A stretch of 56,831 nucleotides of DNA from a virus. Shown here in pieces: positions 1-56,831 of the stretch. The notes under the pieces were generated by a model. The model was not told the DNA's origin and searched no databases. It saw nothing but the letters and a program-made list of their open reading frames with translations. A program made the position numbers and the translations under genes. The stretch lies in the IMG/VR virus record IMGVR_UViG_3300012929_000004; one strand, given 5' to 3'. Numbering within the stretch: position 1 is the stretch's first letter; each line of letters starts with the position of its first letter.

Positions 1-123
1 CTTTTTTAGGGAGCCTATTTTCGACTATAGCGAGAATAATCAGGCGTGCCGGCTCGGTTGGTTGTGCGGCAAATTCCGCAGGGCTCTCACCTTATTTATG
101 GAATAATCATGATTCGATATCCA
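1..123. repeat. Terminal direct repeat, left copy (identical to 56709..56831)
   Basis: Compared by eye: cttttttagggagcc...gattcgatatcca is the same string at both ends of the window. Confidence 0.9.
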
Positions 124-453
124 GAAGAATTTAGACAGGATGGTCACTATGGTGACGATGGGGTTTTTAGTGTCCCTTGCGAGCAGATATACTTTCTTTG
201 CATAGCTTCGCACTACTATGAATGGGAGCATGTTTCAGTATCGTTGCGTAACTATAGGAAACCGCGGTGCCCGACATGGCCAGAAATGCATAGAATAAAG
301 GAACTTTTCTGGGAACCTGAAGATTGCGTTATGCAATTACATCCACCTAAGTCACAATACATTAACAATCATCCCTATTGCTTGCATCTATGGCGACCAA
401 CGGCAAATGGGGAAGCTATACCAATACCGCCTAATATTTTAGTGGGGGTATAA
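46..453 (+). CDS. Conserved hypothetical phage protein; start uncertain (GTG 46 or ATG 109)
   Basis: ORF with blocks GDDGVF, WEHVSVS, CPTWPEM, LHLW that I recall from a widespread uncharacterised phage family. A 1-nt gap separates it from the next gene. Its 5' end lies inside the terminal repeat. Confidence 0.6.
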   Translation: MPARLVVRQIPQGSHLIYGIIMIRYPEEFRQDGHYGDDGVFSVPCEQIYFLCIASHYYEWEHVSVSLRNYRKPRCPTWPEMHRIKELFWEPEDCVMQLHPPKSQYINNHPYCLHLWRPTANGEAIPIPPNILVGV

Positions 454-454
454 T

Positions 455-1009
455 ATGCATCAAACTTGGTTTACTTCAGACTCTCATTTTTCGCACCAAA
501 ACATCCTTCAGTTCGAAGCTGAAGCTCGTCCATTTGCCACTATTGAAGAAATGAATGAAGCTCTTGTGGGGTGTTGGAACTCGGTAGTTAAACCACAAGA
601 CAAAGTTTATCACTTAGGTGACTTTTGTTTTGGCGGTAAGCAGAATATAGCTATTGCTGATAGACTTAACGGCAATAAACGATTAGTCATGGGCAATCAT
701 GACCAGTATCCGGTAACTGAGTATGCTAAATACTTTCAGAAGATATATGGCGTTAAATTTTGGGATGATTGTATCCTATCACATGTTCCGGTGCATCCTT
801 ACAATATGCAAGGTGAAAAGAGACGATGTGTGTTGAATATTCATGGCCATCTTCATTCAAAAATAATGCCGTCACCATTATATTATTGTGTTAGTGTTGA
901 ACAGAATAATTTAACACCTATCAATGCTGATATTATTAGGACAAGAGTTATAGTTTTAAAAATGGCGGAGAGGGATGCGGAGAGAGATAATGACTTACAA
1001 CAATGGTGA
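455..1009 (+). CDS. Calcineurin-like metallophosphoesterase
   Basis: Ordered metallophosphoesterase motifs SDSHFSH, HLGDFCFGG, GNHD and HGHLH in a 184-aa protein. Confidence 0.8.
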   Translation: MHQTWFTSDSHFSHQNILQFEAEARPFATIEEMNEALVGCWNSVVKPQDKVYHLGDFCFGGKQNIAIADRLNGNKRLVMGNHDQYPVTEYAKYFQKIYGVKFWDDCILSHVPVHPYNMQGEKRRCVLNIHGHLHSKIMPSPLYYCVSVEQNNLTPINADIIRTRVIVLKMAERDAERDNDLQQW

Positions 1010-1310
1010 CTTAAGATGTGATGCAGATGGCTATAAAGCTATTTATAGTGATGGTAAATGGGTGTCAGCAGGTAGAAGACATCTGCTTAACTGGGCTACT
1101 AGTCATGGCTTTGACGGTAATGGTTGCCAGTTTACTATGCATTATGTTCCTGATAATTGGACACCATGTGAAGACTTAAAGAATGAGCATGTGAAAGCGC
1201 TTAAAGTAGAGCTGGATGATTGGCGTAAGCTGCGTCAGCTTAAAGAAAAGTTTGCTATAGCTGAGAAGAGAGTGTCAGAAGAGTTAGATGTTGAAGCAAT
1301 TGCAGAATGA
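990..1310 (+). CDS. Hypothetical protein, tandem paralogue A (PCEDLKNEH motif)
   Basis: ATG at 990 has the SD ggagag 5 nt upstream, which is better than the track start at 975. Shares DG..A.Y.DG and PCED..NEH with the next gene. Confidence 0.55.
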   Translation: MTYNNGDLRCDADGYKAIYSDGKWVSAGRRHLLNWATSHGFDGNGCQFTMHYVPDNWTPCEDLKNEHVKALKVELDDWRKLRQLKEKFAIAEKRVSEELDVEAIAE

Positions 1311-1567
1311 GTGATAAGAAATATTATAAGTGGGACATGCGCTGCAATGCTGAAGGAGTTGTAGCTGTTTATTGGAACGATGGCTGGATTCCTTATTTCT
1401 CCAAAGGATACACAGGCGACAATATCCCTGATTTTGAACCATGCGAAGATATGAATAATGAACACTATAGAAAGCTTATTAGAAACTGGAAAGAGTTAGG
1501 GCGCAAAGGATTCAGGGTTGTTTCTTATGACGAAGATGGTAATAAGATTATTAAAGCAATCTCTTAA
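1307..1567 (+). CDS. Hypothetical protein, tandem paralogue B (PCEDMNNEH motif)
   Basis: ATGA start/stop overlap with the previous gene. Paralogous motifs. Confidence 0.55.
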   Translation: MSDKKYYKWDMRCNAEGVVAVYWNDGWIPYFSKGYTGDNIPDFEPCEDMNNEHYRKLIRNWKELGRKGFRVVSYDEDGNKIIKAIS

Positions 1568-1994
1568 TCTCTTCAGTTAATTTATTCTTTAACTCTTCCA
1601 ATGCTTTCTGAGACTCTTTCTGACCATTCTCAAGAGCAGGGCTATAGGTTCGCATCTTAGGCTTGCATAACAATACAAGTCCCTCATAATGAATCCTATC
1701 GGCACTTATCGTATAGCCGCTATCTTTGATTAATGGCTGATGTTCGCTAGCAAGTGCTGGCATCCATCCTTTATCGCGACAATATTCAAGATTAGCGCTA
1801 TCGCCTTCTTTGCCGCGAGTATCAATGGAATATCGTGCGAAATAATAGTCTTTGTCGGAATGCAATAAGTGTGCTGGTGGATTTAAGCCGTAACAATCGC
1901 TTCCTGTGAAGATGGTGCGCAGCCTAGTTTCAAGCTCATCCCTTGGGAAAATTGCTGATATAGTATTGGTTTTTATCTCTAGCTCTTTAGTCAT
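1551..1994 (-). CDS. Hypothetical protein, GW-P..A..H-P paralogue family member
   Basis: 147-aa ORF. Shares HSDKDY...KGWMPALASEHQP...GLVLLC with 1987..2436 and with 10089..10616. Confidence 0.6.
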   Translation of the reverse strand: MTKELEIKTNTISAIFPRDELETRLRTIFTGSDCYGLNPPAHLLHSDKDYYFARYSIDTRGKEGDSANLEYCRDKGWMPALASEHQPLIKDSGYTISADRIHYEGLVLLCKPKMRTYSPALENGQKESQKALEELKNKLTEEIKRLL

Positions 1995-2436
1995 CAGCCT
2001 TAGCCTCTAATCTCTTCATTCCTGGTGGCAACGCAAGTATTGGCTCTTCCGTACTGCTCTCCAACGGTAAATTCTCTCCATCATATTCCTTAATGTTTGG
2101 TCTCCACATCAAGGCGTAATCTTCACAGAGAATGCAGTCACTCTTAATTTCGTAACAGGAATAAAATTCAAAATCCTTTAGGTTTGGATGCTCAGATGCC
2201 AGGGCTGGGACATACCCTATATCTCTTGCTGACGAAAGGGTTTGTCTGTCTAGCTTATCGTCATCTTTATAGTTTACCCATATATAGTCCTTATCTGAAT
2301 GAAGATGTGGGCCAAATGTTCTGAACTTAGGGTCCGGGTCATACCTTGAAGCAATACTACCTCCAAAATTAGGGGTAGAATAAGAACCGCTAGACATGCG
2401 TGCTATGCCGCTCATTGATATCATTTCTTTAGTCAT
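1987..2436 (-). CDS. Hypothetical protein, GW-P..A..H-P paralogue family member
   Basis: 149-aa ORF with HLHSDKDY...IGYVPALASEHPN. Overlaps its neighbours by 8 nt, which fits an operon. Confidence 0.6.
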   Translation of the reverse strand: MTKEMISMSGIARMSSGSYSTPNFGGSIASRYDPDPKFRTFGPHLHSDKDYIWVNYKDDDKLDRQTLSSARDIGYVPALASEHPNLKDFEFYSCYEIKSDCILCEDYALMWRPNIKEYDGENLPLESSTEEPILALPPGMKRLEAKADD

Positions 2437-2686
2437 CTATTGTCCCCGCTATTGCCTTAACTTCTTCCCCAAGTAATTGTTGTTTCTCTTCAGCAAACTC
2501 TCTTAACCATTCTTCCCTTACAATATCACCATCATCATTTTCCCAATAATAAACTAATGACTCAAGTGTCTTGGGGTCACAAAAAGCCATTTTATGAAAC
2601 GCCTCACCATGCAGCGTCATGGTATTAACTTTTCTAGTAACATAACCACTATTAATAAGGCTTATAATAATTTCACTGTTATTCAT
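2429..2686 (-). CDS. Hypothetical protein
   Basis: 85-aa ORF with an ATGA overlap to the upstream gene. Confidence 0.5.
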   Translation of the reverse strand: MNNSEIIISLINSGYVTRKVNTMTLHGEAFHKMAFCDPKTLESLVYYWENDDGDIVREEWLREFAEEKQQLLGEEVKAIAGTIDD

Positions 2687-3276
2687 TTACTATTCCAATC
2701 TAAAGAATTAATCAACATCAAGCCATCTTTCTTTACTTCAGACGGTGGATTTAGAAATACTTGCATAGCTTCAACATTAAAAGGCTCGCAAATATAATGA
2801 TAACCGTTAGGCGTTTCATATTTGTGTGCAACTGTTATATTCTCTGAATAACAATAATCATTTGTCTGGCCTAATATTCCAGGCTCTTTAGTGTCCAAGT
2901 CAATCAGATAGTATTTTCTAATCCTGCTTTCTGGCTTCATCAGGCATGAGATGAATTGATTCTTAACATCTATGTGAAAATACCAATCTTCTAGGAATGG
3001 TTTATACATAGCATCAATCTGCTTATGTTTAAATAATTTAATGGCTTCGTTCATATTTCTAGGATTAATACAGGCATATAAGCGAATATCAGCATTATGA
3101 ACATGATTTTGCTGGTCTATCAAAATTTCAATGTTTTTATTATATTGCTGAACATTCTTAGATATCAGTTTATTAACCCAACGCTTAGAACTTTTATGGC
3201 TATTTCCGACGCCGCGATTAATAAGCATTTGCACATGAACGCCTTCTTTTAGGAAGTCTGGTGGATTGTTATTCAT
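2683..3276 (-). CDS. Hypothetical protein with prim-pol-like motif pair (YLIDLD ... TPNGYHYI)
   Basis: The track start at 3297 is TTG. The ATG at 3276 overlaps the upstream stop (ATGAATAA). Function is inferred from two short motifs only. Confidence 0.6.
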   Translation of the reverse strand: MNNNPPDFLKEGVHVQMLINRGVGNSHKSSKRWVNKLISKNVQQYNKNIEILIDQQNHVHNADIRLYACINPRNMNEAIKLFKHKQIDAMYKPFLEDWYFHIDVKNQFISCLMKPESRIRKYYLIDLDTKEPGILGQTNDYCYSENITVAHKYETPNGYHYICEPFNVEAMQVFLNPPSEVKKDGLMLINSLDWNSK

Positions 3277-3457
3277 TGTAAGGACTGCTCGATTCAATCA
3301 CCGTTACTTCTTCGCCTAATTCTTCGTCATAATCAACATGAATCCCTCTTATGGTTGAACATTCATGAATAGGTGTATCAATATGGTCGCGCATCACAAC
3401 CAGCATATCTTTATCTTCATATCTAGATAATAATTCAATCAATTCTTTAACTTTCAT
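3269..3457 (-). CDS. Hypothetical protein
   Basis: 62-aa acidic ORF with an ATG start, in operon context. Confidence 0.5.
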   Translation of the reverse strand: MKVKELIELLSRYEDKDMLVVMRDHIDTPIHECSTIRGIHVDYDEELGEEVTVIESSSPYNE

Positions 3458-3531
3458 CTGCCATCACTCCATACCGCCCATAAAGCTATCCCCATAACAA
3501 TACAAGCTATTAGCAACCCCATGTATAACAT
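3454..3531 (-). CDS. Micro-ORF, single-pass membrane peptide (25 aa, MLYMGLLIACIVMGIALWAVWSDGR)
   Basis: Hand translation. Its stop overlaps the next ATG (ATGA). Too short for the ORF track. Confidence 0.3.
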   Translation of the reverse strand: MLYMGLLIACIVMGIALWAVWSDGR

Positions 3532-3541
3532 TTATTTATCT

Positions 3542-3700
3542 CTATATTGGCCAAAACTTCTCAGTTATCTTATAAGCTACATAAATCCAGCCTAATAATG
3601 TTTCAAAGAATATAGACCAGAACCCATTATCTAAATGCCAAGCCATTCCTAATGCAAGACAATGGCCGCAAGCTGTGTTGATTGATATGCTTGTAGTCAT
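3542..3700 (-). CDS. Small hydrophobic protein (52 aa), first gene of the leftward operon
   Basis: Hand translation MTTSISINTACGHC...GFWSIFFETLLGWIYVAY. Strong SD ggaaggag lies 7 nt upstream of the ATG. Preferred over the overlapping track ORF 3627..3815. Confidence 0.45.
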   Translation of the reverse strand: MTTSISINTACGHCLALGMAWHLDNGFWSIFFETLLGWIYVAYKITEKFWPI

Positions 3701-3728
3701 TTAATACTCCTTCCAATAATGGTGGAAT

Positions 3729-3755
3729 ATTATAGTAGATACACATACGTGTCAA
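3729..3755 (-). promoter_or_regulatory. Sigma70-like promoter for the leftward operon (TTGACA-N15-TATAAT)
   Basis: Both hexamers are perfect on the minus strand, about 30 nt upstream of the 3700 start. The 15-nt spacer is short. Confidence 0.4.
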
Positions 3756-4107
3756 GAAGTGCAGCAATAGGTTGGAATTGCGCCAACTTCCAGAATTTTC
3801 CGATATTTGACTCATGAGGCTAATTTTTCACCTCAGTCTGCACTCTTAGGGGGCTTACCGGGTGTCTGTGTTCAAACCCGTTTGACCCTCGACGGTCTCT
3901 TGAAAAGATGAACTACTTCCTCTCTCATCTGGCGCATCACCACCGTTACCGAGTTAATCGACGTGTCACTGTCCGCGTCGCTATTGCTGCCACGCAAGTA
4001 TAGCAACTATCCGGAAATCCCGGATAGTTCAAAACCATTCGCAATTCGCGAGTAGCAAACAAAAACTGTTATAAGGGGGATGGCAATCTGCCGCGCTCCT
4101 TTTATTG

Positions 4108-4180
4108 TCAGGCGTAGCTCAACGGTCTAGAGCCCTTACTTGTCGTAGGGAAGATGCGGGTTTGAATCCCGTCGCCTGGC
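4108..4180 (+). tRNA. tRNA-like gene, non-canonical anticodon arm (anticodon probably UGU, Thr)
   Basis: Hand fold:
- acceptor tcaggcg/cgcctgg
- D arm gctc-aacggtcta-gagc
- T arm gcggg-tttgaat-cccgt
The anticodon arm is either cctta/taggg with loop cttgtcg (C at position 37, no nucleotide 26) or a 6-bp stem with a 5-nt loop. No encoded CCA. Confidence 0.55.
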
Positions 4181-4639
4181 GGCCAGCCATATACCACAAA
4201 TAATTGCTGCTTTCAATACTTAGAGCTGCCCGTTACATGCAGAGGGCAATCTCTCGCAATTAATTTACAATTATTATTGATTGATTATTTCAGTATTTTT
4301 ATTGTTTTTATGTTGATAAATATAACCTATAAACTATTTCTTAAGCCCGCGTGGCGGTAGGCTAAAAGTTCCCGGATATATGTAGCCGGGAATTCCACTC
4401 CTTAAATAGGTCGCAAATTCAAAACAGTTCTCGACTAAAAGGGAGAACCTCAAAAAATAACTGAGGTTTTCTGCTTAGTTGTACGGATAAATCGTACAGC
4501 TGCCTATCAAGGATTCCTTAATACCGCCCTTCCATTATTTAGCCACCTCAACTATACTGACCTTGCTAATATTATCCTGTTAGTCAAGCGCGCACGCGCT
4601 GTAATACTTTTGGTTTAATTACTGAGGTTTGCTAGCAGG

Positions 4640-7213
4640 ATGTCTAACCCGTCTCCTCTTAATCCCGCTGCACAAAATGCACCATTTTCTCGTGGGCCTA
4701 ACTCTATTGCTCGGATTGCACCTCAAGGCTTTGATATGGGTAGCCAGGATAACTCTGGGGAAGATGAAACGTCCCCAGAGGCTACTTCTAACTTCTACGC
4801 TAACCTTGCCGAAGATATCTCAGAAGAAAAGCTTTCCAGTATTGCAGCTAGGTTACTAGATGATATTAAGCAAGACTTAGAGTCCCGCTCAGAGTGGGAA
4901 AACACCATGACTCTGGGTATGAAGTATCTAGGTTTTAAAGTGGAAGAGTTCCGAGACGTGCCATTCATGCGCGCCTGCTCTGCTGTTGATGCGACCCTAT
5001 CGACTGCCCTATTGCACTTCTATTCGACAGCTCGTGCTGAATTATTTCCGGCTAGCGGACCTGCTCGCTCAGAGATTATCGGCAGCCCAACCCCTGAAGT
5101 AGAAGACCAGGGTGAACGCGTCAAGATGTTCATGAATTGGTACCTGACGGTTAAGGACAAGGATTACTATTCTGACTCAGAACGTCTCATCATGTTTGTT
5201 GGCTTGATGGGGTGTGGTTTTAGGAAAGTCTATCAAGACCCTATAGTGAGTCGTCCCTTAGCCCGCTTTATCCCTCCCCAAGACTTCATTATCAATAACC
5301 ACGCCACTTCTATTAATAGCTCAGACCGAATGACTGAAGTGGTCTTCTTAAGCCGTAAGGATGTATTGCTCAGGCAAGCTTCTGGTGACTTCATTGATTT
5401 TGACTTACCTAAACTCTCAGATGATAACGATGAAGAAAAGTCAAAAGTCAGCAAGAGCATCTCTAAGATGGAAGGCGTTCAAACGGATGCCCATGAGAAC
5501 AAATCTTTATTCAAATTCTATGAGTCCCACGTCAATATGGATATTGATGACGTGGAGCCAAAGAAGAAGCGAGGAAAGGTAAAAAACAAGGACCGTGACA
5601 TTCCTCGTCCCTATATAGTCACCGTATGTTGCGTGACTAAGAAGGTGGTCTCTATCAGACGGAACTGGAAAGAGAGTGATGATAAGTACGAACGTATTGA
5701 GCACTATGTTCATTACTACTACTTACCAGGGTTTGGCATTTACTCATTGGGTCTATCCCAAATCATGGGTTCAAACGCCATTACCCTAACGAGCATTACG
5801 CGGCAATTGGTCGATGCTGCAACGCTTAAGAACTTCCCAGGTGGGTTAAGGATGCGAGGGATGAGCATCGAAAATAACGACAAGGCTGTCGGTCCTGCTG
5901 AATGGTTGGAAGTTGAAACCGGTGGAATGTCATTGGCTGAATGCATCATGCCAATGCCCTATGCTGAGCCATCCGCGGTTCTATTAGAGCTCAGAACGCA
6001 ACTCAAGCAAGACACCGCTACATTGGTCTCCACTGCGGAAACGGAAATTCCGGAGATGGGTAGCAACATGCCTGTAGGGACTACGCTGGCATTGTTAGAA
6101 GTGGCCAATAAATTACAATCTTCCATATTACGCTCACTACATGTTTCATTAGGATATGAGCTTCGCTTGCTCTTTGAACTGTTTGGCGAATATTTAGAAG
6201 AAGCCCCTTATCCGTTTGCAGTACCAGGGAAAGATACTGCCATCATGAAGAAGGACTTTAACGATAAGGTAAGCATTGTTCCGGTATCAGACCCTAATGT
6301 ACTGACGAGTACACATAGGTTAATGCGCAATGAAGCATTGCTTAAATTAGCGCAATCTAATCCGGAAATCCATGATATGCGGGAAGCCTATCATCGGATG
6401 TATCAAGCAATGAATGTTGACAACATCGACAAGCTATTGCCTGAAAAGCCAAAGCCAATGTCGATTGACCCTATGGCTGAGAATATGCTGATGCTAGCAG
6501 GGAAAGAAATCACTGTGAAGCTCTTCCAGGACGACGACTCACACATTTCGGTACATCATGCATTTTCTCAGAATCCATTAGTCATGGGGAACCCGCAAGT
6601 TTATGCGACAGTATTACTGCACGAACAAATGCATAAATCTTTCAAAGCCTTCAAGACTATTTTCAAGCAAAAGAAAACCCAAGAAATAGAACAGCAGATT
6701 CAACAACAAATGCAACCACTTATTCAGCAACAAATGTTCATGCTGGAGTCACAAGGTATTCCTGCTGATGCCGCCAAGCAAATGCTGCAACAACAAATGC
6801 AACCACAGCTAGAACAAATGCTTCAGGAACAGGTAGCGAAAATCCAATTACCAGAAATACCGGATGAACAAGTACAGCAGTTAATCGCTGACCCTGAAGT
6901 GCAGAACATGGTTGCCAAACAAGATGCAGAAGCGCAGGCCGCTGAAGCAAAAGCCGCAGCCGAAAAAGCAGAGCAACAACTTAATCCTGACAAAGTCATG
7001 GTCATGGAAATTGGACAACGTAGGGAGGCGTCACATCTGAAGGATGAAGCAGACAAACTTAAAGCGGAAACGGAAGCCTTTAAAGCACAACTTAAGTTTG
7101 AATCTGAAACGGCTAAAACGGAAAGCCAAAGAGAAATTGCCAGCGAGAAGCATGAAGTTGATATCGCGCTCGCTGAGCATAAATCAGTACAACCACATGT
7201 TGGAGCAATATAA
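4640..7213 (+). CDS. Portal protein candidate with a long Q-rich / A-E-K-rich C-terminal extension
   Basis: 857 aa and the first gene of the late operon. It lies upstream of the scaffold-like and capsid genes. No diagnostic motif was verified. Confidence 0.65.
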   Translation: MSNPSPLNPAAQNAPFSRGPNSIARIAPQGFDMGSQDNSGEDETSPEATSNFYANLAEDISEEKLSSIAARLLDDIKQDLESRSEWENTMTLGMKYLGFKVEEFRDVPFMRACSAVDATLSTALLHFYSTARAELFPASGPARSEIIGSPTPEVEDQGERVKMFMNWYLTVKDKDYYSDSERLIMFVGLMGCGFRKVYQDPIVSRPLARFIPPQDFIINNHATSINSSDRMTEVVFLSRKDVLLRQASGDFIDFDLPKLSDDNDEEKSKVSKSISKMEGVQTDAHENKSLFKFYESHVNMDIDDVEPKKKRGKVKNKDRDIPRPYIVTVCCVTKKVVSIRRNWKESDDKYERIEHYVHYYYLPGFGIYSLGLSQIMGSNAITLTSITRQLVDAATLKNFPGGLRMRGMSIENNDKAVGPAEWLEVETGGMSLAECIMPMPYAEPSAVLLELRTQLKQDTATLVSTAETEIPEMGSNMPVGTTLALLEVANKLQSSILRSLHVSLGYELRLLFELFGEYLEEAPYPFAVPGKDTAIMKKDFNDKVSIVPVSDPNVLTSTHRLMRNEALLKLAQSNPEIHDMREAYHRMYQAMNVDNIDKLLPEKPKPMSIDPMAENMLMLAGKEITVKLFQDDDSHISVHHAFSQNPLVMGNPQVYATVLLHEQMHKSFKAFKTIFKQKKTQEIEQQIQQQMQPLIQQQMFMLESQGIPADAAKQMLQQQMQPQLEQMLQEQVAKIQLPEIPDEQVQQLIADPEVQNMVAKQDAEAQAAEAKAAAEKAEQQLNPDKVMVMEIGQRREASHLKDEADKLKAETEAFKAQLKFESETAKTESQREIASEKHEVDIALAEHKSVQPHVGAI

Positions 7214-8302
7214 ATGAGTGAAAGATGGGTTTCCGGTTATCACGGTGAAGATTCCTTAAGAAACAAAGCGCATAGAATGTTAGGCCATGAAATGAAAGGG
7301 GCTAAATATAAAGTGCCTGAAAGCATGTCAACGCATGACCATACCAAGATGCGTCCTTATGCAGAAGGTGGCCACGCCGAGGGTGGAAAGGCTGAAGATG
7401 GCAAGATGAAACGTGGTGGCCACGCTAAGCATCATAAGCTTAATCATGGTCAAACCGACTTACATATCCCGCATCGCGAAAAAGCGCCTGCAATGGCCCA
7501 TATGAGCCGTAGAAAGTCTGATTGCCTAAAGCATGGTGGAACGCCAAAGCTGAATGTAGAAACCGTTCGTGAATTTGAACACATGAAGCGTGGTGGTAAA
7601 TCTCATCACCATCATTACGCAGAAGGTGGTCATGCTGAGGGAGGAAAGGCTTCTGGCGGAGACATCATGAAGAAGGGCGGTCATGCGCATCATACCGCTC
7701 AGCATAAGCATCATGCGGCACGGGCAGCCATGCATAAGAAAGAACTAGCCAACCTGAACAAGGTGAAACATGAGATTCATGAAGAAGGTAATTATCGTCA
7801 TGGTGGCCATGTGCATCATAAGCGTCATCATGCAGATGGCGGAGTCATCCAAGCGGGCGGCCCATTCGGTCAAGCTGTAGCACCAGTTGCACCACAAGTG
7901 GCGCAAGCACAACAACCTATGAGAAAAGGGGGACATATGAAAAAGCATAAGGCTTCTGGTGGAACTATTTACGAACACCACATGGTTGGCGAAAGACCAT
8001 CGCATAAGAGACCTAATTTTAACTATGAATCAGAAATGCGCGGTGAAAAGCCCGTTCGTAAGCCAAGCTCACGCCATGAGTCTAAGCGTGGCTTAGATGA
8101 TAAGAACCATGGGCAAATATTTGCCGAAGGTGGTCACGCTTACGGCGGCGTTATGAAGCGTGGCGGTCATACACATCATAAAGCAGCTGGTGGTGAAACC
8201 AGAATGGCGGCAGGCGGCGTTGGCAAGATTCGCCATAACGCAGCGACTGCAAGCGGCAAACCAAAAGGTGCAGGACGAGTCATTCGGAACAATCTGTTTT
8301 GA
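7214..8302 (+). CDS. Histidine/glycine/lysine-rich repeat protein (virion-module gene)
   Basis: The ATG directly follows the portal stop. Repeats include YAEGGHAEGGKA, MKRGGH.HH, RHGGHVHHKRHHADGG and FAEGGHAYGGVMKRGGHTHH. Confidence 0.7.
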   Translation: MSERWVSGYHGEDSLRNKAHRMLGHEMKGAKYKVPESMSTHDHTKMRPYAEGGHAEGGKAEDGKMKRGGHAKHHKLNHGQTDLHIPHREKAPAMAHMSRRKSDCLKHGGTPKLNVETVREFEHMKRGGKSHHHHYAEGGHAEGGKASGGDIMKKGGHAHHTAQHKHHAARAAMHKKELANLNKVKHEIHEEGNYRHGGHVHHKRHHADGGVIQAGGPFGQAVAPVAPQVAQAQQPMRKGGHMKKHKASGGTIYEHHMVGERPSHKRPNFNYESEMRGEKPVRKPSSRHESKRGLDDKNHGQIFAEGGHAYGGVMKRGGHTHHKAAGGETRMAAGGVGKIRHNAATASGKPKGAGRVIRNNLF

Positions 8303-8541
8303 TTCTAAAGTTCTGTGATGGTTTGTTATTTAAAATACGCGAACGCCAGGTGTTAGTGGCTACACGGCTAACATCTGGCAACTGCAAAGATTTTGAAGAA
8401 TACAAGTTACTGCTAGGAAGATTGCAGGGCTTAAAGGAGTCAGAGGATATCGTTAAAAAGATATTCGATGACACGTTTAAAACCACACGGTTATACGAAG
8501 AGGGAGAAAAGAATGACGGAACCAAAGCTGAGTTTTATTGA
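8299..8541 (+). CDS. Hypothetical protein (doubtful; no ATG, TTG/GTG start only)
   Basis: 80-codon ORF filling the 8302-8513 gap. No SD was seen. Confidence 0.3.
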   Translation: MILKFCDGLLFKIRERQVLVATRLTSGNCKDFEEYKLLLGRLQGLKESEDIVKKIFDDTFKTTRLYEEGEKNDGTKAEFY

Positions 8542-8992
8542 GCCTCACGAAGAAGCAGAGGCAAAAGAGTTAATCAAAACACATTTAATAGATGCCTCAG
8601 GCCTATTAGATTTTGAACCCCCACGACCTGCCGGTTATCACATGGCAGTCAAGCTCTACATTCGCGCAGAAGATGTTCACGGCCTAAAAGATGATGCAGG
8701 TAATGCAATCTTAGGTGCTGATGGCAAGCCCATGTTTATCGCATTACCAAGCTCTGTGACCGCTAATGACAAGTGGCGCTCATGCGTTGCCTTAGTGGTT
8801 GCGCAAGGTCCAGAAGCTTATCAAGGCGATAGATTTAAGCGTAGCGGCCCTTGGTGCAAAGTTGGGGACTGGGTAATCATTCCCCGCAATGAAGGCACAC
8901 AAATCAATTATCGCGGTATTCCTATGCAGATTATTCCAGATGACCGCGTGTTAGGAATCGTAGAAGACCCAAGTTACGTAACCAGAGATTAA
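8513..8992 (+). CDS. GroES/Gp31-like co-chaperonin-fold protein (candidate)
   Basis: ATG at 8513 with SD gaggga. The pattern YHMAVKLY, VALVVAQGPEAY, KVGDWVIIP, DDRVLGIVEDP resembles the cpn10 layout (VlaVG.G, kvGD.V, dILa.v). Confidence 0.5.
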   Translation: MTEPKLSFIEPHEEAEAKELIKTHLIDASGLLDFEPPRPAGYHMAVKLYIRAEDVHGLKDDAGNAILGADGKPMFIALPSSVTANDKWRSCVALVVAQGPEAYQGDRFKRSGPWCKVGDWVIIPRNEGTQINYRGIPMQIIPDDRVLGIVEDPSYVTRD

Positions 8993-9002
8993 GGAGAATC
9001 AG

Positions 9003-9941
9003 ATGAGTGAATATGAAGATACGGATAATCAAGAATTAGACAACAATGAAGGTTCTGAAGAGCATGAACAGTCTCAGCCTGAAGAGAATCTGGAGAGCCA
9101 GCAAGAAACACAAGCTCAAGAAGAGGAAGCTTCCCAGCCGGTTGAAGAAAAACCCAAAAAGAAAAAGGTCAATATCGGGGAACGCTTAAGTCAGGCTCAG
9201 CGTGAGAAGTGGCACGCTTTAGATGAGCTCAAAGCTATCAGAGAAGAAAACGACCGCTTACGCGCCATGACTGATGTGTCAACTAGAACTGCATTGAACC
9301 ATTACGACCAATCAGTACAGCAAAGGTTAATGGCCGCTAAAGAGCAAAAGATACGCGCTCTTGAATCAGGCGACATCATGGCGCAAGCAGATGCCGATGT
9401 TGCGCTCTCAATGGCAACTTCTGAATTCCAACAGCTTAACAATATGAAGGCTCAGCAAGAAGTTTACCAGCAGCCGCATTATCAGCAACAACAATACACG
9501 CCACCTACTCGTGAACGCGAAGTGCAGGAATGGGCCAGCCAGAATGATTGGTTCCATCCTTCTAGCGATAACTACGACGATGAAATGGCTAATGAAGTAC
9601 ACGCCTACTGCAATGTCTTTGATAACAATCTTTATAGAGCGGGTCAAGCCGACAAGATTATGTCACGCGAATACTTCGACTTACTGAATGAGCACATTAA
9701 GGCTGTTAAGCAGAATAAATATCAATCAAGAGGAAGGGATTTACAAATGAAATCAGGAAGAGGAACGGTAGCACCAAGAAGTGGTTACAGCGGTCAATCA
9801 AGTGGTGGCAGCCCAAGACAGCCAACGTTAACAGCAGACGAAGCCGATATGGCTAGACGTTTAGGTGTTAAGGATGAAGATTACTTAAATCACCGTAAAG
9901 AAGATGAGCGCAACAACGGCCATCGTAGGATTCGAAGATGA
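9003..9941 (+). CDS. Scaffolding protein candidate
   Basis: 312 aa with an acidic N-terminus, coiled-coil/Q-rich middle and basic C-terminus. It sits between the portal and capsid genes. Confidence 0.55.
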   Translation: MSEYEDTDNQELDNNEGSEEHEQSQPEENLESQQETQAQEEEASQPVEEKPKKKKVNIGERLSQAQREKWHALDELKAIREENDRLRAMTDVSTRTALNHYDQSVQQRLMAAKEQKIRALESGDIMAQADADVALSMATSEFQQLNNMKAQQEVYQQPHYQQQQYTPPTREREVQEWASQNDWFHPSSDNYDDEMANEVHAYCNVFDNNLYRAGQADKIMSREYFDLLNEHIKAVKQNKYQSRGRDLQMKSGRGTVAPRSGYSGQSSGGSPRQPTLTADEADMARRLGVKDEDYLNHRKEDERNNGHRRIRR

Positions 9942-10078
9942 TGGAAGAAGATATCGGCAAGCAAGAAGTTCCGGAAAAAAAGCCGGAGCCAATCCTAACA
10001 CCCATGCAAAGTGATGAGCCTAAAAAGCGCAATGTAATTTACCGCATCACAGACATGCTGAAAGAGTTATTTTCATAA
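9938..10078 (+). CDS. Micro-ORF (46 aa, MMEEDIGKQEVPEKK...)
   Basis: Hand translation. ATGA overlap with the scaffold stop. It ends just before the SD of the next gene. Confidence 0.35.
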   Translation: MMEEDIGKQEVPEKKPEPILTPMQSDEPKKRNVIYRITDMLKELFS

Positions 10079-10088
10079 GGAGACCACA

Positions 10089-10616
10089 ATGAGTAAAAAG
10101 GATATTAGCAATCGTAAGCAAGAGCATGACGAAAGAGACTTAACTAACCGTTTCGAAGAGACCAGAGCATTCGATGAGCGAGAAGCGCATAAGCGTGCCG
10201 TGATGAGCATGAACGGCTCTGACCCGCTTTATATTGACCCAGAGATTATCCCAGCAGGGACTGAATATCGTTGGATACGTGAAAGCGTTCAAAACCAGCC
10301 TGATACTGCCCGCATGGTGGCAACCAGACGCAAAGGTTGGATGCCAGTACCGGCCGCGCGTCATCCTGACATGGTGTTCAAAGACTTCTTTGGTCGCCTA
10401 GACCATATGAGCAACTATATATTCCATAGCGGCTTAGTGCTCTGTGAACGTGCTGAAGAGCTTGGCAAGCTAGAAATGGAGCGTATTGCTAACCATAACT
10501 ATCAGGTGATGACATCGATGCCAGGGACCGACAACTTTATGGGCGAACCTGGTATTCCTGTTAGGAATGCTTCTGAGACTTCAAAGTCCAGAGCAGCACG
10601 CGTAACGCCTTCTTAA
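10089..10616 (+). CDS. Hypothetical head-module protein, GW-P..A..H-P paralogue family member
   Basis: SD aaggag. YRWIRE...RKGWMPVPAARHPDM...GLVLCE matches the 1551..2436 pair. Confidence 0.65.
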   Translation: MSKKDISNRKQEHDERDLTNRFEETRAFDEREAHKRAVMSMNGSDPLYIDPEIIPAGTEYRWIRESVQNQPDTARMVATRRKGWMPVPAARHPDMVFKDFFGRLDHMSNYIFHSGLVLCERAEELGKLEMERIANHNYQVMTSMPGTDNFMGEPGIPVRNASETSKSRAARVTPS

Positions 10617-10619
10617 CTA

Positions 10620-10649
10620 TTGTACAAATTTTGTACAGGGTGCTAAGAT
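10620..10649 (+). promoter_or_regulatory. Candidate promoter TTGTAC-N18-(TGc)TAAGAT overlapped by the 17-bp palindrome TGTACAAA-T-TTTGTACA
   Basis: Lies in the 253-bp gap upstream of the decoration-like and capsid genes. The palindrome spans 10621-10637. Confidence 0.35.
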
Positions 10650-10869
10650 TATCTGAGTGGGCTGGTACCCCCGTAAAAAACTACCCTTACGCCCTCCTAA
10701 GCTAGAATTAGGATAGAGGAGCTTCCTCGATAAAAAGCGCAGTGACAGCGTGCTCTCGCACGTCAGGCACTAGAGTCAATCTGGCTAGTAATCAGATGGC
10801 AACCTGAGCCAATCAGGACCATGCAAGGGAAACCTTGTTACTAGCACAGATTATCTAGGAGTCTGCTTC

Positions 10870-11532
10870 ATGTCATACGGAACTGATGCACCTTTCGGCT
10901 TTCAGCCACGTCAATATTTAGACGGTTCTCTCTGGACTGGTCAAAACAGCGAATATTTCATTAATGGTAACTTGACTGGCACTCTTGCCTCATATGCCAC
11001 TTCTATTTTCACGGGCGACTTAGTTAAGCTCGCCGTAGACGGAACTATCCAAAAATGCGCAGTCGGTGACGCCACTATCGGTGTTTTCTTTGGCTGCAAA
11101 TATTTTGATGCTTCTAATACGTTCCAACGCTCTGCTTATTGGGCGGCTTCTACTCCTACTTATTTAGGGCAGAATCCTGTTGCCTATGTAGTGGACGACC
11201 CTAATGTGTTGTTCGATGCTCAGGTAAAAGGAACGGGCACAGTCACCACCAATGTTAACACTATCAATATTGGTGTAAACGTTGCCACTACTTATCAGTC
11301 AGAACTTAACTACAACTACAACATCAATCTTGGTGCTGGCGGAAGTACTATTTCTGGACAGTCTAGCGAATATTGCGATTTAGCAACACAAGCGGTAACG
11401 GCGACTCTTCAACTAAAGCTAATTCGTTTAACTCCACGCCCAGGTAATAACTTCGGTCTTGCATTTAATAACGGATTATTTTTAATCAACAACCACATTT
11501 ACAAAGGCGGAACCGGCACAGCTGGAATCTAA
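10870..11532 (+). CDS. Head decoration-like protein (candidate)
   Basis: 220 aa, immediately upstream of the capsid gene, with SD aggag. The functional call rests on position only. Confidence 0.6.
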   Translation: MSYGTDAPFGFQPRQYLDGSLWTGQNSEYFINGNLTGTLASYATSIFTGDLVKLAVDGTIQKCAVGDATIGVFFGCKYFDASNTFQRSAYWAASTPTYLGQNPVAYVVDDPNVLFDAQVKGTGTVTTNVNTINIGVNVATTYQSELNYNYNINLGAGGSTISGQSSEYCDLATQAVTATLQLKLIRLTPRPGNNFGLAFNNGLFLINNHIYKGGTGTAGI

Positions 11533-11543
11533 GGAGATTATTC

Positions 11544-12446
11544 ATGGCAATTAATACCACTGCAATCGCTAATCTTCTAAGACCCGGCTTAGCTGCGGTT
11601 TTTGGTGATTATCCGTTATATCCATCACAATGGTCTGACATTTTCGAGACATACGAATCTGATAAAGCTGTTGAGATTGAAGTTGAAATGAAGATGTTAG
11701 GTTTAGCACAAATTCGTGCTGAAGGTTCACCCACTGCGGTTGATACCATGGGCCAACGCATCATAACTTCTTATGTGCATAAATACGTTGCCCTTTCGTT
11801 TAACATAACGAGACAGGCGATAACGGATAATTTATACAAGACAAAATTCCCATTAATGGTACGCGCATTAAAGAAATCGATGGCGCAAACCAAAGAAATT
11901 CTTGGCGCATCCGTGCTCAATAATGGATTTTTAGCAGCGTTTCCTATCGGTGACGGTCAAGCATTGTATTCGGTGTCTCACCCAATTGATGGTGGCGTTG
12001 TTGCAAATAAACCTGCTGTTGATGCAGATTTAAATGAAGCATCGTTAGAAAGCGCTATTATCGCTATCCAACAGTTCAAAGACCAAGCGGGTTTAATTGT
12101 ACAAACGAAACCAGAAAAATTAATTGTTGCACCACAAGGACAATTTGTTGCTGAACGTTTGTTAGCATCTGCATTCAGAACGAACACTGCGAATAACGAT
12201 ATTTCCGCTGTTTACAACGTATCTGCGGTTCCACAGGGTTACAGAGTTAATCAATATTTAACTGCTCCTAACGCTTGGTTCCTCAATACAGATGCACCAG
12301 ATGGTTTTAAACATTATATTCGTGAAGCAATTGAAACCGATGTTTACACAGACTTCTCTACTGACAACTTGTTAGCAAAAGCTGTGGAACGTTATTCATT
12401 CGGTATTTCAAACTTCCGCGCATCTTACGGTTCTAATGGTCCGTAA
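11544..12446 (+). CDS. Major capsid protein (HK97-fold type, candidate)
   Basis: 300 aa with strong SD aaggag, at the expected position after the scaffold and decoration-like genes. Composition is typical of small HK97-like capsid proteins. Confidence 0.7.
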   Translation: MAINTTAIANLLRPGLAAVFGDYPLYPSQWSDIFETYESDKAVEIEVEMKMLGLAQIRAEGSPTAVDTMGQRIITSYVHKYVALSFNITRQAITDNLYKTKFPLMVRALKKSMAQTKEILGASVLNNGFLAAFPIGDGQALYSVSHPIDGGVVANKPAVDADLNEASLESAIIAIQQFKDQAGLIVQTKPEKLIVAPQGQFVAERLLASAFRTNTANNDISAVYNVSAVPQGYRVNQYLTAPNAWFLNTDAPDGFKHYIREAIETDVYTDFSTDNLLAKAVERYSFGISNFRASYGSNGP

Positions 12447-12468
12447 TAGTGGTTAACTAGGAGAAATC

Positions 12469-13188
12469 ATGGGAATTAATCAAACGTCCCCAACGACATT
12501 TACCACTGCGGTTCTGATTGGTGATACTAAATCTGTTACTGGAGGTTCAAATGATGTTCCTCCAGTCATGACAACGGTTGGTAATCCTCCACTACCAATT
12601 GATGCTGCCTTAGAAATTCAATCGACGACTGGTGGATTTGTATTACCACGCATGACAACCACGCAGAAGAATGCGTTAACGCCTGTTGTGAATGGGATGC
12701 AAGTGTTTGATTCGACGCTTGGGTCTGTACAATTTTTTACTGGAGGCATTTGGTCTCAGGCTTCAGCACCAAGCGGCATTCAGTATGCAACGGGCACATT
12801 TACATCTGCCCAATTAAACGGAATGTATGCTGTCCCTATCAGCATATTAGCAGCGCCAGGCGCCAATGTTACATATCTTGTAGAAAAGTTTGCGTATGAA
12901 ATTGTTGGCACCGGAACAGGATATGCTGGTGGTGGCATTACTATATTAGAGTATGGCAACGTTGCTCATGGGGCTGGTCCTCAAGCAGCTTCCACAATTC
13001 CGGCTGGAGAATATACCGCTACAAGCAGCCTTTTCTTTACCATGACCGCCATAAGCATTCAAACCACCATGGCAAACGCGGCTAATTTAGCAATATATTT
13101 ATCCAATGATACGGCCGCTTTTACAGGCGGTGGAGCAGGAACTATTAATTGGTATATTTGGTTCAGAGTAATTCCAACGGTTGCTTAA
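12469..13188 (+). CDS. Short tail-fibre-like protein (shared N-terminal anchor and shared C-terminal domain)
   Basis: The N-terminus SPTTFTTAVLIGDT...ALEIQS...LPRMTTTQKNAL matches 16734 and 19781. The C-terminus matches 15957..16715. Confidence 0.65.
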   Translation: MGINQTSPTTFTTAVLIGDTKSVTGGSNDVPPVMTTVGNPPLPIDAALEIQSTTGGFVLPRMTTTQKNALTPVVNGMQVFDSTLGSVQFFTGGIWSQASAPSGIQYATGTFTSAQLNGMYAVPISILAAPGANVTYLVEKFAYEIVGTGTGYAGGGITILEYGNVAHGAGPQAASTIPAGEYTATSSLFFTMTAISIQTTMANAANLAIYLSNDTAAFTGGGAGTINWYIWFRVIPTVA

Positions 13189-13202
13189 ACAAGGAGTGTT
13201 TT

Positions 13203-13484
13203 ATGTCATTTATTCAGGATATCGAAGCAAAGATTGCAGAACTGGCAGCTCAGATTAAAACTCATAGCGGCTATGTGACTGATATTGAAACCACTATCAG
13301 CAAGCTTGCGACCGACAAGATTACGTCTACTAACAATTTGCATATTTTAAATGGTGCAACACAAGCGTATACCGACGTGTTGAACCTATTAAAATCTGCT
13401 GAAGCAAGTCCTTTTGGGCAAGCGGTAGAAGCTGCTATCCCTGTTGTTGAAGCTATAGCGCCATTAATCGGAGAGCTTGTATAG
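13203..13484 (+). CDS. Hypothetical coiled-coil protein
   Basis: ATG at 13203 with SD aaggag. The track start at 13149 was rejected. Confidence 0.55.
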   Translation: MSFIQDIEAKIAELAAQIKTHSGYVTDIETTISKLATDKITSTNNLHILNGATQAYTDVLNLLKSAEASPFGQAVEAAIPVVEAIAPLIGELV

Positions 13485-14153
13485 ATGGGAAAACCTGTTG
13501 TTTATACCTGGGCTGCTGCAAGTACTACCGCTGTTACGCAACTGCAAACAACGGCCGGTGCTGCAACGCTTGTATTAAACGGCAGCTTATTAGTTTCCAC
13601 TAATCCATCTGTCATTAGCTTCGGAGCTGTGTCTCGCACCGTTAGTTTAACGTCTGCTAATGATTTGCATCTGGTGAACGTGACGATTACTGGAACCTAC
13701 TTAGGCGCTGTGCAAACAGAAACTCGCGCAGGTCCAAATGCTAATACAGTCTATACCACTAAATTATTCGATACAGTCACCTCTGTTAGTGTAGGCGCTG
13801 CTGTCACCGCATTATCGGTTGGCTCTGGCACTACCGGAAGCACGCAATGGTATCTCTATGATTACTATGCGCCAAACGCTGCTTTTTCAGTGCAGGTAGT
13901 TGTGACCGGAACCATTACCTATAGCTTTGAAACCACTTTAGATGATGTGACCACGGTTACAAGTCCAACGGTGTTAACGGGTCTGACAGTCCCGCAACCT
14001 AATAATGCGCAAGCTTTTCAATTAGTGATGTCAGCGGCAACGAGTTCACAGGCTGGTTACTTTAACTATCCAACACGTTACGTAACGGTTGCGATTACCG
14101 CAGCCACTACAGGCTCTTTAGTAGCAACATTTGTTCAACAAGGGATTAAGTAA
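13485..14153 (+). CDS. T/V/A-rich beta-type virion protein (hypothetical)
   Basis: 222-aa ORF in the late operon. Confidence 0.6.
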   Translation: MGKPVVYTWAAASTTAVTQLQTTAGAATLVLNGSLLVSTNPSVISFGAVSRTVSLTSANDLHLVNVTITGTYLGAVQTETRAGPNANTVYTTKLFDTVTSVSVGAAVTALSVGSGTTGSTQWYLYDYYAPNAAFSVQVVVTGTITYSFETTLDDVTTVTSPTVLTGLTVPQPNNAQAFQLVMSAATSSQAGYFNYPTRYVTVAITAATTGSLVATFVQQGIK

Positions 14154-14350
14154 TGGGCAGAGCTAAGAAAATGTGGGTACAGGAAGCGTTTTCCAAGAAT
14201 AAGGGTGCGTTACATCGAAGTTTGCATGTGCCTCGCGGAGAAAAAATTCCCAGTGCTAAGCTTGAAAAGGCTGAACATTCCAAGAACAAAAAGCTACGTA
14301 AACGCGCCATTTTAGCTGAAACTGCAAAAAGTTTTCATCACGGGCACTGA
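14153..14350 (+). CDS. Small basic protein (hypothetical)
   Basis: 65 aa with TAATG coupling. Confidence 0.5.
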   Translation: MGRAKKMWVQEAFSKNKGALHRSLHVPRGEKIPSAKLEKAEHSKNKKLRKRAILAETAKSFHHGH

Positions 14351-14364
14351 TAGGGTATGAGTGA

Positions 14365-15549
14365 ATGTCGATTGTACCGGTCAATGGTCAAATTGTTCCC
14401 ACCACTAGCGGAACATACAACTTTGGCTCTCCACAGAGCAAAGAGTTAATTGAAGACGCTTACGAGCGTATCGGTATTATTCCATCTGAAATTACCCAAC
14501 AAAAAATCGCAGCCGCTCAACGCTCATTAAACTTCATTATTCAGCAATGGCCTAATAAGCGTAACAATCTCTGGACAATCCGTAAGGGCATGATTGGGCT
14601 TAACCCTAATCAGAACGCTTATAATTTACCGCCTAATGCGATTGACATTAAAACTGCCACCATTAGAACATCCATCCGCAATCTTGGTGGCATAGCATTC
14701 TCATCAGCGGGTGGTAACGCAAGCTTTGCTTTTGATTATAATCCAGCAACCGCTTGCACCCAAACGGACCCTAACGGTTATATCAGCTATAACTGGGGTG
14801 TCGCGCAATATGCCATTGCGATGGTAGGCGTTCAGGCTGCTAGGACCGCTAATTACACGCTCGTGTGCGAATATTCATTAGACAATGTGAACTGGTTTAC
14901 AGCCCTTAATATCCCCTCACAAACTTATACCCAAAGCGTTTTAACCTGGTTTGTTATCCCTGTACCCGTACCTGCGAATGTGTTTCGTGTGAGACAAGTT
15001 GCCAGTAGCACAGCACTCACATGGTCAACTATCACGACCCCTAATTGGGTCGCTATGACAGGACTTACATGGGGAACCTGGTCTGAAGTCACGCTCAGTG
15101 TTGAAGAGCTTTATTTTAATACAGCTCTTAACGACGTTATCGTCACACGCTTGTCAGAGTTTGAATACACCGCATTACCGATGAAGAATCAGATAGGGCG
15201 CCCAACAAGCTTCTATGTAGATAGACAAGTGAATCCAATTGTTTATCTGTGGCCAACACCCGTACTGCCTTACAACAATTTATATATCACTTTCTGGGAA
15301 GCGTTGCAGGATATCGGCGCTATGTTGAATAACGCAGAGGTACCCGCCAGATTCTTAGAGCCATTATGTTCAGCATTAGCTTATGCATTAGGTCTTAAGG
15401 AAGCCATTAAGAATCCTGCTATCGCGAACGTATTGCCGCAATTAAAAGCAGACGCTGAGATGTCTTACAGAGCAGCAGGTGAAGAGGACCGCGAACGCGT
15501 GCCATTACGCATCTATGGCGATTACATGCAAGGGTGGGCGCAGCAATGA
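14365..15549 (+). CDS. Virion structural protein (adaptor/tail-tube candidate)
   Basis: 394 aa in the late operon. Called from position only. Confidence 0.6.
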   Translation: MSIVPVNGQIVPTTSGTYNFGSPQSKELIEDAYERIGIIPSEITQQKIAAAQRSLNFIIQQWPNKRNNLWTIRKGMIGLNPNQNAYNLPPNAIDIKTATIRTSIRNLGGIAFSSAGGNASFAFDYNPATACTQTDPNGYISYNWGVAQYAIAMVGVQAARTANYTLVCEYSLDNVNWFTALNIPSQTYTQSVLTWFVIPVPVPANVFRVRQVASSTALTWSTITTPNWVAMTGLTWGTWSEVTLSVEELYFNTALNDVIVTRLSEFEYTALPMKNQIGRPTSFYVDRQVNPIVYLWPTPVLPYNNLYITFWEALQDIGAMLNNAEVPARFLEPLCSALAYALGLKEAIKNPAIANVLPQLKADAEMSYRAAGEEDRERVPLRIYGDYMQGWAQQ

Positions 15550-15956
15550 CGTATAGACCACATGGTAAGCATGTCAACATTGATGAAGACGCCCCTCAGG
15601 CGCTAGGTATCTGCGATTACACAGGCTTTGTCCATAAGCGCAGTGATTTAGTGCGACAAATGGAATGGCGTGGTAACGCAATTGTATGGACAGGATTTTA
15701 TGTCGGTAGATGGTATGCGGATAAGCCTAATGAGCAATTACGGCCCCCTATATTACCGCCAGACCCAGTACCGATTCGTGAACCACGATTGCAGCAACCG
15801 ACATTAGTGACATGGACCAACAATCAGCCTGCTGTATGGCAATTACTGCCCATTTATGACTGGGTTAGCTGGTCCGGGTCTGACGATGGTATTCCCTGTT
15901 TGCCTGAAAATCAGAGACTTTTTTTATTACAAACTGCCAATTGGAGCACTTTATAG
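15546..15956 (+). CDS. Hypothetical virion-module protein
   Basis: The ATG at 15546 overlaps the upstream stop (ATGA). The track start at 15534 is GTG. Confidence 0.55.
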   Translation: MTYRPHGKHVNIDEDAPQALGICDYTGFVHKRSDLVRQMEWRGNAIVWTGFYVGRWYADKPNEQLRPPILPPDPVPIREPRLQQPTLVTWTNNQPAVWQLLPIYDWVSWSGSDDGIPCLPENQRLFLLQTANWSTL

Positions 15957-16715
15957 ATGACTATTTTAACCAATTTATCCCCCGCAGCATCCTACGGCGA
16001 CCTTATTACTTGCACCAATAACGGCGGTGGCCTAACGAGCACTTTACAGAATATCCAAGATGGTTTGGGTAATAACAGCGCTATTCAATTATCAACCACT
16101 ACGCTGAACGTATCGGGTACTTTCCAAGTAGGGGGCGTGACATTGGCAACGACTGGTGGTGCATTTGTATTACCAAGCTTAGCCGCAGACCCAGGCTCAC
16201 CAGTGAACGGTATGGAATATTACAACACTGTGTTAGGCGTCATCCGTGAATACATTAATGGCACTTGGTTTAGCGCTGGTGCTACCACTGGCTTTAGATA
16301 TGTAACCGGCACTATTACCACAGCGAACATTTTAGCGATGAATGGGGCTGCGGTTGCTATTCCTGGGCTACCAGCACCAGGGGCCGGCATGATGTATGTG
16401 ATTAATTCATTTGCCTTAGAGCTTACTTTTAACAGTGTTGCTTATGCGAATGGTGGCGTGGTGTTCTTACAGTATGGCTCTGGTGCTGCAACGACTGCTA
16501 ATTCAGCAACACCTATTGCAGGGACTGGCGTTACTGCCGCGGTGGTTAATTCTGGTTCTAGCGATATTGGTAGCACTTCTGGTCAAACCGTTGGAATCAC
16601 ATCGCTTAACGCCGCTAACAAGCAAATGTTTATCACTAACAACACGGTACCATTTATCACTGGCAATAGTGGCGCTACCTATTACATTTGGTATTCCATT
16701 ATTCCTGTTACTTAA
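15957..16715 (+). CDS. Short tail-fibre-like protein, paralogue of 12469..13188
   Basis: Shares the FVLPS...NGM.YYNT...W segment and the C-terminal domain ending YYIWYSIIPV (compare WYIWFRVIPT). Confidence 0.65.
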   Translation: MTILTNLSPAASYGDLITCTNNGGGLTSTLQNIQDGLGNNSAIQLSTTTLNVSGTFQVGGVTLATTGGAFVLPSLAADPGSPVNGMEYYNTVLGVIREYINGTWFSAGATTGFRYVTGTITTANILAMNGAAVAIPGLPAPGAGMMYVINSFALELTFNSVAYANGGVVFLQYGSGAATTANSATPIAGTGVTAAVVNSGSSDIGSTSGQTVGITSLNAANKQMFITNNTVPFITGNSGATYYIWYSIIPVT

Positions 16716-16733
16716 TATTTTTCGAGGAAAGTT

Positions 16734-19700
16734 ATGATTAATTTAGTATCGCCAACCACGTTCACGACTGCGGTTTTGATTGCAGATACCTTTAACGCAC
16801 CAAGGGGCTCTGTGGATTCTATTCGTACCATTACGCAAGTGGGAACACAAGCTGCAAGTGTCGCGTTAGAAATACAGTCTGTTCTTGGGGCACTGCTGGT
16901 TTCAAGAATGACGACTACGCAAAAGCTTGCATTGACGCCCGCTAATGGAATGATGATTTACGATATTACTTTAAACGAGTTTTCCTTCTATGAAGCAGGT
17001 GCATGGGTAAATATTCCTACCACTACCGTATCATCCATAACGGCGGCAGCACCAAACTTAACAGGTGGCACGATTACGTCTACCGGCACTATCGGGCTTA
17101 ATCCTGTATTAATAGGATTAACCGCCATTACCGTTGGTAATATTACTCTGCAAAACAATTCCATCGCGGCTACTAATCTTAATGAATCATTGGTTTTTAC
17201 ATCTAACGGCACCGGTACCAATGATTTTATCGGGACAGTTCAATATCAGCATGGCTTCACAGGGTTTCAGGATAACGTTAACAATATCGCTGCCGGCACT
17301 TTTGATTATCAAGTGTTATCAACCGATAGCGTATTACTGCCAAACACAACGATAAATGCGGTTACTTTAGTATTGCCAGCCAATCCTTCAACGGGACAGA
17401 CTTACAAGATTATTGACGCTGATGGTAATGCATCTTCATATAATGTTTACCTAAATGGCAATGGGGAACTGATTAATTTCGTATTGCCTATCGTTACCAG
17501 AACCATTGCAACTGGCTCTAGCCCTACCGCTATTGCTGTAACGCCTGATGGTACTCAGGTTTATATTACTGACCATGGCGCTACAAGTGCTAACGTCACT
17601 ATCCTAACGGGTGCTTCTACGACACCCACTGTATTGACTACTCTGAATGCGGCAACTACACCTAGTGATGTTGCGATATCAGCTGACGGAACAACGGCAG
17701 GTGTTGTAAATACTGGTAGCAATAGTGTCACATTTATCACCGGTGTATCGACAGCGACGCCTACCATATTGGCAGCAGGTGTTACCGTGGGAACGTCTCC
17801 TCAGCATATTGTTATTACCAGCACGTCTGCTCATGCGTTGGTGACTAACCTTACTACTAATGATGTCTCAGTAATAACAGCGGTGACTACAGCGCCAGCC
17901 GTCTCGGCTACTGTAACTTTAAGTCCGACCGGTTTAGCGCCAAATGCTATTGCGCTTACGCCAAGCTCTAACAGAGCCTTTGTATGTAATACGGGTAGCT
18001 CTAACGTATCGGTATTAATCAATGCTGATACTGATACGCCTACAGTTGGGTTTACTGTACCAATGGGAACCGCACCACAAGACCCTAATGTGATAGCGAT
18101 TACACCTGATGGAAGTAGGGCCTACGTGGGAAATGCTGCCGGCAACATTACCTCTATATCAAACGCCACGACGGGAACGCCTTCTGTAGGGCCAGTTTTT
18201 AATTTACCTGCTGGTTCATTTCCTACTGCTATCGCGATATCACCTAATGGGGACTATGTTTACGTAGCGAGTAGCACAACAAATCTAATTACGGTTATAA
18301 ATGCTGCTTCATCAAGCTCGCCAACATTTCAGCAGAATATTATAATTGGAACCGCTGTTCATTCAATGGTGTTTTCACCAGACAATAATTTTATTTACAT
18401 ATCAGACCAGAACGACGGCATTGTCTATGTTTTCCAAGATGCTGCGTCGCCTAATCCCACGTTATTGGAAGCGGTCTCAACGTTCTCCAATAGCGGTAGC
18501 GGTCTTTTAGCTATTACCCCTAATGGCGTTAATGTATTTGTAACGGATGCAAACGCAAATGCAGTTGCAGTGATTAAGGGCGCAGCATCGCCAACGCTTC
18601 CAACGCTTGGCACGGCTGTTACGGTGGGTACTAATCCTTTTGGTATCGCAATCACGCCTAACGGTCAGCATCTTTACACGGCAAATTTTGGCGCTAATAC
18701 AGTATCACGCGTCTTTAATCCCGACACAGCAACACCAACCGTATTAACGCCCGCCTTAACGGTAGGAACGCACCCTCAACGTCTATTGGTAACGCCAGAT
18801 GGTGGCTTCTTATACGTATCTAACGATACTACTAATTGCCCTGTGACTGTTTTTAGAGATGCTTCTACCATAAATCCGATACTGGTAACGACACTGTCGT
18901 CTGTTGCGTGGTCGGGAGTAGCGGACTTAAAAGTAACGCCTAATGGAGTTTTTGTTTACGTAGTTAATCAAACGTCTCATAATCTAGGGGTTATTCAGAA
19001 TGCCAATACGACCAACCCAACAGTAGCGATGACCCTAGCTTTGCCTGGCGTTACCACAACTGGCTTCATGGCTATTACGCCGAATGGTAATTATGCTTAT
19101 GTGACTAACGCTGGAACTAATAATATTTCCGTTATTCAGAACGTTTCCACCGCAGCCCCAAGCGTACTAACTACCTTGCCTGCCGGTACAAACCCAGAGG
19201 CAGCAGCAATTACACCGGATGGGAATTTCGTCTATGTAACAAACGGTACTTCAGCCAATGTGACTGTTATACAAAACGCTTCAACGAATACGCCTACCGT
19301 ATTAACCACGATACCTGCTGGCGCCGGTGCAGCAGGTGTTAGCATATCGCCCAATGGAAATTTTGTCTATGTCAGCAATGCTAATGCCGGTACGATAACG
19401 GTTATCCAAAATGCTGATACAGCTTCACCTAGTGTGTTGGCAACGCTTACTCTTGCTGTAGGTGCAACGCCAGATGTCGTCGTGTTTACGTCACAAGGTA
19501 ATTTTGCCTACGTTAATAACACAAACGATGACACTGTCGTTGTTATTCAAAATGCGCAATCTGGTTCACCATCAGTATTGACGACACTAACTGGCGGCGG
19601 AATGTCAGGTATATTCGCCCTTGCTTTTACTCCCGATGGGCATTATGGCTACGTAGCGAACGGCTCTGCCAGTACTTTGTCCGTCATCGTAAATGGTAAC

Positions 19701-19778
19701 GTGGAATTCCCGCTTATCACCAGTAACTTTGGTGCTAAGAATGTCATCTTTAATGGCTTTGACTGGAGTGTCTATTAA
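16734..19778 (+). CDS. Tail fibre / receptor-binding protein with 16 YVTN-like beta-propeller repeats
   Basis: Has the conserved fibre N-terminus and an NLTGGTITSTGTIGL module. Sixteen repeats of about 45 aa of the type IAITPDG.F.YVTN...N.VSVI follow. Confidence 0.8.
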   Translation: MINLVSPTTFTTAVLIADTFNAPRGSVDSIRTITQVGTQAASVALEIQSVLGALLVSRMTTTQKLALTPANGMMIYDITLNEFSFYEAGAWVNIPTTTVSSITAAAPNLTGGTITSTGTIGLNPVLIGLTAITVGNITLQNNSIAATNLNESLVFTSNGTGTNDFIGTVQYQHGFTGFQDNVNNIAAGTFDYQVLSTDSVLLPNTTINAVTLVLPANPSTGQTYKIIDADGNASSYNVYLNGNGELINFVLPIVTRTIATGSSPTAIAVTPDGTQVYITDHGATSANVTILTGASTTPTVLTTLNAATTPSDVAISADGTTAGVVNTGSNSVTFITGVSTATPTILAAGVTVGTSPQHIVITSTSAHALVTNLTTNDVSVITAVTTAPAVSATVTLSPTGLAPNAIALTPSSNRAFVCNTGSSNVSVLINADTDTPTVGFTVPMGTAPQDPNVIAITPDGSRAYVGNAAGNITSISNATTGTPSVGPVFNLPAGSFPTAIAISPNGDYVYVASSTTNLITVINAASSSSPTFQQNIIIGTAVHSMVFSPDNNFIYISDQNDGIVYVFQDAASPNPTLLEAVSTFSNSGSGLLAITPNGVNVFVTDANANAVAVIKGAASPTLPTLGTAVTVGTNPFGIAITPNGQHLYTANFGANTVSRVFNPDTATPTVLTPALTVGTHPQRLLVTPDGGFLYVSNDTTNCPVTVFRDASTINPILVTTLSSVAWSGVADLKVTPNGVFVYVVNQTSHNLGVIQNANTTNPTVAMTLALPGVTTTGFMAITPNGNYAYVTNAGTNNISVIQNVSTAAPSVLTTLPAGTNPEAAAITPDGNFVYVTNGTSANVTVIQNASTNTPTVLTTIPAGAGAAGVSISPNGNFVYVSNANAGTITVIQNADTASPSVLATLTLAVGATPDVVVFTSQGNFAYVNNTNDDTVVVIQNAQSGSPSVLTTLTGGGMSGIFALAFTPDGHYGYVANGSASTLSVIVNGNVEFPLITSNFGAKNVIFNGFDWSVY

Positions 19779-19780
19779 TA

Positions 19781-21256
19781 ATGATTAACTTCAAGTCGCC
19801 AACAACTTTCACCACAGCAATGCTGGTAGCGGACACCTACGACAATGCTAGTGGCTCTGTAGATTCCGTTCCGACATTAACGCAAGTTGGCTTGCAGTCA
19901 GCAAGCGTCGCGCTAGAAATACAGTCAACATTAGGCGCCTTGTTATTACCACGTATGACAACCGTGCAGAAGCTTGCTTTAACGGCTACTAACGGCATGA
20001 TGGTATACGATACTACACTAGGCGCTACTTACAATTATGCAAGTGGAATATGGGCAACCTTTGGTGGCTCTGTTACTCAGATTAATACAGGTACCGGCTT
20101 AACCGGTGGACCGATTTCAACAATAGGCACTATCAGTATTGCTAATACAGCGGTGACACCTGGGTCTTATACGGCCGCTACTATTACCGTCAATGCACAA
20201 GGGCAGTTAACGGCGGCTTCTACGGGAACAACCGCTGTTACGCCAGGTTCTTATACTTATACGAGCTTAACGGTAAATGCGACAGGGCAGCTGACAGCGG
20301 CATCAAGCGGTGTATCGCCAGTGACGTCAATTACCGCTGGAACTAATCTTACTGGTGGAACGATTACTTCCACAGGAACCATTGCATTAAGTGCTACACC
20401 GAGCGGTTTAACATCTATTGGTGTCGGTAACTTTTCAATCTCAGCGAATACGATTTCAACCAGCTCAGGTGCGATTACATTAGCGCCTAATTCAACGGTT
20501 ACTAATATTACCGGTTCATTAGAAGTTACCACCACTATTAATACGGGCTCTTTTTATAAGATAGGCACTAATCGAGTTTTTGACGTTATTAATGGTGGGG
20601 TTGTCACAAACAATAATACTTTCGTAGGGTATCAGTGCGGTAATGTGACGTTGAGTGGAACCAATAACACAGCTCTTGGACAAGGTGCGGCGCTCGCTTT
20701 CACGACAGGGGCTAATTGCACTGCTATCGGGCAAGGTGCTATGGGGACTACAACTGGCGGGTCAAGCAATACGGCTGTTGGGCAAAACGCTCTGCCTTTA
20801 GGCGCTAATGAAAGAACTGTCGCCATTGGTACTTCGGCTTTTGGAAATGTAGCCCCAAATAGATGCACAGGGGTTGGGCATCAAGTATTTTTAAATGGGG
20901 GTGGTTCCTTTAATGTAGCGATAGGGCACACTGCCGGAATTAATTATGGAGGAGGTCTCAGCGTCATTATCGGAGAAGGCGCTGGGTCTCAGGGTAATAA
21001 TAATAATACTCTTGTTGGTCAAGCCGCTAGTCTTGATGCTTCTGCGAGAAATAATTGCACTGTGCTCGGTAAGTCTGCCACTTCAATAAATACGCTTGGT
21101 GACGGCCAATTCGTTATTGGTTCATCAGGAACTCCATTGCTAACCTCCACCACTGCGACAACAGGTGTATTAGCTGCGTTACCAGCGCTGCCAGCTCTTT
21201 ACTTAATCGTGGTTCTTAATGGCACTCAATACAAGATGCCTTTATATAATCCTTAA
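19781..21256 (+). CDS. Tail fibre with Hep/Hag-like (YadA-head-like) repeats
   Basis: Shares the fibre N-terminus. Carries the tandem AVTPGSYT..TVNA.GQLTAAS repeat and the TAGTNLTGGTITSTGTIAL module. Its C-terminal half has NTALGQGA/NCTAIGQGA/NTAVGQNA/VAIGTSA/VAIGHTA repeats. Confidence 0.75.
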   Translation: MINFKSPTTFTTAMLVADTYDNASGSVDSVPTLTQVGLQSASVALEIQSTLGALLLPRMTTVQKLALTATNGMMVYDTTLGATYNYASGIWATFGGSVTQINTGTGLTGGPISTIGTISIANTAVTPGSYTAATITVNAQGQLTAASTGTTAVTPGSYTYTSLTVNATGQLTAASSGVSPVTSITAGTNLTGGTITSTGTIALSATPSGLTSIGVGNFSISANTISTSSGAITLAPNSTVTNITGSLEVTTTINTGSFYKIGTNRVFDVINGGVVTNNNTFVGYQCGNVTLSGTNNTALGQGAALAFTTGANCTAIGQGAMGTTTGGSSNTAVGQNALPLGANERTVAIGTSAFGNVAPNRCTGVGHQVFLNGGGSFNVAIGHTAGINYGGGLSVIIGEGAGSQGNNNNTLVGQAASLDASARNNCTVLGKSATSINTLGDGQFVIGSSGTPLLTSTTATTGVLAALPALPALYLIVVLNGTQYKMPLYNP

Positions 21257-21274
21257 TGGTTGGAGGGCGTCAAC

Positions 21275-21772
21275 ATGACAATGACAGTAGCACTTAAAAA
21301 AGATTACATAGACGCTAATGCTGAAAAGTTTTTGTCAGGATTTACTGTTGGGAATGATAAAGATTGCTGGGAATGGCAGGCGGGCTGTTATAAAGATGGT
21401 TATGGCGGCATTAATATTAAAGGACAAAAAAAAAGAACCGTTAAAGCTCATCGATATTCGTATGAATACTTTATTGGACCCATTCCTCAAGGTATGTGCG
21501 TCATGCACAAGTGCGACAACCCTAAATGTATTAACCCATCTCATTTATCCGTCGGAACACATTTGCAAAATATGCGCGACCGAGATAGCAAAAGAAGAAG
21601 TCCGTTTGGTGAAAACCATCCCAACGCTAAGCTGACCGAAGCTAAGGTTTTAGAAATTAAATCATTATTAAACGATGGCGAATCTTTGATGTCGGTCTCT
21701 TTAAAATACGGGGTCCACAAATCTCATATTTACAGCATAAAGTCTGGTTTAAGATGGAGCCACGTATCATGA
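21275..21772 (+). CDS. HNH homing endonuclease (HNH_3-like with C-terminal HTH)
   Basis: DCWEW...GYG...HRYSYE...MHKCDNPKCINPSHLSVGTHLQN. SD ggaggg precedes the ATG at 21275. Confidence 0.85.
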   Translation: MTMTVALKKDYIDANAEKFLSGFTVGNDKDCWEWQAGCYKDGYGGINIKGQKKRTVKAHRYSYEYFIGPIPQGMCVMHKCDNPKCINPSHLSVGTHLQNMRDRDSKRRSPFGENHPNAKLTEAKVLEIKSLLNDGESLMSVSLKYGVHKSHIYSIKSGLRWSHVS

Positions 21773-22401
21773 CAATGACGTACTCATCATTATTTAATCA
21801 AGTACTCAGCTATCTTGACCGTACAGATATAGATACCACTAATCAAGTTGCAAATTTTATTTTCCAGGCGCAGCAGAGAATTGCGCGTGACACTAAGACT
21901 CTTGGTCTTGAAGTATACGCTACCGGTTTATTAACGCCTGGGGTTGCAGTTTATGCCAAGCCTGCTAATTGGCGCAGAAACATAACATTTAATGTTGGAA
22001 CCGGTTCCACCAATAATGCCAGAAGCCCTGTACTATTAAGAAGTTATGAATTTCTTATCAATTATTGGCCAAACAGGACCTTAACGGCAACACCTTTATA
22101 TTACTGCGATTACGGTTATAGTAATTATTTATTAGCGCCAACCCCTGATGCTGCATATCCATTTGAGTTTAGCTTTTTAGAGCTGCCAACCCCAATCACA
22201 CCGCTTAACCAAACGAATTGGCTTACTAATTTCGCACCTGATGTTCTTCTGTATGCTACGCTTTTGGAAGCAACTCCATACCTGAAGGACGATGAAAGAT
22301 TGGGTATGTGGGAGGACCAATACAAGAAACGTATTGATTCACTCAACGGACAAGATGACCAACGTGTATACGACCGTCAGTCAAATAGGAGCGCAGACTG
22401 A
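21769..22401 (+). CDS. Head-tail adaptor-like protein (candidate)
   Basis: The ATG overlaps the HNH stop (ATGA). The N-terminal pattern Y..L...VL.YLDR.D......FI..AQ.RI.RD recalls adaptor/connector families. Confidence 0.55.
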   Translation: MTMTYSSLFNQVLSYLDRTDIDTTNQVANFIFQAQQRIARDTKTLGLEVYATGLLTPGVAVYAKPANWRRNITFNVGTGSTNNARSPVLLRSYEFLINYWPNRTLTATPLYYCDYGYSNYLLAPTPDAAYPFEFSFLELPTPITPLNQTNWLTNFAPDVLLYATLLEATPYLKDDERLGMWEDQYKKRIDSLNGQDDQRVYDRQSNRSAD

Positions 22402-24068
22402 TGGCCGTTCCTGATAAAATTTATCCTTTCAGTATGCACCCTGGCGTTCAAAGGGATGGTACGCAATTTTCATCCCAAGCTTTTATTGACGGCCAGTGGT
22501 GTCGCTGGTACCGCCAACTTCCTAAAAAGATGGGTGGCTTTGTTCAGATTACCAATCAGATTAATAATATCCCACGAGGAATCTTTGTCACGCCTAATAC
22601 GCCAAACTTTGACGTCTATATCGGCGATGCTGATAGTTTAAACTTTATTACGATTGACCCAACGGGCGCGCCGGTATCGAACCTGCAAGACCGTACACCT
22701 GCTTTCTTTCAAGCAGACGCTAATAATCTCTGGTCATTCGACGTGATGTTCTCAACCGTTGATAATGGGTCTATTCTCATTGCGCACGCAGCACCTAATC
22801 TAGCTAGCATTGAAAACACCGTTGAGCGCCCTGTTTATTTTGGAGAGCTTGGCACCAATACCCCCTTAACACCTACCGGATTCACTACCGCTGGCGGCAT
22901 TGTCGTATTACATCCCTTCTTGTTTATCTTCGACATTAACGGTGGCGTTATCTGGACCAATGCAAATGACCCCACCACAGAGCTTGGTTCTGCGCGCGTC
23001 ACTGCTTCAAAAATAGTACAGGGACTATCGGCACGCGCTGGTAATACGTCTCCTGGTGGCTTGCTATGGAGCTTAGATAGCGTCATTCGTGTAACCCAAG
23101 TGGGAACAGCAGCGATTGAATTCGCATTCGATACCATTACCTCTGAAAGCTCAATCCTGAGTTCGCAATCGGTGATTGAATACGATGGTGTTTATTATTG
23201 GGCTGGTGTTGACCGTTTCTTATTTTATGATGGTATTGTTCGCGAACTACCAAATTCCATGTCGTTACGTTTCTTTTTTACTAATTTAAATTTTGCACAA
23301 CGCCAAAAAGTGTGGGCTACAAAAGTCGCTGAATTTGGTGAAATCTGGTGGCACTTTCCTTTTGGTAATAGCGTAGAATGTAATCATGCAATCGTTTACA
23401 ACATCCGCGAAAAAACTTGGTATGACACTGCTATTAATCGCTCTGATGGTTATTTTGACCAGACTTTTGCCTTCCCTGTCTGGGCTGGGAATTCACAGAA
23501 TTCTTTTAGCGCGACTCTTACTTGGTCTCAGATAACCTCGCCTGTCTGGCATCTACTAACCGACTTAAGCTTTTTTGCCTTTGGCCTGGCTGACAATTAT
23601 TCCATCTGGATGCATGAAAATGGTGTTGACCAAAATATTAATGGCAACCTCACTGCGATTGAATCACATTTTGAATCTGGCAATATTGCTTGGGTCGCCT
23701 TTGACCCTAATTCTCAGCGCAAAGAAATAGACCGCTGGGTTTATCTGTATCGTGTCGAACCTGACTTTGTGCAATCCGGTAATCTTACGCTTGTTGTTAA
23801 TGGTCGAGAATATGCACGTTCACCCGTCGTGAGCTCAACGCAAACTTGGCCTCTTTGGGATAGCTACGTTTGGTCGCAAATCCCTATAAATTTAGTGCCA
23901 AATTGGTCCACCTGGGGTGATTACGTGTTTGATGCAAATAGCGTTAAAATAGACATGCGCGAACAACGACGCGAAATGACTTTAAAATTCCATAGTTTCA
24001 GCATTGGCGGAGATTATGAAATGGGCCAAACCTTATTGGTGGCCAGAATCGGGGACGCAAGACAATGA
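22401..24068 (+). CDS. Large virion structural protein (tail tube/nozzle candidate)
   Basis: 555 aa with TGATG coupling. Called from position only. Confidence 0.6.
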   Translation: MAVPDKIYPFSMHPGVQRDGTQFSSQAFIDGQWCRWYRQLPKKMGGFVQITNQINNIPRGIFVTPNTPNFDVYIGDADSLNFITIDPTGAPVSNLQDRTPAFFQADANNLWSFDVMFSTVDNGSILIAHAAPNLASIENTVERPVYFGELGTNTPLTPTGFTTAGGIVVLHPFLFIFDINGGVIWTNANDPTTELGSARVTASKIVQGLSARAGNTSPGGLLWSLDSVIRVTQVGTAAIEFAFDTITSESSILSSQSVIEYDGVYYWAGVDRFLFYDGIVRELPNSMSLRFFFTNLNFAQRQKVWATKVAEFGEIWWHFPFGNSVECNHAIVYNIREKTWYDTAINRSDGYFDQTFAFPVWAGNSQNSFSATLTWSQITSPVWHLLTDLSFFAFGLADNYSIWMHENGVDQNINGNLTAIESHFESGNIAWVAFDPNSQRKEIDRWVYLYRVEPDFVQSGNLTLVVNGREYARSPVVSSTQTWPLWDSYVWSQIPINLVPNWSTWGDYVFDANSVKIDMREQRREMTLKFHSFSIGGDYEMGQTLLVARIGDARQ

Positions 24069-24292
24069 TGATGCCGATAAATACAGACTTACAGACTTGG
24101 GGTGCATCCTTAGTGATTGACTTCCCGAACGATAACGTTCCGCTGTACTTCACTGGGGATGACTGGCGGACTTGGGGAAACATGCTAAGGCAAGAGAATA
24201 CTTTTGCGAATAACGGCGTTCCAGGTACAGAGCATTATCCAGAGTGGACCGAATGGGCATTAGCAGTTTATAGACAGATGGCAAATTTTTAA
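24065..24292 (+). CDS. Hypothetical W-rich small protein
   Basis: 75 aa with ATGA coupling. Confidence 0.5.
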   Translation: MMMPINTDLQTWGASLVIDFPNDNVPLYFTGDDWRTWGNMLRQENTFANNGVPGTEHYPEWTEWALAVYRQMANF

Positions 24293-24307
24293 CAAAGGAG
24301 AAGGAAT

Positions 24308-25078
24308 ATGGGATTTTTTGGAGATTTATGGGGCGGCGTGAAGTCAGGTCTTAGCTCACTTGCACCTATTGCAGGGACTCTCTTGGGTGGCGCTTATGGC
24401 GGACCCGGCGGGGCTATGATGGGCAGTCAATTAGGAGGCGCTGTAGGCAATCTGTTTGGCGGTGGTGGCCAACAAGAGCAACCACAACAACAACAGCCGC
24501 AACAACCTAATGTAGGTGGCGCTATCACTAATGGGATGAATAGCTATATCCCTCAGCAGATGCAGAACCAGACTTTTGGGCAAATGGGGCAAAATATGCA
24601 GAACCGGGCTGGTAATGCGATGAATCGCTTCCTGGGCCCTGAAGCCGGACAAGCAGGTCTTGGGCAAGCGCTTAGTGGTGCAGCTGGGCAGTTCTTAGGG
24701 AATCGCTTTGGGGGAATGATGCCTCAGGGTTGGCAGAATCAGAGCCTTGGTGGCTTAACACAGCAAGCGGGTGATTATGCGCAAAGCATGATGCCACAAA
24801 TGCCTCAAGGTGGTGGTTTTGGCGGTGGCCAAGGCTTCCAAGAAATGGGCGGCAATGCCATGAACAGCATGATGCCTTCTGAGTTTGGTCAAGCGGGCGT
24901 TGGTAATGCGATGTCTAATGCCATGGGTAACTATATGGGCAACCGTATGGGCGGTCGTGGTGGTCGTCGCGCTTATGCTGCTGGTGGTTATGCGCAGGGT
25001 GGTCATCCGATGCCTAATCTTCGAGAGATGATGGAGTTGCTTCCGCCCCCACAACAAATGCCCATGATGGCGCACTAA
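24308..25078 (+). CDS. G/Q/M/N-rich low-complexity protein (internal virion/ejection candidate)
   Basis: Strong SD aaggagaagg. Ends with YAAGGYAQGGHPMP, a motif shared with 7214..8302. Confidence 0.6.
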   Translation: MGFFGDLWGGVKSGLSSLAPIAGTLLGGAYGGPGGAMMGSQLGGAVGNLFGGGGQQEQPQQQQPQQPNVGGAITNGMNSYIPQQMQNQTFGQMGQNMQNRAGNAMNRFLGPEAGQAGLGQALSGAAGQFLGNRFGGMMPQGWQNQSLGGLTQQAGDYAQSMMPQMPQGGGFGGGQGFQEMGGNAMNSMMPSEFGQAGVGNAMSNAMGNYMGNRMGGRGGRRAYAAGGYAQGGHPMPNLREMMELLPPPQQMPMMAH

Positions 25079-25617
25079 TGTTTGGGCAACTGTTAGAGCT
25101 ATTGCGCACCTTAGCGCCTCATCTACAAGGGGGCGCTAATCCGCTTGCGGCATTTACCCCACAGATGCAGCAACAGCAGCATCCTAAATATGCTCATGGG
25201 GGTCTCGTTAACCATCGGCACTTAGGACATATCAAATTGTCTGATAGTGGTGGGCAAGCGGATGACATTCATATGCGAATACCTGAGGGCTCATACGTGG
25301 CGAATGCGACGGATTTATCGCTCTTAGGAGATGGTAGTACTGATAACGGCGTGAAACGTATACAGGACTTTGAAGCAAAGTTTACTAAGAGCGGTATTCA
25401 TCGGCCTTATGAAGATAAGTTGATTGACGCGAAGGTATCTAATGATGAATATGTTATCAGCCCCAGCACGATTGATGCGCTAGGTAAGGGCGATAACAAG
25501 AAGGGCGCCAAGGTGATGGATAGGTTACGTAAGAACTTGCGCAAACAGAAAGGCGTTAAAGCGATATTACCGCCTAAGACTAAAGATATTCATAGTTATA
25601 TGAAAGGAGGTAAATAA
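25078..25617 (+). CDS. Internal virion protein candidate (KYAHGGLV motif)
   Basis: TAATG coupling, 179 aa. Confidence 0.6.
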   Translation: MFGQLLELLRTLAPHLQGGANPLAAFTPQMQQQQHPKYAHGGLVNHRHLGHIKLSDSGGQADDIHMRIPEGSYVANATDLSLLGDGSTDNGVKRIQDFEAKFTKSGIHRPYEDKLIDAKVSNDEYVISPSTIDALGKGDNKKGAKVMDRLRKNLRKQKGVKAILPPKTKDIHSYMKGGK

Positions 25618-26561
25618 TGCCTACTGGACATCACGAAGGCGGTTCACCAGAACAGCTGAGAAAAATATTAAATGATTTATTAGCTGGATTAAGCAGTTCA
25701 TCTATTTCTGAAGTAGAACGTCCTTATGTAGCATTTCAGGGCTGGAACCCTAATTTACCGGCTAACCTTCAAAGGGCGCCCGTTAATCCGACTGAAGAAC
25801 GATACCTTGCTAGCGCAAGAGACGTTGGACAGCATGTGCCATTCTTGAATCGTGCTCAAACGCTTAGCGCAGAGGGTTCGATGCGATTCCCTGAAATGTC
25901 TGGGCAATACATGAATCCTTATCAGGAGCAGGTTGCTAACAGAATGTCTCAGTTAGGCAATCGTAATTTTACTGAAAACATTTTACCTGCATTAGAGGCT
26001 AAATTTGTGCGCCTAGGGCAACATGGCGGCAGTCGTCATGCGCAACTAGCGCAGCGTGCTGCACGTGATACACAGAACGAAATAAGCGCTATGCAGGGAC
26101 AATTAATGCATCATGGTTACGGTCAAGCAGCCGCTCGTCATGCAGAAGACCAGGCCCGCAAATTAAAAACCGCTGAATTAGACGCGATGTTAGGAAAAAC
26201 TACGCAAGCACAACACCTGATTGATACGACTTCGTTGGGTGGTGCCGGGGCTCATGAAAGAGAGAATGCGCAAGCATTAATTGATTTATCCAGAGAAGAA
26301 CAAGAACGCATGCATGGACATAAGGCAAGGCAGTTATCACATGCTGCCGGTATTGCGCATGGTACGAGGCTTGAGTCTCCCTATTGGGTTCCTCATGAAC
26401 GACAAAGCATGGGTGGTAAAGATTATCTTAAGGCGGCAATGCAAGGAGCCGCAATGGTTATGGGGCAACCAAGCGACAGTTCTGGTACTACACCTGCACC
26501 CGTTGAGCGTCGCTCTAAAGCTGGCGGCTCTATTAGACAGTTCAGCCCAAGGAGACGATAA
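25617..26561 (+). CDS. Internal virion protein candidate
   Basis: 314 aa with SD ggagg. The C-terminus is basic. Confidence 0.6.
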   Translation: MPTGHHEGGSPEQLRKILNDLLAGLSSSSISEVERPYVAFQGWNPNLPANLQRAPVNPTEERYLASARDVGQHVPFLNRAQTLSAEGSMRFPEMSGQYMNPYQEQVANRMSQLGNRNFTENILPALEAKFVRLGQHGGSRHAQLAQRAARDTQNEISAMQGQLMHHGYGQAAARHAEDQARKLKTAELDAMLGKTTQAQHLIDTTSLGGAGAHERENAQALIDLSREEQERMHGHKARQLSHAAGIAHGTRLESPYWVPHERQSMGGKDYLKAAMQGAAMVMGQPSDSSGTTPAPVERRSKAGGSIRQFSPRRR

Positions 26562-27608
26562 ATGAATACCGACAATTATTTACAATTGTCTCAGATGGAA
26601 AGTGGTGCACCAAGTTCTCCAATGCCGCCGCAACCACAACAAAATGTTCCACATGGAACATTTAATCCTTTAGAAAAAGGGGCAAGTGAGGCTATTAGAG
26701 CAGTTCGTGAAACTATTGGTTCAAAGCCTGACCGTAGACGTCCTTTTGTAGAAGGCTTAGCAGCATTTGCTAATGCTATGCCTAATTCTAGGCATATTCA
26801 GCAGATGCCAAATGTGCATCCCTATGCACATCAAGACCAACAAATGGCTGAGAATATGCAGATAATGCAATATTTGCAGAAAGTTGAACTTGCAAAACAA
26901 CAACAGCAAGAGGTTATGAATCGTAATCAAGAGCAGGCTAGGCATCATAGGGCCATAGAAAGCCATTACGCGCAACGACATGGCATGGAGCAACCGGGAC
27001 GACAAACCTTTATTGATATTGATGGCAAATCTGTTGATGTTTCCGGATATGCGCCAATTGAAGGCAAGACAGAGTTAAATCGTTTGCAAAAACAAAAGAA
27101 TTCTTTAGGTACCGTTCTGCATAGTACGAAAGATGCGCTTAGATTGCTTGATAAGCTAGAAAAGACAACAGAAGGTGACGTTATCACCCCTGGCTCTCCC
27201 GGAGGAATGGGCGCTATTAGTCGAACATATACAAACGTGCGAGCTGGCATGGGAAATAAACATGCTATCTCTGAACGCGACCAGTCCAGAGTCTTAAATG
27301 ACAAGATAACTTCTGTTAGATCTACTTTTGAAAACGCTATTAGAAACGGCGTGGTTCCAGCTTCCATGGCTAATAGATTTGAAAAAGAAGAGGTTTTCCC
27401 TCGCTTTGGCGAACCTTTCTCAACAACGAGAGAGAAATTGAAAGCGATTGAAAAAGATTTATCTACGATTAGAAAAGCTTCTGAGATTTCGTTAAGGACT
27501 CGACGCAATATTGACCCTCTAGATTTAGAAAATTTGACCGGTGGTGCGATGCCTGCCCCGGATACAATGTCTACTGAACAAATTGAGGCAGAATTAGCAA
27601 ATGAATAG
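26562..27608 (+). CDS. Internal virion protein candidate (Q-rich, coiled coil)
   Basis: 348 aa in the late operon. Confidence 0.6.
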   Translation: MNTDNYLQLSQMESGAPSSPMPPQPQQNVPHGTFNPLEKGASEAIRAVRETIGSKPDRRRPFVEGLAAFANAMPNSRHIQQMPNVHPYAHQDQQMAENMQIMQYLQKVELAKQQQQEVMNRNQEQARHHRAIESHYAQRHGMEQPGRQTFIDIDGKSVDVSGYAPIEGKTELNRLQKQKNSLGTVLHSTKDALRLLDKLEKTTEGDVITPGSPGGMGAISRTYTNVRAGMGNKHAISERDQSRVLNDKITSVRSTFENAIRNGVVPASMANRFEKEEVFPRFGEPFSTTREKLKAIEKDLSTIRKASEISLRTRRNIDPLDLENLTGGAMPAPDTMSTEQIEAELANE

Positions 27609-29814
27609 ACGTGAAGAGTTAATAGCTGAGCTAGAGCGCCGAAAAGGTGTTACTGCGCCTGTCGCTAATTCTGAACCTATTGGGCGACGCGAACAGCTAT
27701 TACAAGAATTACAGAAGCGTCAACAAACAGAATCTCAGCAAATCCCACAAGAGCAACAGCCTGTTCCTGGAATGCAAGAAGCTAGAGAAGTTGCTGGCGG
27801 CTCTTTGCAACCGGGTGCGTTGGAAGATTTCTTGAAAGGTTTATTCGTAACTGCACCAGCATCCGCGTTTGATGTTTTGGGAAAAACTTTTGGTGAACAT
27901 CTAAAACATAATATGCCTCTTAGAAAAGCCCAAGAAGCTATAGGCAGCCAATTGCCAGCTATTCAGGCAGGTCCACCACTCGCTGAAAGGGCGGCCGCTA
28001 AGTTTCATGAACTCACAGGCACTCAAGCACCACTTCCTGGCACAGAGCCAAGCATTGCGCAAACAACGGGTGAATTCTTAAGCCCGCTTCCTGGTGTTAC
28101 AAAGCTTCAAGCAGGCATGAAAGGGTTGAAGGCAGCTGGTAAAGCAGTGGCAGGCGCACTTGGGGCTTCTGCTGCGCTGCACACGTTGCCCAATATTACT
28201 GAAGAAGGCAGCGTACCGGAACAGATAGGCAAAGCATTACTGGGAAGCGTTACAGGGCGTGGAGCGCTTAATGTTGCTAAGCATACAGTTCCCGTGGTCG
28301 CTCATCCTTTGCAAAGCTTAAGGAAAGGCGCTGCGCATATTGCATCGCTTGGGACCGAGCCAAACGTAGAGGCATTAAAGCTTGCTGAAAAGCATGGTGT
28401 TGAATTACCGCTGAATGTAGGGATGCGCTCGAAAGCGTTGAACGCAACATCAAACTTTTTATCAAAGAGTGTATTCGCTAGCAAAAAATTTACCGATAGT
28501 TTCAATCGGTCTAATAAGTCTATGCTAGACGTGGTTAAGAAAAATATTGATATATCAGGAGCAGAACCATCGACAGCGTCGCAGAATTTTAAGGATTTTT
28601 TATCTCAAGAACAAAAAGATGCAAAAAAGTTAGTAGACGTTGAATATGGAAACGCCAGGAAATTATTAAACAAGGGTGACTCGGTAATTCCTAAGCATAC
28701 GATTGATTCTATTCATGCGATGAAAGAAATTCTGACACGTGACATTCAATCGCCAGCTACCAAGAAAGTAGCGAGTTATGTGATTAAGCTAGCAGATTCT
28801 TGGGGCATCGCACCAAAAGGGGCAAAGCTTGCAAAAGGGTGGGAAAAGATTGCTGATGACCCAAAATTAATGGGTCAGCTCATTGATTCTTTTGAAACTA
28901 AAGCCAAAGCTATTCCAATAGAAAAACTAGAAGGCGTACGGTCGGAACTTGGTAATATTTTAGGCCATAAGCAAGAAGTATTGGGAATGGAGAACTGGCT
29001 TAAGGGAATCAGAAATTCTATTACAAAAGATTTCGAATCATCCGCTAATAAGCCATATGTTCAAGAGATTAAGAAGGCTAATAATTTCTATCGCGAATCA
29101 TATGCAGCTAGATTTAAAGAAGATTTAGCTGAGAGCATCCTGACTGGTGATAAGCCTTTATATACTTATGGAAAGTTATCAGGACCCAATGCTGCCAATA
29201 ATCTTGATATCTTAGAGCGCGTAGCGGGGCAATCACCAAAAGCTAAAGAAGTGCTTGACGCTCTCAAAAAAGCTAAAACCAGAGAAATATTTAATAGTGC
29301 ATTTACTGAAGAAGGTATAAAGCTTGGTAATTTTGTGCGACAGTTCGAAAAGTCTGAAGTCAATCAGGAATTACTGAAAAAACTTATGGGTCCAGAGCCT
29401 TATAAAAATTTATCCGAACTATCAAAAGTCATGCGCGAACAGATAGACTCCGGTAAAGACATGTTAAATACCTCATCCACTGCTTATGTGGCTTCAGACT
29501 TAAGCATTCTGAAAAAGTTTGGGACCGAAACAACTGCCGCTTTAATAGGACTGTTTTCGTCACATCCTTCAGTCGCTATAGGTGCGCTAGGGGCCGCAGC
29601 TACAAAAATAGCTGTCCCTAACTTAATTAGCAGATTGATGGCTGACCCAAAATTCGTACAACAAGCTAGAGCTTTTGCGATTGCTAGAAAGAACGGCAAC
29701 ATGAAACATTCAGGACAATTGATGGAAAATCTAGGCAAGCATGCCAATGAGATTCTAAGAGCGTCCGCATATCAACCAGGAAAAGAATCTAAGGAGAATA
29801 AGAACGATGAGTAG
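27601..29814 (+). CDS. Large internal virion protein candidate
   Basis: 737 aa and helical, with A/K/L-rich composition. No enzymatic motif was recognised. Confidence 0.6.
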   Translation: MNRREELIAELERRKGVTAPVANSEPIGRREQLLQELQKRQQTESQQIPQEQQPVPGMQEAREVAGGSLQPGALEDFLKGLFVTAPASAFDVLGKTFGEHLKHNMPLRKAQEAIGSQLPAIQAGPPLAERAAAKFHELTGTQAPLPGTEPSIAQTTGEFLSPLPGVTKLQAGMKGLKAAGKAVAGALGASAALHTLPNITEEGSVPEQIGKALLGSVTGRGALNVAKHTVPVVAHPLQSLRKGAAHIASLGTEPNVEALKLAEKHGVELPLNVGMRSKALNATSNFLSKSVFASKKFTDSFNRSNKSMLDVVKKNIDISGAEPSTASQNFKDFLSQEQKDAKKLVDVEYGNARKLLNKGDSVIPKHTIDSIHAMKEILTRDIQSPATKKVASYVIKLADSWGIAPKGAKLAKGWEKIADDPKLMGQLIDSFETKAKAIPIEKLEGVRSELGNILGHKQEVLGMENWLKGIRNSITKDFESSANKPYVQEIKKANNFYRESYAARFKEDLAESILTGDKPLYTYGKLSGPNAANNLDILERVAGQSPKAKEVLDALKKAKTREIFNSAFTEEGIKLGNFVRQFEKSEVNQELLKKLMGPEPYKNLSELSKVMREQIDSGKDMLNTSSTAYVASDLSILKKFGTETTAALIGLFSSHPSVAIGALGAAATKIAVPNLISRLMADPKFVQQARAFAIARKNGNMKHSGQLMENLGKHANEILRASAYQPGKESKENKNDE

Positions 29815-31270
29815 TTTCACTAATATTTTCAGTGGCTCACTTTTAACTCCTAGCTTCTCATTTTATGAAGCCATTACGCTAAGCTCTAATTTGCAACTTT
29901 CTTGGAATACTGATTTTGGACCAAATCCTAATGTGGTAGCGGCTATTATGCAGATAAGTCCTACCGCTAATGGTTACAGTCTTATTATGCCTAATGCATT
30001 AAATATCTCGGTTGGGTTTAGCTTTTCTATTAATAACAAAACAAGATTCTCATTTAAATTGGTCGCTAATGATGGTGCGACTATTATTGATACCATTACT
30101 GGCCCTAGTTTTTCAACCTTCTATTTAACTAGCAATTCTTCTGTAAATGGTACATGGGAGCTAGTCCCTTATGGCGTTGGAACAGGAAGCGTAACAAGCG
30201 TTGCCATATCTGCCGGCGCTACATCGGGCAATATTGTTATAGGGGGCTCACCTATTACTTTAGCTGGCACTATCACCTTAGCGCTTGGTGCAGACTTAGG
30301 GGCTCTAACAGGCTTAGGTGCTTCCACGGGAATAGCGGTTAGAACCGCCGCTAATGGCACATGGACAACAACATCCATGATGGTTGGAATGCCGAATCAA
30401 GTAGCCATTGTAAATGGTAATGGAGTTGCTGGTCCTCCTACTTTTAGCCTTGTGCCAACATTGGCCAATCTTAGCTCTATCTCGCTAAATTCAGGCGGGA
30501 ACATAGATATTGGTGTAACTCCTAATGTGATTACAGCCAATAATAGCGGTGGCGGCCTTACGCTTTCAGCAAATGCTATTGGGGGGAATGTTTTTATTAC
30601 CTCTCCCGCTGGCAGTATTCTCTTAAGCGCTAGCAGCGCAGGCACAACTGCAGCTGCCTTCAGTTTGATAACCTCTGGAGCTTCCTTATCTTTTTCAGGC
30701 ATTGCGGCTAATGTTTTTATGAATGCCGCTTCGACAACCAGTAGTTACAGCATTAAACTACCAACAGGTCCAGGCTCAGTTAACCAAGTACTACAAATCA
30801 CTTCTGTGGCCTCAAGTACCTTGCAAACATCATGGATATCGGCGGGCTCTGGTACCGTAACGGCAATCACCGCTGGAACTAACCTAACCGGCGGCACGAT
30901 TACCACCACAGGAACCATTGCGCTAGCGTCTGCGTTAACTGGGCTAACATCAGTCTCTACCAATACGCTTATATCCTCCCCTGCCGCTTCTGGAGCCGCT
31001 GGTCTAGTCTTAGGGGTTCCTTATCAGAATTCATTAGGCTATGACGTTACATTGCAGGTTTATTTCGACATTACCTCTAATACTAGCGGCGTTATCAGTT
31101 GCGGTGTTGGCCCTACTAATACACCTCCACAACAGGTAATTGTGACCGGTAGCACAACAGTAGGTTACCTGCCTGTTTCAGTATACTTGCCAAATAACTA
31201 CTACGCGCTTATTAGTACTACTGGTACTATCACGATTGCCATCCGAGGACAGAATGTAACGCCTGTTTAG
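29807..31270 (+). CDS. Tail fibre-like protein
   Basis: Its VTAITAGTNLTGGTITTTGTIALASALTGLTSV module is shared with 16734 and 19781. Composition is S/T/G/A-rich and beta-type. Confidence 0.7.
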   Translation: MSSFTNIFSGSLLTPSFSFYEAITLSSNLQLSWNTDFGPNPNVVAAIMQISPTANGYSLIMPNALNISVGFSFSINNKTRFSFKLVANDGATIIDTITGPSFSTFYLTSNSSVNGTWELVPYGVGTGSVTSVAISAGATSGNIVIGGSPITLAGTITLALGADLGALTGLGASTGIAVRTAANGTWTTTSMMVGMPNQVAIVNGNGVAGPPTFSLVPTLANLSSISLNSGGNIDIGVTPNVITANNSGGGLTLSANAIGGNVFITSPAGSILLSASSAGTTAAAFSLITSGASLSFSGIAANVFMNAASTTSSYSIKLPTGPGSVNQVLQITSVASSTLQTSWISAGSGTVTAITAGTNLTGGTITTTGTIALASALTGLTSVSTNTLISSPAASGAAGLVLGVPYQNSLGYDVTLQVYFDITSNTSGVISCGVGPTNTPPQQVIVTGSTTVGYLPVSVYLPNNYYALISTTGTITIAIRGQNVTPV

Positions 31271-31279
31271 GAAGCCTAA

Positions 31280-32002
31280 ATGTCAGCAACGAAAGAAGAA
31301 ACAGAAAAGGCAATCCAGCTAAGAAAAGCTAAGTCTCTGCATTCGGGGAAAGCAGTTCGTATCGATAAGTATCCAGAAAACTGGCGCAGAATCCCCTATG
31401 AAAATGCAATACACCATAATGCCATTGGTGATTTGGCCAGACTAGCTTTTAATTATAGAAGAAATTCTGATGTCCCTCTTCAGCGAAATGTTGCCTCCAT
31501 AGGATTCTACGATAAACGCATGGCCCCTCCCATTACTATCCAGGCAGCTTATAGCGGTGGCAATAAAGAAATGTCACAGCATGCTGAACGTATAGCGCTA
31601 TTGCATGCTTTGGAGGCCGCCGCTGGGAAGCCCCTGTCTGCGGCACATGCAGTTAATATTCCTCATTTCAATGACCTAAGCGCCTATGCCAATCAGCTAA
31701 ACAATATTCCTATCGTAAGAGCTTATACCGAGCGTATCCCCTGCCAGCTACCTTTTTCTGCGACCACCCAGAACTGTCATCAGTTCTTACAGCAAGCATT
31801 ACCGCCCCATACGGGAACCGAAAGAAGCGTCCATCACTCAATACCGCTAGACATATCACATGAGATGGAAGACAATCTAATGAAACAATTAGAGAGAGCC
31901 GGGGCGTCCTATATGGACGTTTTAGCCATATTAGCCCCGCAGTCTCTATCAAAATATGCCCCATCAACTGCTCACCATAAGAAAAAAGATGTTGACTCCT
32001 AA
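31280..32002 (+). CDS. Hypothetical protein with deaminase-like zinc signature (HAE ... PC-x10-C), function unproven
   Basis: SD aggaag. H101-A-E103 sits in SQHAERIALLHAL. P154-C155...C166 sits in YTERIPCQLPFSATTQNCHQF, preceded by the beta-like stretches NVASIGFY and ITIQAAYSGG. Confidence 0.6.
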   Translation: MSATKEETEKAIQLRKAKSLHSGKAVRIDKYPENWRRIPYENAIHHNAIGDLARLAFNYRRNSDVPLQRNVASIGFYDKRMAPPITIQAAYSGGNKEMSQHAERIALLHALEAAAGKPLSAAHAVNIPHFNDLSAYANQLNNIPIVRAYTERIPCQLPFSATTQNCHQFLQQALPPHTGTERSVHHSIPLDISHEMEDNLMKQLERAGASYMDVLAILAPQSLSKYAPSTAHHKKKDVDS

Positions 32003-32019
32003 ATTATCATGTATATACT
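31992..32019 (+). promoter_or_regulatory. Sigma70-like promoter TTGACT-N16-TATACT for the accessory island
   Basis: Overlaps the last codons of 31280..32002 and lies 44 nt upstream of the ATG at 32063. Confidence 0.45.
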
Positions 32020-32062
32020 ATAACCTTTGCAATGACAGGCAAGTTATGTTACAGGGGGCCGT

Positions 32063-32686
32063 ATGCAGAGTCAGGAAGCGATAGCAGCGCAGATAGTTCA
32101 GCTGAGCACTAAGGAAAAGCTCTTAGAGAAAATATTGTTAGCTATGCAAGCAAAGAAAGAATTTGAGCTGGCTATCGTAGGTGAGAATCGAGAATTTTCT
32201 GACAAGGTTTATATGCTAGAGCGATTCTTTGAGCTATTAAACTTAAAGGACCATGCCTGGCACTGCAATCCCAATAATCGATGCCCTAGCATTCAGTTAC
32301 CCTTAGCGCTTAAGCGTTATCGTGATTATTGTCATTATTGGCAGTTCACTTTATATAAAATGCATAACTCTGGCTACTTTCCGCACAGGATTACCGGTGA
32401 GCCCAAGGGTCTCATTTGCAATGATTTTCCGATAAGGCACGATTATCCTTATGAATATATGGACACAGATGATAATCGCCTATATTTACAAAACCTACTG
32501 GATGCTAATAGATTTGGGCTGGCACATAATGCTTCTGAAATTCAGATGCTAGATGAAAGGCTGGCCTCTTATGAAGGGCAATTATCTGGGTTGGATGCCC
32601 CTAAGGCATTAATTTTTACCAGGCGTTGCTCATTATCGTCATCTTTCTCAATGCAGGAGATAAGCACATGCAAGATAAAGCCGTGA
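32063..32686 (+). CDS. Coiled-coil protein, island paralogue family 1 (SGYF motif)
   Basis: SD aggggg. LEKILLAMQAKKE and HNSGYF...ITG match the next gene. Confidence 0.6.
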   Translation: MQSQEAIAAQIVQLSTKEKLLEKILLAMQAKKEFELAIVGENREFSDKVYMLERFFELLNLKDHAWHCNPNNRCPSIQLPLALKRYRDYCHYWQFTLYKMHNSGYFPHRITGEPKGLICNDFPIRHDYPYEYMDTDDNRLYLQNLLDANRFGLAHNASEIQMLDERLASYEGQLSGLDAPKALIFTRRCSLSSSFSMQEISTCKIKP

Positions 32687-33324
32687 TGGAATTTCAGCTA
32701 GATTTACAGAAAAGGCGTGGGGCGATTGAGAAGAAGATTTTAGCCCTAAAGGCTGAGATTCGTGAACTCATCAAGCAAAATGACGCGCATCGTGAAAAGG
32801 TATGGTTAACTGAAAATATTAAGACGTTTTTAGCGATTGCGTTGCACCCTATGGGTCATGACAGAACCGTTTACGCAATGATGAATCATGGTAATAATTG
32901 CAATATTCTGCACAACCTTTTAAGACAAGCTTATGAGTCTGGATATTTTGACAAAGAGTATATCTGGAAAGAGGCCGATAAACATATGGAACATTCGATT
33001 ACCGGTTGTTTTCGTTATAACTGCGAGCACCCTAATGAGAGGCAAAGCAGATATTTTGATTTGATTCTAAATATCTCAAACACTGAAATCACAACCAATA
33101 ACCATAAGATTGCTGTCTTAAAAGATGCAGCAATGGCACATAGGGTTGAGCTCAATGTATTGATAACCAGGCTGCATAATTATAAGCGCGAGCAACCCAC
33201 AGGCGTTACGTTACCGCTTATTTTTTCATCTACGATACGCAACTTAGAGACTTACCGGCCTGCGCCCCTAAAGACAGGGGTTATGTTACCCGTTAAAAAA
33301 CCACGACACTCATTAATCATTTAA
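32668..33324 (+). CDS. Coiled-coil protein, island paralogue family 1 (SGYF motif)
   Basis: ATG at 32668 with SD aggaga. The track start at 32626 was rejected. Carries IEKKILALKAEIRE and YESGYF...ITG. Confidence 0.6.
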   Translation: MQDKAVMEFQLDLQKRRGAIEKKILALKAEIRELIKQNDAHREKVWLTENIKTFLAIALHPMGHDRTVYAMMNHGNNCNILHNLLRQAYESGYFDKEYIWKEADKHMEHSITGCFRYNCEHPNERQSRYFDLILNISNTEITTNNHKIAVLKDAAMAHRVELNVLITRLHNYKREQPTGVTLPLIFSSTIRNLETYRPAPLKTGVMLPVKKPRHSLII

Positions 33325-33333
33325 GGAGCCATT

Positions 33334-33756
33334 ATGTTTAACGAATATAGAATGCGACTAGCTAATCCCAAAGGGGCGCAAGCTCCAAAATTGCCAGCAA
33401 TTGCTGAAGAGGCGAGAGTAGACTTGTCTGTGCTAATTGAGCGATTGACTAGATTTATGGATAGAAAAGAAGTTATCCGAACAGAGCGTCACAAGGCTGA
33501 AAACGAATACGCTGAGAAATTTTCTGCTTATGAAGCTTTGTTGCAGACTAGTCTTTACAGAGACAATACCAGAGAAGGTGATGCTTTGCATGGAGTATTA
33601 AGGTTTTTTAATCATAATATTAACACCATGAGAACGCGAGAACTTGAGTTAACTGAAGATATCGCCCAAACCAAGGCTGTTATACAGAATTTAAGGGATA
33701 TTGCTTTAGCGAAGGAATTAACTCCTAAGGTGTCATTGGCCCCCGTAAATCGATAA
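33334..33756 (+). CDS. Coiled-coil protein, island paralogue family 2 (N-terminal MFNEY)
   Basis: SD aaggag, 140 aa. Confidence 0.6.
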   Translation: MFNEYRMRLANPKGAQAPKLPAIAEEARVDLSVLIERLTRFMDRKEVIRTERHKAENEYAEKFSAYEALLQTSLYRDNTREGDALHGVLRFFNHNINTMRTRELELTEDIAQTKAVIQNLRDIALAKELTPKVSLAPVNR

Positions 33757-33765
33757 TAGGTGAAT

Positions 33766-34446
33766 ATGTTTACTCAATATGGCCCGTCAAGGGTAAATAA
33801 AGCTACGCGACAAGTGTCGCCATTTTCAGACTTTCTGAATTATACAGAAAAGCTGAAACGTTCAACCGAGAAGAAGGATGCCTTAAAACCAACCAATCTA
33901 GAGGAGAAACTCATGTTTAATCAATACAAATCTCAGACATACTTAGCATCTCTGTCAGCCACCACGACACAAGTTGACCCATTAGATTCTGAGGATTTAA
34001 AGAGAAGGTTACGCAATTGTCTGGATAAGAAGCAAGCATTAAGAGCGCAGCGAGAAATGACTGAAGAGCTTAGGAATCAACATTTTGCTAAGTTTAAGGG
34101 TGTAGAAGCCGTCAGGAAAGGCGCTGAATTTGGCAGTAAGGATTACGCCTTGCATAGTGATGAGGTAAATCTATTAAAGGCTCAGGACGCTTGCTATGAG
34201 AACGAAATCAACACCTACAAAAGCCGAGAAGAATCGCTTAACACAGACATAGACCAGTTAATTAAGATTCTGAATATAGCGCACTTATTAAAGCCTGCGG
34301 AAAGAGTTGCAGAAAATCCGCTCGCTAGCCCCGCCTCTTCAACTAGAAGTCTTGCTACTCAAGATTTTGTTAGTCTCGAAGATGGGGAAACGATAAAAGA
34401 CGTGATTAACATTGCTAAACATTTAAATCAGAGCTGCATGCTGTAA
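33766..34446 (+). CDS. Coiled-coil protein, island paralogue family 2 (N-terminal MFTQY; internal MFNQY at 33913 with strong SD)
   Basis: The track start at 33760 is GTG, with an ATG at 33766. An internal ATG at 33913 is preceded by gaggag. Confidence 0.6.
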   Translation: MFTQYGPSRVNKATRQVSPFSDFLNYTEKLKRSTEKKDALKPTNLEEKLMFNQYKSQTYLASLSATTTQVDPLDSEDLKRRLRNCLDKKQALRAQREMTEELRNQHFAKFKGVEAVRKGAEFGSKDYALHSDEVNLLKAQDACYENEINTYKSREESLNTDIDQLIKILNIAHLLKPAERVAENPLASPASSTRSLATQDFVSLEDGETIKDVINIAKHLNQSCML

Positions 34447-34676
34447 TGCTTACGCAGTATAGAGCTAGGCTGATAGAAGCGCTCAAAAAGGAAAAGAGCG
34501 CTTCTAACCGCATCTTAAAGAGAGCGGCAGTATTGCATATGGAGTGGCGCAAGATTGAGCAGCAATTACTCATCTCTCAGCGTAATGCTCAGTTTTTAGC
34601 TGAGCGTTTAGCGGTGGTTGAAAAGCATGATTCTGGGGAACCTATCGCTCATCCAAAAGGTAAGCATTTGAAATAA
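34446..34676 (+). CDS. Coiled-coil protein, island paralogue family 2 (N-terminal MLTQY)
   Basis: TAATG coupling. Its 3' end overlaps the convergent RNA ligase gene by 35 nt. Confidence 0.5.
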   Translation: MLTQYRARLIEALKKEKSASNRILKRAAVLHMEWRKIEQQLLISQRNAQFLAERLAVVEKHDSGEPIAHPKGKHLK

Positions 34677-35670
34677 CCTTAAAGGTTAGGCTGGAATCAT
34701 TAGACTTAAATACCAAACCTTCACGCAATGAATCACCATTAGCAAAATTCAGGATATCCTGGATAGTATCGAATTGGCTCAATTTTTGATAATAGCCCAC
34801 TACCGGCACATGTTTCAGGTTTGTAAAGTCAATCACATGCCCTGCATGCCGTAGGCAGGGCGGCAAGTATGTTTGCCTATCAATATCCCAGATATCAAAC
34901 AGGAAGAAATCTGGCTCTTTCATATTATGTGGATTTGCATGATTACTTTGTATGCCGGGACCAATCACCTCACCTTGCAAGGCTATGTTTTTACCACAGG
35001 ACCGCAACAAGTCTTCTATTCCATATTGTCTAGCTAGTTTCCATAGGGTATTGGTATCGTCTTCTAATAGCTCTAAATTGCGGCCACAGACGCCGAACTT
35101 ACCATCGTTAAGGTAGTAGGTGCATGAGGTGCCATCTAGCTTAACAGTGACCTCAAAATCCTCATCACAGTCCTTTATTCTGTACCATAGGTTCTGGACG
35201 CGCCCTTGGTCTGTCTTGCGGATAAATGACGGGAAGTAACCTTTAACTTTACCCGCTAATTGCGCAGGAACCGGTGGGTCCCAGAGTACTACGCCAAGCA
35301 GTTCTGTGACGTTATCATCTTGACACATGGTGGCGCCAATTTCTGGACAGTCGTAGATATAGCCTTCTGGCAATATGCTCACTGGCAGCGCTAACCCTTG
35401 CGACAGCGTTCCTCTGAGTTTAATAGTCCTTAACTTAAAACCTTCCTTATCGCCCATCTTGCGATAAGAGCTCTTACGCAGGAACTCAAACTCTGGCTTT
35501 ATGGGTAAGAAGCTATCAATTTCAAAGTAAACACATAAATCACCGATATGGAATTCGCCCTTTTTAGCAATACATTGCCAACCATCAATCGTGATTTTTT
35601 CAATCATGTCGGCATTGAATATTGGGTCTACCGCTCTAACGGTCCTAATAGAAGCTAACTTTCGGTCCAT
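34642..35670 (-). CDS. ATP-dependent RNA ligase (DRB0094-like family candidate)
   Basis: The N-terminal module LASIRTV..VDPI.NADMIE...IDGWQCIAKKGEF..GDLCVYFEIDSFLP is followed by the nucleotidyltransferase lysine motif VTVKLDGTS. Confidence 0.75.
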   Translation of the reverse strand: MDRKLASIRTVRAVDPIFNADMIEKITIDGWQCIAKKGEFHIGDLCVYFEIDSFLPIKPEFEFLRKSSYRKMGDKEGFKLRTIKLRGTLSQGLALPVSILPEGYIYDCPEIGATMCQDDNVTELLGVVLWDPPVPAQLAGKVKGYFPSFIRKTDQGRVQNLWYRIKDCDEDFEVTVKLDGTSCTYYLNDGKFGVCGRNLELLEDDTNTLWKLARQYGIEDLLRSCGKNIALQGEVIGPGIQSNHANPHNMKEPDFFLFDIWDIDRQTYLPPCLRHAGHVIDFTNLKHVPVVGYYQKLSQFDTIQDILNFANGDSLREGLVFKSNDSSLTFKVISNAYLLDER

Positions 35671-35678
35671 AATTATTC

Positions 35679-36188
35679 CTAATGTTTAACAGGCTCGTCG
35701 TCATCGCGCATTGCTTTTAAGTTTTTAAGCAAGTCTTTTAGGTTATCTTTCACATTGTCCATCGTTATTACCGCCCCTTCCTGAGTTTCTTCTTCAGATA
35801 TATCACCAAAAATACTGTCATGCGTTATATTCACTATAGAGCGCATAAACTTCATCTTAAAGGCAACATTATAATCCTTAAGATATTTTAATCTATTTCC
35901 TAGAAAATGCTTAAAGAAAGTCAATTCAAAAACAGGGTCAAAGTGGTCCCTATCGATTAAGAATGGGAAAAGGCAGTAAGATGAAAATTCTCGAGCCTTA
36001 ATGCTACGCTCAGATAATACATGCTCTTTTAACTTAATATCTTCTATAGCCTCAGCTTCTTTATTAGCCAGTGCAATAATACGCTGCGCAATAGCCATTA
36101 ATGCCCTATAGTGCGGCTCAGCCTCTTTCTCGAAGTCTTTAAAATCAACACCTATTGTAATCCCATCTTCATCATTTTTACCAATCAT
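35679..36188 (-). CDS. Hypothetical protein
   Basis: 169-aa ORF with ATGA coupling. Confidence 0.55.
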   Translation of the reverse strand: MIGKNDEDGITIGVDFKDFEKEAEPHYRALMAIAQRIIALANKEAEAIEDIKLKEHVLSERSIKAREFSSYCLFPFLIDRDHFDPVFELTFFKHFLGNRLKYLKDYNVAFKMKFMRSIVNITHDSIFGDISEEETQEGAVITMDNVKDNLKDLLKNLKAMRDDDEPVKH

Positions 36189-36430
36189 CTACCTATCCCC
36201 TTATCTTTCCAATTCCAAAACCCATACATATGCAGCACTATAGATGTAAAACAAAAGAATCCTTGACTGTATAGTCCAATGGTTAAATCTCTATAGCACC
36301 AATAAATACAGGTGATGGTCCATATAACAAAACATAAGCGCTCCCCTTTAACATTCAACCATCTGCCATACTTCCCTAATAAGCTAAAAGCAGTGTCAAA
36401 GGCTTCAGCGATTATATTGATATCAACCAT
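36185..36430 (-). CDS. Small membrane protein (PnuC-like fragment?)
   Basis: 81 aa with two hydrophobic segments and W/Y-rich composition. The family guess is weak. Confidence 0.55.
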   Translation of the reverse strand: MVDINIIAEAFDTAFSLLGKYGRWLNVKGERLCFVIWTITCIYWCYRDLTIGLYSQGFFCFTSIVLHMYGFWNWKDKGIGR

Positions 36431-36551
36431 TACGTTTAATTCTATCGGTGATAGCGTCTAATAATGCATTAAGTGGCTCAGACCACATCCAGACAATTAA
36501 CACTATGGCGCACCAATTAATTATAATTAACGTACAAATTACCTCAGACAT
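36423..36551 (-). CDS. Micro-ORF, membrane peptide (42 aa, MSEVICTLIIINWCAIVLIVWMW...)
   Basis: Hand translation. It overlaps both neighbours by 8 nt. Confidence 0.35.
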   Translation of the reverse strand: MSEVICTLIIINWCAIVLIVWMWSEPLNALLDAITDRIKRNG

Positions 36552-37101
36552 CAGATTCTTCCATTACATAAACACCACGACCTTTTTTACTGATAACCCC
36601 ACGCTCATGAAGCTTATACATTGCTTGTGATACTGCTGGACCACTTGCATTAGGGACGCCCTGTGATTTCATGGCTTTTAACACACCCCGCATATCAAAT
36701 GGCTTACCTATATTCTCTCTAAACCAGGCGCTTACTGAAGATGTGAGCCCCCAATTCTTAGTGATGGTAGTACTTTTGATATAAGTATTAATCGCTTTAT
36801 CGGAGCGATAATTGAGCAATTTTTCTAGTTCTTTGATTTCTTCTTTAGTAGTATTTCTGAGCTCGTTAAGAGATGTCACTTTATCATTTAACTTATTTAT
36901 CTGGGTGCTAATAAATGCTTTAGCCATTTCCGGGTCACGACGCCACATTTCTCGATAGAATACCATATCAGTAATCTCTGTTAGACCCGTAAATGAACCC
37001 CCTTCAACTTTATTTGAGATACTAATAGCGGCAGCTTTAGCATCAGTTATTTCATGCGTTTTATCAAAGAGCTCTTTCAAGCTAGTAATACCTTGCGACA
37101 T
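36544..37101 (-). CDS. Coiled-coil protein with C-terminal winged-helix-like DNA-binding domain
   Basis: SD aggaga. The C-terminus reads GPAVSQAMYKLHERGVISKKGRGVYV. Confidence 0.6.
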   Translation of the reverse strand: MSQGITSLKELFDKTHEITDAKAAAISISNKVEGGSFTGLTEITDMVFYREMWRRDPEMAKAFISTQINKLNDKVTSLNELRNTTKEEIKELEKLLNYRSDKAINTYIKSTTITKNWGLTSSVSAWFRENIGKPFDMRGVLKAMKSQGVPNASGPAVSQAMYKLHERGVISKKGRGVYVMEESDV

Positions 37102-37113
37102 TTTTATCTCCTG

Positions 37114-37329
37114 TTAATTAAATGAATTTTTTAAACAATCTGCCCATACCTTTTCTCCCATTCCATAGCCAGCTAAAAATCCAGCTATTATGTCCGGGTT
37201 TTCACTATTAGCAGTAACCATTTTAACGATAGTAGAATTCTTAATGCTTCCTAATAAATTAGCATAATATTGAAGATATTCAACTTGGGATGCTTCGTCA
37301 GTGAATTGAATAGTAATAGTCCTAGGCAT
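37114..37329 (-). CDS. Hypothetical protein
   Basis: 71 aa with SD ggaga. Confidence 0.5.
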   Translation of the reverse strand: MPRTITIQFTDEASQVEYLQYYANLLGSIKNSTIVKMVTANSENPDIIAGFLAGYGMGEKVWADCLKNSFN

Positions 37330-37531
37330 GGATATCTCCCGTTAGCTTAAGTTCCTCATAAGCATCAGCAGCTTTGCGTGTTAAAGGGACAGGTTCATTA
37401 TGTACGCTAATTGTTGTGCCTTTCATTCCCCATACATTCGTTAAATATTCATTTATCTGAACGCATAGTAATAGACCTTTAGCATCTGTCATATTCTCTG
37501 GCAAATGTATCTTAATAAACTTTTTAGACAT
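37322..37531 (-). CDS. Hypothetical protein
   Basis: 69 aa with SD aggaga. Confidence 0.5.
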   Translation of the reverse strand: MSKKFIKIHLPENMTDAKGLLLCVQINEYLTNVWGMKGTTISVHNEPVPLTRKAADAYEELKLTGDIHA

Positions 37532-37630
37532 ACTATCTCCTGTTAATAAGCGTCACCGTGCTTCCCCGGTTGGATGTCGAGCCTAGCCATAAACTACGAT
37601 ATAAGGAAAGCATAGTGACATAAATTGTTG

Positions 37631-38131
37631 TCAGAACGGCAATTCATCTGGGTCAAATTCTTCCTTAAGCGTCACTGGCAATGGATACTTATACTTAGAA
37701 GTGCTCTGCTTATAGTCTTCTTTGTCAGCCTGGGCTGCCTCATTATCAGCACCATGTAATAGCTGGAAGAAAGTCAGTGGTACTAACATAATGATTTTCG
37801 AACCATACTGGGGATTTTCATCTTGCTTAATTGAAGCACCACAAGCTTTTCTTAACAATAAGCCGTCATTAAATCTATTAGTAGTCTTATCAAATAAGCC
37901 AGCTATCCCTAATACATTTTCATAGTTATCTATTTTCCAGCTAGCAGAACTGACCAAATAATCTCTAATAGAGCCATTGTTACCATCCTTATCAACCACA
38001 CTCCACTGTATGGTGAGCATTGCATCGCCTTTACGAGATGTTAGCCATTGACCTTCTTTAGTCTTAGTATAAGTACTTCTGACTTCACAATAAGCAAAGC
38101 CATCTGACAATTGGGCTGGTTCGTATGCCAT
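37631..38131 (-). CDS. Single-stranded DNA-binding protein-like (acidic C-terminal tip DPDELPF)
   Basis: 166 aa, next to the ERF gene. The terminal D-x-D-E-L-P-F resembles the SSB protein-interaction tail. Confidence 0.6.
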   Translation of the reverse strand: MAYEPAQLSDGFAYCEVRSTYTKTKEGQWLTSRKGDAMLTIQWSVVDKDGNNGSIRDYLVSSASWKIDNYENVLGIAGLFDKTTNRFNDGLLLRKACGASIKQDENPQYGSKIIMLVPLTFFQLLHGADNEAAQADKEDYKQSTSKYKYPLPVTLKEEFDPDELPF

Positions 38132-38280
38132 TATTCTTCACTCCTTAATATATGCATCGGGGATTTTTTAATAACTTGGATACCATAGTTCTCATATAAA
38201 TACATAACACCAATGATAATGCCCATCGCAACAAAGATAGCTAAAATGATTAATGTAATTTCTATAAACATATCTTTCAT
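38131..38280 (-). CDS. Micro-ORF, membrane peptide (49 aa, MKDMFIEITLIILAIFVAMGIIIGV...)
   Basis: Hand translation. ATGA coupling to the erf stop and TAATG coupling to the ssb-like start. Confidence 0.45.
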   Translation of the reverse strand: MKDMFIEITLIILAIFVAMGIIIGVMYLYENYGIQVIKKSPMHILRSEE

Positions 38281-38927
38281 TTGCTAAGCTTCTTTTCAAT
38301 AGCGGCTATCCACTTCTGAATATCAGCAATACTGATGTCCTCCAAAGCCTGAACCTGATGCTTAGTAAGAATAGCCTCTATCGTTTCCGCTGGATTAGGC
38401 GTCTTCATAATAATATCTGATAACTGTATTAAATATTCCTCTACGTCTGGCAATGAGTGCGCTACAGGTTTAGCAGGAGCACTATATTGCGGCTCAGACT
38501 GGTCATAATGCGTCGCGTGCCCTTTATCCACATAGTCTTCTTCGCCAATAGCAAAGAATGCTAATGCAGACTTACGTCTTAGATAGGTAATAGCAACGCC
38601 GCAACGTTGCGTCCTAGACATGATAGCTTTACCGTATTTATTCTTTAGTACAGCATCAATGTAGATTTCAGCTGTTTCCTCAATATATTGACCGCTTTCA
38701 TGAGCAAGTATATTCGTAATGGACACCTTATTATCAACGATAGACCCAACAAGCTGAAAGAATACCAAACCATGTGGCAGTAATGCATTCTTAATAGCTT
38801 CTAACACTTGCGGTAAATCAGCGTATTTAAAGTTAGGCCCTACTTTATCCTTAGAGACGTTACCTAATGATTGCTGTGCAGGGATATAGGCTTTTATCAC
38901 AGCATTAATTTCTAATGAACTATTCAT
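38277..38927 (-). CDS. erf: ERF-family single-strand annealing recombinase
   Basis: FKYADLPQVLEAIKNALLPHGL...HESGQ...QRCGVAITYLRRKSALAFFAIGEEDYVD matches the ERF signature as I remember it from P22 Erf. Confidence 0.75.
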   Translation of the reverse strand: MNSSLEINAVIKAYIPAQQSLGNVSKDKVGPNFKYADLPQVLEAIKNALLPHGLVFFQLVGSIVDNKVSITNILAHESGQYIEETAEIYIDAVLKNKYGKAIMSRTQRCGVAITYLRRKSALAFFAIGEEDYVDKGHATHYDQSEPQYSAPAKPVAHSLPDVEEYLIQLSDIIMKTPNPAETIEAILTKHQVQALEDISIADIQKWIAAIEKKLSK

Positions 38928-39066
38928 CAGTTTCTTCCTCTTCGTTATTTGCTATATTAAACCATGAGGCAACTTCTTGCTGAAGTTGTTCTTCCAAAGC
39001 ATTGGAATCATGAAATAAATCCACTTCACCATTATCATCTAAGAACAATTGTTTGACGTAGCTCAT
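38920..39066 (-). CDS. Small highly acidic protein (48 aa), first gene of the leftward early operon
   Basis: Hand translation MSYVKQLFLDDNGEVDLFHDSNALEEQLQQEVASWFNIANNEEEETDE. Strong SD gggagga. Confidence 0.5.
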   Translation of the reverse strand: MSYVKQLFLDDNGEVDLFHDSNALEEQLQQEVASWFNIANNEEEETDE

Positions 39067-39088
39067 ACCATCCTCCCGGATAATTTTA

Positions 39089-39117
39089 TTGCATTTCTAA
39101 TATTCATAAGCTAGTAT
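39089..39117 (+). promoter_or_regulatory. Candidate rightward promoter TTGCAT-N17-TAGTAT
   Basis: Lies upstream of the RHH gene. Its -10 overlaps the -10 of the leftward promoter. Confidence 0.35.
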
Positions 39118-39140
39118 AAACAAGAAATCACAAGTGTCAA
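39113..39140 (-). promoter_or_regulatory. Leftward early promoter TTGACA-N16-TATACT
   Basis: Read on the minus strand, about 45 nt upstream of the ATG at 39066. Confidence 0.5.
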
Positions 39141-39162
39141 GAAAAATCACAGAGGAATACGA

Positions 39163-39348
39163 ATGACTACAGTGAAAGGAAAGCCTAAGAAGAAAGCGGT
39201 TAGGCTTAGCGGTATTAGCATAAGGCTTTCTGAGCATGATATGCGCAGAATAAACAACCTGGCCGATAAGGCTAATCTTCCTAGAAGCGTATACATGCGT
39301 AAATGTCTCAAAGACCACCTTGACGAGGTGTGTAATGAAAAAGATTAA
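39163..39348 (+). CDS. Ribbon-helix-helix (CopG/MobC-like) DNA-binding protein
   Basis: IRLSEHDMRRINNLADKANLPRSVYMRKCL is the typical RHH beta-strand plus two-helix pattern. Confidence 0.65.
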   Translation: MTTVKGKPKKKAVRLSGISIRLSEHDMRRINNLADKANLPRSVYMRKCLKDHLDEVCNEKD

Positions 39349-39841
39349 GCATCCCGTGAGGGCTAAGCGCAAATATACGGCATACCTAAACGAGGAGCCT
39401 GATGATGTGCCATTCCCTCAGGCCGATGATGTTCGCAAATTAGATTCCGTTATTATACTAACCGGCAAAGGCTGTGCTATTGCTGACATGGCTAAGCGTA
39501 TTGCCTTCACTAAAAGACAGGCCTATTATTATCTGGCTGCTGCGAGATATCTAGGGCTTATTAATGCATTTTACACTTTAACAATTGTTGGCAAGAAATA
39601 TACTTTAATACCCATCCATGAAAGATACCAGGTACTCATTTGCGGTATGTTTGAGCACCCTGTTTTTAGACAGGTTCTCGACCTAACGATTGGCTGTGGC
39701 ACCTTACCTGACAAGCAACAAATCGCCCTAATCATTCAGGAGCATATCAGTCATCAATTAGCAAAAACAACTTTAGCTCGGAGGGCTCAAACAGTGAGAA
39801 AATGGTTTCAGGACGCATTCCTAATGTTGGCACAATCATGA
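39335..39841 (+). CDS. Hypothetical protein (possible winged-helix; KRQAYYYLAAARYLGLI)
   Basis: ATG at 39335 with SD gaggtg. The track start at 39320 is TTG. Confidence 0.55.
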   Translation: MKKIKHPVRAKRKYTAYLNEEPDDVPFPQADDVRKLDSVIILTGKGCAIADMAKRIAFTKRQAYYYLAAARYLGLINAFYTLTIVGKKYTLIPIHERYQVLICGMFEHPVFRQVLDLTIGCGTLPDKQQIALIIQEHISHQLAKTTLARRAQTVRKWFQDAFLMLAQS

Positions 39842-40032
39842 AGATTATAAAGCGGCCTGATAAGGCGCGTGACAATAAGGGTCATATGACTTCCGAATGG
39901 GCATCATGGTATCTAGGTACTATGCATAATGTAGACTTAGCGAAGGTTAATACCATGGTAGAAGAAAGCAGGCGTATATTGCGCGAATGGCCCAATGACG
40001 TGACAGAGGAACCAACAGATGCAAAAGACTAA
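39838..40032 (+). CDS. Hypothetical protein
   Basis: The ATG at 39838 overlaps the upstream stop (ATGA). Confidence 0.45.
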   Translation: MKIIKRPDKARDNKGHMTSEWASWYLGTMHNVDLAKVNTMVEESRRILREWPNDVTEEPTDAKD

Positions 40033-40222
40033 GGTTAGCTGCGACCATTGCGAAGCGGATTTAAGTTGTGCCGGCGCCCATCCAGCTTATAGGTTAGTGT
40101 TGCAATCTGAAAGCTTACCATCTGATAGCCCTATTAAATTTGCTGTTAGGGTTCACCCGCCTATCAATAACCCGCATCATTTCTGTGGATTAACATGCCT
40201 TAAAGCATGGGCGACTAAATGA
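40019..40222 (+). CDS. Small CxxC...C..C zinc-ribbon-like protein, tandem paralogue 1
   Basis: SCDHCEADLS...HHFCGLTCLKAWATK. Confidence 0.55.
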   Translation: MQKTKVSCDHCEADLSCAGAHPAYRLVLQSESLPSDSPIKFAVRVHPPINNPHHFCGLTCLKAWATK

Positions 40223-40422
40223 TAAAGACTAGCTGTGACGCTTGCGAAAAAGACCTAAGCACTACAAAGCTAGAGAATGACTACAGATTCATTCTTACTA
40301 TGGAAGACATTCCCTCGCTTTATGTTGACAAGGATTTGGAGACTATCTTTAAGTCTGCCGCTGAATTTAGGGTATTCCATTTCTGTGGACTACCCTGTCT
40401 TAAAGGATGGGTGAATAAATGA
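40219..40422 (+). CDS. Small CxxC...C..C zinc-ribbon-like protein, tandem paralogue 2
   Basis: SCDACEKDLS...FHFCGLPCLKGWVNK. ATGA coupling. Confidence 0.55.
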   Translation: MIKTSCDACEKDLSTTKLENDYRFILTMEDIPSLYVDKDLETIFKSAAEFRVFHFCGLPCLKGWVNK

Positions 40423-40784
40423 GTGACTATTATATCTTAGACGACAATGGTGACCCAGTTAAGTGCCACAACATCTATACTTGGGCGCAGTGGTTAAACT
40501 CTAACAAAAAACAAGTATCTTATGAGAATGTAGGCGGTATTGACGTTTCAACGGTGTTCCTAGGATTGGACCATATCTTTGTGCCAGAGTATAAAGACAG
40601 GCCTATCCTATGGGAAACCATGGTATTTGACAATAAGAATGGTTTGGATTGGCAGCAAAGATTTACCAGCAAACAAGAAGCGCTTGCCTTTCATGAAAAG
40701 GTTGTGACAGCCTTAAAGGATATTCCCTCCATCAGAGACACTTTAGACCAACTGTTTAACTATAAGGAAACTTTAAATGATTAA
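40419..40784 (+). CDS. Conserved hypothetical phage protein (VSTVFLGLDH ... ETMVF motif)
   Basis: I recall this motif pair from a widespread uncharacterised phage family. Confidence 0.65.
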   Translation: MSDYYILDDNGDPVKCHNIYTWAQWLNSNKKQVSYENVGGIDVSTVFLGLDHIFVPEYKDRPILWETMVFDNKNGLDWQQRFTSKQEALAFHEKVVTALKDIPSIRDTLDQLFNYKETLND

Positions 40785-40995
40785 GAAGTCACGTAAGATA
40801 TATTTTGGTGAATGTTATTCTATGGCAATTGATTCTGGAAACGATAAGCTGCGCCTAAGTATTAATTTTGGCTCAGACAGCGCTAAACAAGACATTACAG
40901 ATGCAGGAGTCGTTATCACAAAGGAGGAAGTTGAAGAAATCATCAAGATGTTAAAAGAATCCATTAAAGACCTTCCTCAGCCTCGATATCTTTAA
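40777..40995 (+). CDS. Hypothetical protein
   Basis: 72 aa. Its 3' end overlaps the convergent gene 40964..41146 by 32 nt. Confidence 0.5.
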   Translation: MIKKSRKIYFGECYSMAIDSGNDKLRLSINFGSDSAKQDITDAGVVITKEEVEEIIKMLKESIKDLPQPRYL

Positions 40996-41146
40996 TGTCC
41001 TGACACATGTCTGCGTCTAAGTATTCACAGACCGCATCGTCGGCCAGTTCTACAATTGGATTGGTTGGCTTTAGCAAATGGAACATCGCTAATAAGACCA
41101 CAATGATAATGATTGTCCTAATAATGTATGGCGCTGAATATTTCAT
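40964..41146 (-). CDS. N-terminally anchored membrane protein with acidic tail (holin/spanin-like candidate)
   Basis: TM segment IIRTIIIIVVLLAMFHLL. ATGA coupling to the lysozyme-like gene. Confidence 0.5.
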   Translation of the reverse strand: MKYSAPYIIRTIIIIVVLLAMFHLLKPTNPIVELADDAVCEYLDADMCQDIKDIEAEEGL

Positions 41147-41649
41147 TTAGCCCCCACGGTTGTACCAACATAAGTATGATATGACTTCACGAATTCATCC
41201 ACCGTACCGGCACCATAGACAGTATTATAGTATTTCTTCCAATAAACGCCCATTGCTTCTACGTTATTAGCGGGCGGTAATGGCTCTTCAATGCCATGAT
41301 AAAAAATCCTGGTCATGATGCTAGCGTAACCTAGGTTCTGCACAAGCTCCCCGGCTGCTGGCTTTTCCTGAAAGTCACAATAAGTCATTATCTTGCTTTT
41401 AAGCTCTGGCATATTACTGATGCGATGCAGCCATAAGGATTCGTGTGTAGCGGCTTCCATTTGATAGATACCTAAACCGCCTTTCATATACATCTCGCCA
41501 CCTCTCGTTTCTTGAACTAGATATAAACCACCTTTGGTTTCTTGTGCGCAAGTTGCAATCAGAAGCTCTTCAGCATCTAGGCACCAGAGGTTAATGGCTT
41601 GCAAAGCAGGGCGTATCACGGCTAAGCGTAATTCTTTTAGGTCAATCAC
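41143..41649 (-). CDS. SLT/lysozyme-like muralytic protein (endolysin candidate)
   Basis: CAQETKGG ... GGLGIYQMEAATHESLW resembles the transglycosylase E-[ST] ... G.GLMQ block. GTG start with SD aggaga. Confidence 0.55.
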   Translation of the reverse strand: MIDLKELRLAVIRPALQAINLWCLDAEELLIATCAQETKGGLYLVQETRGGEMYMKGGLGIYQMEAATHESLWLHRISNMPELKSKIMTYCDFQEKPAAGELVQNLGYASIMTRIFYHGIEEPLPPANNVEAMGVYWKKYYNTVYGAGTVDEFVKSYHTYVGTTVGAK

Positions 41650-41992
41650 TTTTCAATATCTCCTGAATATCTACGAAAATCACACCAGGAGGTTGTATAA
41701 ACATCCGCTCAATAGTAATTTTATCAATCTGGGAATCGTTAATATAATACCTGGCGTCTTGCAGAGAATCCAGTAAAACTTTAATAATATTATCGATATC
41801 TCTTTTGCGCTTATCGGGGGGATGGGCATGAATTAATATTGACAGCCTTCCGGTTAAACATTCGACCCTGTCTTGTAAGGCAATCATTTTTATCTTTTCT
41901 TTATATTTTCTAGCTTCGGCGGATACGATTACGCGCCCTCTAAAACTTCTCCAATAACGATTAGCCGACGGGGGCCATGGAAGCCATATCAT
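41642..41992 (-). CDS. rusA: RusA-family Holliday junction resolvase
   Basis: WPPSANRYWRSFRGRVIVSAEARKYK ... DIDNIIKVLLDSLQDA ... NDSQI is the classic RusA pattern. Confidence 0.85.
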   Translation of the reverse strand: MIWLPWPPSANRYWRSFRGRVIVSAEARKYKEKIKMIALQDRVECLTGRLSILIHAHPPDKRKRDIDNIIKVLLDSLQDARYYINDSQIDKITIERMFIQPPGVIFVDIQEILKSD

Positions 41993-42124
41993 TTAACTGC
42001 CATCTTTCATAAACAATGCGCTATGAGCGAATAGGAGAATCCCCAGGAGTCCATACAGTACAGGACCGCCATCCATGAATGAATAGAACAGCCCCATCCC
42101 TAAGGCTATCTCGGCGACCATCAT
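41993..42124 (-). CDS. Micro-ORF, membrane peptide (43 aa, MMVAEIALGMGLFYSF...)
   Basis: Hand translation. Its stop abuts the rusA ATG. No clear SD. Confidence 0.3.
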   Translation of the reverse strand: MMVAEIALGMGLFYSFMDGGPVLYGLLGILLFAHSALFMKDGS

Positions 42125-42404
42125 GGCTTTGGTTAATGCTGACACTGACTCATCCCTTTGTGGTTGGCATATGCCGTACCGCCATCATACGCGGGGGCTG
42201 ATTTGCCAAACAACTGTAGCTATACAGCTTATTGCTACAGCTAGTGGTCAAGAAATCCTTTACCACTACAGGTTGTGTGAGCAATTGCTTACACGTTTTA
42301 CCGCTTTTGGCTTACAGGGTTTTCCCTATCGGAGAATGGGGCAGGGGTGTTATTGTCAGTTCGTGAATTTACACATAGTTAGTCAATTAGGCAGAGGTAT
42401 CGCC

Positions 42405-43298
42405 ATGACAATTTTTCAGGACAAGAAGCGCTTCGTTAACATTGACCATATTCGCTTGATAGAAAAGATTAGCTCCAACCATCTAACCAGCGCCCAAAAA
42501 TACATTCTTGAAAAAATGGCGTCCTTTGGCCACGAGGACGGAACTTCAATTTATCCCTCAGTTTCATATATTGTTGAACTGACTAACTTCTGCGAAAGAA
42601 CTGTTCGTTCAACCATCAAGTTTTTAATTAAATCCGGATTTCTCATCTTGATAAAAAAGGGAAATCCATCAACCAATAGTCCGGCTGAATATAATTTGAA
42701 TATCCAACTAATAAAAGATAAGCAACGTAAATCTACACTTACCCCTGGTGCAGCAAATGCACCAGCTGTGAATATACCTGGTGCAGGAGATGCACTAGCT
42801 ATAATTACACCTGGTGCAGGAGATTCCGTACACAGTGTGTTAACCAGTAGCAAGAGATGCACCAGCCCTGGTGCAGGAGATGCACCCAAACAAGTACTAA
42901 CAAAAAGTATTTCTAATAAACAAGAACAAACAACGCGCGGGCCCGCGCTCTCTGGGGCTGTTGTTGCTTCTGGAGATTTAAAAGAAGGCTTGGTGGGGCG
43001 ACTGGTGAGTACGGGCCTGGATAGGCGAGTGGCAATAGCTCTCTTTGAGCAACACGGCTACAACCGCGTCAAGGCCAACCTCGAGGCAAGCCTTGCAAGA
43101 AGTCCACCACCTGACAATCTACCTGCATGGATTCGGAGCGCTATCGAGAAGGATTACCATGGTGGAACATTGTCGGGGCGCGCCGACAATCAATTCAGCC
43201 CTCGGCTCTCACGCCAGGCAAGCGGTAAAACCAGAACGCTATCTGACGTATTGGCAGAAGCGGTTAAGCGTGGAGGTGACCCCAATGAGCGACGATAA
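42405..43298 (+). CDS. Replication initiator (lambda O-like; N-terminal winged-helix, iterons inside the gene)
   Basis: ATG at 42405 with SD agagg. The track start at 42123 was rejected. N-terminal HTH-like LTSAQKYILEKMASFG...YPSVSYIVELTNFCERTVRSTIKFLIKSGFL. The C-terminus carries DNLPAWIRSAIEKDY. Confidence 0.7.
   Translation: MTIFQDKKRFVNIDHIRLIEKISSNHLTSAQKYILEKMASFGHEDGTSIYPSVSYIVELTNFCERTVRSTIKFLIKSGFLILIKKGNPSTNSPAEYNLNIQLIKDKQRKSTLTPGAANAPAVNIPGAGDALAIITPGAGDSVHSVLTSSKRCTSPGAGDAPKQVLTKSISNKQEQTTRGPALSGAVVASGDLKEGLVGRLVSTGLDRRVAIALFEQHGYNRVKANLEASLARSPPPDNLPAWIRSAIEKDYHGGTLSGRADNQFSPRLSRQASGKTRTLSDVLAEAVKRGGDPNERR
42744..42885. repeat. Five about 19-bp iterons, consensus CCTGGTGCAGGAGATGCAC (putative origin of replication)
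   Basis: Copies start at 42744, 42777, 42810, 42844 (degenerate) and 42867. Each contains the inverted pair GTGCA-N5-TGCAC. An A/T-rich tract (42886-42934) and the palindrome GCGCGGGCCCGCGC (42935-42948) follow. Confidence 0.75.
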
Positions 43299-44004
43299 CG
43301 ACGGCCTAGACGACTTCGACAAGACCCTGGCCAGCCTAGGTGCCGTCCCTCCCAAGGAGACGCCTCCATGGACCGTGGTGCCGTCTAAGCCCTATGGCGA
43401 CGCAGAGCTCGCGGCAGACATGGCCATCATGCTTAACGGACGCCTCACGGTAACGGACGCTATGGGCCTGATTCGCCAGTATGGGCCCTTGAAAGCACAA
43501 CTCGCTGCCAAACGTCTCGCTAAGGGAGACTTCGCCAGTATCGAAAATCTACCTATGGCGCTGCGTTCGGCTATCGAGAGCGGCCATCAGGTGCCTGGGG
43601 AGCAGAAAACAGCGCCACGGACTCAAAATCAGGCAAATTCATCGTCTAATGGGCAAAGTTCAAACACTCCCGGCAGCCACCATCCTTCCGCGGCCGAAAG
43701 TCAGTCGTCAGAGATAGATAAATTGCGTAAAGGTTGCATGTGGAACGTTGCTGAGAACCGAGAATGGTATTTAGGCCTACCGATGGCTATCCGAGCTATC
43801 GTGGTATCAGATGCTTTGCATAAGTGGCCGTCTCTTGAGCAGTATGCGGATAAGGAAGGTTATGACATGCGCACCAATGACTTTGCGCATTCAGATATGT
43901 TCCGGATTCACTTCTCGCGGGTTATCAATGCGATTCGCTTTGACAATGTGAGCCGGGGGTTGCGCAGCCAGATAGACAGAGGGGATGCGGGGGAGATTGA
44001 GTAA
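43285..44004 (+). CDS. Replication-module protein (lambda P-like position; function unknown)
   Basis: ATG at 43285 with SD ggaggtg, overlapping the initiator stop. Carries ENLPMALRSAIESGH, a module duplicated from the initiator C-terminus. Confidence 0.6.
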   Translation: MSDDNDGLDDFDKTLASLGAVPPKETPPWTVVPSKPYGDAELAADMAIMLNGRLTVTDAMGLIRQYGPLKAQLAAKRLAKGDFASIENLPMALRSAIESGHQVPGEQKTAPRTQNQANSSSNGQSSNTPGSHHPSAAESQSSEIDKLRKGCMWNVAENREWYLGLPMAIRAIVVSDALHKWPSLEQYADKEGYDMRTNDFAHSDMFRIHFSRVINAIRFDNVSRGLRSQIDRGDAGEIE

Positions 44005-44300
44005 AATTACTCATGCTATTGAGAATTCCGCGAGGAGCGCGTAGACTCTACGGTTCTAATTCAGCCTATTACCTGTCGCCTTCCTTAATCGGGGAGGCTA
44101 AGGTTTCAACAAGCTTTGATGAACAACCTGTTAGCTACTCACCAATCACTACCAAAAAACTGGCATCCCGTCGTCACATAGGTGGTGGTTAAATTTTGTA
44201 CAGCGCATAGGCTTGCAATTATTCATGCATATGCTATGCTTAACTTGACCACCAACAACCCTATCGAGATTTTATTTAAGCATTGGTCTCGGTAGTATTT

Positions 44301-44337
44301 GGCCCCTGTTACTCCTGTTTTAGGGGCCGTCTTTTTT
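44301..44337 (+). terminator. Rho-independent terminator (GGCCCCT ... AGGGGCC + T-run)
   Basis: 7-bp GC-rich stem, 14-nt loop, then gtcttttttt. Confidence 0.6.
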
Positions 44338-44467
44338 ACCAATCTCTTATAAATGCTGCTATCTCCTTCTTAAATATATCCCTTATCTTGTGAAAAACGC
44401 AGCTTAGCGTGATACCTACACACATCCACCCCATCACTAATATTCCAAAAATTTCTGATTCTATCAT
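44336..44467 (-). CDS. Micro-ORF, membrane peptide (43 aa) - doubtful
   Basis: Hand translation MIESEIFGILVMGWMCVGITLSCVF... with weak SD aaggt. Confidence 0.25.
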   Translation of the reverse strand: MIESEIFGILVMGWMCVGITLSCVFHKIRDIFKKEIAAFIRDW

Positions 44468-44545
44468 GACATTTACCTTTTGTTACTAAGATAATCACAG
44501 TTTAGTACAGATTGATACGAAGTCAACCAGGTCAGGATAATATAT

Positions 44546-44587
44546 TTGCAGTTACATGTTGCATATACTATAACCTTGTGCTAAGAT
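44546..44587 (+). promoter_or_regulatory. Promoter region for tRNA-Glu (TTGCAT-N17-TGcTAAGAT, or TTGCAG-N17-TATAAC)
   Basis: Two overlapping alignments. The extended -10 version puts the transcription start about 5 nt before the tRNA. Confidence 0.4.
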
Positions 44588-44598
44588 TGCCCTAACTG

Positions 44599-44673
44599 GT
44601 CCCCATCGTCTATCGGTTAGGACGTCAGGTTTTCATCCTGGCAAGGTCGGTTCGATTCCGTCTGGGGACGCCA
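44599..44673 (+). tRNA. tRNA-Glu (anticodon UUC), CCA encoded
   Basis: Hand fold:
- acceptor gtcccca/tggggac
- D arm gtct-atcggtta-ggac
- anticodon arm tcagg-ttTTCat-cctgg
- T arm gtcgg-ttcgatt-ccgtc
- discriminator g followed by cca
Close to E. coli tRNA-Glu as I remember it. Confidence 0.9.
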
Positions 44674-44693
44674 TATTAAACAGGAGAGTTAAA

Positions 44694-44888
44694 ATGAATG
44701 TATTTGATTGGTTTGCAAGGATGTCTGGTACCCAAATGAAAGATGGTGATGTTATGTCGCAGTTTTCTCTGCCTCCACATCTACAAGCTGGGGCAAATTC
44801 ACAAATTATGACAAATTATGCGCCGCGGTCTATTTTGCGAGAAAACTTATGCTCGAAATGTAAAAAGGAAACCCCTAATGACAATTGA
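44694..44888 (+). CDS. Hypothetical protein
   Basis: 64 aa with SD aggaga. Confidence 0.5.
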   Translation: MNVFDWFARMSGTQMKDGDVMSQFSLPPHLQAGANSQIMTNYAPRSILRENLCSKCKKETPNDN

Positions 44889-45393
44889 TAGTTACTTTAC
44901 TTTAGCGGTCGCTAAGCTGCACCGTGTGCTCACTAAGACTTTAGATGTGCAGTTATATGACCATGGATTAACAGCGGCACAGATTTATACTTTGCAAGCG
45001 GTTGAGAATAACCCCTGCTCTACTCTGACGATGCTGGGGTGTATATTACAAGCAGACCGCAGTACCGTATCGCGTGGCTTAGAAGTGTTATCAAGGGCTA
45101 AGCTGGTTAATTTAAAAACCAGTCTTACAAAGTCTGGGGAATCTGATTTGCGCAAAAAGGAAGTTTTCTTGACTGATAAGGGCAAGAAAGCCTTACAATT
45201 AGGTGAGGTTATATTGGCTGCGGCTGATAAGCTGATTGAAAGTTTATGGGTACAGGCTAATATGAGAGTACTTGAGGATTTATTGGCTAATAAAGATGAG
45301 CGTCCAACGCCTATAGCGCCCAATGTGCAGTTAAGGCGCAGCGTGGACCATTTCTTAGCATTACTGAAGATGACAAAGCTTAGGGAGGTATGA
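44878..45393 (+). CDS. MarR-family transcriptional regulator
   Basis: ATG at 44878. LTAAQIYTLQAVENNP.STLTMLGCILQADRSTVSRGLEVLSRAKLV...DLRKKEVFLTDKGKKAL is the MarR winged-helix pattern. Confidence 0.7.
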   Translation: MTIDSYFTLAVAKLHRVLTKTLDVQLYDHGLTAAQIYTLQAVENNPCSTLTMLGCILQADRSTVSRGLEVLSRAKLVNLKTSLTKSGESDLRKKEVFLTDKGKKALQLGEVILAAADKLIESLWVQANMRVLEDLLANKDERPTPIAPNVQLRRSVDHFLALLKMTKLREV

Positions 45394-45396
45394 TAG

Positions 45397-45810
45397 ATGG
45401 CAATACATTCTTGGTTTGATTCTGTAATCATCAGTCTTGGTATGATAGGTGTTTGTGCTGGGGGTGTATGGTTATTAGCTTTGATTGGCACCGCTTCGCA
45501 AAAGGTTCTAAATTATGCTAAAGGCAGATTATTAGTAAGACGTTTAGCGCGTATGATTAAGTATAGCCGTAAGGCCCGTATGGCTACGATGGGGAAACGT
45601 GAAGTTGTTGAGGAGCCTCAAGGGGAAGCGATTGACCAGTGGGTAGCTGAGCAATTTGCGGAAGACTCTGAGCCAAAATTAAACTCTAATAAACCCATGG
45701 CGACAACTTCTTATGCTAATGGGATACGAATGACTTCTAGATTAGTAGAAGCTAAATATTATGATAAAATTAATGGAGAATGGGTGGAAACTGATAAGGT
45801 TGTTCCATAA
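45397..45810 (+). CDS. Membrane-anchored hypothetical protein
   Basis: SD ggagg. N-terminal TM segment. Confidence 0.55.
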   Translation: MAIHSWFDSVIISLGMIGVCAGGVWLLALIGTASQKVLNYAKGRLLVRRLARMIKYSRKARMATMGKREVVEEPQGEAIDQWVAEQFAEDSEPKLNSNKPMATTSYANGIRMTSRLVEAKYYDKINGEWVETDKVVP

Positions 45811-46124
45811 TGGAACTCACTCAAAGTGACGTACGGCAGATAACCGAATGGTTTATGTCAGGTTATCCTTACAAATTAATCTGCCCTATCTGTGAGGGTA
45901 AAAGTTTTGAATTCCCTGGATTGCTTTATACGCCCATATTATTGACTCCTATGATAGGAAGTAATATTGTCACTCCAACTTTACAGTTACACTGTTATGG
46001 ATGCAGTCATATCATGTCTTTTTCTGCGATTAAGTTAGAAGGCATGGGGTGCCCCATATTTCAGTTTAGACCTAAGAAGAATGTCTTTAGCTTTTTAGAT
46101 TATTTCAAAAGGAAGAAGAAATGA
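45810..46124 (+). CDS. Four-cysteine (CPIC ... CYGC) hypothetical protein
   Basis: TAATG coupling. Confidence 0.55.
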   Translation: MELTQSDVRQITEWFMSGYPYKLICPICEGKSFEFPGLLYTPILLTPMIGSNIVTPTLQLHCYGCSHIMSFSAIKLEGMGCPIFQFRPKKNVFSFLDYFKRKKK

Positions 46125-46369
46125 TTGCGATATTACGATTTAACTTAGCTAATCCTGAGCAACAACGTGAATATATTCACGCGATGGAAGGTGGCAACTA
46201 TTATCGATTCATTCATGATATTAAAGAAGCCTTGATACAGGCAGATAAATACGGGGCAGTACAAGGCGTGAAAGAGATTAACGAACAGCAACACGATATG
46301 ATTGCTAGGGCGCGAGAATTATTTATGGAGCTTTATTCCGAGAGTGGCCTACGTGAGGTGGATGTATGA
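46121..46369 (+). CDS. Hypothetical protein
   Basis: ATGA coupling, 82 aa. Confidence 0.5.
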   Translation: MIAILRFNLANPEQQREYIHAMEGGNYYRFIHDIKEALIQADKYGAVQGVKEINEQQHDMIARARELFMELYSESGLREVDV

Positions 46370-46623
46370 CAGAGAAGGAAATCCTAATGGTTAGGGCTGA
46401 CATGGTGCTTTCAGAACCTTATAAGATGGGTCATGCATATGGGTATCAGAAAGGCTACGCCGCTTGCCTTGAGGACATCAAAGTTAAACATAAGATTTAT
46501 GATAAAAAGTATAGAGAGAAGAATCGTGAGAAGCTCATAGAGCGACATCGTATTTCTAATAAGGCTTATCGTGATAGACAGAAAGCAAAGCGAGAGCAGG
46601 AGGGGCAAAATGCAGGAAAGTGA
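46366..46623 (+). CDS. Hypothetical protein with C-terminal K/Y/R/N repeats
   Basis: KKYREKNREKLIERHRISNKAYRDRQKAKRE. Confidence 0.5.
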   Translation: MTEKEILMVRADMVLSEPYKMGHAYGYQKGYAACLEDIKVKHKIYDKKYREKNREKLIERHRISNKAYRDRQKAKREQEGQNAGK

Positions 46624-46852
46624 TATTTACAAGCAAGCGATGGCTTATGCGCAAGGTTATGATGCAGCTCATCATGATGGTTATGAACAAGGGTTTACCA
46701 AAGGCTTTAAAGCTGGGTATGAATTTTTTAAAGCAGTGACAGAAGATAAGCCTAATTGTGAGTTCACTATTGAGTATGAAGGCTTGGAAGATATATTTCC
46801 TTTGGCTGAGATTCGGCGCACTCTCAAGAGGTTGTCTGATGTCGAAAGCTGA
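46610..46852 (+). CDS. Hypothetical protein
   Basis: ATG at 46610 with SD aggagg. The track start at 46571 was rejected. Confidence 0.5.
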   Translation: MQESDIYKQAMAYAQGYDAAHHDGYEQGFTKGFKAGYEFFKAVTEDKPNCEFTIEYEGLEDIFPLAEIRRTLKRLSDVES

Positions 46853-47303
46853 AACCCCGGAAGAGAAACGAGCTTTCCGTCGCGCTTATTATAAAGCTAA
46901 CAAGCATCGGTGGACACCTGATAAGGAAAAGCGTAAGGCCGCTAATAAGCGTTATAGGGAAACGCACGTAGAGGCTAAAAAGCTTAGTGATAAGCGGTAT
47001 CGTGAAGCTAATAAAGATAAGCTCAGGGCTTATTATCATGCTAATAAGCATAAATATAACTACACGAAGACTCCAGAAAAGAGAAAGGCTTATAGAGACG
47101 CTAACAGGGGTATGATTCGCGCCAGCTACAAAGCTTGGTATCAGAAAAATAAGGAAAGGGTTATTAATAAGGCTAAAAGTTATTATGCGGCTAACAAAGA
47201 GAAGATATTAGCGCAGCGACGAGTTAATCATGCAGCTAATCCTGAAAAGGAAAATGCAGCGGCTAGAGAGAGACGAGTAAAGGCTAAGAAAAATGACCAC
47301 TGA
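46839..47303 (+). CDS. K/Y-rich repeat protein (about 8 copies of [KR]-x-Y-[YR]-x-A-N-K-x-K)
   Basis: ATG at 46839 with SD agagg. Repeats AYYKANKHR, KRYREANKDK, AYYHANKHK, KAYRDANRG, AWYQKNKER, SYYAANKEK. Confidence 0.55.
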   Translation: MSKAETPEEKRAFRRAYYKANKHRWTPDKEKRKAANKRYRETHVEAKKLSDKRYREANKDKLRAYYHANKHKYNYTKTPEKRKAYRDANRGMIRASYKAWYQKNKERVINKAKSYYAANKEKILAQRRVNHAANPEKENAAARERRVKAKKNDH

Positions 47304-47643
47304 AGAACAAAAGGCTAAGAGGAAAGCTTATGCTAAAGCTTATTATGAGGCCAATAAGAGGAAGATTAATAAGTATAACCGAGAGCATTACGCTGCTAGC
47401 CCTGCTGTTAGAGAAAAGAAAAAATCTTACGAGAGCTCAAGAAAGGAATGGACGGCTGAAGTAAGGAAAGCTTATTATGAGGCTAACAGAGAAAAGCTAT
47501 TGGCTTATTCACACGCTTATTACTTAGAAAAAGTGGCGCCCACAAGGCGAAAGCCCAAAGCAAAGGTTGACCCAGCATTAATTAAGAAGGCTCGCGCAAA
47601 AATAAGGGCTTCGGTGAAAAAAGCTAAAGAGAGCTCTAAGTGA
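47293..47643 (+). CDS. K/Y-rich repeat protein
   Basis: KAYYEANKRK, KAYYEANREK and HAYYLEK. Overlaps the previous gene by 11 nt. Confidence 0.55.
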   Translation: MTTEEQKAKRKAYAKAYYEANKRKINKYNREHYAASPAVREKKKSYESSRKEWTAEVRKAYYEANREKLLAYSHAYYLEKVAPTRRKPKAKVDPALIKKARAKIRASVKKAKESSK

Positions 47644-47654
47644 TAATCCCTTTG

Positions 47655-47873
47655 TTATGCAGGTAGCGTAGCTGTTACAGAGCTCACTGCTGTCAATGTT
47701 TGTTGTAAGTTTTGTAAACTGGTGGTCAATGCTGTGAGATTAGCCTGATTTGATTGTAAGCCTGCATTGATTTGCGCTATATAATCTGTTTGAGACTTTA
47801 TCTGCGCATTGATAGTCGCAATTTCAGCATTGATATAATTTGTTAATAAGACTGCGTTAGGGTTAGCGGCCAT
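47655..47873 (-). CDS. Small coiled-coil protein (Q/N/T/A-rich)
   Basis: SD ggagtc, 72 aa. Confidence 0.5.
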   Translation of the reverse strand: MAANPNAVLLTNYINAEIATINAQIKSQTDYIAQINAGLQSNQANLTALTTSLQNLQQTLTAVSSVTATLPA

Positions 47874-47882
47874 GGTGACTCC

Positions 47883-48119
47883 TTAGTTTGGATTAATACG
47901 ATTCATTTCTTCTTTAAACTCTCGGATATCTCCGATAATCTCCCATTTGAAACCCATGTTAGCTATATGAACTAACTCATTAGGATTGAGATACTGTCTG
48001 GGACTCATTAGTCTAAACAATGCTTCAGCTTCAGGGCAAGCACCATATAGAACATTCTTATCATATACCTTCCTGTTCTTGAACTTCATGACTGCTAGGT
48101 TATTTTCTGGACTTGTCAT
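47883..48119 (-). CDS. Hypothetical protein
   Basis: SD aagga, 78 aa. Confidence 0.5.
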   Translation of the reverse strand: MTSPENNLAVMKFKNRKVYDKNVLYGACPEAEALFRLMSPRQYLNPNELVHIANMGFKWEIIGDIREFKEEMNRINPN

Positions 48120-48537
48120 TAGCTTTCCTTTTAACAGCTGGGACTATTCGTACGATAGCGGTATCTTTGTCTTTAGTTGTTCGCAGTTCTTTTATTGTTT
48201 TCTCGATGAAGGCTATATCCATCTTGCCAGTTGCTGTTAAGGGTTTACTTTTAGGCAGATGCATCTTCTTTAGCGCATTAAAGCTTAGCTTACCATCTGT
48301 AAGGCTTGCGATAGCCATAGCTACTTTAGTGGAAATGGCTGCGTCAGTATAGATGAGCTTTGAAATAGTACTCTGAGAGATATCTAGGGCAGCGGCTAGA
48401 CGAGTAACGCCCCCGTATTCTTTGGCAAGCTTAGCTAGCTTTGGTTTAAGGATGGGGCGTGTTTTAACGGCACTCATTGTCTTATCGCCGGTCTTCGCTT
48501 TTTTGAATGGTTTCATAAGATTATTGGAACGTATCAT
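48100..48537 (-). CDS. Cro/CI-type helix-turn-helix regulator
   Basis: ATG at 48537 with SD aagga. The longer track start would run through the divergent promoter. HTH GGVTRLAAALDISQSTISKLIY. Confidence 0.6.
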   Translation of the reverse strand: MIRSNNLMKPFKKAKTGDKTMSAVKTRPILKPKLAKLAKEYGGVTRLAAALDISQSTISKLIYTDAAISTKVAMAIASLTDGKLSFNALKKMHLPKSKPLTATGKMDIAFIEKTIKELRTTKDKDTAIVRIVPAVKRKANDKSRK

Positions 48538-48557
48538 AGCTTTCCTTAGTATGTTGA

Positions 48558-48586
48558 TTGACAAGTTATTTATTATTGTATATAAC
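48558..48586 (+). promoter_or_regulatory. Rightward promoter TTGACA-N17-TATAAC
   Basis: Consensus -35 with optimal spacing. It is followed by SD aggag and the GTG at 48615. Confidence 0.55.
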
Positions 48587-48600
48587 ATCACTAATTGCAA
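48572..48600 (-). promoter_or_regulatory. Leftward promoter TTGCAA-N17-AATAAT, overlapping the rightward promoter
   Basis: Read on the minus strand, about 35 nt upstream of the ATG at 48537. Confidence 0.4.
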
Positions 48601-48614
48601 TAGGAGTATCCCCG

Positions 48615-49076
48615 GTGCCAAAGATTACCCCCAAGAAGAAGCCATTAAAGAAACCCATAAAAAAACAGGTGATAAAAAAGCCTAAAGTGGTTAAAAGGGC
48701 CCCTATAAAAAAGGTAGCGCTTAAGAAGCCTGCTAAGAGAGCCACAGTCCCAAAACTAAACGCGCTAATGATTTTGGATGAGGTAGAAAAGAATAAAGAT
48801 TTTGTAGTGATATGCTTTTATAGAGATTCCTTGCTGATTGCAAGACGGGTTAAATTATCAGTTAACCGTATTAATGAGAACTCTATCTTTCAGCCTCATG
48901 AGCATGTTGAGAAAAAGGTTTATTGTGCTTTAGCGTTATTAGAGTTCACGCCAACCCCATTCGACAAGGATATGCCATGGCGAGATTGGGAAGAGCTAAA
49001 GAGGCTGGAGTGTCCAGTTAGAACCATCAAAAGTGTCGCCGACGTAGAATGGGTATTAGAAGGGTTGCACCAATGA
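48615..49076 (+). CDS. Protein with lysine/proline-rich histone-H1-like N-terminal tail
   Basis: GTG at 48615, 8 nt after aggag. The N-terminus is PKITPKKKPLKKPIKKQVIKKPKVVKRAPIKKVALKKPAKR. The track start at 48558 is the promoter -35 itself. Confidence 0.5.
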   Translation: MPKITPKKKPLKKPIKKQVIKKPKVVKRAPIKKVALKKPAKRATVPKLNALMILDEVEKNKDFVVICFYRDSLLIARRVKLSVNRINENSIFQPHEHVEKKVYCALALLEFTPTPFDKDMPWRDWEELKRLECPVRTIKSVADVEWVLEGLHQ

Positions 49077-49543
49077 CTACGCATACCGATATCCATGATG
49101 ACCGCTTAAATATCAATATTGATGGAGGGTATCTTTGGTTGGAATGTGTTGAGAGCAATAACTATACCTATTTAGCTTTTACATTAGAACAAGCTGAAGC
49201 TATTCTGAAAGACTTGAACGACCATCTGATGACCCTGAGGGGAACCATTGATGACGACGATGTGGAAGTTATCGAGAATCCTGATCCTGCAAAGCTTCCT
49301 AGAGCTGAAGTAGATAAGCTGAATATATGGTGTAACAACATTTTCAGGCGAATAAATAATCTGGAAGGGACGAAAGAACGGCTTGATAGTGTTAGTGGCC
49401 GAATGGATAAGCTTAAAAGTGATGTGGATGGTCTATGTTCAAATGGATTCGCTATGTCAAAGCATATAACTAATCTAATAGAGCGAATATCTCTTCTTGA
49501 ATCCAAAACACCACCTCCTTGGTGGCCCTCGATAATTACGTGA
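49073..49543 (+). CDS. Coiled-coil hypothetical protein
   Basis: The ATG at 49073 overlaps the upstream stop (ATGA). 49049 is an alternative start. Confidence 0.5.
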   Translation: MTTHTDIHDDRLNINIDGGYLWLECVESNNYTYLAFTLEQAEAILKDLNDHLMTLRGTIDDDDVEVIENPDPAKLPRAEVDKLNIWCNNIFRRINNLEGTKERLDSVSGRMDKLKSDVDGLCSNGFAMSKHITNLIERISLLESKTPPPWWPSIIT

Positions 49544-49793
49544 TATACGGCTCAGGCTGATAAAGGCCCATTTCCAGGTATTCCTTTACCAGTGTTTAAC
49601 ACCGATTGACATTCAGCTGTCTGCCGTATAGATTGCTTGCCTGGACCCCTCGGTAGTACATGCAGGCATATCTCCTTAAATCGGTTTACGCTCTCGTTTT
49701 GGAATACTGAAGGGTCCTATTTATGGCGGCTATTAAAGTCGGTAAGTACTTTATTCCTATTTGGTTGCTTACCGCTTCCAAAGGCCGCCACCC

Positions 49794-50162
49794 TTACAGT
49801 CCCCATGGGGCTTTGTCATATCCATCCAGTCGACTCGTCGCTTTATTCCTAATTGACCTGATAATTATATAGGCCTCAGAGCTCTCATAGTCTGGCATCT
49901 CACAAGTCTGATATTCATAGTATTCACATAGTTTTAGTATCGCTACTGAGATAATGTAGATATCAGGAAGGAACTTAGGCTTAAAGCTATAACAGGGCTT
50001 TTCCATAGGTTCACCATAACGTGTAGTGTATGACTCGCTATTAGCTTGCTTGAGGATTAAGCCCTTTGCTGTACATCTAGCATAGTCCTCTGGGGTGGAT
50101 GGCATTAGTAGGTAGGTTAGTAATGCATCGTAGTTAACGTCTTTGATGTAATGACAACTCAT
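49794..50162 (-). CDS. Hypothetical protein (isolated reverse-strand gene)
   Basis: Strong SD caggagac. Candidate promoter TTGCAT-N17-TATCTT on the minus strand in 50163-50250. Confidence 0.55.
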   Translation of the reverse strand: MSCHYIKDVNYDALLTYLLMPSTPEDYARCTAKGLILKQANSESYTTRYGEPMEKPCYSFKPKFLPDIYIISVAILKLCEYYEYQTCEMPDYESSEAYIIIRSIRNKATSRLDGYDKAPWGL

Positions 50163-50297
50163 TTCCTAGTCTCCTGTTTGGTTGCTGATAATGTAAAGAT
50201 AGACCATTATTGATGCAGATGCAACACTTTTTTAATAAATATTTTGATATGTCATTAGTTGGCTGTCATTATATGTAGCGTCTGTTAGGGGGTGGTA

Positions 50298-50768
50298 ATG
50301 TTAAATAGGATGTCTCATGATATATTTTTAGAGAGAATTATCAAGAAAGAAGAGACGGATGGATGCTGGGAATGGACTGGAGCTATTAGTTCCGGCGGTT
50401 ATGCTTTATATAGTGCTGTCTACATACATCGTTATTCTTATGTTTATTATAAGGGGAAAATCCCGCTGGGAATGGTTGTTACTCATTCATGCTTTAATTT
50501 AAGATGTGTCAATCCAGCACATCTGTTTTTTTGCACTAAGCAGGACTCAGCAATTAGGATGGTTCGCGCTGGTAGGATTCCTGGCATAAAAGACGGTGAA
50601 TCATCCCTGGGATTTGCTGCTAGAAAACTAACGAGCAGAGATGTTTTGGCTATAAGAAAAAGATTATGCAACGGGGAAAGTCGTCGTTCAATAGCGAGGA
50701 GGTATAGAGTAGCTAAGGCAACCATTGATAAAATTAAGCATTCTAAAACTTATAAAGAGATAGTTTAG
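50298..50768 (+). CDS. HNH endonuclease (HNH_3-like with C-terminal HTH), adjacent to terminase
   Basis: GCWEWTG...GGYA...HRYSY...THSCFNLRCVNPAHL. Paralogue of 21275..21772. Confidence 0.8.
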   Translation: MLNRMSHDIFLERIIKKEETDGCWEWTGAISSGGYALYSAVYIHRYSYVYYKGKIPLGMVVTHSCFNLRCVNPAHLFFCTKQDSAIRMVRAGRIPGIKDGESSLGFAARKLTSRDVLAIRKRLCNGESRRSIARRYRVAKATIDKIKHSKTYKEIV

Positions 50769-50828
50769 CTTAATGGCTTTCTGATATAGTACGTATCTAC
50801 ACTGGGATAGCTAAGGAGAGCAAGTTAG

Positions 50829-51305
50829 ATGGCAAGAATGCGTCCAGCTACAAAAACCTCGATAGTTAAAGGAGAGATAAGAAACTCTGCTGGTATCAAT
50901 CAATTCACTAATCGTCCTAAAGAACTCGGGACATTAGCTAAAGCTAGATGCTTAGAAGTTGCTAGCCAAGTAGTTGAGAGGCTTATTGAAATAGCCTTTA
51001 GTGATGAGCCAAGATTCGCGCTAGTAGCTATTAAAGAAATACTAGACAGAGCATTAGGAAGGCCTCATCAATCTATTGCCGTAGAAGGTAGTAATACTCA
51101 AACCTTATCATCACAGCAGACATTAGAAGTTCTGGACAGAGCTATTAAGCAGCAAGAAGAGAACGAGGCTTTAGTTAAAGAGATATTAGAGCTGAAAGAG
51201 CAGTTGAAGTGGGTGAATGAGAAGCCAGCTGAAACTGATAGTAGTTTGCCATTAGTTGCTGAGGAAGTAGAAGATAGTCCTGTAGACCATTCGAATGATA
51301 TCTGA
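50829..51305 (+). CDS. terS: Terminase small subunit (candidate)
   Basis: 158 aa, directly upstream of and overlapping terL. Basic N-terminus, LDRALGRP block and acidic tail. Confidence 0.55.
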   Translation: MARMRPATKTSIVKGEIRNSAGINQFTNRPKELGTLAKARCLEVASQVVERLIEIAFSDEPRFALVAIKEILDRALGRPHQSIAVEGSNTQTLSSQQTLEVLDRAIKQQEENEALVKEILELKEQLKWVNEKPAETDSSLPLVAEEVEDSPVDHSNDI

Positions 51306-52869
51306 TGCCCTTGCCTCCCTTAAAGCTGAGCGTGACTATCATCAGTCTATTATCAATTGCGAACTCTCCTTATATACCTTCCTTAAAGAAGCATGGCCAC
51401 AGATAGAAGGCGCTACGCCATTTATACCTGGTTGGCATATACAGGCAGTCTGCGAGCATTTAGAAGCGGCTATGCGAGGTGAGATAAAGAAGTTACTTAT
51501 CAATGTGCCTCCGAGAACCTCTAAGACTAATATTATCTCTATCATGCTACCTGCCTGGGTATGGACAGCTGACCCTGGCATTAAGTTCCTATATGCCTCT
51601 TATAAGCAAAGCGTGTCACTAGAGCATTCACGCATATGCCGATTGTTGATAGCATCACCTTGGTATCAAGAACGTTGGGGGCATCTATTCGCTATCTCTA
51701 AGGACCAGGACACTAAGGGGCACTTCACTAATACAGCCTTTGGTCATCGCATAGCCACCTCTGTTGGGGGCTCTGCAACTGCATGGGGAGGCGATGTGAT
51801 TATATGTGATGACGCCAACTCAGCTTCAGATTCTCAGGTAACTAGAGAAAGCACTAATGATTGGTTAGCGCGCACATGGCCTTCTCGTCTTAATCCTGGT
51901 GGCTTAGGTATCAATATTCAGGTACAGCAGCGTATCAATGAGATGGATGCCTCAGGGGCTCTATTAGAGAGAGATGCTAATAATGAATGGGTAAAGCTTA
52001 TATTACCTATGGAGTTTGAAGAGTCTCGTCGTTGTAAGACCATTGTATTGCCCTCCACTAACGGCAGAGTATGGGAAGACTTACGGCTTAAAGAAGGTGA
52101 GCTTTTGTGCCCTAAGTATCTATCCGCGAGCGCTATCCAGGACCTTAAGACATCTTTAGGCTCCTATAACTATGCTGGACAGTACCAACAACGCCCTGCC
52201 CCTGAGTCTGGCGGTATCCTTAAGCGTGAGTGGTTTAAAGTATGGGATAAGCCCAACCTGCCAAAGCTTAGCTATGTATTACAATCCTGGGATACTGCCC
52301 TTACCGCTACTGAGACTAGCGCTTACTCAGCTTGTACTACCTGGGGTATCTTTAAGCTGAACCATATTCCTCAGGTAATGCTATTAACAGCATATCGGGC
52401 CAAACTCAGTTATCCTGAGCTAGTTAAGCGTGCTGCACGTCTTAGGGATAATTACCTAGACATAGATGATGAGCCTTTAGAGCCTGACTATCGTAGACAG
52501 CCAGACCGTATTCTTATTGAAGCCAAAGCTTCTGGCGTACCATTAGCGAGCGACTTAGTGTCTAAAGGTATTCCTGCTACTACATTCATGCCTGATGCCT
52601 ATGGTGACAAGCTACAGCGTGTCCATATGATTTCCTCTTATATTGAATGTGGTAGGGCTTGGGTGGCATCATTAGAGCCAGGCGATACGGTATTGTTAGC
52701 AGACCATGAGATGTTAGTCTATGAATGCACACTGTTTCCCAAAGGTGAGTCACGTGATATAGTAGATACACTATCGCAGGCATTCTTGCACTTAGTGAAA
52801 GACCTGAAGTTATTAACGCATGTGATGAATCCACGGTTTGAGGGGGATAAGAAAGATGATAGGAAGTGA
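51295..52869 (+). CDS. terL: Terminase large subunit
   Basis: 524 aa. Walker A-like VPPRTSKT, Walker B-like VIICDDAN and a C-terminal nuclease-like half (ILIEAKASG). Confidence 0.85.
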   Translation: MISDALASLKAERDYHQSIINCELSLYTFLKEAWPQIEGATPFIPGWHIQAVCEHLEAAMRGEIKKLLINVPPRTSKTNIISIMLPAWVWTADPGIKFLYASYKQSVSLEHSRICRLLIASPWYQERWGHLFAISKDQDTKGHFTNTAFGHRIATSVGGSATAWGGDVIICDDANSASDSQVTRESTNDWLARTWPSRLNPGGLGINIQVQQRINEMDASGALLERDANNEWVKLILPMEFEESRRCKTIVLPSTNGRVWEDLRLKEGELLCPKYLSASAIQDLKTSLGSYNYAGQYQQRPAPESGGILKREWFKVWDKPNLPKLSYVLQSWDTALTATETSAYSACTTWGIFKLNHIPQVMLLTAYRAKLSYPELVKRAARLRDNYLDIDDEPLEPDYRRQPDRILIEAKASGVPLASDLVSKGIPATTFMPDAYGDKLQRVHMISSYIECGRAWVASLEPGDTVLLADHEMLVYECTLFPKGESRDIVDTLSQAFLHLVKDLKLLTHVMNPRFEGDKKDDRK

Positions 52870-53119
52870 AAAGATACTTCACCTAGCGAAGTCTGAATTT
52901 AATATTTCAGTAGCCGTTACTCCGCCAGAACGTTCTGATTCGCCTATGACAATCGGAACCAATGGTAGCTCGTCCATTGCCTTTAACTCTGGTGCTGAAT
53001 ACTTATGCGTTCGCAATATAACTTATGAGGAGCTGCATCAGCTATCTAGCATGTTGATTGAAGCCGCTCGCATTATGAATACTAATGAACAAGAAGCAGA
53101 GGGGAAGAAAGATGATTAA
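52856..53119 (+). CDS. Hypothetical protein
   Basis: ATG at 52856. The track start is TTG. Confidence 0.45.
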   Translation: MIGSEKILHLAKSEFNISVAVTPPERSDSPMTIGTNGSSSIAFNSGAEYLCVRNITYEELHQLSSMLIEAARIMNTNEQEAEGKKDD

Positions 53120-53339
53120 GAAAGACCAAACCTTAACGCTAAGCACTGGCGATACTGTAATTATACATATCGACTCTGGCTCATTAGTAACTCGGGTAAC
53201 ATTATGGAGTAAAAAGCGCGGGGAGCAAGTTTGTGTTGATATTTCAGCTAAAGACCTGCGCGACATGGCTTCTATGCTTTACAGCGCAAGGGATGATATT
53301 GAGCATAATGACCCGGATGTGAAGGAAGAAAGGTTTTAA
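53112..53339 (+). CDS. Hypothetical protein
   Basis: ATG at 53112 with SD gagggg, overlapping the upstream stop. Confidence 0.45.
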   Translation: MIKKDQTLTLSTGDTVIIHIDSGSLVTRVTLWSKKRGEQVCVDISAKDLRDMASMLYSARDDIEHNDPDVKEERF

Positions 53340-53563
53340 TGATTAATTGGGAAGCATTTATTTTTAATGAAGTTATATTTGCTGATGGTATTAGCGACAT
53401 AAGAATAGCAGCCGATAAATTTTCTAAAGAGTGCCATCTGTTAGCTCATGATATGAATTTATGCGAAGGGCTTGTTTCAATCTCAATAACTCTTGATGAG
53501 CTAAAGCGGATTGGGCTAATGATTGCTGATACTATAGCTAAATTGGAACAGTCTAATGACTAA
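53339..53563 (+). CDS. Hypothetical protein
   Basis: TAATG coupling. Confidence 0.45.
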   Translation: MINWEAFIFNEVIFADGISDIRIAADKFSKECHLLAHDMNLCEGLVSISITLDELKRIGLMIADTIAKLEQSND

Positions 53564-53711
53564 GGAGCAATTCCAGCTTATCCAAGAAGTTCGCTCTATG
53601 ATTGTTTCGTGCTCTACCTGGCGTGCTACTGAAAGTAGGGCTATGAAGAAGATGATAGAGAGGCTTGATAAGGTTATTGAATTAGAGCGGGAGAATAAAG
53701 CAAATGATTGA
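53556..53711 (+). CDS. Micro-ORF (51 aa, MTKEQFQLIQEVRSMIVSCSTW...)
   Basis: Hand translation. It overlaps both neighbours and fills the only gap in this coupled gene string. Confidence 0.4.
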   Translation: MTKEQFQLIQEVRSMIVSCSTWRATESRAMKKMIERLDKVIELERENKAND

Positions 53712-53910
53712 GATGAGAAAGCTAGTTCTTATTGAAATCCACAAAGAGCTTAAAGAAGTTTTTAGTAAATTTGCTTTAAATAAAGAGCCAGACATTGGTC
53801 AATTTTTTGAGTGTATCCGTGCTTTAGGGCAGCTCATAGAGATTTCAGATGATAAGCTTTTAGAAAGATTTAAAATGCAGCATGACAATAATGCGGAGGG
53901 AAACGCATGA
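53704..53910 (+). CDS. Hypothetical protein
   Basis: 68 aa, coupled. Confidence 0.45.
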   Translation: MIEMRKLVLIEIHKELKEVFSKFALNKEPDIGQFFECIRALGQLIEISDDKLLERFKMQHDNNAEGNA

Positions 53911-54098
53911 GCAACCATACTGAGGAAGAAGAGAATAGCTTCTTAATTGAGCTAAGGGCCGCTATGGCTTTAGATAAGATAGATTGGTCTTTTGATAGCC
54001 TTCTGAAAGATAAGAAGCCTTTCGTTGCACCAACAAAAGACTTTCCTGACAGATGGGTAAAGTTTTTAAACGGTGAATCTCTTGAAGTTGGAGCATGA
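53907..54098 (+). CDS. Hypothetical protein
   Basis: ATGA coupling with SD ggaggg. Confidence 0.45.
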   Translation: MSNHTEEEENSFLIELRAAMALDKIDWSFDSLLKDKKPFVAPTKDFPDRWVKFLNGESLEVGA

Positions 54099-54331
54099 AT
54101 GTTGTGACGATTAAAATTGGCAGACTTTTAGAAACTAAGCGAGAATCAATTCTTGAAAATAATGATTCGATATTTATGAAAGCTAATGTTCCGGCTAGAA
54201 AAGTTACTATCTCGTTAAGAAGGGCAAGTGGGGAATGTATTGAAGTTCTGTTGTCACGTAACGAGCTCTCACGTCTTAGGATGCAACTTTCTGCCGTTGA
54301 TGACGATTTTGAAGGGGATAATTTTTTTTGA
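54095..54331 (+). CDS. Hypothetical protein
   Basis: ATGA coupling. Confidence 0.45.
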   Translation: MNVVTIKIGRLLETKRESILENNDSIFMKANVPARKVTISLRRASGECIEVLLSRNELSRLRMQLSAVDDDFEGDNFF

Positions 54332-54519
54332 AATGAGTTATAAATGCGCCTAGGTTTGAATGAATGCTGGTTTGTTTCATTTAAACATCTCCTTATAAGC
54401 GAGAAGTATGTCAATAAATGCCAAAGATTACATGATGTTATATTGGCATGGCAGTTATATAATGGCTATAGAAGTACTCCTGTTTACACTAGAGGGTATA
54501 TGGATATGAGGTCCTACTA

Positions 54520-55206
54520 ATGCATCTCCAAAAGTCCAGCTTTAAAATCCTTCCAAAGGCTACCTATTCCCATGTCTACCGCTTTCAGTCATGGTATAGC
54601 CCTATATTCATTAAAAGCACCTCCAACGATGAGACCAATGGCTCTACCTGCATTACCTTTGATGTGCAGAAAGATAGAGAGCAGAAGCATTTCTTAACGC
54701 TCGCTAACATCTTGCCCCCGTCCCCATTAGATTCTCATGAGGTGCTCACGCACGCTGTTAATCTCAATAACGATTTTACTAACAACACTATGGCGAAGCT
54801 GCCCTCACTCTATACTCAGAATTGTATTGTATTGCCTGCTAACGATAATCTTACTAATCACTTTGCATATCAATTGCAATTTGATGCTCTACCCATTCGG
54901 CGTTTGTGGATAGAGACTAATGGTATGAACCTAGAAGGCTTATTGCATCATGCGATGAAGGTGCTGAAGCAGAATAGGTTTTATTTATTGCCTCATAAGG
55001 AGAAACCTCATACCTTACGCTCATTAGATGCAGACTTTCTGAATATAGTATCCGCTTATCCAGACATAGAAGCTTATGCGCTTACGTATGCATGGGCTCA
55101 AGCCTTGGTCTATGCGGACAGGTTCATGCACATCTTTAGAGAGGGTAAGGCGAAAGATAAGAAGCCGTTTGACCATGGATATGGGGTTGAAAAGGCTTGG
55201 TCATGA
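54520..55206 (+). CDS. Hypothetical protein translationally coupled to the J-domain gene
   Basis: 228 aa with SD gaggt, preceded by a 188-nt gap. Confidence 0.55.
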   Translation: MHLQKSSFKILPKATYSHVYRFQSWYSPIFIKSTSNDETNGSTCITFDVQKDREQKHFLTLANILPPSPLDSHEVLTHAVNLNNDFTNNTMAKLPSLYTQNCIVLPANDNLTNHFAYQLQFDALPIRRLWIETNGMNLEGLLHHAMKVLKQNRFYLLPHKEKPHTLRSLDADFLNIVSAYPDIEAYALTYAWAQALVYADRFMHIFREGKAKDKKPFDHGYGVEKAWS

Positions 55207-55898
55207 AAGCTCTTGTTTGCATCTGGTTTATTCTAGCAATTGGTTACGGTATCCATTTCTATCGTAAAGCAAAGGTTGAGCAAGTTGAATTAGATGAGGC
55301 TATACATGAGCTTGCTAAGATGCGTGAAGCTGACCGATTGATGCGTGAGCAGAACCAAAGGGATAACCAGCAAAGGATGAATGAGGCGCGTATGAGACAG
55401 CGACAATATGCGGATGAAAGGCTTAGGCAGCTTCAGGAAGAAGAGCGTAGACTTAAGCAACAGTTTGCTGAACGACTTCGTAATAACAAAGCTAGAGTGG
55501 ATGCCAGATGGGAACAGTATCAGCAGTCTAAAGAACAGCAACAGCAATACAACCATTACGCTAGCCAGCAAGGTGCTTCTAACTTTAATGGTCAATGGCA
55601 ACAAAACAGCGATGCTTTCTGGCAGCAATATCACGGCCAACGACAGAGTCAACAGCAGCGAACTCAGACGCCATCTTCTTATATTGACTCAAAGCTTATT
55701 GAGGCCTATAAAACATTAGGCGTAGAGCATACGGTCTCTGAAGATGTGCTCAAGAAAGCTTATCGCAAGCTCATGAGTAAGTATCACCCTGACAAAAACG
55801 TCAACCGCGGGTTGTCAGAATCAGAGATGAAGAAGATAAGTGAGAGAGCTCAGGCTATTAATGCAGCGTATGAGCTGATAATGAAAAGCAGGGGGTAA
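55203..55898 (+). CDS. DjlA-like membrane-anchored J-domain co-chaperone
   Basis: N-terminal TM segment ALVCIWFILAIGYGIHFY, an R/Q/E coiled coil and a Q-rich linker. The C-terminal J domain reads YKTLGVEHTVSEDVLKKAYRKLMSKYHPDKN...INAAYELI, with the HPD motif. Confidence 0.8.
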   Translation: MKALVCIWFILAIGYGIHFYRKAKVEQVELDEAIHELAKMREADRLMREQNQRDNQQRMNEARMRQRQYADERLRQLQEEERRLKQQFAERLRNNKARVDARWEQYQQSKEQQQQYNHYASQQGASNFNGQWQQNSDAFWQQYHGQRQSQQQRTQTPSSYIDSKLIEAYKTLGVEHTVSEDVLKKAYRKLMSKYHPDKNVNRGLSESEMKKISERAQAINAAYELIMKSRG

Positions 55899-55899
55899 T

Positions 55900-56220
55900 A
55901 TGATTCCTAAAATGACAGCTGAACAACGTAAGGCTCTTGGTCCTGTAGATGATGTTATAAGGGGCGGCGGTGACCATCCTTTTGAAGTATATAAAAATGG
56001 AGAGTGGATAAAAATGAATGAGCATAAAATTAATGGCTATAAAGAATTAACAGATTATGAGATTGGATTAATTAATCATTTCAAAAATTTGGAAAAAAAT
56101 CTTTTAACGGAAATACGTTATCAACTATCTAAGGCCGACCCGCGATGGGTAGACATTGGTAAAACACATATTGAACAAGGCTTTATGGCGTTTGTTAGAG
56201 CGATAGCGAAGCCGGAGTAA
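55900..56220 (+). CDS. Conserved hypothetical phage protein (DPRWVDIGKTHIEQGFMAFVRAI motif)
   Basis: SD aggggg, 106 aa. Confidence 0.55.
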   Translation: MIPKMTAEQRKALGPVDDVIRGGGDHPFEVYKNGEWIKMNEHKINGYKELTDYEIGLINHFKNLEKNLLTEIRYQLSKADPRWVDIGKTHIEQGFMAFVRAIAKPE

Positions 56221-56223
56221 TTA

Positions 56224-56451
56224 ATGATTGTAGAAAAATATGGCTGCCTTACTAAAACTAATATTGAAATAAATAGATGCAGGTATTGGTACTATAAAGT
56301 CAATTTCATGGAGATTGACGGAAAGCTTAATCTGAGGGTTATCTATTATACCCATAAACCATCCTGCTCTGACGCAAATCATAATTTACAGTTATATTTT
56401 GATATAAGCGATGCAACAAAGGTGCCAAGTGATGACAAGGGATTGACATAA
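56224..56451 (+). CDS. Hypothetical protein
   Basis: SD ggag, 75 aa. Confidence 0.45.
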   Translation: MIVEKYGCLTKTNIEINRCRYWYYKVNFMEIDGKLNLRVIYYTHKPSCSDANHNLQLYFDISDATKVPSDDKGLT

Positions 56452-56463
56452 GTGATAAACCCA

Positions 56464-56492
56464 TTGACAGTGCATATACCATGCCATATACT
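56464..56492 (+). promoter_or_regulatory. Sigma70-like promoter TTGACA-N17-TATACT
   Basis: Consensus -35 with optimal spacing, in the non-coding stretch before the genome junction. Confidence 0.5.
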
Positions 56493-56708
56493 ACAAATGA
56501 GAGCGCACCTGCGGGTGACCAGGGTATACAGGGAGAAAGTCCACCTGACCGTAACCTCTGTATAGCTAGCTAATGAGAGATTTACATTACTTCGGAAGAA
56601 GTGGGTAAAATAATGACTTTTGTTAGTTAATGATTGTGGGAAATGAGAGCTTTTTGAGTTCTCGCAAGAGGCATGATAAGCAATAGCTTTTGTTTCTCAC
56701 CGCTCTCT

Positions 56709-56831
56709 CTTTTTTAGGGAGCCTATTTTCGACTATAGCGAGAATAATCAGGCGTGCCGGCTCGGTTGGTTGTGCGGCAAATTCCGCAGGGCTCTCACCT
56801 TATTTATGGAATAATCATGATTCGATATCCA
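56709..56831. repeat. Terminal direct repeat, right copy (identical to 1..123)
   Basis: Same 123-nt string as the window start. Confidence 0.9.

What the first reader, a model, noticed from the sequence alone, without database searches (positions are those of the whole stretch)
7214..8302. Extremely His/Gly/Lys-rich repeat protein encoded directly after the portal gene
The 362-aa product consists largely of degenerate repeats. They combine [YF]-A-E-G-G-H-A-x-G-G with basic K-[RK]-G-G-H-x-H-H blocks:
- PYAEGGHAEGGKAEDGKMKRGGHAKHHK
- HHYAEGGHAEGGKASGGDIMKKGGHAHHTAQHKHH
- RHGGHVHHKRHHADGG
- RKGGHMKKHKASGG
- FAEGGHAYGGVMKRGGHTHHKAAGG

Runs such as SHHHHY resemble metal-binding proteins, not known virion components. 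The gene starts immediately after the portal stop codon with no intervening bases, so it is very likely expressed with the head genes. The Y-A-x-G-G element recurs at the C-terminus of 24308..25078 (YAAGGYAQGGH) and the N-terminus of 25078..25617 (KYAHGGLV), which points to a shared interaction or processing motif. I know of no described function.
Basis: seen in the sequence. Interest (0 to 1): 0.7.

Follow-up and report, generated by a model that had tools for sequence, protein, structure and literature searches.

The report
Disordered basic protein encoded after portal
The gene right after the portal gene of this uncultured short-tailed phage encodes a real, conserved, floppy and strongly positively charged glycine/histidine/lysine-rich protein. 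It belongs to a previously undescribed phage family and is most likely carried inside the phage head. Its histidine richness is a local peculiarity, not the family's key feature.

Summary
Window 7214..8302 (+) encodes a 362-aa protein (G 14.9%, H 13.0%, K 10.8%; pI 10.2; +30 at pH 7.5, +68 at pH 5.5). Its ATG abuts the portal TAA.

- **Repeats:** It has 19 GG dipeptides (6.7±1.9 expected from composition). Fourteen sit in a Φ-[AKR]-x-G-G context (0.5 expected).
- **Real gene:** dN/dS is 0.16 against an orthologue, and a GGAG Shine-Dalgarno lies 8 nt upstream.
- **Unannotated family:** 319 clusters at 50% identity. In 8 of 8 contexts the order is portal → this → ~80 aa → GroES-like → scaffold-like → MCP. 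There is no match in Pfam, PHROGs, NCBIfam, PDB, cultured phages or GTDB genomes.
- **Structure:** AlphaFold2 predicts disorder.
- **Histidine:** His-richness is not a family trait (0–19%, median 5%). It trades off against Lys+Arg.
- **Conserved features:** six short anchor blocks, net positive charge and a variable number of GG units.
- **Shared motif:** The Φ-A-x-G-G motif is conserved in orthologues of a protein in the post-nozzle (ejection-protein) cluster. It also occurs in portal-flanking proteins of distant relatives, one of which has an SLT transglycosylase domain.

Best reading, by inference only: a disordered polycationic capsid-internal (cargo/ejection) protein loaded at the portal vertex. 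Dedicated metal binding is unlikely to be its core function.

The parts
7214..8302 (+). Gene for the 362-aa Gly/His/Lys-rich, intrinsically disordered polycationic protein. It is a member of a new 'post-portal' family.
   Evidence: ORF. Composition and motif statistics. dN/dS 0.16 against L009. Family searches. AF2 mean pLDDT 54, pTM 0.18.
7202..7205 (+). Shine-Dalgarno-like GGAG, 8 nt upstream of the ATG and inside the 3' end of the portal gene.
   Evidence: Sequence. Comparison with the AGGAG sites of neighbouring genes.
7226..7300 (+). Anchor block 1 (aa 5-29): W-x-SGYHGEDSLRNKAHRML. G8, D13, R16 and A19 are invariant. It is the best-predicted helix (aa 14-29).
   Evidence: Alignment A2. 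AF2.
7313..7375 (+). Anchor block 2 (aa 34-54): VPESMS..TKMRPYAEGGH. This is the first, invariant GG unit (G52, G53).
   Evidence: Alignment A2.
7430..7597 (+). Anchor block 3 (aa 73-128): HHKLNHGQTDLHIPHRE ... PKLNVETVREFEHMKRGG. The D-L-H-I-P element recurs as DDIHMRIP in the 179-aa protein.
   Evidence: Alignment A2. Motif scan.
7598..7939 (+). Hypervariable, indel-rich spacer (aa 129-242). It consists of His-rich and Φ-[AKR]-x-GG units, a predicted helix at aa 165-188, and an uncharged stretch at aa 209-236. A natural variant (P0001) lacks 39 aa here.
   Evidence: Alignment A2. P0001 comparison. DNA repeats D3 and D6.
7940..8053 (+). Anchor block 4 (aa 243-280): KKHKASGGTIYEHHMVGERPSHKRPNFNYESEMRGEKP. 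It is a duplicated Y-E-x-x-M-x-G-E unit.
   Evidence: Alignment A2. Motif scan.
8093..8134 (+). Anchor block 5 (aa 294-307): D-x-x-HGQ-x-F-x-x-GG.
   Evidence: Alignment A2.
8201..8299 (+). Anchor block 6, the C-terminal tail (aa 330-362): MAAGGVGKIRHNAATASGKP...GRVIRNNLF. A332, G334, G335, K338 and R340 are invariant.
   Evidence: Alignment A2.
4640..7213 (+). Portal gene (857 aa, net charge -33, with an acidic coiled-coil C-terminal 'barrel' of about 200 aa). It lies directly upstream.
   Evidence: PHROG 1216, E 9e-20. tblastn hits to annotated portal proteins. Charge.
8299..8541 (+). Conserved 80-aa ORF. Its TTG start overlaps the TGA stop of the His/Gly/Lys gene (TTGA), suggesting translational coupling.
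   Evidence: dN/dS 0.15. Positional homologues throughout the supergroup.
8468..8992 (+). GroES-like co-chaperonin. The likely true start is 8513, giving 159 aa as in orthologues.
   Evidence: PHROG 3188. Weak NCBIfam GroES hits. Orthologue lengths.
24974..25012 (+). Y-A-A-G-G-Y-A-Q-G-G motif pair in the 256-aa Gly/Gln/Met-rich protein (24308..25078). The N-terminus of that protein is a glycine-zipper-like hydrophobic segment.
   Evidence: The orthologue L011:3452-4267 has five or six Φ-x-x-GG units in its C-terminal 80 aa.
25189..25209 (+). Y-A-H-G-G-L-V motif in the disordered N-terminal part of the 179-aa protein (25078..25617).
   Evidence: Conserved as YAHGG, FAQGG, YAGGG, YARGG or FARGG in orthologues, although the preceding region is hypervariable. 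AF2 predicts residues 1-61 as disordered.
25597..25614 (+). C-terminal Y-M-K-G-G-K of the 179-aa protein.
   Evidence: Conserved as YMKGG, YFRGG, YFKGG or YMTGG in orthologues.

Best explanation
The gene encodes an intrinsically disordered, strongly polycationic protein. It belongs to a new family that is specific to one clade of uncultured short-tailed phages with a SU10-type adaptor and nozzle, distantly related to Pelagibacter phage HTVC023P and phage DSL-LC04.

Shown:
- It is made with the head proteins. It is translationally abutted to the portal gene and coupled to the downstream ORFs.

Inferred:
- It is most likely loaded into the procapsid at or near the portal vertex and kept inside the mature head as a cargo or ejection-type internal protein.
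- Six short conserved anchor blocks act as docking motifs for conserved head components. These include the N-terminal SGYxGEDSMRxKAE helix, the duplicated YExxMxGE unit and the C-terminal AxGGVGKIRH tail.
- The variable middle is a flexible spacer of Φ-[A/K/R]-x-G-G units and Lys/Arg/His clusters. Its charge is +30 at pH 7.5 and up to about +77 if all His are protonated. This lets it bind packaged DNA and/or the acidic portal barrel.
- Being unfolded, it can leave through the portal-nozzle channel at infection together with the downstream ejection proteins, with which it shares the Φ-A-x-G-G motif.
- In this lineage His has partly replaced Lys/Arg, which makes the charge pH-tunable and incidentally metal-tunable.
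For: Real and selected:
- dN/dS is 0.16, in the same range as the neighbouring head-module genes (0.04-0.17).
- There is a Shine-Dalgarno site.
- 31 close homologues were found, and 319 clusters at 50% identity.

Head-module gene:
- The gene order portal → this → ~80 aa → GroES-like → scaffold-like → ~170 aa → ~220 aa → MCP is identical in 8 independent contexts.
- No promoter-like site on the + strand immediately upstream of the gene and no terminator-like site on the + strand between it and 11068; the only + strand promoter-like match is at 6092-6119, inside the portal gene, and counts are at or below chance.

Disordered:
- AF2 with the family alignment gives pLDDT 54 and pTM 0.18, with only short helices.
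- GRAVY is -1.19.

Polycation among acidic partners:
- It is by far the most cationic protein of the structural module (+30; the next is the 737-aa post-nozzle protein at +17).
- The portal is -33 per subunit and the scaffold-like protein is -18.
- All 109 full-length relatives have K+R greater than D+E.
- One relative ends in a canonical GRGRGFGGGRGF RGG box.

Link to ejection proteins:
- Φ-A-x-G-G is conserved in orthologues of the 179-aa protein, and several Φ-x-x-G-G units occur in the C-terminal part of the one examined orthologue of the 256-aa protein. Both lie directly after the adaptor (PF24175) and the nozzle (PDB 8zkk nozzle, E 2.8e-7). That is the slot where phage SU10 has its ejection proteins gp20-24 (PMC9509320).
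- About 10 of 109 relatives carry a glycine-zipper-like hydrophobic module (GFGGLLGGLGGSFFGGPMGG). In the window phage this module sits at the N-terminus of the 256-aa post-nozzle protein.
- In a distant relative (L005) the post-portal ORF has an SLT transglycosylase domain plus SYADGGIV. SLT domains are a hallmark of ejected proteins such as T7 gp16-N (PMC8954989).
- Ejection proteins are generally recognisable only by size and synteny, not by sequence (PMC8954989).
Against: - There is no direct evidence that the protein is in virions. No cultured phage carries a family member, so no proteomics exists.
- There is no sequence or fold similarity to any known internal or ejection protein.
- The gene is next to the portal gene, not in the post-nozzle ejection cluster.
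- The window protein itself has no glycine-zipper or enzymatic domain.
- Similarity to the 179-aa and 256-aa proteins is at motif level only. hhalign gives E of 0.2-0.3.
- The post-portal slot is empty in some related phages, such as Pag-Yong1 and MW202545. The function is therefore accessory at supergroup level.
- At plausible copy numbers of tens, the protein could neutralise only about 1-3% of the genome's phosphates (my arithmetic).
Confidence: 0.4

Rival explanations
1. Assembly-only factor. This would be a disordered, scaffold-like or portal-chaperoning protein that nucleates or regulates procapsid assembly around the acidic portal and scaffold, and is expelled before or during DNA packaging. 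It would be absent from mature virions.
For: - Its position between the portal and the GroES-like, scaffold-like and MCP genes, with tight translational coupling.
- Its charge is opposite to that of the portal (-33) and the scaffold-like protein (-18).
- Its dN/dS is similar to that of the scaffold-like gene (0.16 against 0.17).
- From my own knowledge, T4 places the prohead-core genes 67 and 68 directly after portal gene 20.
Against: - The shared Φ-A-x-GG motif, and the exchange of the glycine-zipper module with post-nozzle proteins, point to the ejection set.
- The positional analogue in L005 carries an SLT domain, which is useless for assembly.
- The slot is empty in related phages that assemble the same type of head.
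Confidence: 0.2
2. Polyprotein or precursor. The Φ-x-x-G-G units would be double-glycine protease sites, as for adenovirus adenain, ASFV pS273R or C39 bacteriocin peptidases. Cleavage would release many small basic, His-rich peptides inside the head. Some would start with an N-terminal Gly-Gly-His (ATCUN-type Cu/Ni site) if cutting occurred before GG.
For: - There are 14 Φ-[AKR]-x-GG units against 0.5 expected.
- The motif often lies at the boundary between hypervariable and conserved segments. Examples are the 179-aa protein family and the last unit before the conserved C-terminal tail.
- There are 8 GGH triplets.
- From my own knowledge, adenovirus core proteins pVII and pre-Mu are basic DNA-condensing proteins matured at (M/L/I)XGG↓X, and T4 makes internal peptides from gp67, gp68 and gp22.
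Against: - No peptidase family was detected in any of the 47 window ORFs of 120 aa or more, nor in the head-module proteins.
- The MCP is 300 aa, has a separate scaffold-like gene and contains no Φ-x-x-GG motif. This is a protease-independent type of head.
- The hydrophobic residue sits at P5, not P4 as in adenain sites.
- The motif number varies from 2 to 29 per protein.
Confidence: 0.1
3. Dedicated metal-binding protein, as the first reader leaned towards. The His clusters would sequester or deliver Ni, Zn or Cu, for example to stabilise the virion or to manipulate host metal homeostasis.
For: - 13% His, with runs such as HHHH, HAHH..HKHH, HVHHKRHH and 8 GGH triplets.
- Several relatives reach 17-19% His.
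- From my own knowledge, such sequences will bind Ni, Zn and Cu in vitro, as do His-tags, Hpn and histatins.
Against: - His content is not conserved: 0-19%, median 5.1%. Close relatives P0003-P0006 have 5-6%.
- His trades off with Lys+Arg (rho -0.47).
- HH clustering does not exceed the composition expectation.
- None of the invariant columns is a His.
- There is no metalloenzyme or metal-transport context.
Confidence: 0.07
4. Chaperonin-directed protein. The A-x-G-G-Φ-V units would mimic the GroES mobile loop (…AGGIVL…) and recruit or occupy host GroEL, in concert with the phage's own GroES-like and J-domain proteins.
For: - The gene lies two ORFs upstream of a GroES-like gene in every context.
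- The phage also encodes a J-domain protein.
- Units such as YAHGGLV, ADGGVIQ and ASGGTIY, and YADGGLV in relatives, resemble KTAGGII in the related Pag-Yong1 GroES.
Against: - The register differs (A-x-GG against A-GG).
- Most units are followed by His/Lys and then Ala, not by a hydrophobic tripeptide.
- The resemblance is 5-7 residues long and recalled from memory, not tested.
Confidence: 0.04

Closest known systems
Podovirus ejection / internal virion proteins (T7 gp14-gp16, P22 gp7/gp16/gp20, SU10 gp20-24)
   Same: - Late structural-operon gene.
- Poorly conserved, and recognisable only by context (PMC8954989).
- It must be unfolded or extended to pass the portal channel.
- It shares a short motif and a swappable glycine-zipper module with the proteins in the post-nozzle slot that SU10 uses for ejection proteins.
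- A positional analogue carries an SLT domain like T7 gp16-N.
   Different: - No sequence or fold similarity.
- It is encoded next to the portal gene, not after the nozzle.
- It is almost entirely disordered, Gly/His/Lys-rich and repeat-built.
- Presence in virions and ejection are untested.
T4 prohead-core and internal proteins (gp67, gp68, IPI-III); SPP1 gp7 / Mu gpF minor head proteins (PF04233)
   Same: - Encoded directly downstream of the portal gene.
- Small or basic head-internal components that bind the core, portal or DNA and travel with the genome (my own knowledge).
   Different: - No PF04233 match or any other Pfam match, even at E ≤ 1.
- No prohead protease or capsid-targeting leader is recognisable.
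- The composition is entirely different.
Adenovirus core proteins pVII / pre-Mu and adenain (M/L/I)XGG↓X sites
   Same: Polycationic DNA-associated virion-internal proteins that carry double-glycine motifs (my own knowledge).
   Different: - No protease gene was found.
- The hydrophobic residue is at P5, not P4.
- The virus lineage is unrelated.
His-rich metal-binding proteins and peptides (Hpn, HypB/SlyD/UreE tails, histatins); synthetic His-Lys nucleic-acid carriers
   Same: His/Lys/Gly-rich, with H-x-H-H clusters and GGH triplets. The charge is pH-titratable (+30 rising to +68 between pH 7.5 and 5.5).
   Different: His is not conserved in the family. There is no metal-related gene context.
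RGG/GAR boxes of eukaryotic nucleic-acid-binding IDRs; bacterial KGG stress repeat (PF10685)
   Same: Repeated [KR]-G-G or G-G-[HKR] units in a disordered basic protein (5 and 11 copies). One relative has a canonical GRGRGF GAR stretch.
   Different: PF10685 is not matched even at E ≤ 1. The unit here has an upstream hydrophobic residue and Ala/Lys (Φ-[AK]-x-GG). Nucleic-acid binding is untested.
Encapsulin Family-1 cargo targeting peptides (T. maritima GGDLGIRK; GSLxIGSLK)
   Same: The invariant C-terminal block A-x-G-G-V-G-K-I-R-H resembles GGDLGIRK. Encapsulin shells and phage MCPs share the HK97 fold. Targeting peptides bind the inner face of the P-domain by hydrophobic and ionic contacts (PMC10960027).
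   Different: This is an 8-residue resemblance found by eye. The block is about 20 aa from the C-terminus. No binding or co-folding test was possible.

Membership tests
Podovirus ejection / internal virion proteins | Present in mature virions and released on genome ejection | not testable with these tools
   No cultured phage carries a family member, so no proteomics is available.
Podovirus ejection / internal virion proteins | Encoded in the late structural operon | tested here: met
   It abuts the portal gene and shows the same synteny in 8 contexts. No terminator-like site on the + strand between the gene and 11068, and no promoter-like site immediately upstream of it; the one + strand promoter-like match lies at 6092-6119 inside the portal gene.
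Podovirus ejection / internal virion proteins | Sequence or structural homology to a known E-protein (T7 gp14/15/16, P22 gp7/16/20) | tested here: not met
   Pfam, PHROGs, NCBIfam and PDB-sequence searches gave no hits. The AF2 model was too disordered for a fold search.
Podovirus ejection / internal virion proteins | Location in the gene cluster downstream of the tail or nozzle genes | tested here: not met
   The gene lies after the portal gene. However, it shares Φ-A-x-GG and D-x-H-x-IP motifs with the 179-aa protein of that cluster.
Podovirus ejection / internal virion proteins | Membrane-inserting segment or peptidoglycan hydrolase domain | tested here: inconclusive
   The window protein has neither. 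About 10 of 109 relatives have a glycine-zipper-like uncharged segment. The positional analogue in L005 has an SLT domain.
Mu gpF / SPP1 gp7 minor head protein (PF04233) | Match to PF04233 | tested here: not met
   No Pfam hit at E ≤ 0.01 or E ≤ 1.
Mu gpF / SPP1 gp7 minor head protein (PF04233) | Gene immediately downstream of the portal gene | tested here: met
His-rich metal-binding proteins (Hpn-like, histatin-like) | His clusters conserved among orthologues | tested here: not met
   His is 0-19%, median 5.1%. No invariant column is His. HH dipeptides do not exceed the composition expectation.
His-rich metal-binding proteins (Hpn-like, histatin-like) | Specific metal binding | not testable with these tools
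   Needs ITC or ICP-MS on recombinant protein.
KGG stress repeat proteins (PF10685) | Match to the KGG repeat model | tested here: not met
   None of the 29 family members matches PF10685 at E ≤ 1.
Double-glycine protease substrates (adenain / C39 type) | Cognate cysteine protease encoded by the same genome | tested here: not met
   No peptidase family in the 47 window ORFs of 120 aa or more, nor in the head-module proteins. A host protease cannot be excluded.
Double-glycine protease substrates (adenain / C39 type) | Hydrophobic residue at P4 with G-G at P2-P1 | tested here: not met
   The family-wide context is Φ at P5 (M 24%, Y 18%, F 11%) and A/K/R at P4 (80%).
Double-glycine protease substrates (adenain / C39 type) | Actual cleavage after GG | not testable with these tools
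   Needs intact-mass or N-terminal analysis.
Encapsulin-type targeting peptide | Short Gly/aliphatic/basic motif near the C-terminus that binds the inner face of an HK97-fold shell | tested here: inconclusive
   The motif GGVGKIRH is invariant in the family and resembles GGDLGIRK.
RGG/GAR nucleic-acid-binding IDR | Multiple R/K-G-G units in a disordered basic region | tested here: met
   5 [KR]GG and 11 GG[HKR] units. Disorder. pI 10.2.
RGG/GAR nucleic-acid-binding IDR | Nucleic-acid binding | not testable with these tools
   Needs EMSA or fluorescence anisotropy.

The most novel reading that the evidence does not exclude
The conserved short motifs (Φ-A-x-G-G-Φ-V units and the invariant C-terminal A-x-GGVGKIRH block) could form a phage capsid-loading code analogous to encapsulin targeting peptides. 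They would dock disordered cargo proteins onto the inner face of the HK97-fold shell, or onto the portal. The post-portal protein would then be a multivalent, pH-tunable His/Lys 'polymer' that lines the head, binds the leading DNA and is co-ejected. If so, this would be a generic sequence-addressable route for packing proteins into tailed-phage heads.
Probability: 0.1. Interest if true: 0.8.

Novelty: new variant of a known kind. Interest (0 to 1): 0.5.

Why it matters
- **Undescribed family:** The family has about 320 clusters at 50% identity and is invisible to Pfam, PHROGs and structure databases. It nevertheless holds a fixed, strongly selected place in the head operon of a whole clade of environmental podoviruses.
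- **Cargo-recognition motif:** If it is a capsid-internal cargo protein, it would be an extreme case of one: almost fully disordered, built from short linear motifs, with a rapidly varying repeat number. The motif it shares with the post-nozzle proteins would be a concrete candidate for how such phages recognise what to load into the head. That question is open for most podoviruses.
- **Practical use:** A natural His/Lys/Gly polycation with a short docking motif could be used to load foreign cargo into phage heads.
- **If it is only an assembly accessory:** The finding is of modest, mainly annotational value.

Tried and rejected
1. **Known-family searches.** Pfam (E ≤ 0.01 and ≤ 1), PHROGs, NCBIfam and a PDB-sequence profile search gave nothing for the protein or its family.
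2. **Cultured or annotated phages.** tblastn of the window protein, and of a short, less repetitive member (P0014), against 50,697 GenBank phage records gave no match. The low-complexity filter may hide weak hits. Megablast of the head region also gave none.
3. **GTDB genomes.** No relative was found in 185,579 species genomes, so it is not a prophage or cellular family.
4. **Structure.** AF2 with the family alignment gave a disordered model (pLDDT 54), so no fold search was run on it. The AF2 model of the 179-aa motif-sharing protein (pTM 0.50) matched only uncharacterised proteins of uncultured phages in BFVD, and nothing in the PDB.
5. **Profile comparisons.** Comparing the family with the 179-aa and 256-aa proteins and with HTVC023P gp32 gave only motif-length, non-significant alignments. 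A local hmmsearch put the DSL-LC04 post-portal ORFs just below threshold (E 0.6). They are positional analogues, not demonstrable homologues.
6. **Protease hunt.** Negative.
7. **Tandem repeats.** No tandem-repeat or recent-duplication origin was found.
8. **Literature.** Searches for His-rich phage head proteins, HTVC023P, DSL-LC04 and PDB 8ZKK gave no description of this protein.
9. **Rejected: the ORF is spurious.** Antisense ORFs at 7526..7735 and 7745..8005 are the expected by-product of CAT/CAC-rich sense codons. The + frame is under purifying selection.
Full report
**1. The observation**

Window 7214..8302 (+) is a 362-codon ORF. Its ATG (7214-7216) follows the TAA (7211-7213) of the 857-aa ORF 4640..7213 without a gap. 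That upstream ORF is a portal protein: it matches PHROG 1216 at E 9e-20, and it is 30-35% identical to annotated portal or head-to-tail connector proteins of phage DSL-LC04, Pelagibacter phages HTVC023P and HTVC027P, Roseobacter phages CRP-901 and CRP-902, and Caulobacter phages. A GGAG lies 8 nt upstream of the ATG, like the AGGAG sites of the neighbouring head genes.

The product has 14.9% Gly, 13.0% His, 10.8% Lys and 10.2% Ala. Its pI is 10.2, its mass 39.7 kDa and its GRAVY -1.19. Its net charge is +30 at pH 7.5 and +68 at pH 5.5.

Tested against 20,000 composition-preserving shuffles:
- GG dipeptides: 19 observed, 6.7±1.9 expected.
- Φ-[AKR]-x-G-G units: 14 observed, 0.53±0.72 expected.
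- No shuffle reached either observed value.
- HH dipeptides: 10 observed, 6.0±2.1 expected. This is not significant.

The non-random feature is therefore the GG-centred unit, not the clustering of His. At DNA level the units are dispersed and diverged (67-85% identity), and there is no tandem array.

**2. It is a real gene in a real family**

A database search found 31 unannotated metagenomic homologues. A profile search of 1.84 billion cluster representatives found 319 clusters at E ≤ 1e-3, 192 at ≤ 1e-10 and 78 at ≤ 1e-30.

Against the 78%-identical orthologue on contig L009, dN/dS is 0.16. The values for neighbouring genes are 0.095 (portal), 0.17 (scaffold-like) and 0.04 (MCP).

In all eight independent genomic contexts the gene order is the same: portal (794-860 aa) → this gene → ~75-81 aa ORF → GroES-like → scaffold-like (~320 aa) → ~170 aa → ~220 aa → MCP (~300 aa, PF25209). 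The contexts are the window, L004, L006/L007, L008, L009/L010, L012, L013 and L014. The next ORF starts at a TTG that overlaps the TGA stop. On the + strand there is no promoter-like site immediately upstream of the gene and no terminator-like site between it and 11068. The only + strand promoter-like match lies inside the portal gene at 6092-6119, and the counts are at or below chance.

The family has no match in Pfam (even at E ≤ 1), PHROGs, NCBIfam, PDB sequences, 50,697 GenBank phage records or 185,579 GTDB species genomes. Ten IMG/VR viral contigs carry it. The 179-aa protein of the window is found identically on a 56,849-nt public contig. The window is therefore essentially that whole contig, and probably a near-complete genome.

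**3. Anatomy**

The family alignment shows six short conserved anchor blocks. They are separated by indel-rich low-complexity spacers.

| Block | Residues | Sequence or consensus |
|---|---|---|
| 1 | aa 5-29 | W-x-SGYxGEDSMRxKAE |
| 2 | aa 34-54 | PxSMSxPxxxKMRxY-[AK]-x-GGH |
| 3 | aa 73-128 | HxLxHxQTDLHIPR … KLNVE … E-x-MKRGG |
| 4 | aa 243-280 | A-x-GG-x-VYExxMVGExPS…NYESEMxGE |
| 5 | aa 294-307 | D-x-SHGQ-x-F-x-x-GG |
| 6 | aa 330-362 | A-x-GGVGKIRHxxATxxGxP |

- Seventeen columns are invariant, and none of them is His.
- Around GG the family-wide context is Φ (M/Y/F/K) at -3, A/K/R (80%) at -2 and anything at -1. GG is followed by H/K/R and then A/M/V.
- AlphaFold2 with this alignment gives mean pLDDT 54 and pTM 0.18. 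Only short helices are predicted (aa 14-29 and 165-188 are the longest). The protein is essentially disordered.
- A natural variant, P0001, equals the window protein minus 39 aa that include the 165-188 helix. The deletion lies between two CATAAGC(A/G)TCATCATGC repeats. The spacer therefore expands and contracts in nature.

**4. Histidine is not the point**

In 109 full-length members:
- His ranges from 0 to 19%, median 5.1%. The window protein, at 13%, is near the top.
- Gly ranges from 8.6 to 21.9% and K+R from 14 to 27%.
- GG counts range from 2 to 47.
- His% anticorrelates with (K+R)% (Spearman rho -0.47, p = 2e-7).
- Every member has more K+R than D+E.

Close relatives P0003-P0006 have only 5-6% His, while some distant ones reach 17-19%. 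His therefore behaves as a replaceable, titratable cation. A conserved metal site is not supported, although the window protein would certainly bind Ni, Zn and Cu in vitro.

**5. The shared motif is real and extends beyond this genome**

In the window the motif occurs outside this gene mainly in two adjacent ORFs. The 256-aa protein (24308..25078) has YAAGGYAQGG. The 179-aa protein (25078..25617) has YAHGGLV and a C-terminal YMKGGK.

Evidence from orthologues:
- In the five orthologues of the 179-aa protein that cover this region, the motif is kept (YAHGG, FAQGG, YAGGG, YARGG or FARGG). The N-terminal region before it is hypervariable in length, and the C-terminal Φ-x-GG is also kept.
- AF2 puts the motif in a disordered N-terminal 61 residues, ahead of a small α/β domain.
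- The orthologue of the 256-aa protein has five or six Φ-x-x-GG units in its last 80 residues.
- The 179-aa protein also shares a D-x-H-x-IP element with anchor block 3.

These two ORFs lie directly after the SU10-type adaptor (PF24175, 21754..22401) and the nozzle (22401..24068; PDB 8zkk 'nozzle gp16', E 2.8e-7). In phage SU10 that slot holds the ejection proteins gp20-24 (PMC9509320).

A glycine-zipper-like uncharged module (GFGGLLGGLGGSFFGGPMGG…) sits inside the post-portal protein in about 10 of 109 relatives. In the window phage it forms the N-terminus of the 256-aa protein.

Further out in the same portal supergroup:
- DSL-LC04 has two small basic post-portal ORFs with MKSGGSV and YAKGGLV. 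It also has an 825-aa pre-portal protein with three N-terminal Φ-A-x-GG-x-V units.
- MW202545 has similar units in its 890-aa pre-portal protein.
- IMG/VR contig L005 has, directly after its portal gene, an SLT transglycosylase-domain protein (PF01464, 27 bits against a cut-off of 21.3) that carries SYADGGIV.
- Other relatives, such as Pag-Yong1 and MW202545, have nothing between the portal gene and the small ORF.

At supergroup level the post-portal slot is therefore a variable, accessory cargo-like slot.

**6. Most likely function**

Shown: this is a selected, head-operon-encoded, disordered polycation with conserved short motifs. It is by far the most cationic protein of the structural module (the next is the 737-aa post-nozzle protein at +17), beside a -33 portal and a -18 scaffold-like protein.

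Inferred: it is loaded into the procapsid at the portal vertex through its anchor motifs. It stays in the head bound to DNA and/or the acidic portal barrel. Because it is already unfolded, it leaves through the portal-nozzle channel with the other ejection proteins. Ejection proteins are known to need unfolding, and they are identified by synteny, not by sequence (PMC8954989). I put this at about 0.4.

Rivals:
- **Assembly-only scaffold- or portal-chaperone-like factor (0.2).**
- **Polyprotein cut at double-glycine sites (0.1).** This is weakened by three results. No recognisable protease was found in the window. The head is of a protease-independent type, with a 300-aa MCP and a separate scaffold-like gene. 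The hydrophobic residue sits at P5 instead of P4.
- **Dedicated metal-binding protein (0.07).**
- **GroEL-directed mimic of the GroES mobile loop (0.04).**
- **Non-coding or artefactual ORF.** This is rejected.

**7. Comparison with known systems, and novelty**

Functionally the nearest kinds are three groups: podovirus ejection and internal proteins, the T4 prohead-core and internal proteins, and the SPP1 gp7 / Mu gpF minor head proteins that also follow portal genes. Membership in any of these fails on homology.

In composition it recalls RGG/GAR boxes, KGG stress repeats (not matched) and His/Lys nucleic-acid carriers.

The invariant C-terminal GGVGKIRH resembles the T. maritima encapsulin targeting peptide GGDLGIRK, which binds the inner face of an HK97-fold shell (PMC10960027). 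This is an untested lead, but it yields the most interesting reading that is not excluded: a motif-addressed loading code for phage-head cargo.

I rate the finding a new variant of a known kind, probably a phage head-internal protein of an undescribed, motif-built, disordered type. Interest is 0.5.

Noticed in passing
window 16734..19778 (+): The 1014-aa tail protein contains a 7-bladed beta-propeller 'Lactonase' Pfam domain (aa 446-710, E 4.9e-41) and a second propeller-like stretch (aa 786-971). It could be a receptor-binding or enzymatic tail fibre domain.
   Followed up: partly
window 55197..55898 (+) and 8468..8992 (+): The phage encodes a protein with a C-terminal DnaJ/J-domain (E 6.9e-13). 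It also encodes a GroES-like co-chaperonin with a long mobile loop. That makes two co-chaperone mimics in one genome. The likely true start of the GroES-like gene is 8513.
   Followed up: partly
window 8299..8541 (+): A conserved 80-aa ORF (dN/dS 0.15) has a TTG start that overlaps the TGA stop of the His/Gly/Lys gene. Positional homologues precede the GroES-like gene throughout the portal supergroup, including Pag-Yong1 and MW202545. Function unknown.
   Followed up: partly
window 21260..21772 (+): An HNH_3 homing-endonuclease-like ORF is inserted in the tail module just before the SU10-type adaptor gene 21754..22401.
   Followed up: no
window 24308..25078 (+): A 256-aa protein has 24% Gly, 13% Gln and 10.5% Met. 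Its N-terminus is glycine-zipper-like (GTLLGGAYGGPGGAMMGSQLGGAVGNLFGGGG). It is probably a membrane-inserting ejection protein.
   Followed up: partly
window 22401..24068 (+): The 555-aa protein matches the solved 'nozzle gp16' of PDB 8zkk/8zkm (E 2.8e-7). The portal and MCP have no PDB sequence match.
   Followed up: partly
window 34642..35670 (-), 38277..38927 (-), 455..1009 (+), 39320..39841 (+): RNA ligase with a PHA02142 OB-fold domain, an ERF recombinase, a calcineurin-like phosphoesterase and a DUF7226 protein.
   Followed up: no
window 4107..4181 and 44599..44673: tRNA-Thr (tgt) just upstream of the portal gene, and tRNA-Glu (ttc).
   Followed up: no
L008:13603-14928: A related phage contig (JGI 3300036779) carries a 441-aa Porin_4 (PF13609) gene inside its head module, between the ~166-aa ORF and the MCP.
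   Followed up: no
L005:5922-6833: The post-portal ORF of a distant relative has an SLT transglycosylase domain. It is followed by SYADGGIV and the peptide LAHINPLEAALLKKMGGSGTVNPRTGLLEF. The contig ends inside the ORF.
   Followed up: partly
L001:3358-5835 (DSL-LC04) and L017:703-3375 (MW202545): Large pre-portal proteins (825 aa, 'PcfJ-like'; and 890 aa) carry several Φ-A-x-GG-x-V units, three of them in the first 60 residues of the DSL-LC04 protein.
   Followed up: partly

What the first reader, a model, noticed from the sequence alone, without database searches (positions are those of the whole stretch)
31280..34676. Separately promoted six-gene accessory island at the end of the late operon (best candidate for an undescribed system)
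After the last fibre gene come six plus-strand genes with no structural-protein features.
- One protein has a deaminase-like zinc signature (31280..32002).
- Two paralogues form family 1 (32063, 32668). They share (L/I)EK(K)IL.A(M/L).A, (N/E)SGYF, ITG and a C-terminal coiled coil.
- Three paralogues form family 2 (33334, 33766, 34446). They share an N-terminal M-(F/L)-(N/T)-(E/Q)-Y and coiled coils with a ...(A/E)KF...EA(L/V) block.

A good promoter (TTGACT-N16-TATACT, 31992-32019) sits just before the paralogues, so they can be expressed independently of late transcription, in the manner of a moron. The island runs head-on into the RNA ligase gene.

A putative nucleic-acid-modifying enzyme next to an expanded family of helical proteins, at a locus where phages usually carry host-interaction cargo, suggests an effector/anti-defence or exclusion module. 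I cannot match it to any named system.
Basis: partly seen in the sequence, partly recalled or inferred. Interest (0 to 1): 0.7.

Follow-up and report, generated by a model that had tools for sequence, protein, structure and literature searches.

The report
Orphan deaminase plus promoter-driven ORFan genes
The end of this soil phage's late operon carries a divergent APOBEC/XOO_2897-like zinc deaminase gene, followed by a separately promoted block of small helical proteins known only from one sister phage; it is a real accessory region, but it is not shown to be one six-gene system.

Summary
The six plus-strand ORFs are real. Metagenome gene callers place them at the same coordinates, and all six proteins are soluble.

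- **Gene 1 (31280-32002):** a deaminase-fold protein. H101-x-E103, C155 and C166 are invariant in 11 homologues. The AlphaFold model (pLDDT 77) matches mainly APOBEC, Rib2 and CDA deaminases. It lacks strand 5, as the XOO_2897 clade does, but it scores below the Pfam threshold.
- **Missing partner:** in 6 of the 8 contexts with DNA (three related phages and plasmid-like contigs), this deaminase sits next to a co-diverging RI-type LRR gene. That partner is absent here and in the sister phage.
- **Promoter:** the promoter-like site lies inside the 3' end of the deaminase gene, so it can drive only the five downstream genes. It is conserved in the sister phage (0 of 2000 shuffles reach its alignment score).
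- **Family 1** (two tandem paralogues in each phage) has moderate support.
- **Family 2** is supported for two genes. The 76-aa ORF shares only eight N-terminal residues with it.
- **Database matches:** none to any Pfam, PHROG, PADLOC, NCBIfam or PDB family, and no compositional anomaly.

Verdict: this is an accessory, b-region-like locus made of two units. Its function is inferred, not shown.

The parts
29807..31270 (+). Tail-fibre-like gene (487 aa). It is the last recognisable virion gene and forms the left boundary of the region.
   Evidence: The N-terminal 126-135 aa match annotated tail or tail-fibre proteins at 30-37% identity. The C-terminus is homologous to the ORF upstream of the deaminase in sister contig L012.
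31280..32002 (+). Stand-alone zinc-deaminase-fold protein (240 aa). It starts 9 nt after the fibre gene and is the last gene of the late operon. Catalytic candidates are H101/E103 (31580-31588), C155 (31742-31744) and C166 (31775-31777).
   Evidence: H101, E103, R104, E151, R152, C155 and C166 are invariant in 11 homologues. Six of 11 members give weak Pfam XOO_2897-deam hits. The AF2 model has pLDDT 77 and pTM 0.76. Top Foldseek hits are APOBEC3, Rib2, CDA and ADAR deaminases.
31992..32026 (+). Sigma-70-like promoter: -35 TTGACT, 16-nt spacer, -10 TATACT, then a conserved ATAACCT. It overlaps the last codons and stop codon of the deaminase gene.
   Evidence: Scores 10/12. It sits at the only real gap (60 nt) in the last 10 kb of the rightward operon. 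It is conserved upstream of the first family-1 gene in sister phage L011: alignment score 19 against 9.2 +/- 1.5 for shuffles, 0 of 2000 reaching it. The same 17-mer occurs at 44560 upstream of tRNA-Glu.
32063..32686 (+). Family-1 paralogue a (207 aa): a soluble, helical ORFan.
   Evidence: hhalign against the w218/r221 profile gives P = 4e-4 over the N-terminal 105 aa, including NSGYF. The four-sequence alignment is collinear and includes a C-terminal L(I/L/V)F(S/T) motif (PLxFS in three of the four). There are no family hits and no TM segment.
32668..33324 (+). Family-1 paralogue b (218 aa).
   Evidence: Full-length match to the L011 221-aa protein, E = 2e-9. The profile search of 5.8 billion clusters found only members of these two phages.
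33334..33756 (+). Family-2 paralogue a (140 aa; begins MFNEY).
   Evidence: BLASTP against the 226/228-aa protein gives E = 3e-7. It aligns with the L011 157-aa protein, which begins MFNQF.
33766..34446 (+). Family-2 paralogue b (226 aa). It has an N-terminal 49-aa extension that also begins MFTQY. An internal ATG at 33913 (MFNQY) is preceded by GAGGAG.
   Evidence: Homology to w140 begins at the internal MFNQY. The sequence itself shows these features.
34446..34676 (+). 76-aa ORF (begins MLTQY) with a TAATG stop/start overlap. Its membership of family 2 is not demonstrated.
   Evidence: It is called as a gene on the metagenome contigs. It gives no BLAST alignment to family 2. Only the first 8 residues align (P = 0.016). 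No counterpart was seen in L011.
34642..35670 (-). RNA ligase gene. It is the last gene of the leftward early operon and forms the right boundary. It converges on the 76-aa ORF and overlaps it by 35 nt.
   Evidence: Pfam PHA02142 OB-fold 4e-39 and RNA_ligase 6e-28.

Best explanation
The locus is a lineage-specific accessory region. It occupies the position of lambda's b region, between the rightward late operon and the convergent leftward early/recombination operon. It consists of two separate units rather than one six-gene system.

**Unit 1: the deaminase gene**
- It is the terminal gene of the late operon and is co-transcribed with the tail fibre.
- It encodes a divergent, catalytically intact, zinc-dependent deaminase of the helix-4 division. 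This is the APOBEC/XOO_2897-like type, truncated after helix 4.
- Inferred: it hydrolytically deaminates cytosine in single-stranded DNA or RNA and acts as a toxin or effector on nucleic acid that is not the phage's own.
- It belongs to a small family that is otherwise a mobile two-gene cassette with an RI-type LRR protein, probably its binding partner or inhibitor. This phage and its sister have lost the LRR gene.

**Unit 2: the paralogue block**
- Its layout is promoter, family-1a, family-1b, then family-2 in one to three copies.
- It is driven by a host-type sigma-70 promoter that is conserved in the sister phage.
- Inferred: it is expressed early or independently of late transcription.
- It encodes fast-evolving, soluble, helical ORFan proteins. 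The most likely role is binding host or phage factors (takeover, anti-defence or exclusion), but this is unproven.

**Shown versus inferred**
- Shown: the gene structure, the deaminase fold and catalytic residues, the LRR linkage elsewhere, the promoter conservation and the paralogy.
- Inferred: the substrate, the target, the timing of expression and any link between the two units.
For: **Deaminase**
- The exhaustive HMMER search found five real homologues, and a profile search added five more.
- H101-x-E103 and C155...C166 are invariant in all 11.
- Six of 11 members independently hit Pfam XOO_2897-deam weakly.
- AF2 with the family alignment gives pLDDT 77 and pTM 0.76. The element order is b1-b2-a2(HxE)-b3-C..C-a3-b4-a4, with no strand 5.
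- The top Foldseek hits in both PDB and BFVD are mostly CDA-fold deaminases.
- XOO_2897-clade enzymes deaminate ssDNA cytidine (bioRxiv 10.1101/2023.05.21.541555).

**LRR pairing**
- An adjacent LRR_6 gene is present in L007, L013, L015, L017, L018 and L022.
- Pairwise identities of the LRR and deaminase proteins correlate at r = 0.94.
- No LRR gene is present in the window or in L011/L012.

**Two units**
- The promoter lies inside the 3' end of gene 1.
- It is conserved in L011.
- In L011 a minus-strand 370-aa gene separates the deaminase from the block.
- Fibre-then-deaminase synteny is conserved.
- Two family-1 genes followed by family 2 occur in both phages.

**Accessory status**
- There are no structural or known-family hits.
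- There are no matches in GenBank phages.
- None of the six proteins has a TM segment.
Against: **Deaminase assignment**
- It rests on sub-threshold Pfam scores (16 bits against a 27-bit cut-off).
- The Foldseek statistics are marginal (best E = 3e-3, TM 0.34-0.43).
- The model comes from an alignment of only 11 sequences.
- Profile comparisons with APOBEC3A and TadA were not significant.
- No activity, substrate or target is known.

**Biological plausibility**
- A late-expressed ssDNA deaminase without an inhibitor would be expected to damage the phage's own replicating DNA. Either a neutraliser exists, which would favour the single-system rival, or the substrate is different.

**Promoter and expression**
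- Promoter function and timing are untested.
- No terminator separates the units, so read-through could express all six genes together.

**Search coverage and comparative depth**
- Families 1 and 2 were not searched with the exhaustive HMMER library. Their apparent restriction to two phages may partly reflect limited sensitivity.
- Only one informative relative (L011/L012) exists for the block.
- The host is unknown.
Confidence: 0.4

Rival explanations
1. The six genes form one toxin-neutraliser system. The deaminase is the toxin. One or more of the downstream helical paralogues have replaced the lost LRR protein as its inhibitor or immunity factor. The module would work like a toxin-antitoxin, exclusion or abortive-infection unit, or as a weapon with self-protection.
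For: - Elsewhere the deaminase is almost always paired with an adjacent, co-diverging protein-binding partner.
- LRR immunity proteins (Imm-LRR) are a known class in polymorphic toxin systems (PMC3482391).
- Exactly the two phages that lack the LRR gene carry the helical families next to the deaminase.
- An unneutralised nucleic-acid deaminase would threaten the phage's own DNA.
Against: - The co-occurrence comes from a single lineage (two sister phages), so it may be plain synteny.
- In L011 an opposite-strand gene lies between the deaminase and the paralogues.
- The conserved promoter excludes the deaminase.
- The paralogues match no known immunity family.
- Immunity-less deaminases of this division are documented (PMC3239186).
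Confidence: 0.15
2. The genes are eukaryote-directed effector cargo. On this reading the phage infects an intracellular or amoeba-associated bacterium. The deaminase, and perhaps the helical proteins, would be secreted into the eukaryotic cell. This would resemble the eukaryotic association module of Wolbachia phage WO.
For: - Plasmid-clade homologues lie on AT-rich (27-31% GC) plasmid-like contigs beside RI-type LRR genes and a weak Sel1-like gene.
- The ParA on one such contig is closest to those of Piscirickettsia salmonis plasmids, at 44-46% identity.
- The related phage L013 carries the LRR-deaminase pair.
- Immunity-less helix-4-division deaminases are typical of endosymbionts and their prophages (PMC3239186).
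- Plasmid-clade proteins have long low-complexity tails that end in basic, NLS-like clusters. Reading these as NLS-like rests on memory only.
Against: - The host is unknown.
- The virion genes resemble those of phages of free-living aquatic Alphaproteobacteria and Cyanobacteria.
- No integrase or other lysogeny function was recognised among the Pfam-scanned ORFs of the complete genome. A lytic phage has little time for effector delivery.
- The window itself has no LRR, ANK or other eukaryote-like repeat protein.
- The deaminase sits in the late operon.
Confidence: 0.12
3. The proteins are virion-internal or ejected proteins. Some or all of the six would be made late, packaged and injected with the DNA, as with T4 internal proteins, Alt, or P1 Dar. 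Conserved N-terminal peptides would serve as packaging or processing signals.
For: - The deaminase directly follows the fibre gene in the late operon in both sister phages.
- Phage-clade deaminases have an N-terminal helical extension of 25-40 aa that the plasmid clade lacks.
- Otherwise divergent proteins share short N-terminal peptides: MF(N/T)(E/Q)Y four times in the window, and MSVP..E(M/I) in P0002, P0006 and the L011 370-aa protein.
Against: - In L013 the deaminase lies outside the virion module.
- Homologues occur on plasmids.
- The paralogue block has a host-type promoter, which suggests expression independent of late transcription.
- The short N-terminal similarities are not statistically significant.
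- There are no structural-family hits.
Confidence: 0.13
4. There is no functional module. The region would be a string of unrelated, dispensable ORFans, and the deaminase would have an ordinary nucleotide-metabolism role (dCMP/dCTP-deaminase-like) or be inactive.
For: - The region's composition does not differ from the rest of the genome.
- No known-system hits were found.
- Sigma-70-like matches alone are at chance level across the genome.
Against: - The catalytic residues are invariant across phage and plasmid homologues at 21-37% identity.
- The protein does not match the dCMP_cyt_deam-type Pfam families. Its closest matches are toxin-type and APOBEC-type deaminases.
- The block architecture and its promoter are conserved in a sister phage whose orthologous proteins are only 24-37% identical. 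This argues for selection.
Confidence: 0.2

Closest known systems
XOO_2897-like toxin deaminases (Pfam PF14440; helix-4 division with AID/APOBEC and OTT_1508 clades; Iyer et al. 2011, PMC3239186)
   Same: - It has an HxE motif at helix 2 and Cys ligands flanking an insert between strand 3 and helix 3.
- It is truncated after helix 4, with no strand 5 (one search compared).
- It is the only Pfam family hit, recurring in 6 of 11 members.
- Stand-alone, immunity-less versions of this division are known on mobile elements and prophages.
   Different: - All scores are below the Pfam gathering threshold.
- The Cys ligands are spaced C-x7-11-C across the family (C-x10-C in the window protein).
- The family has its own invariant R104 and E151-R152.
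- The conserved Glu in the insert is missing from the window protein.
- It is not fused to RHS, PAAR or secretion domains, and has no SUKH immunity gene.
- Its conserved neighbour is an RI-type LRR protein instead.
Phage morons / lambda b-region accessory genes
   Same: - It lies between the tail-fibre end of the late operon and the convergent leftward early/recombination operon.
- It has its own sigma-70-type promoter.
- Its genes are ORFans, dispensable-looking and fast-evolving.
   Different: - No terminator was found and there is no compositional anomaly.
- No integrase or other lysogeny function was recognised.
- The block is conserved in the one sister phage available rather than being variably present.
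Eukaryotic association module of Wolbachia phage WO, including the WOCauB3 gp45 APOBEC-like deaminase
   Same: - It is a helix-4-division deaminase carried as phage cargo at the margin of the virion module.
- Relatives of the gene travel with repeat proteins (LRR) that are typical of eukaryote-interacting bacteria.
   Different: - The host is unknown.
- The window has no eukaryote-like repeat domains.
- The protein is small and stand-alone rather than the C-terminus of a giant toxin.
- There is no evidence of lysogeny.
Imm-LRR immunity proteins of polymorphic toxin systems (Zhang et al. 2012, PMC3482391)
   Same: In the wider deaminase family, an LRR-only protein is tightly linked to a toxin-type enzyme and co-diverges with it.
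   Different: - Imm-LRR proteins are reported next to T5SS toxins and in polyimmunity loci, not next to deaminases.
- Here the LRR gene lies upstream or divergent rather than downstream.
- It is absent from the window itself.
T4 internal-protein (IP) loci
   Same: It is a cluster of small, rapidly diverging paralogous genes that keep a short conserved N-terminal peptide (MF(N/T)(E/Q)Y).
   Different: - Nothing shows packaging or proteolytic processing.
- The resemblance is recalled from memory and rests on 5-8 residues.

Membership tests
CDA-fold zinc-dependent deaminase superfamily | [H/C/D]xE motif at the N-terminus of helix 2 (zinc ligand plus catalytic Glu) | tested here: met
   H101-A-E103 is invariant in 11 homologues. 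It sits at the start of predicted helix 102-114.
CDA-fold zinc-dependent deaminase superfamily | Two Cys zinc ligands (PCxxC) at the end of strand 3 and start of helix 3 | tested here: inconclusive
   C155 (after strand 145-152) and C166 (first residue of helix 166-173) are invariant. Their spacing is x7-x11 across the family (x10 in the window protein) rather than x2.
CDA-fold zinc-dependent deaminase superfamily | Three-layer alpha/beta/alpha fold similar to solved deaminases | tested here: inconclusive
   In PDB, 19 of the top 20 Foldseek hits are deaminases: APOBEC3G/C/A/B/F and Rib2. BFVD also gives mostly deaminases, plus RadC/JAB-type hits. However, the best E-value is 3e-3 and TM-scores are 0.34-0.43.
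CDA-fold zinc-dependent deaminase superfamily | Hydrolytic deamination activity | not testable with these tools
   This needs enzymology.
XOO_2897-like deaminase clade (PF14440) | Score at or above the Pfam gathering threshold (27 bits) | tested here: not met
   The window protein scores 16.1 bits (E = 0.013). The best family member reaches E = 0.0034. Six of 11 members hit weakly.
XOO_2897-like deaminase clade (PF14440) | Truncation after helix 4, with strand 5 absent (Iyer et al. 2011, Table 1) | tested here: met
   In the AF2 model, strand 180-188 is followed by helix 193-218 and then a disordered tail. There is no fifth strand (one search compared).
XOO_2897-like deaminase clade (PF14440) | Conserved Glu in the insert between strand 3 and helix 3 | tested here: inconclusive
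   The insert is present in all members. A Glu is present in 8 of 11 members, but not in the window protein, P0002 or P0005.
XOO_2897-like deaminase clade (PF14440) | Polymorphic-toxin context: an RHS/PAAR/T2SS/T6SS/T7SS trafficking part and a SUKH-type immunity gene | tested here: not met
   The proteins are stand-alone and 222-356 aa long. Neighbours are LRR, ParA and phage genes, and no SUKH gene is present.
Phage moron (autonomous accessory transcription unit) | Own promoter upstream of the cargo genes | tested here: met
   TTGACT-N16-TATACT lies at 31992-32019. It is conserved upstream of the orthologous block in L011, with 0 of 2000 shuffles reaching its score. It covers genes 2-6 only. 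Function is not shown.
Phage moron (autonomous accessory transcription unit) | Own terminator downstream | tested here: not met
   There is no terminator-like site between 34446 and the convergent RNA ligase gene. The two overlap by 35 nt.
Phage moron (autonomous accessory transcription unit) | Nucleotide composition distinct from the neighbouring genes | tested here: not met
   Island genes have GC 0.40-0.45 and GC3 0.34-0.46. Both fall within the range of the late and early genes.
Phage moron (autonomous accessory transcription unit) | Present or absent among otherwise syntenic relatives | tested here: inconclusive
   Only one syntenic relative (L011/L012) is available, and it has the block. 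More distant relatives are not syntenic.
Toxin-immunity / toxin-antitoxin pair | Adjacent cognate neutraliser that binds the toxin | not testable with these tools
   The LRR neighbour found elsewhere is absent here.
Phage WO-type eukaryotic association module | Phage of an obligate intracellular bacterium whose cargo carries eukaryote-like domains | tested here: inconclusive
   The host was not identified. The window proteins have no eukaryote-like repeat domains. Only relatives carry LRR genes.

The most novel reading that the evidence does not exclude
The LRR-deaminase pair is a previously undescribed mobile toxin-inhibitor cassette shared by plasmids and phages, possibly with a role in defence, anti-defence or addiction. 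In this phage lineage the LRR inhibitor would have been replaced by two families of helical proteins expressed from their own early promoter. The six genes would then form a new kind of self-protected nucleic-acid-editing weapon, used by the phage against its host or against competing elements.
Probability: 0.12. Interest if true: 0.75.

Novelty: new variant of a known kind. Interest (0 to 1): 0.45.

Why it matters
- **A new deaminase clade.** If the 240-aa protein is an active polynucleotide cytosine deaminase, it defines a small, compact clade near XOO_2897 and APOBEC. The clade travels between plasmids and phages with a dedicated LRR partner.
- **Why that is of interest.** It would bear on phage-host conflict, because a phage would be carrying a mutator or toxin. 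It would inform the evolution of APOBEC-like enzymes from mobile bacterial toxins. It could also be a source of base-editor scaffolds with a natural protein inhibitor.
- **The paralogue block.** The promoter-driven helical block is a clean candidate for early host-takeover or anti-defence proteins in an uncultured soil podovirus group.
- **Caveat.** None of these functions is shown. At present the locus is a well-delimited accessory region with one credible enzyme.

Tried and rejected
**Searches that found nothing**
- Megablast and tblastn of the region and of three island proteins (240, 226 and 218 aa) against GenBank phages gave no match.
- PHROGs, PADLOC and NCBIfam gave nothing, or only coiled-coil noise such as JetC, LmuB and SMC.
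- PDB sequence-profile searches for all three families gave nothing significant.
- IMG/VR scans with the deaminase, the 737-aa protein, family 1, the SSB and the plasmid-clade profile found no relatives.
- The GTDB genome scan with the plasmid-clade deaminase profile found nothing.
- A portal profile found only a pelagiphage-like contig in a Pelagibacter MAG, which says nothing about the host.
- The metagenome scan anchored on the conserved SSB returned one 1.4-kb fragment.
- Rfam found only the two tRNAs.

**Analyses that failed or were uninformative**
- Single-sequence AF2 of the deaminase failed, with pLDDT 35.
- All strain variants of the window phage are identical in the island, so no dN/dS test was possible.

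**Ideas rejected**
- Lysis cassette: no TM segment and no lysin domain.
- Tail-fibre chaperone for gene 1: the catalytic motif is conserved, and homologues lie on plasmids away from any fibre gene.
- Recent horizontal acquisition judged from composition.
- The 76-aa ORF as a demonstrated family-2 member.
- Families 1 and 2 being related to each other.

Full report
**What the window is**

The first and last 123 nt of the window are identical. It is therefore a complete circular assembly of about 56.7 kb. Identical contigs occur in soil metagenomes, including JGI Ga0137403_10000380 and Logan SRR5882724.

The phage is tailed. It has a portal, a large terminase and an SU10-type adaptor. These are only 31-41% identical to those of cultured phages such as pelagiphages HTVC023P/027P, Roseobacter CRP-901/902 and Caulobacter RW. 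No recognisable integrase was found among the ORFs scanned.

A rightward late operon runs from about 4.6 kb to 34.7 kb. It meets a leftward operon head-on. That operon carries ERF, an SSB-like protein and an RNA ligase, and it starts near an 11/12 sigma-70-like site at 39140. The finding therefore occupies the position of lambda's b region.

**Checking the observation**

- **ORFs.** All six are present at the stated coordinates. Metagenome annotation calls them identically. Five of the six have Shine-Dalgarno-like sequences; the 76-aa ORF starts in a TAATG stop/start overlap with only a weak one.
- **Flanking genes.** The N-terminal 130 aa of the upstream 487-aa protein match tail or tail-fibre proteins. 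The downstream convergent gene is an RNA ligase.
- **Solubility.** None of the six proteins has a transmembrane-like segment.
- **Composition.** GC and GC3 do not differ from the rest of the genome.
- **Spacing.** From 24.3 kb to 34.7 kb the genes are packed with gaps of -19 to +9 nt. The single exception is the 60-nt gap at 32003-32062.

**Gene 1 (31280-32002)**

*Homologues.* Word-indexed searching found only the protein itself. The exhaustive HMMER search of 1.84 billion representatives found five true homologues, the best being P0002 at E = 8e-29. A profile search added five more.

*Sequence evidence.* Across all 11 sequences, H101, E103, R104, E151, R152, C155 and C166 are invariant. Six of the 11 independently give weak hits to Pfam XOO_2897-deam and to no other recurrent family. 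All are below the gathering threshold.

*Structural evidence.* AlphaFold2 with this alignment gave pLDDT 77 and pTM 0.76. The element order was b1-b2-helix(HxE)-b3-Cys-insert-Cys-helix-b4-long helix, followed by disorder. Foldseek top hits in PDB and BFVD are mostly CDA-fold deaminases, with a few RadC/JAB-type proteins: APOBEC3G/C/A/B/F, Rib2, CDA, ADAR and phage dCMP deaminases. The statistics are marginal, with a best E of 3e-3 and TM-scores of 0.34-0.43.

*Placement.* Iyer et al. [quoted passage not shown] They note immunity-less versions in endosymbionts and prophages (PMC3239186). The model fits that description. XOO_2897-family enzymes showed ssDNA cytidine deamination in a base-editor reporter (bioRxiv 10.1101/2023.05.21.541555).

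I treat the protein as a new divergent clade near XOO_2897 and APOBEC, not as a Pfam-level member.

**Where the deaminase family lives**

- **Sister phage (L011/L012).** The closest homologue, P0002, directly follows a homologous fibre gene here as well.
- **More distant relative (L013; portal 49%, TerL 43%).** P0005 sits just upstream of the terminase genes, next to a divergent LRR gene.
- **Other members.** They lie on AT-rich contigs (27-31% GC). One is plasmid-like, with ParA, a resolvase and ParE/Phd. Its ParA is closest to those of Piscirickettsia salmonis plasmids at 44-46% identity.
- **The LRR neighbour.** In six of the eight contexts with DNA, the gene next to the deaminase encodes an RI-type LRR-only protein, with Pfam LRR_6 E-values down to 1e-37.
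- **Co-divergence.** These LRR proteins are homologous to one another. Their pairwise identities track those of the deaminases, with r = 0.94 over 15 non-independent pairs.
- **The exceptions.** The window and its sister phage have no LRR protein anywhere.

The evolutionarily conserved partner of this enzyme is therefore an LRR protein, not the helical families in the window.

**The paralogue block**

*Family 1*
- The window pair is not significant by BLASTP (E = 0.77).
- The 218-aa protein matches the L011 221-aa protein over its full length (E = 2e-9).
- A profile of those two aligns the 207-aa protein over 105 residues, including the NSGYF/ESGYF motif (P = 4e-4).
- The same profile aligns the L011 243-aa protein at a C-terminal PLxFS motif (P = 1.7e-3).
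- The four-sequence alignment is collinear.
- I accept family 1 as probable, with two tandem paralogues in each phage. The duplication therefore predates the split of the two phages.

*Family 2*
- The 140-aa and 226-aa proteins are homologous (E = 3e-7).
- The homology begins at an internal MFNQY, which is preceded by GAGGAG.
- The L011 157-aa protein (MFNQF...) aligns weakly.
- The 76-aa ORF shares only MxxQYRxR.
- Families 1 and 2 are unrelated to each other.

*Wider searches*
- A profile search of 5.8 billion clusters with family 1 returned only proteins of these two phages.
- Neither family matches Pfam, PHROGs, PADLOC, NCBIfam, PDB or GenBank phages.
- Only the deaminase received the exhaustive HMMER search. 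Family 2 was never searched against the large protein collections.

**The promoter**

- **The site.** TTGACT-N16-TATACT is at 31992-32019.
- **Chance level.** Such matches are not enriched on their own: 18 sites scoring 10/12 or better were found genome-wide, against 19 expected.
- **Position.** It sits at the only gap in 10 kb of operon.
- **Shared -10 element.** It has the same -10 hexamer (TATACT) as the two best sites in the genome, at 39140 (-) and 56464 (+).
- **Shared 17-mer.** It shares TG(T/C)ATATACTATAACCT with the region upstream of tRNA-Glu. Two matches were found against 0.15 expected, although the pattern was derived from these sites.
- **Conservation in the sister phage.** In L011 the region upstream of the first family-1 gene reads TTGACA-N17-TATAAG-CTATAAC. 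The local alignment scores 19 against 9.2 +/- 1.5 for shuffles, with 0 of 2000 reaching it. It is also the best-scoring place in the whole locus.
- **Why this is notable.** The flanking proteins are only 24-37% identical, so this conservation argues for a functional promoter.
- **What it can drive.** Its -35 hexamer lies inside the last codons of the deaminase gene. It can therefore drive only genes 2-6.
- **Separation in L011.** A minus-strand 370-aa coiled-coil gene separates the deaminase from the block.
- **Terminators.** No intrinsic terminator was found on either side, so late read-through into the block is also possible.

**Interpretation**

The best-supported picture is two units.

1. 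**The deaminase.** It is the terminal late gene. It encodes a catalytically intact toxin-type or APOBEC-like deaminase that has lost its usual LRR partner.
2. **The paralogue block.** It is an ancestral block of promoter, family-1a, family-1b and family-2, encoding soluble helical ORFans. It is probably expressed from a host-type promoter.

Substrate, target and timing are all inferred.

An uninhibited nucleic-acid deaminase made during phage replication is awkward. This keeps alive the rival in which the helical proteins have replaced the LRR as neutralisers, making the locus a single system.

The LRR, Sel1 and AT-rich-plasmid contexts, together with published precedent, keep alive a eukaryote-directed effector reading. 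The unknown host, the lack of lysogeny genes and the late-operon position all count against it.

A packaged or ejected-protein reading fits the late-operon position and the shared short N-terminal peptides. It does not fit the plasmid homologues or the independent promoter.

**Verdict**

- **The observation** is largely correct, with two overstatements: the third family-2 paralogue, and 'six genes separately promoted'.
- **The interpretation** ('accessory host-interaction module') is partly supported. The 'anti-defence or exclusion system' part is not tested by anything found here.
- **Novelty** lies in the deaminase clade and its LRR linkage, which is a new variant of known toxin deaminases. 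The region as a whole is of a familiar kind: phage accessory cargo.

Noticed in passing
L007 6175-8416; L013 9140-10816; L015 3-1660; L017 422-2813; L018 678-3045; L022 2-1546: The deaminase-like gene sits next to a homologous RI-type LRR-only gene in six independent contexts, either divergent or co-directional upstream. Pairwise identities of the two proteins correlate at r = 0.94. This looks like an undescribed two-gene cassette shared by plasmid-like contigs and phages.
   Followed up: partly
window 1-123 and 56709-56831: The 123-nt terminal overlap is exact, so the window is a complete circular assembly of about 56.7 kb. No integrase was recognised among the ORFs scanned.
   Followed up: partly
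window 55197-55898 (+): This 233-aa ORF has a C-terminal J domain (Pfam DnaJ, E = 7e-13). That is unusual cargo for a phage.
   Followed up: no
window 32010-32026 and 44560-44576 (+); also 39140-39113 (-) and 56464-56492 (+): A recurring promoter-like element has -10 TATACT. The two + strand copies share the exact 15-mer ATATACTATAACCTT, and the second lies just upstream of tRNA-Glu (44599). This may be the phage's early-promoter class.
   Followed up: partly
window 33766-33915 and 33913: The 226-aa family-2 gene starts with MFTQY. It contains a second MFNQY at an internal ATG preceded by GAGGAG, and homology to the 140-aa paralogue begins there. This may be a fused remnant of another paralogue or an internal start giving a 177-aa isoform.
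   Followed up: partly
L011 3-26 (+), L011 1886-1909 (-), L015 773-796 (+): Three proteins share an N-terminal octapeptide: MSVPYEEM, MSVPRDEM and MSVPTSEI. Two are deaminase homologues and one is the unrelated 370-aa coiled-coil protein. The L011 deaminase homologue and a family-1 protein also share a C-terminal QIINP(D/N)N. Neither similarity is statistically significant and both are unexplained.
   Followed up: no
L011 797-1909 (-): The sister phage has an acidic 370-aa coiled-coil gene on the opposite strand between the deaminase and the paralogue block, and it lacks the RNA ligase gene. The window has the ligase but not this gene.
   Followed up: partly
window 21260-21772 (+) and 50292-50768 (+): Two HNH_3 endonuclease ORFs are inserted in the virion and packaging modules. 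The second also carries an HTH domain. They look like homing endonucleases.
   Followed up: no
window 36185-36430 (-): This 81-aa membrane protein has a weak PnuC/NMN-transporter-like hit. It is 59% identical to its counterpart in the distant relative L013, far more conserved than its neighbours.
   Followed up: no
P0004, P0007, P0009, P0010, P0012, P0013 C-termini: Plasmid-clade deaminases carry low-complexity tails of 100-150 aa that end in basic clusters such as PPAKKRRP or PPKSKPKPSPKH. These resemble nuclear localisation signals, but that reading rests on memory and was not tested.
   Followed up: no
window 24308-25078 (+) and 43001-44000: GC content is locally high (0.54-0.55) against a genome background of about 0.43.
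   Followed up: no
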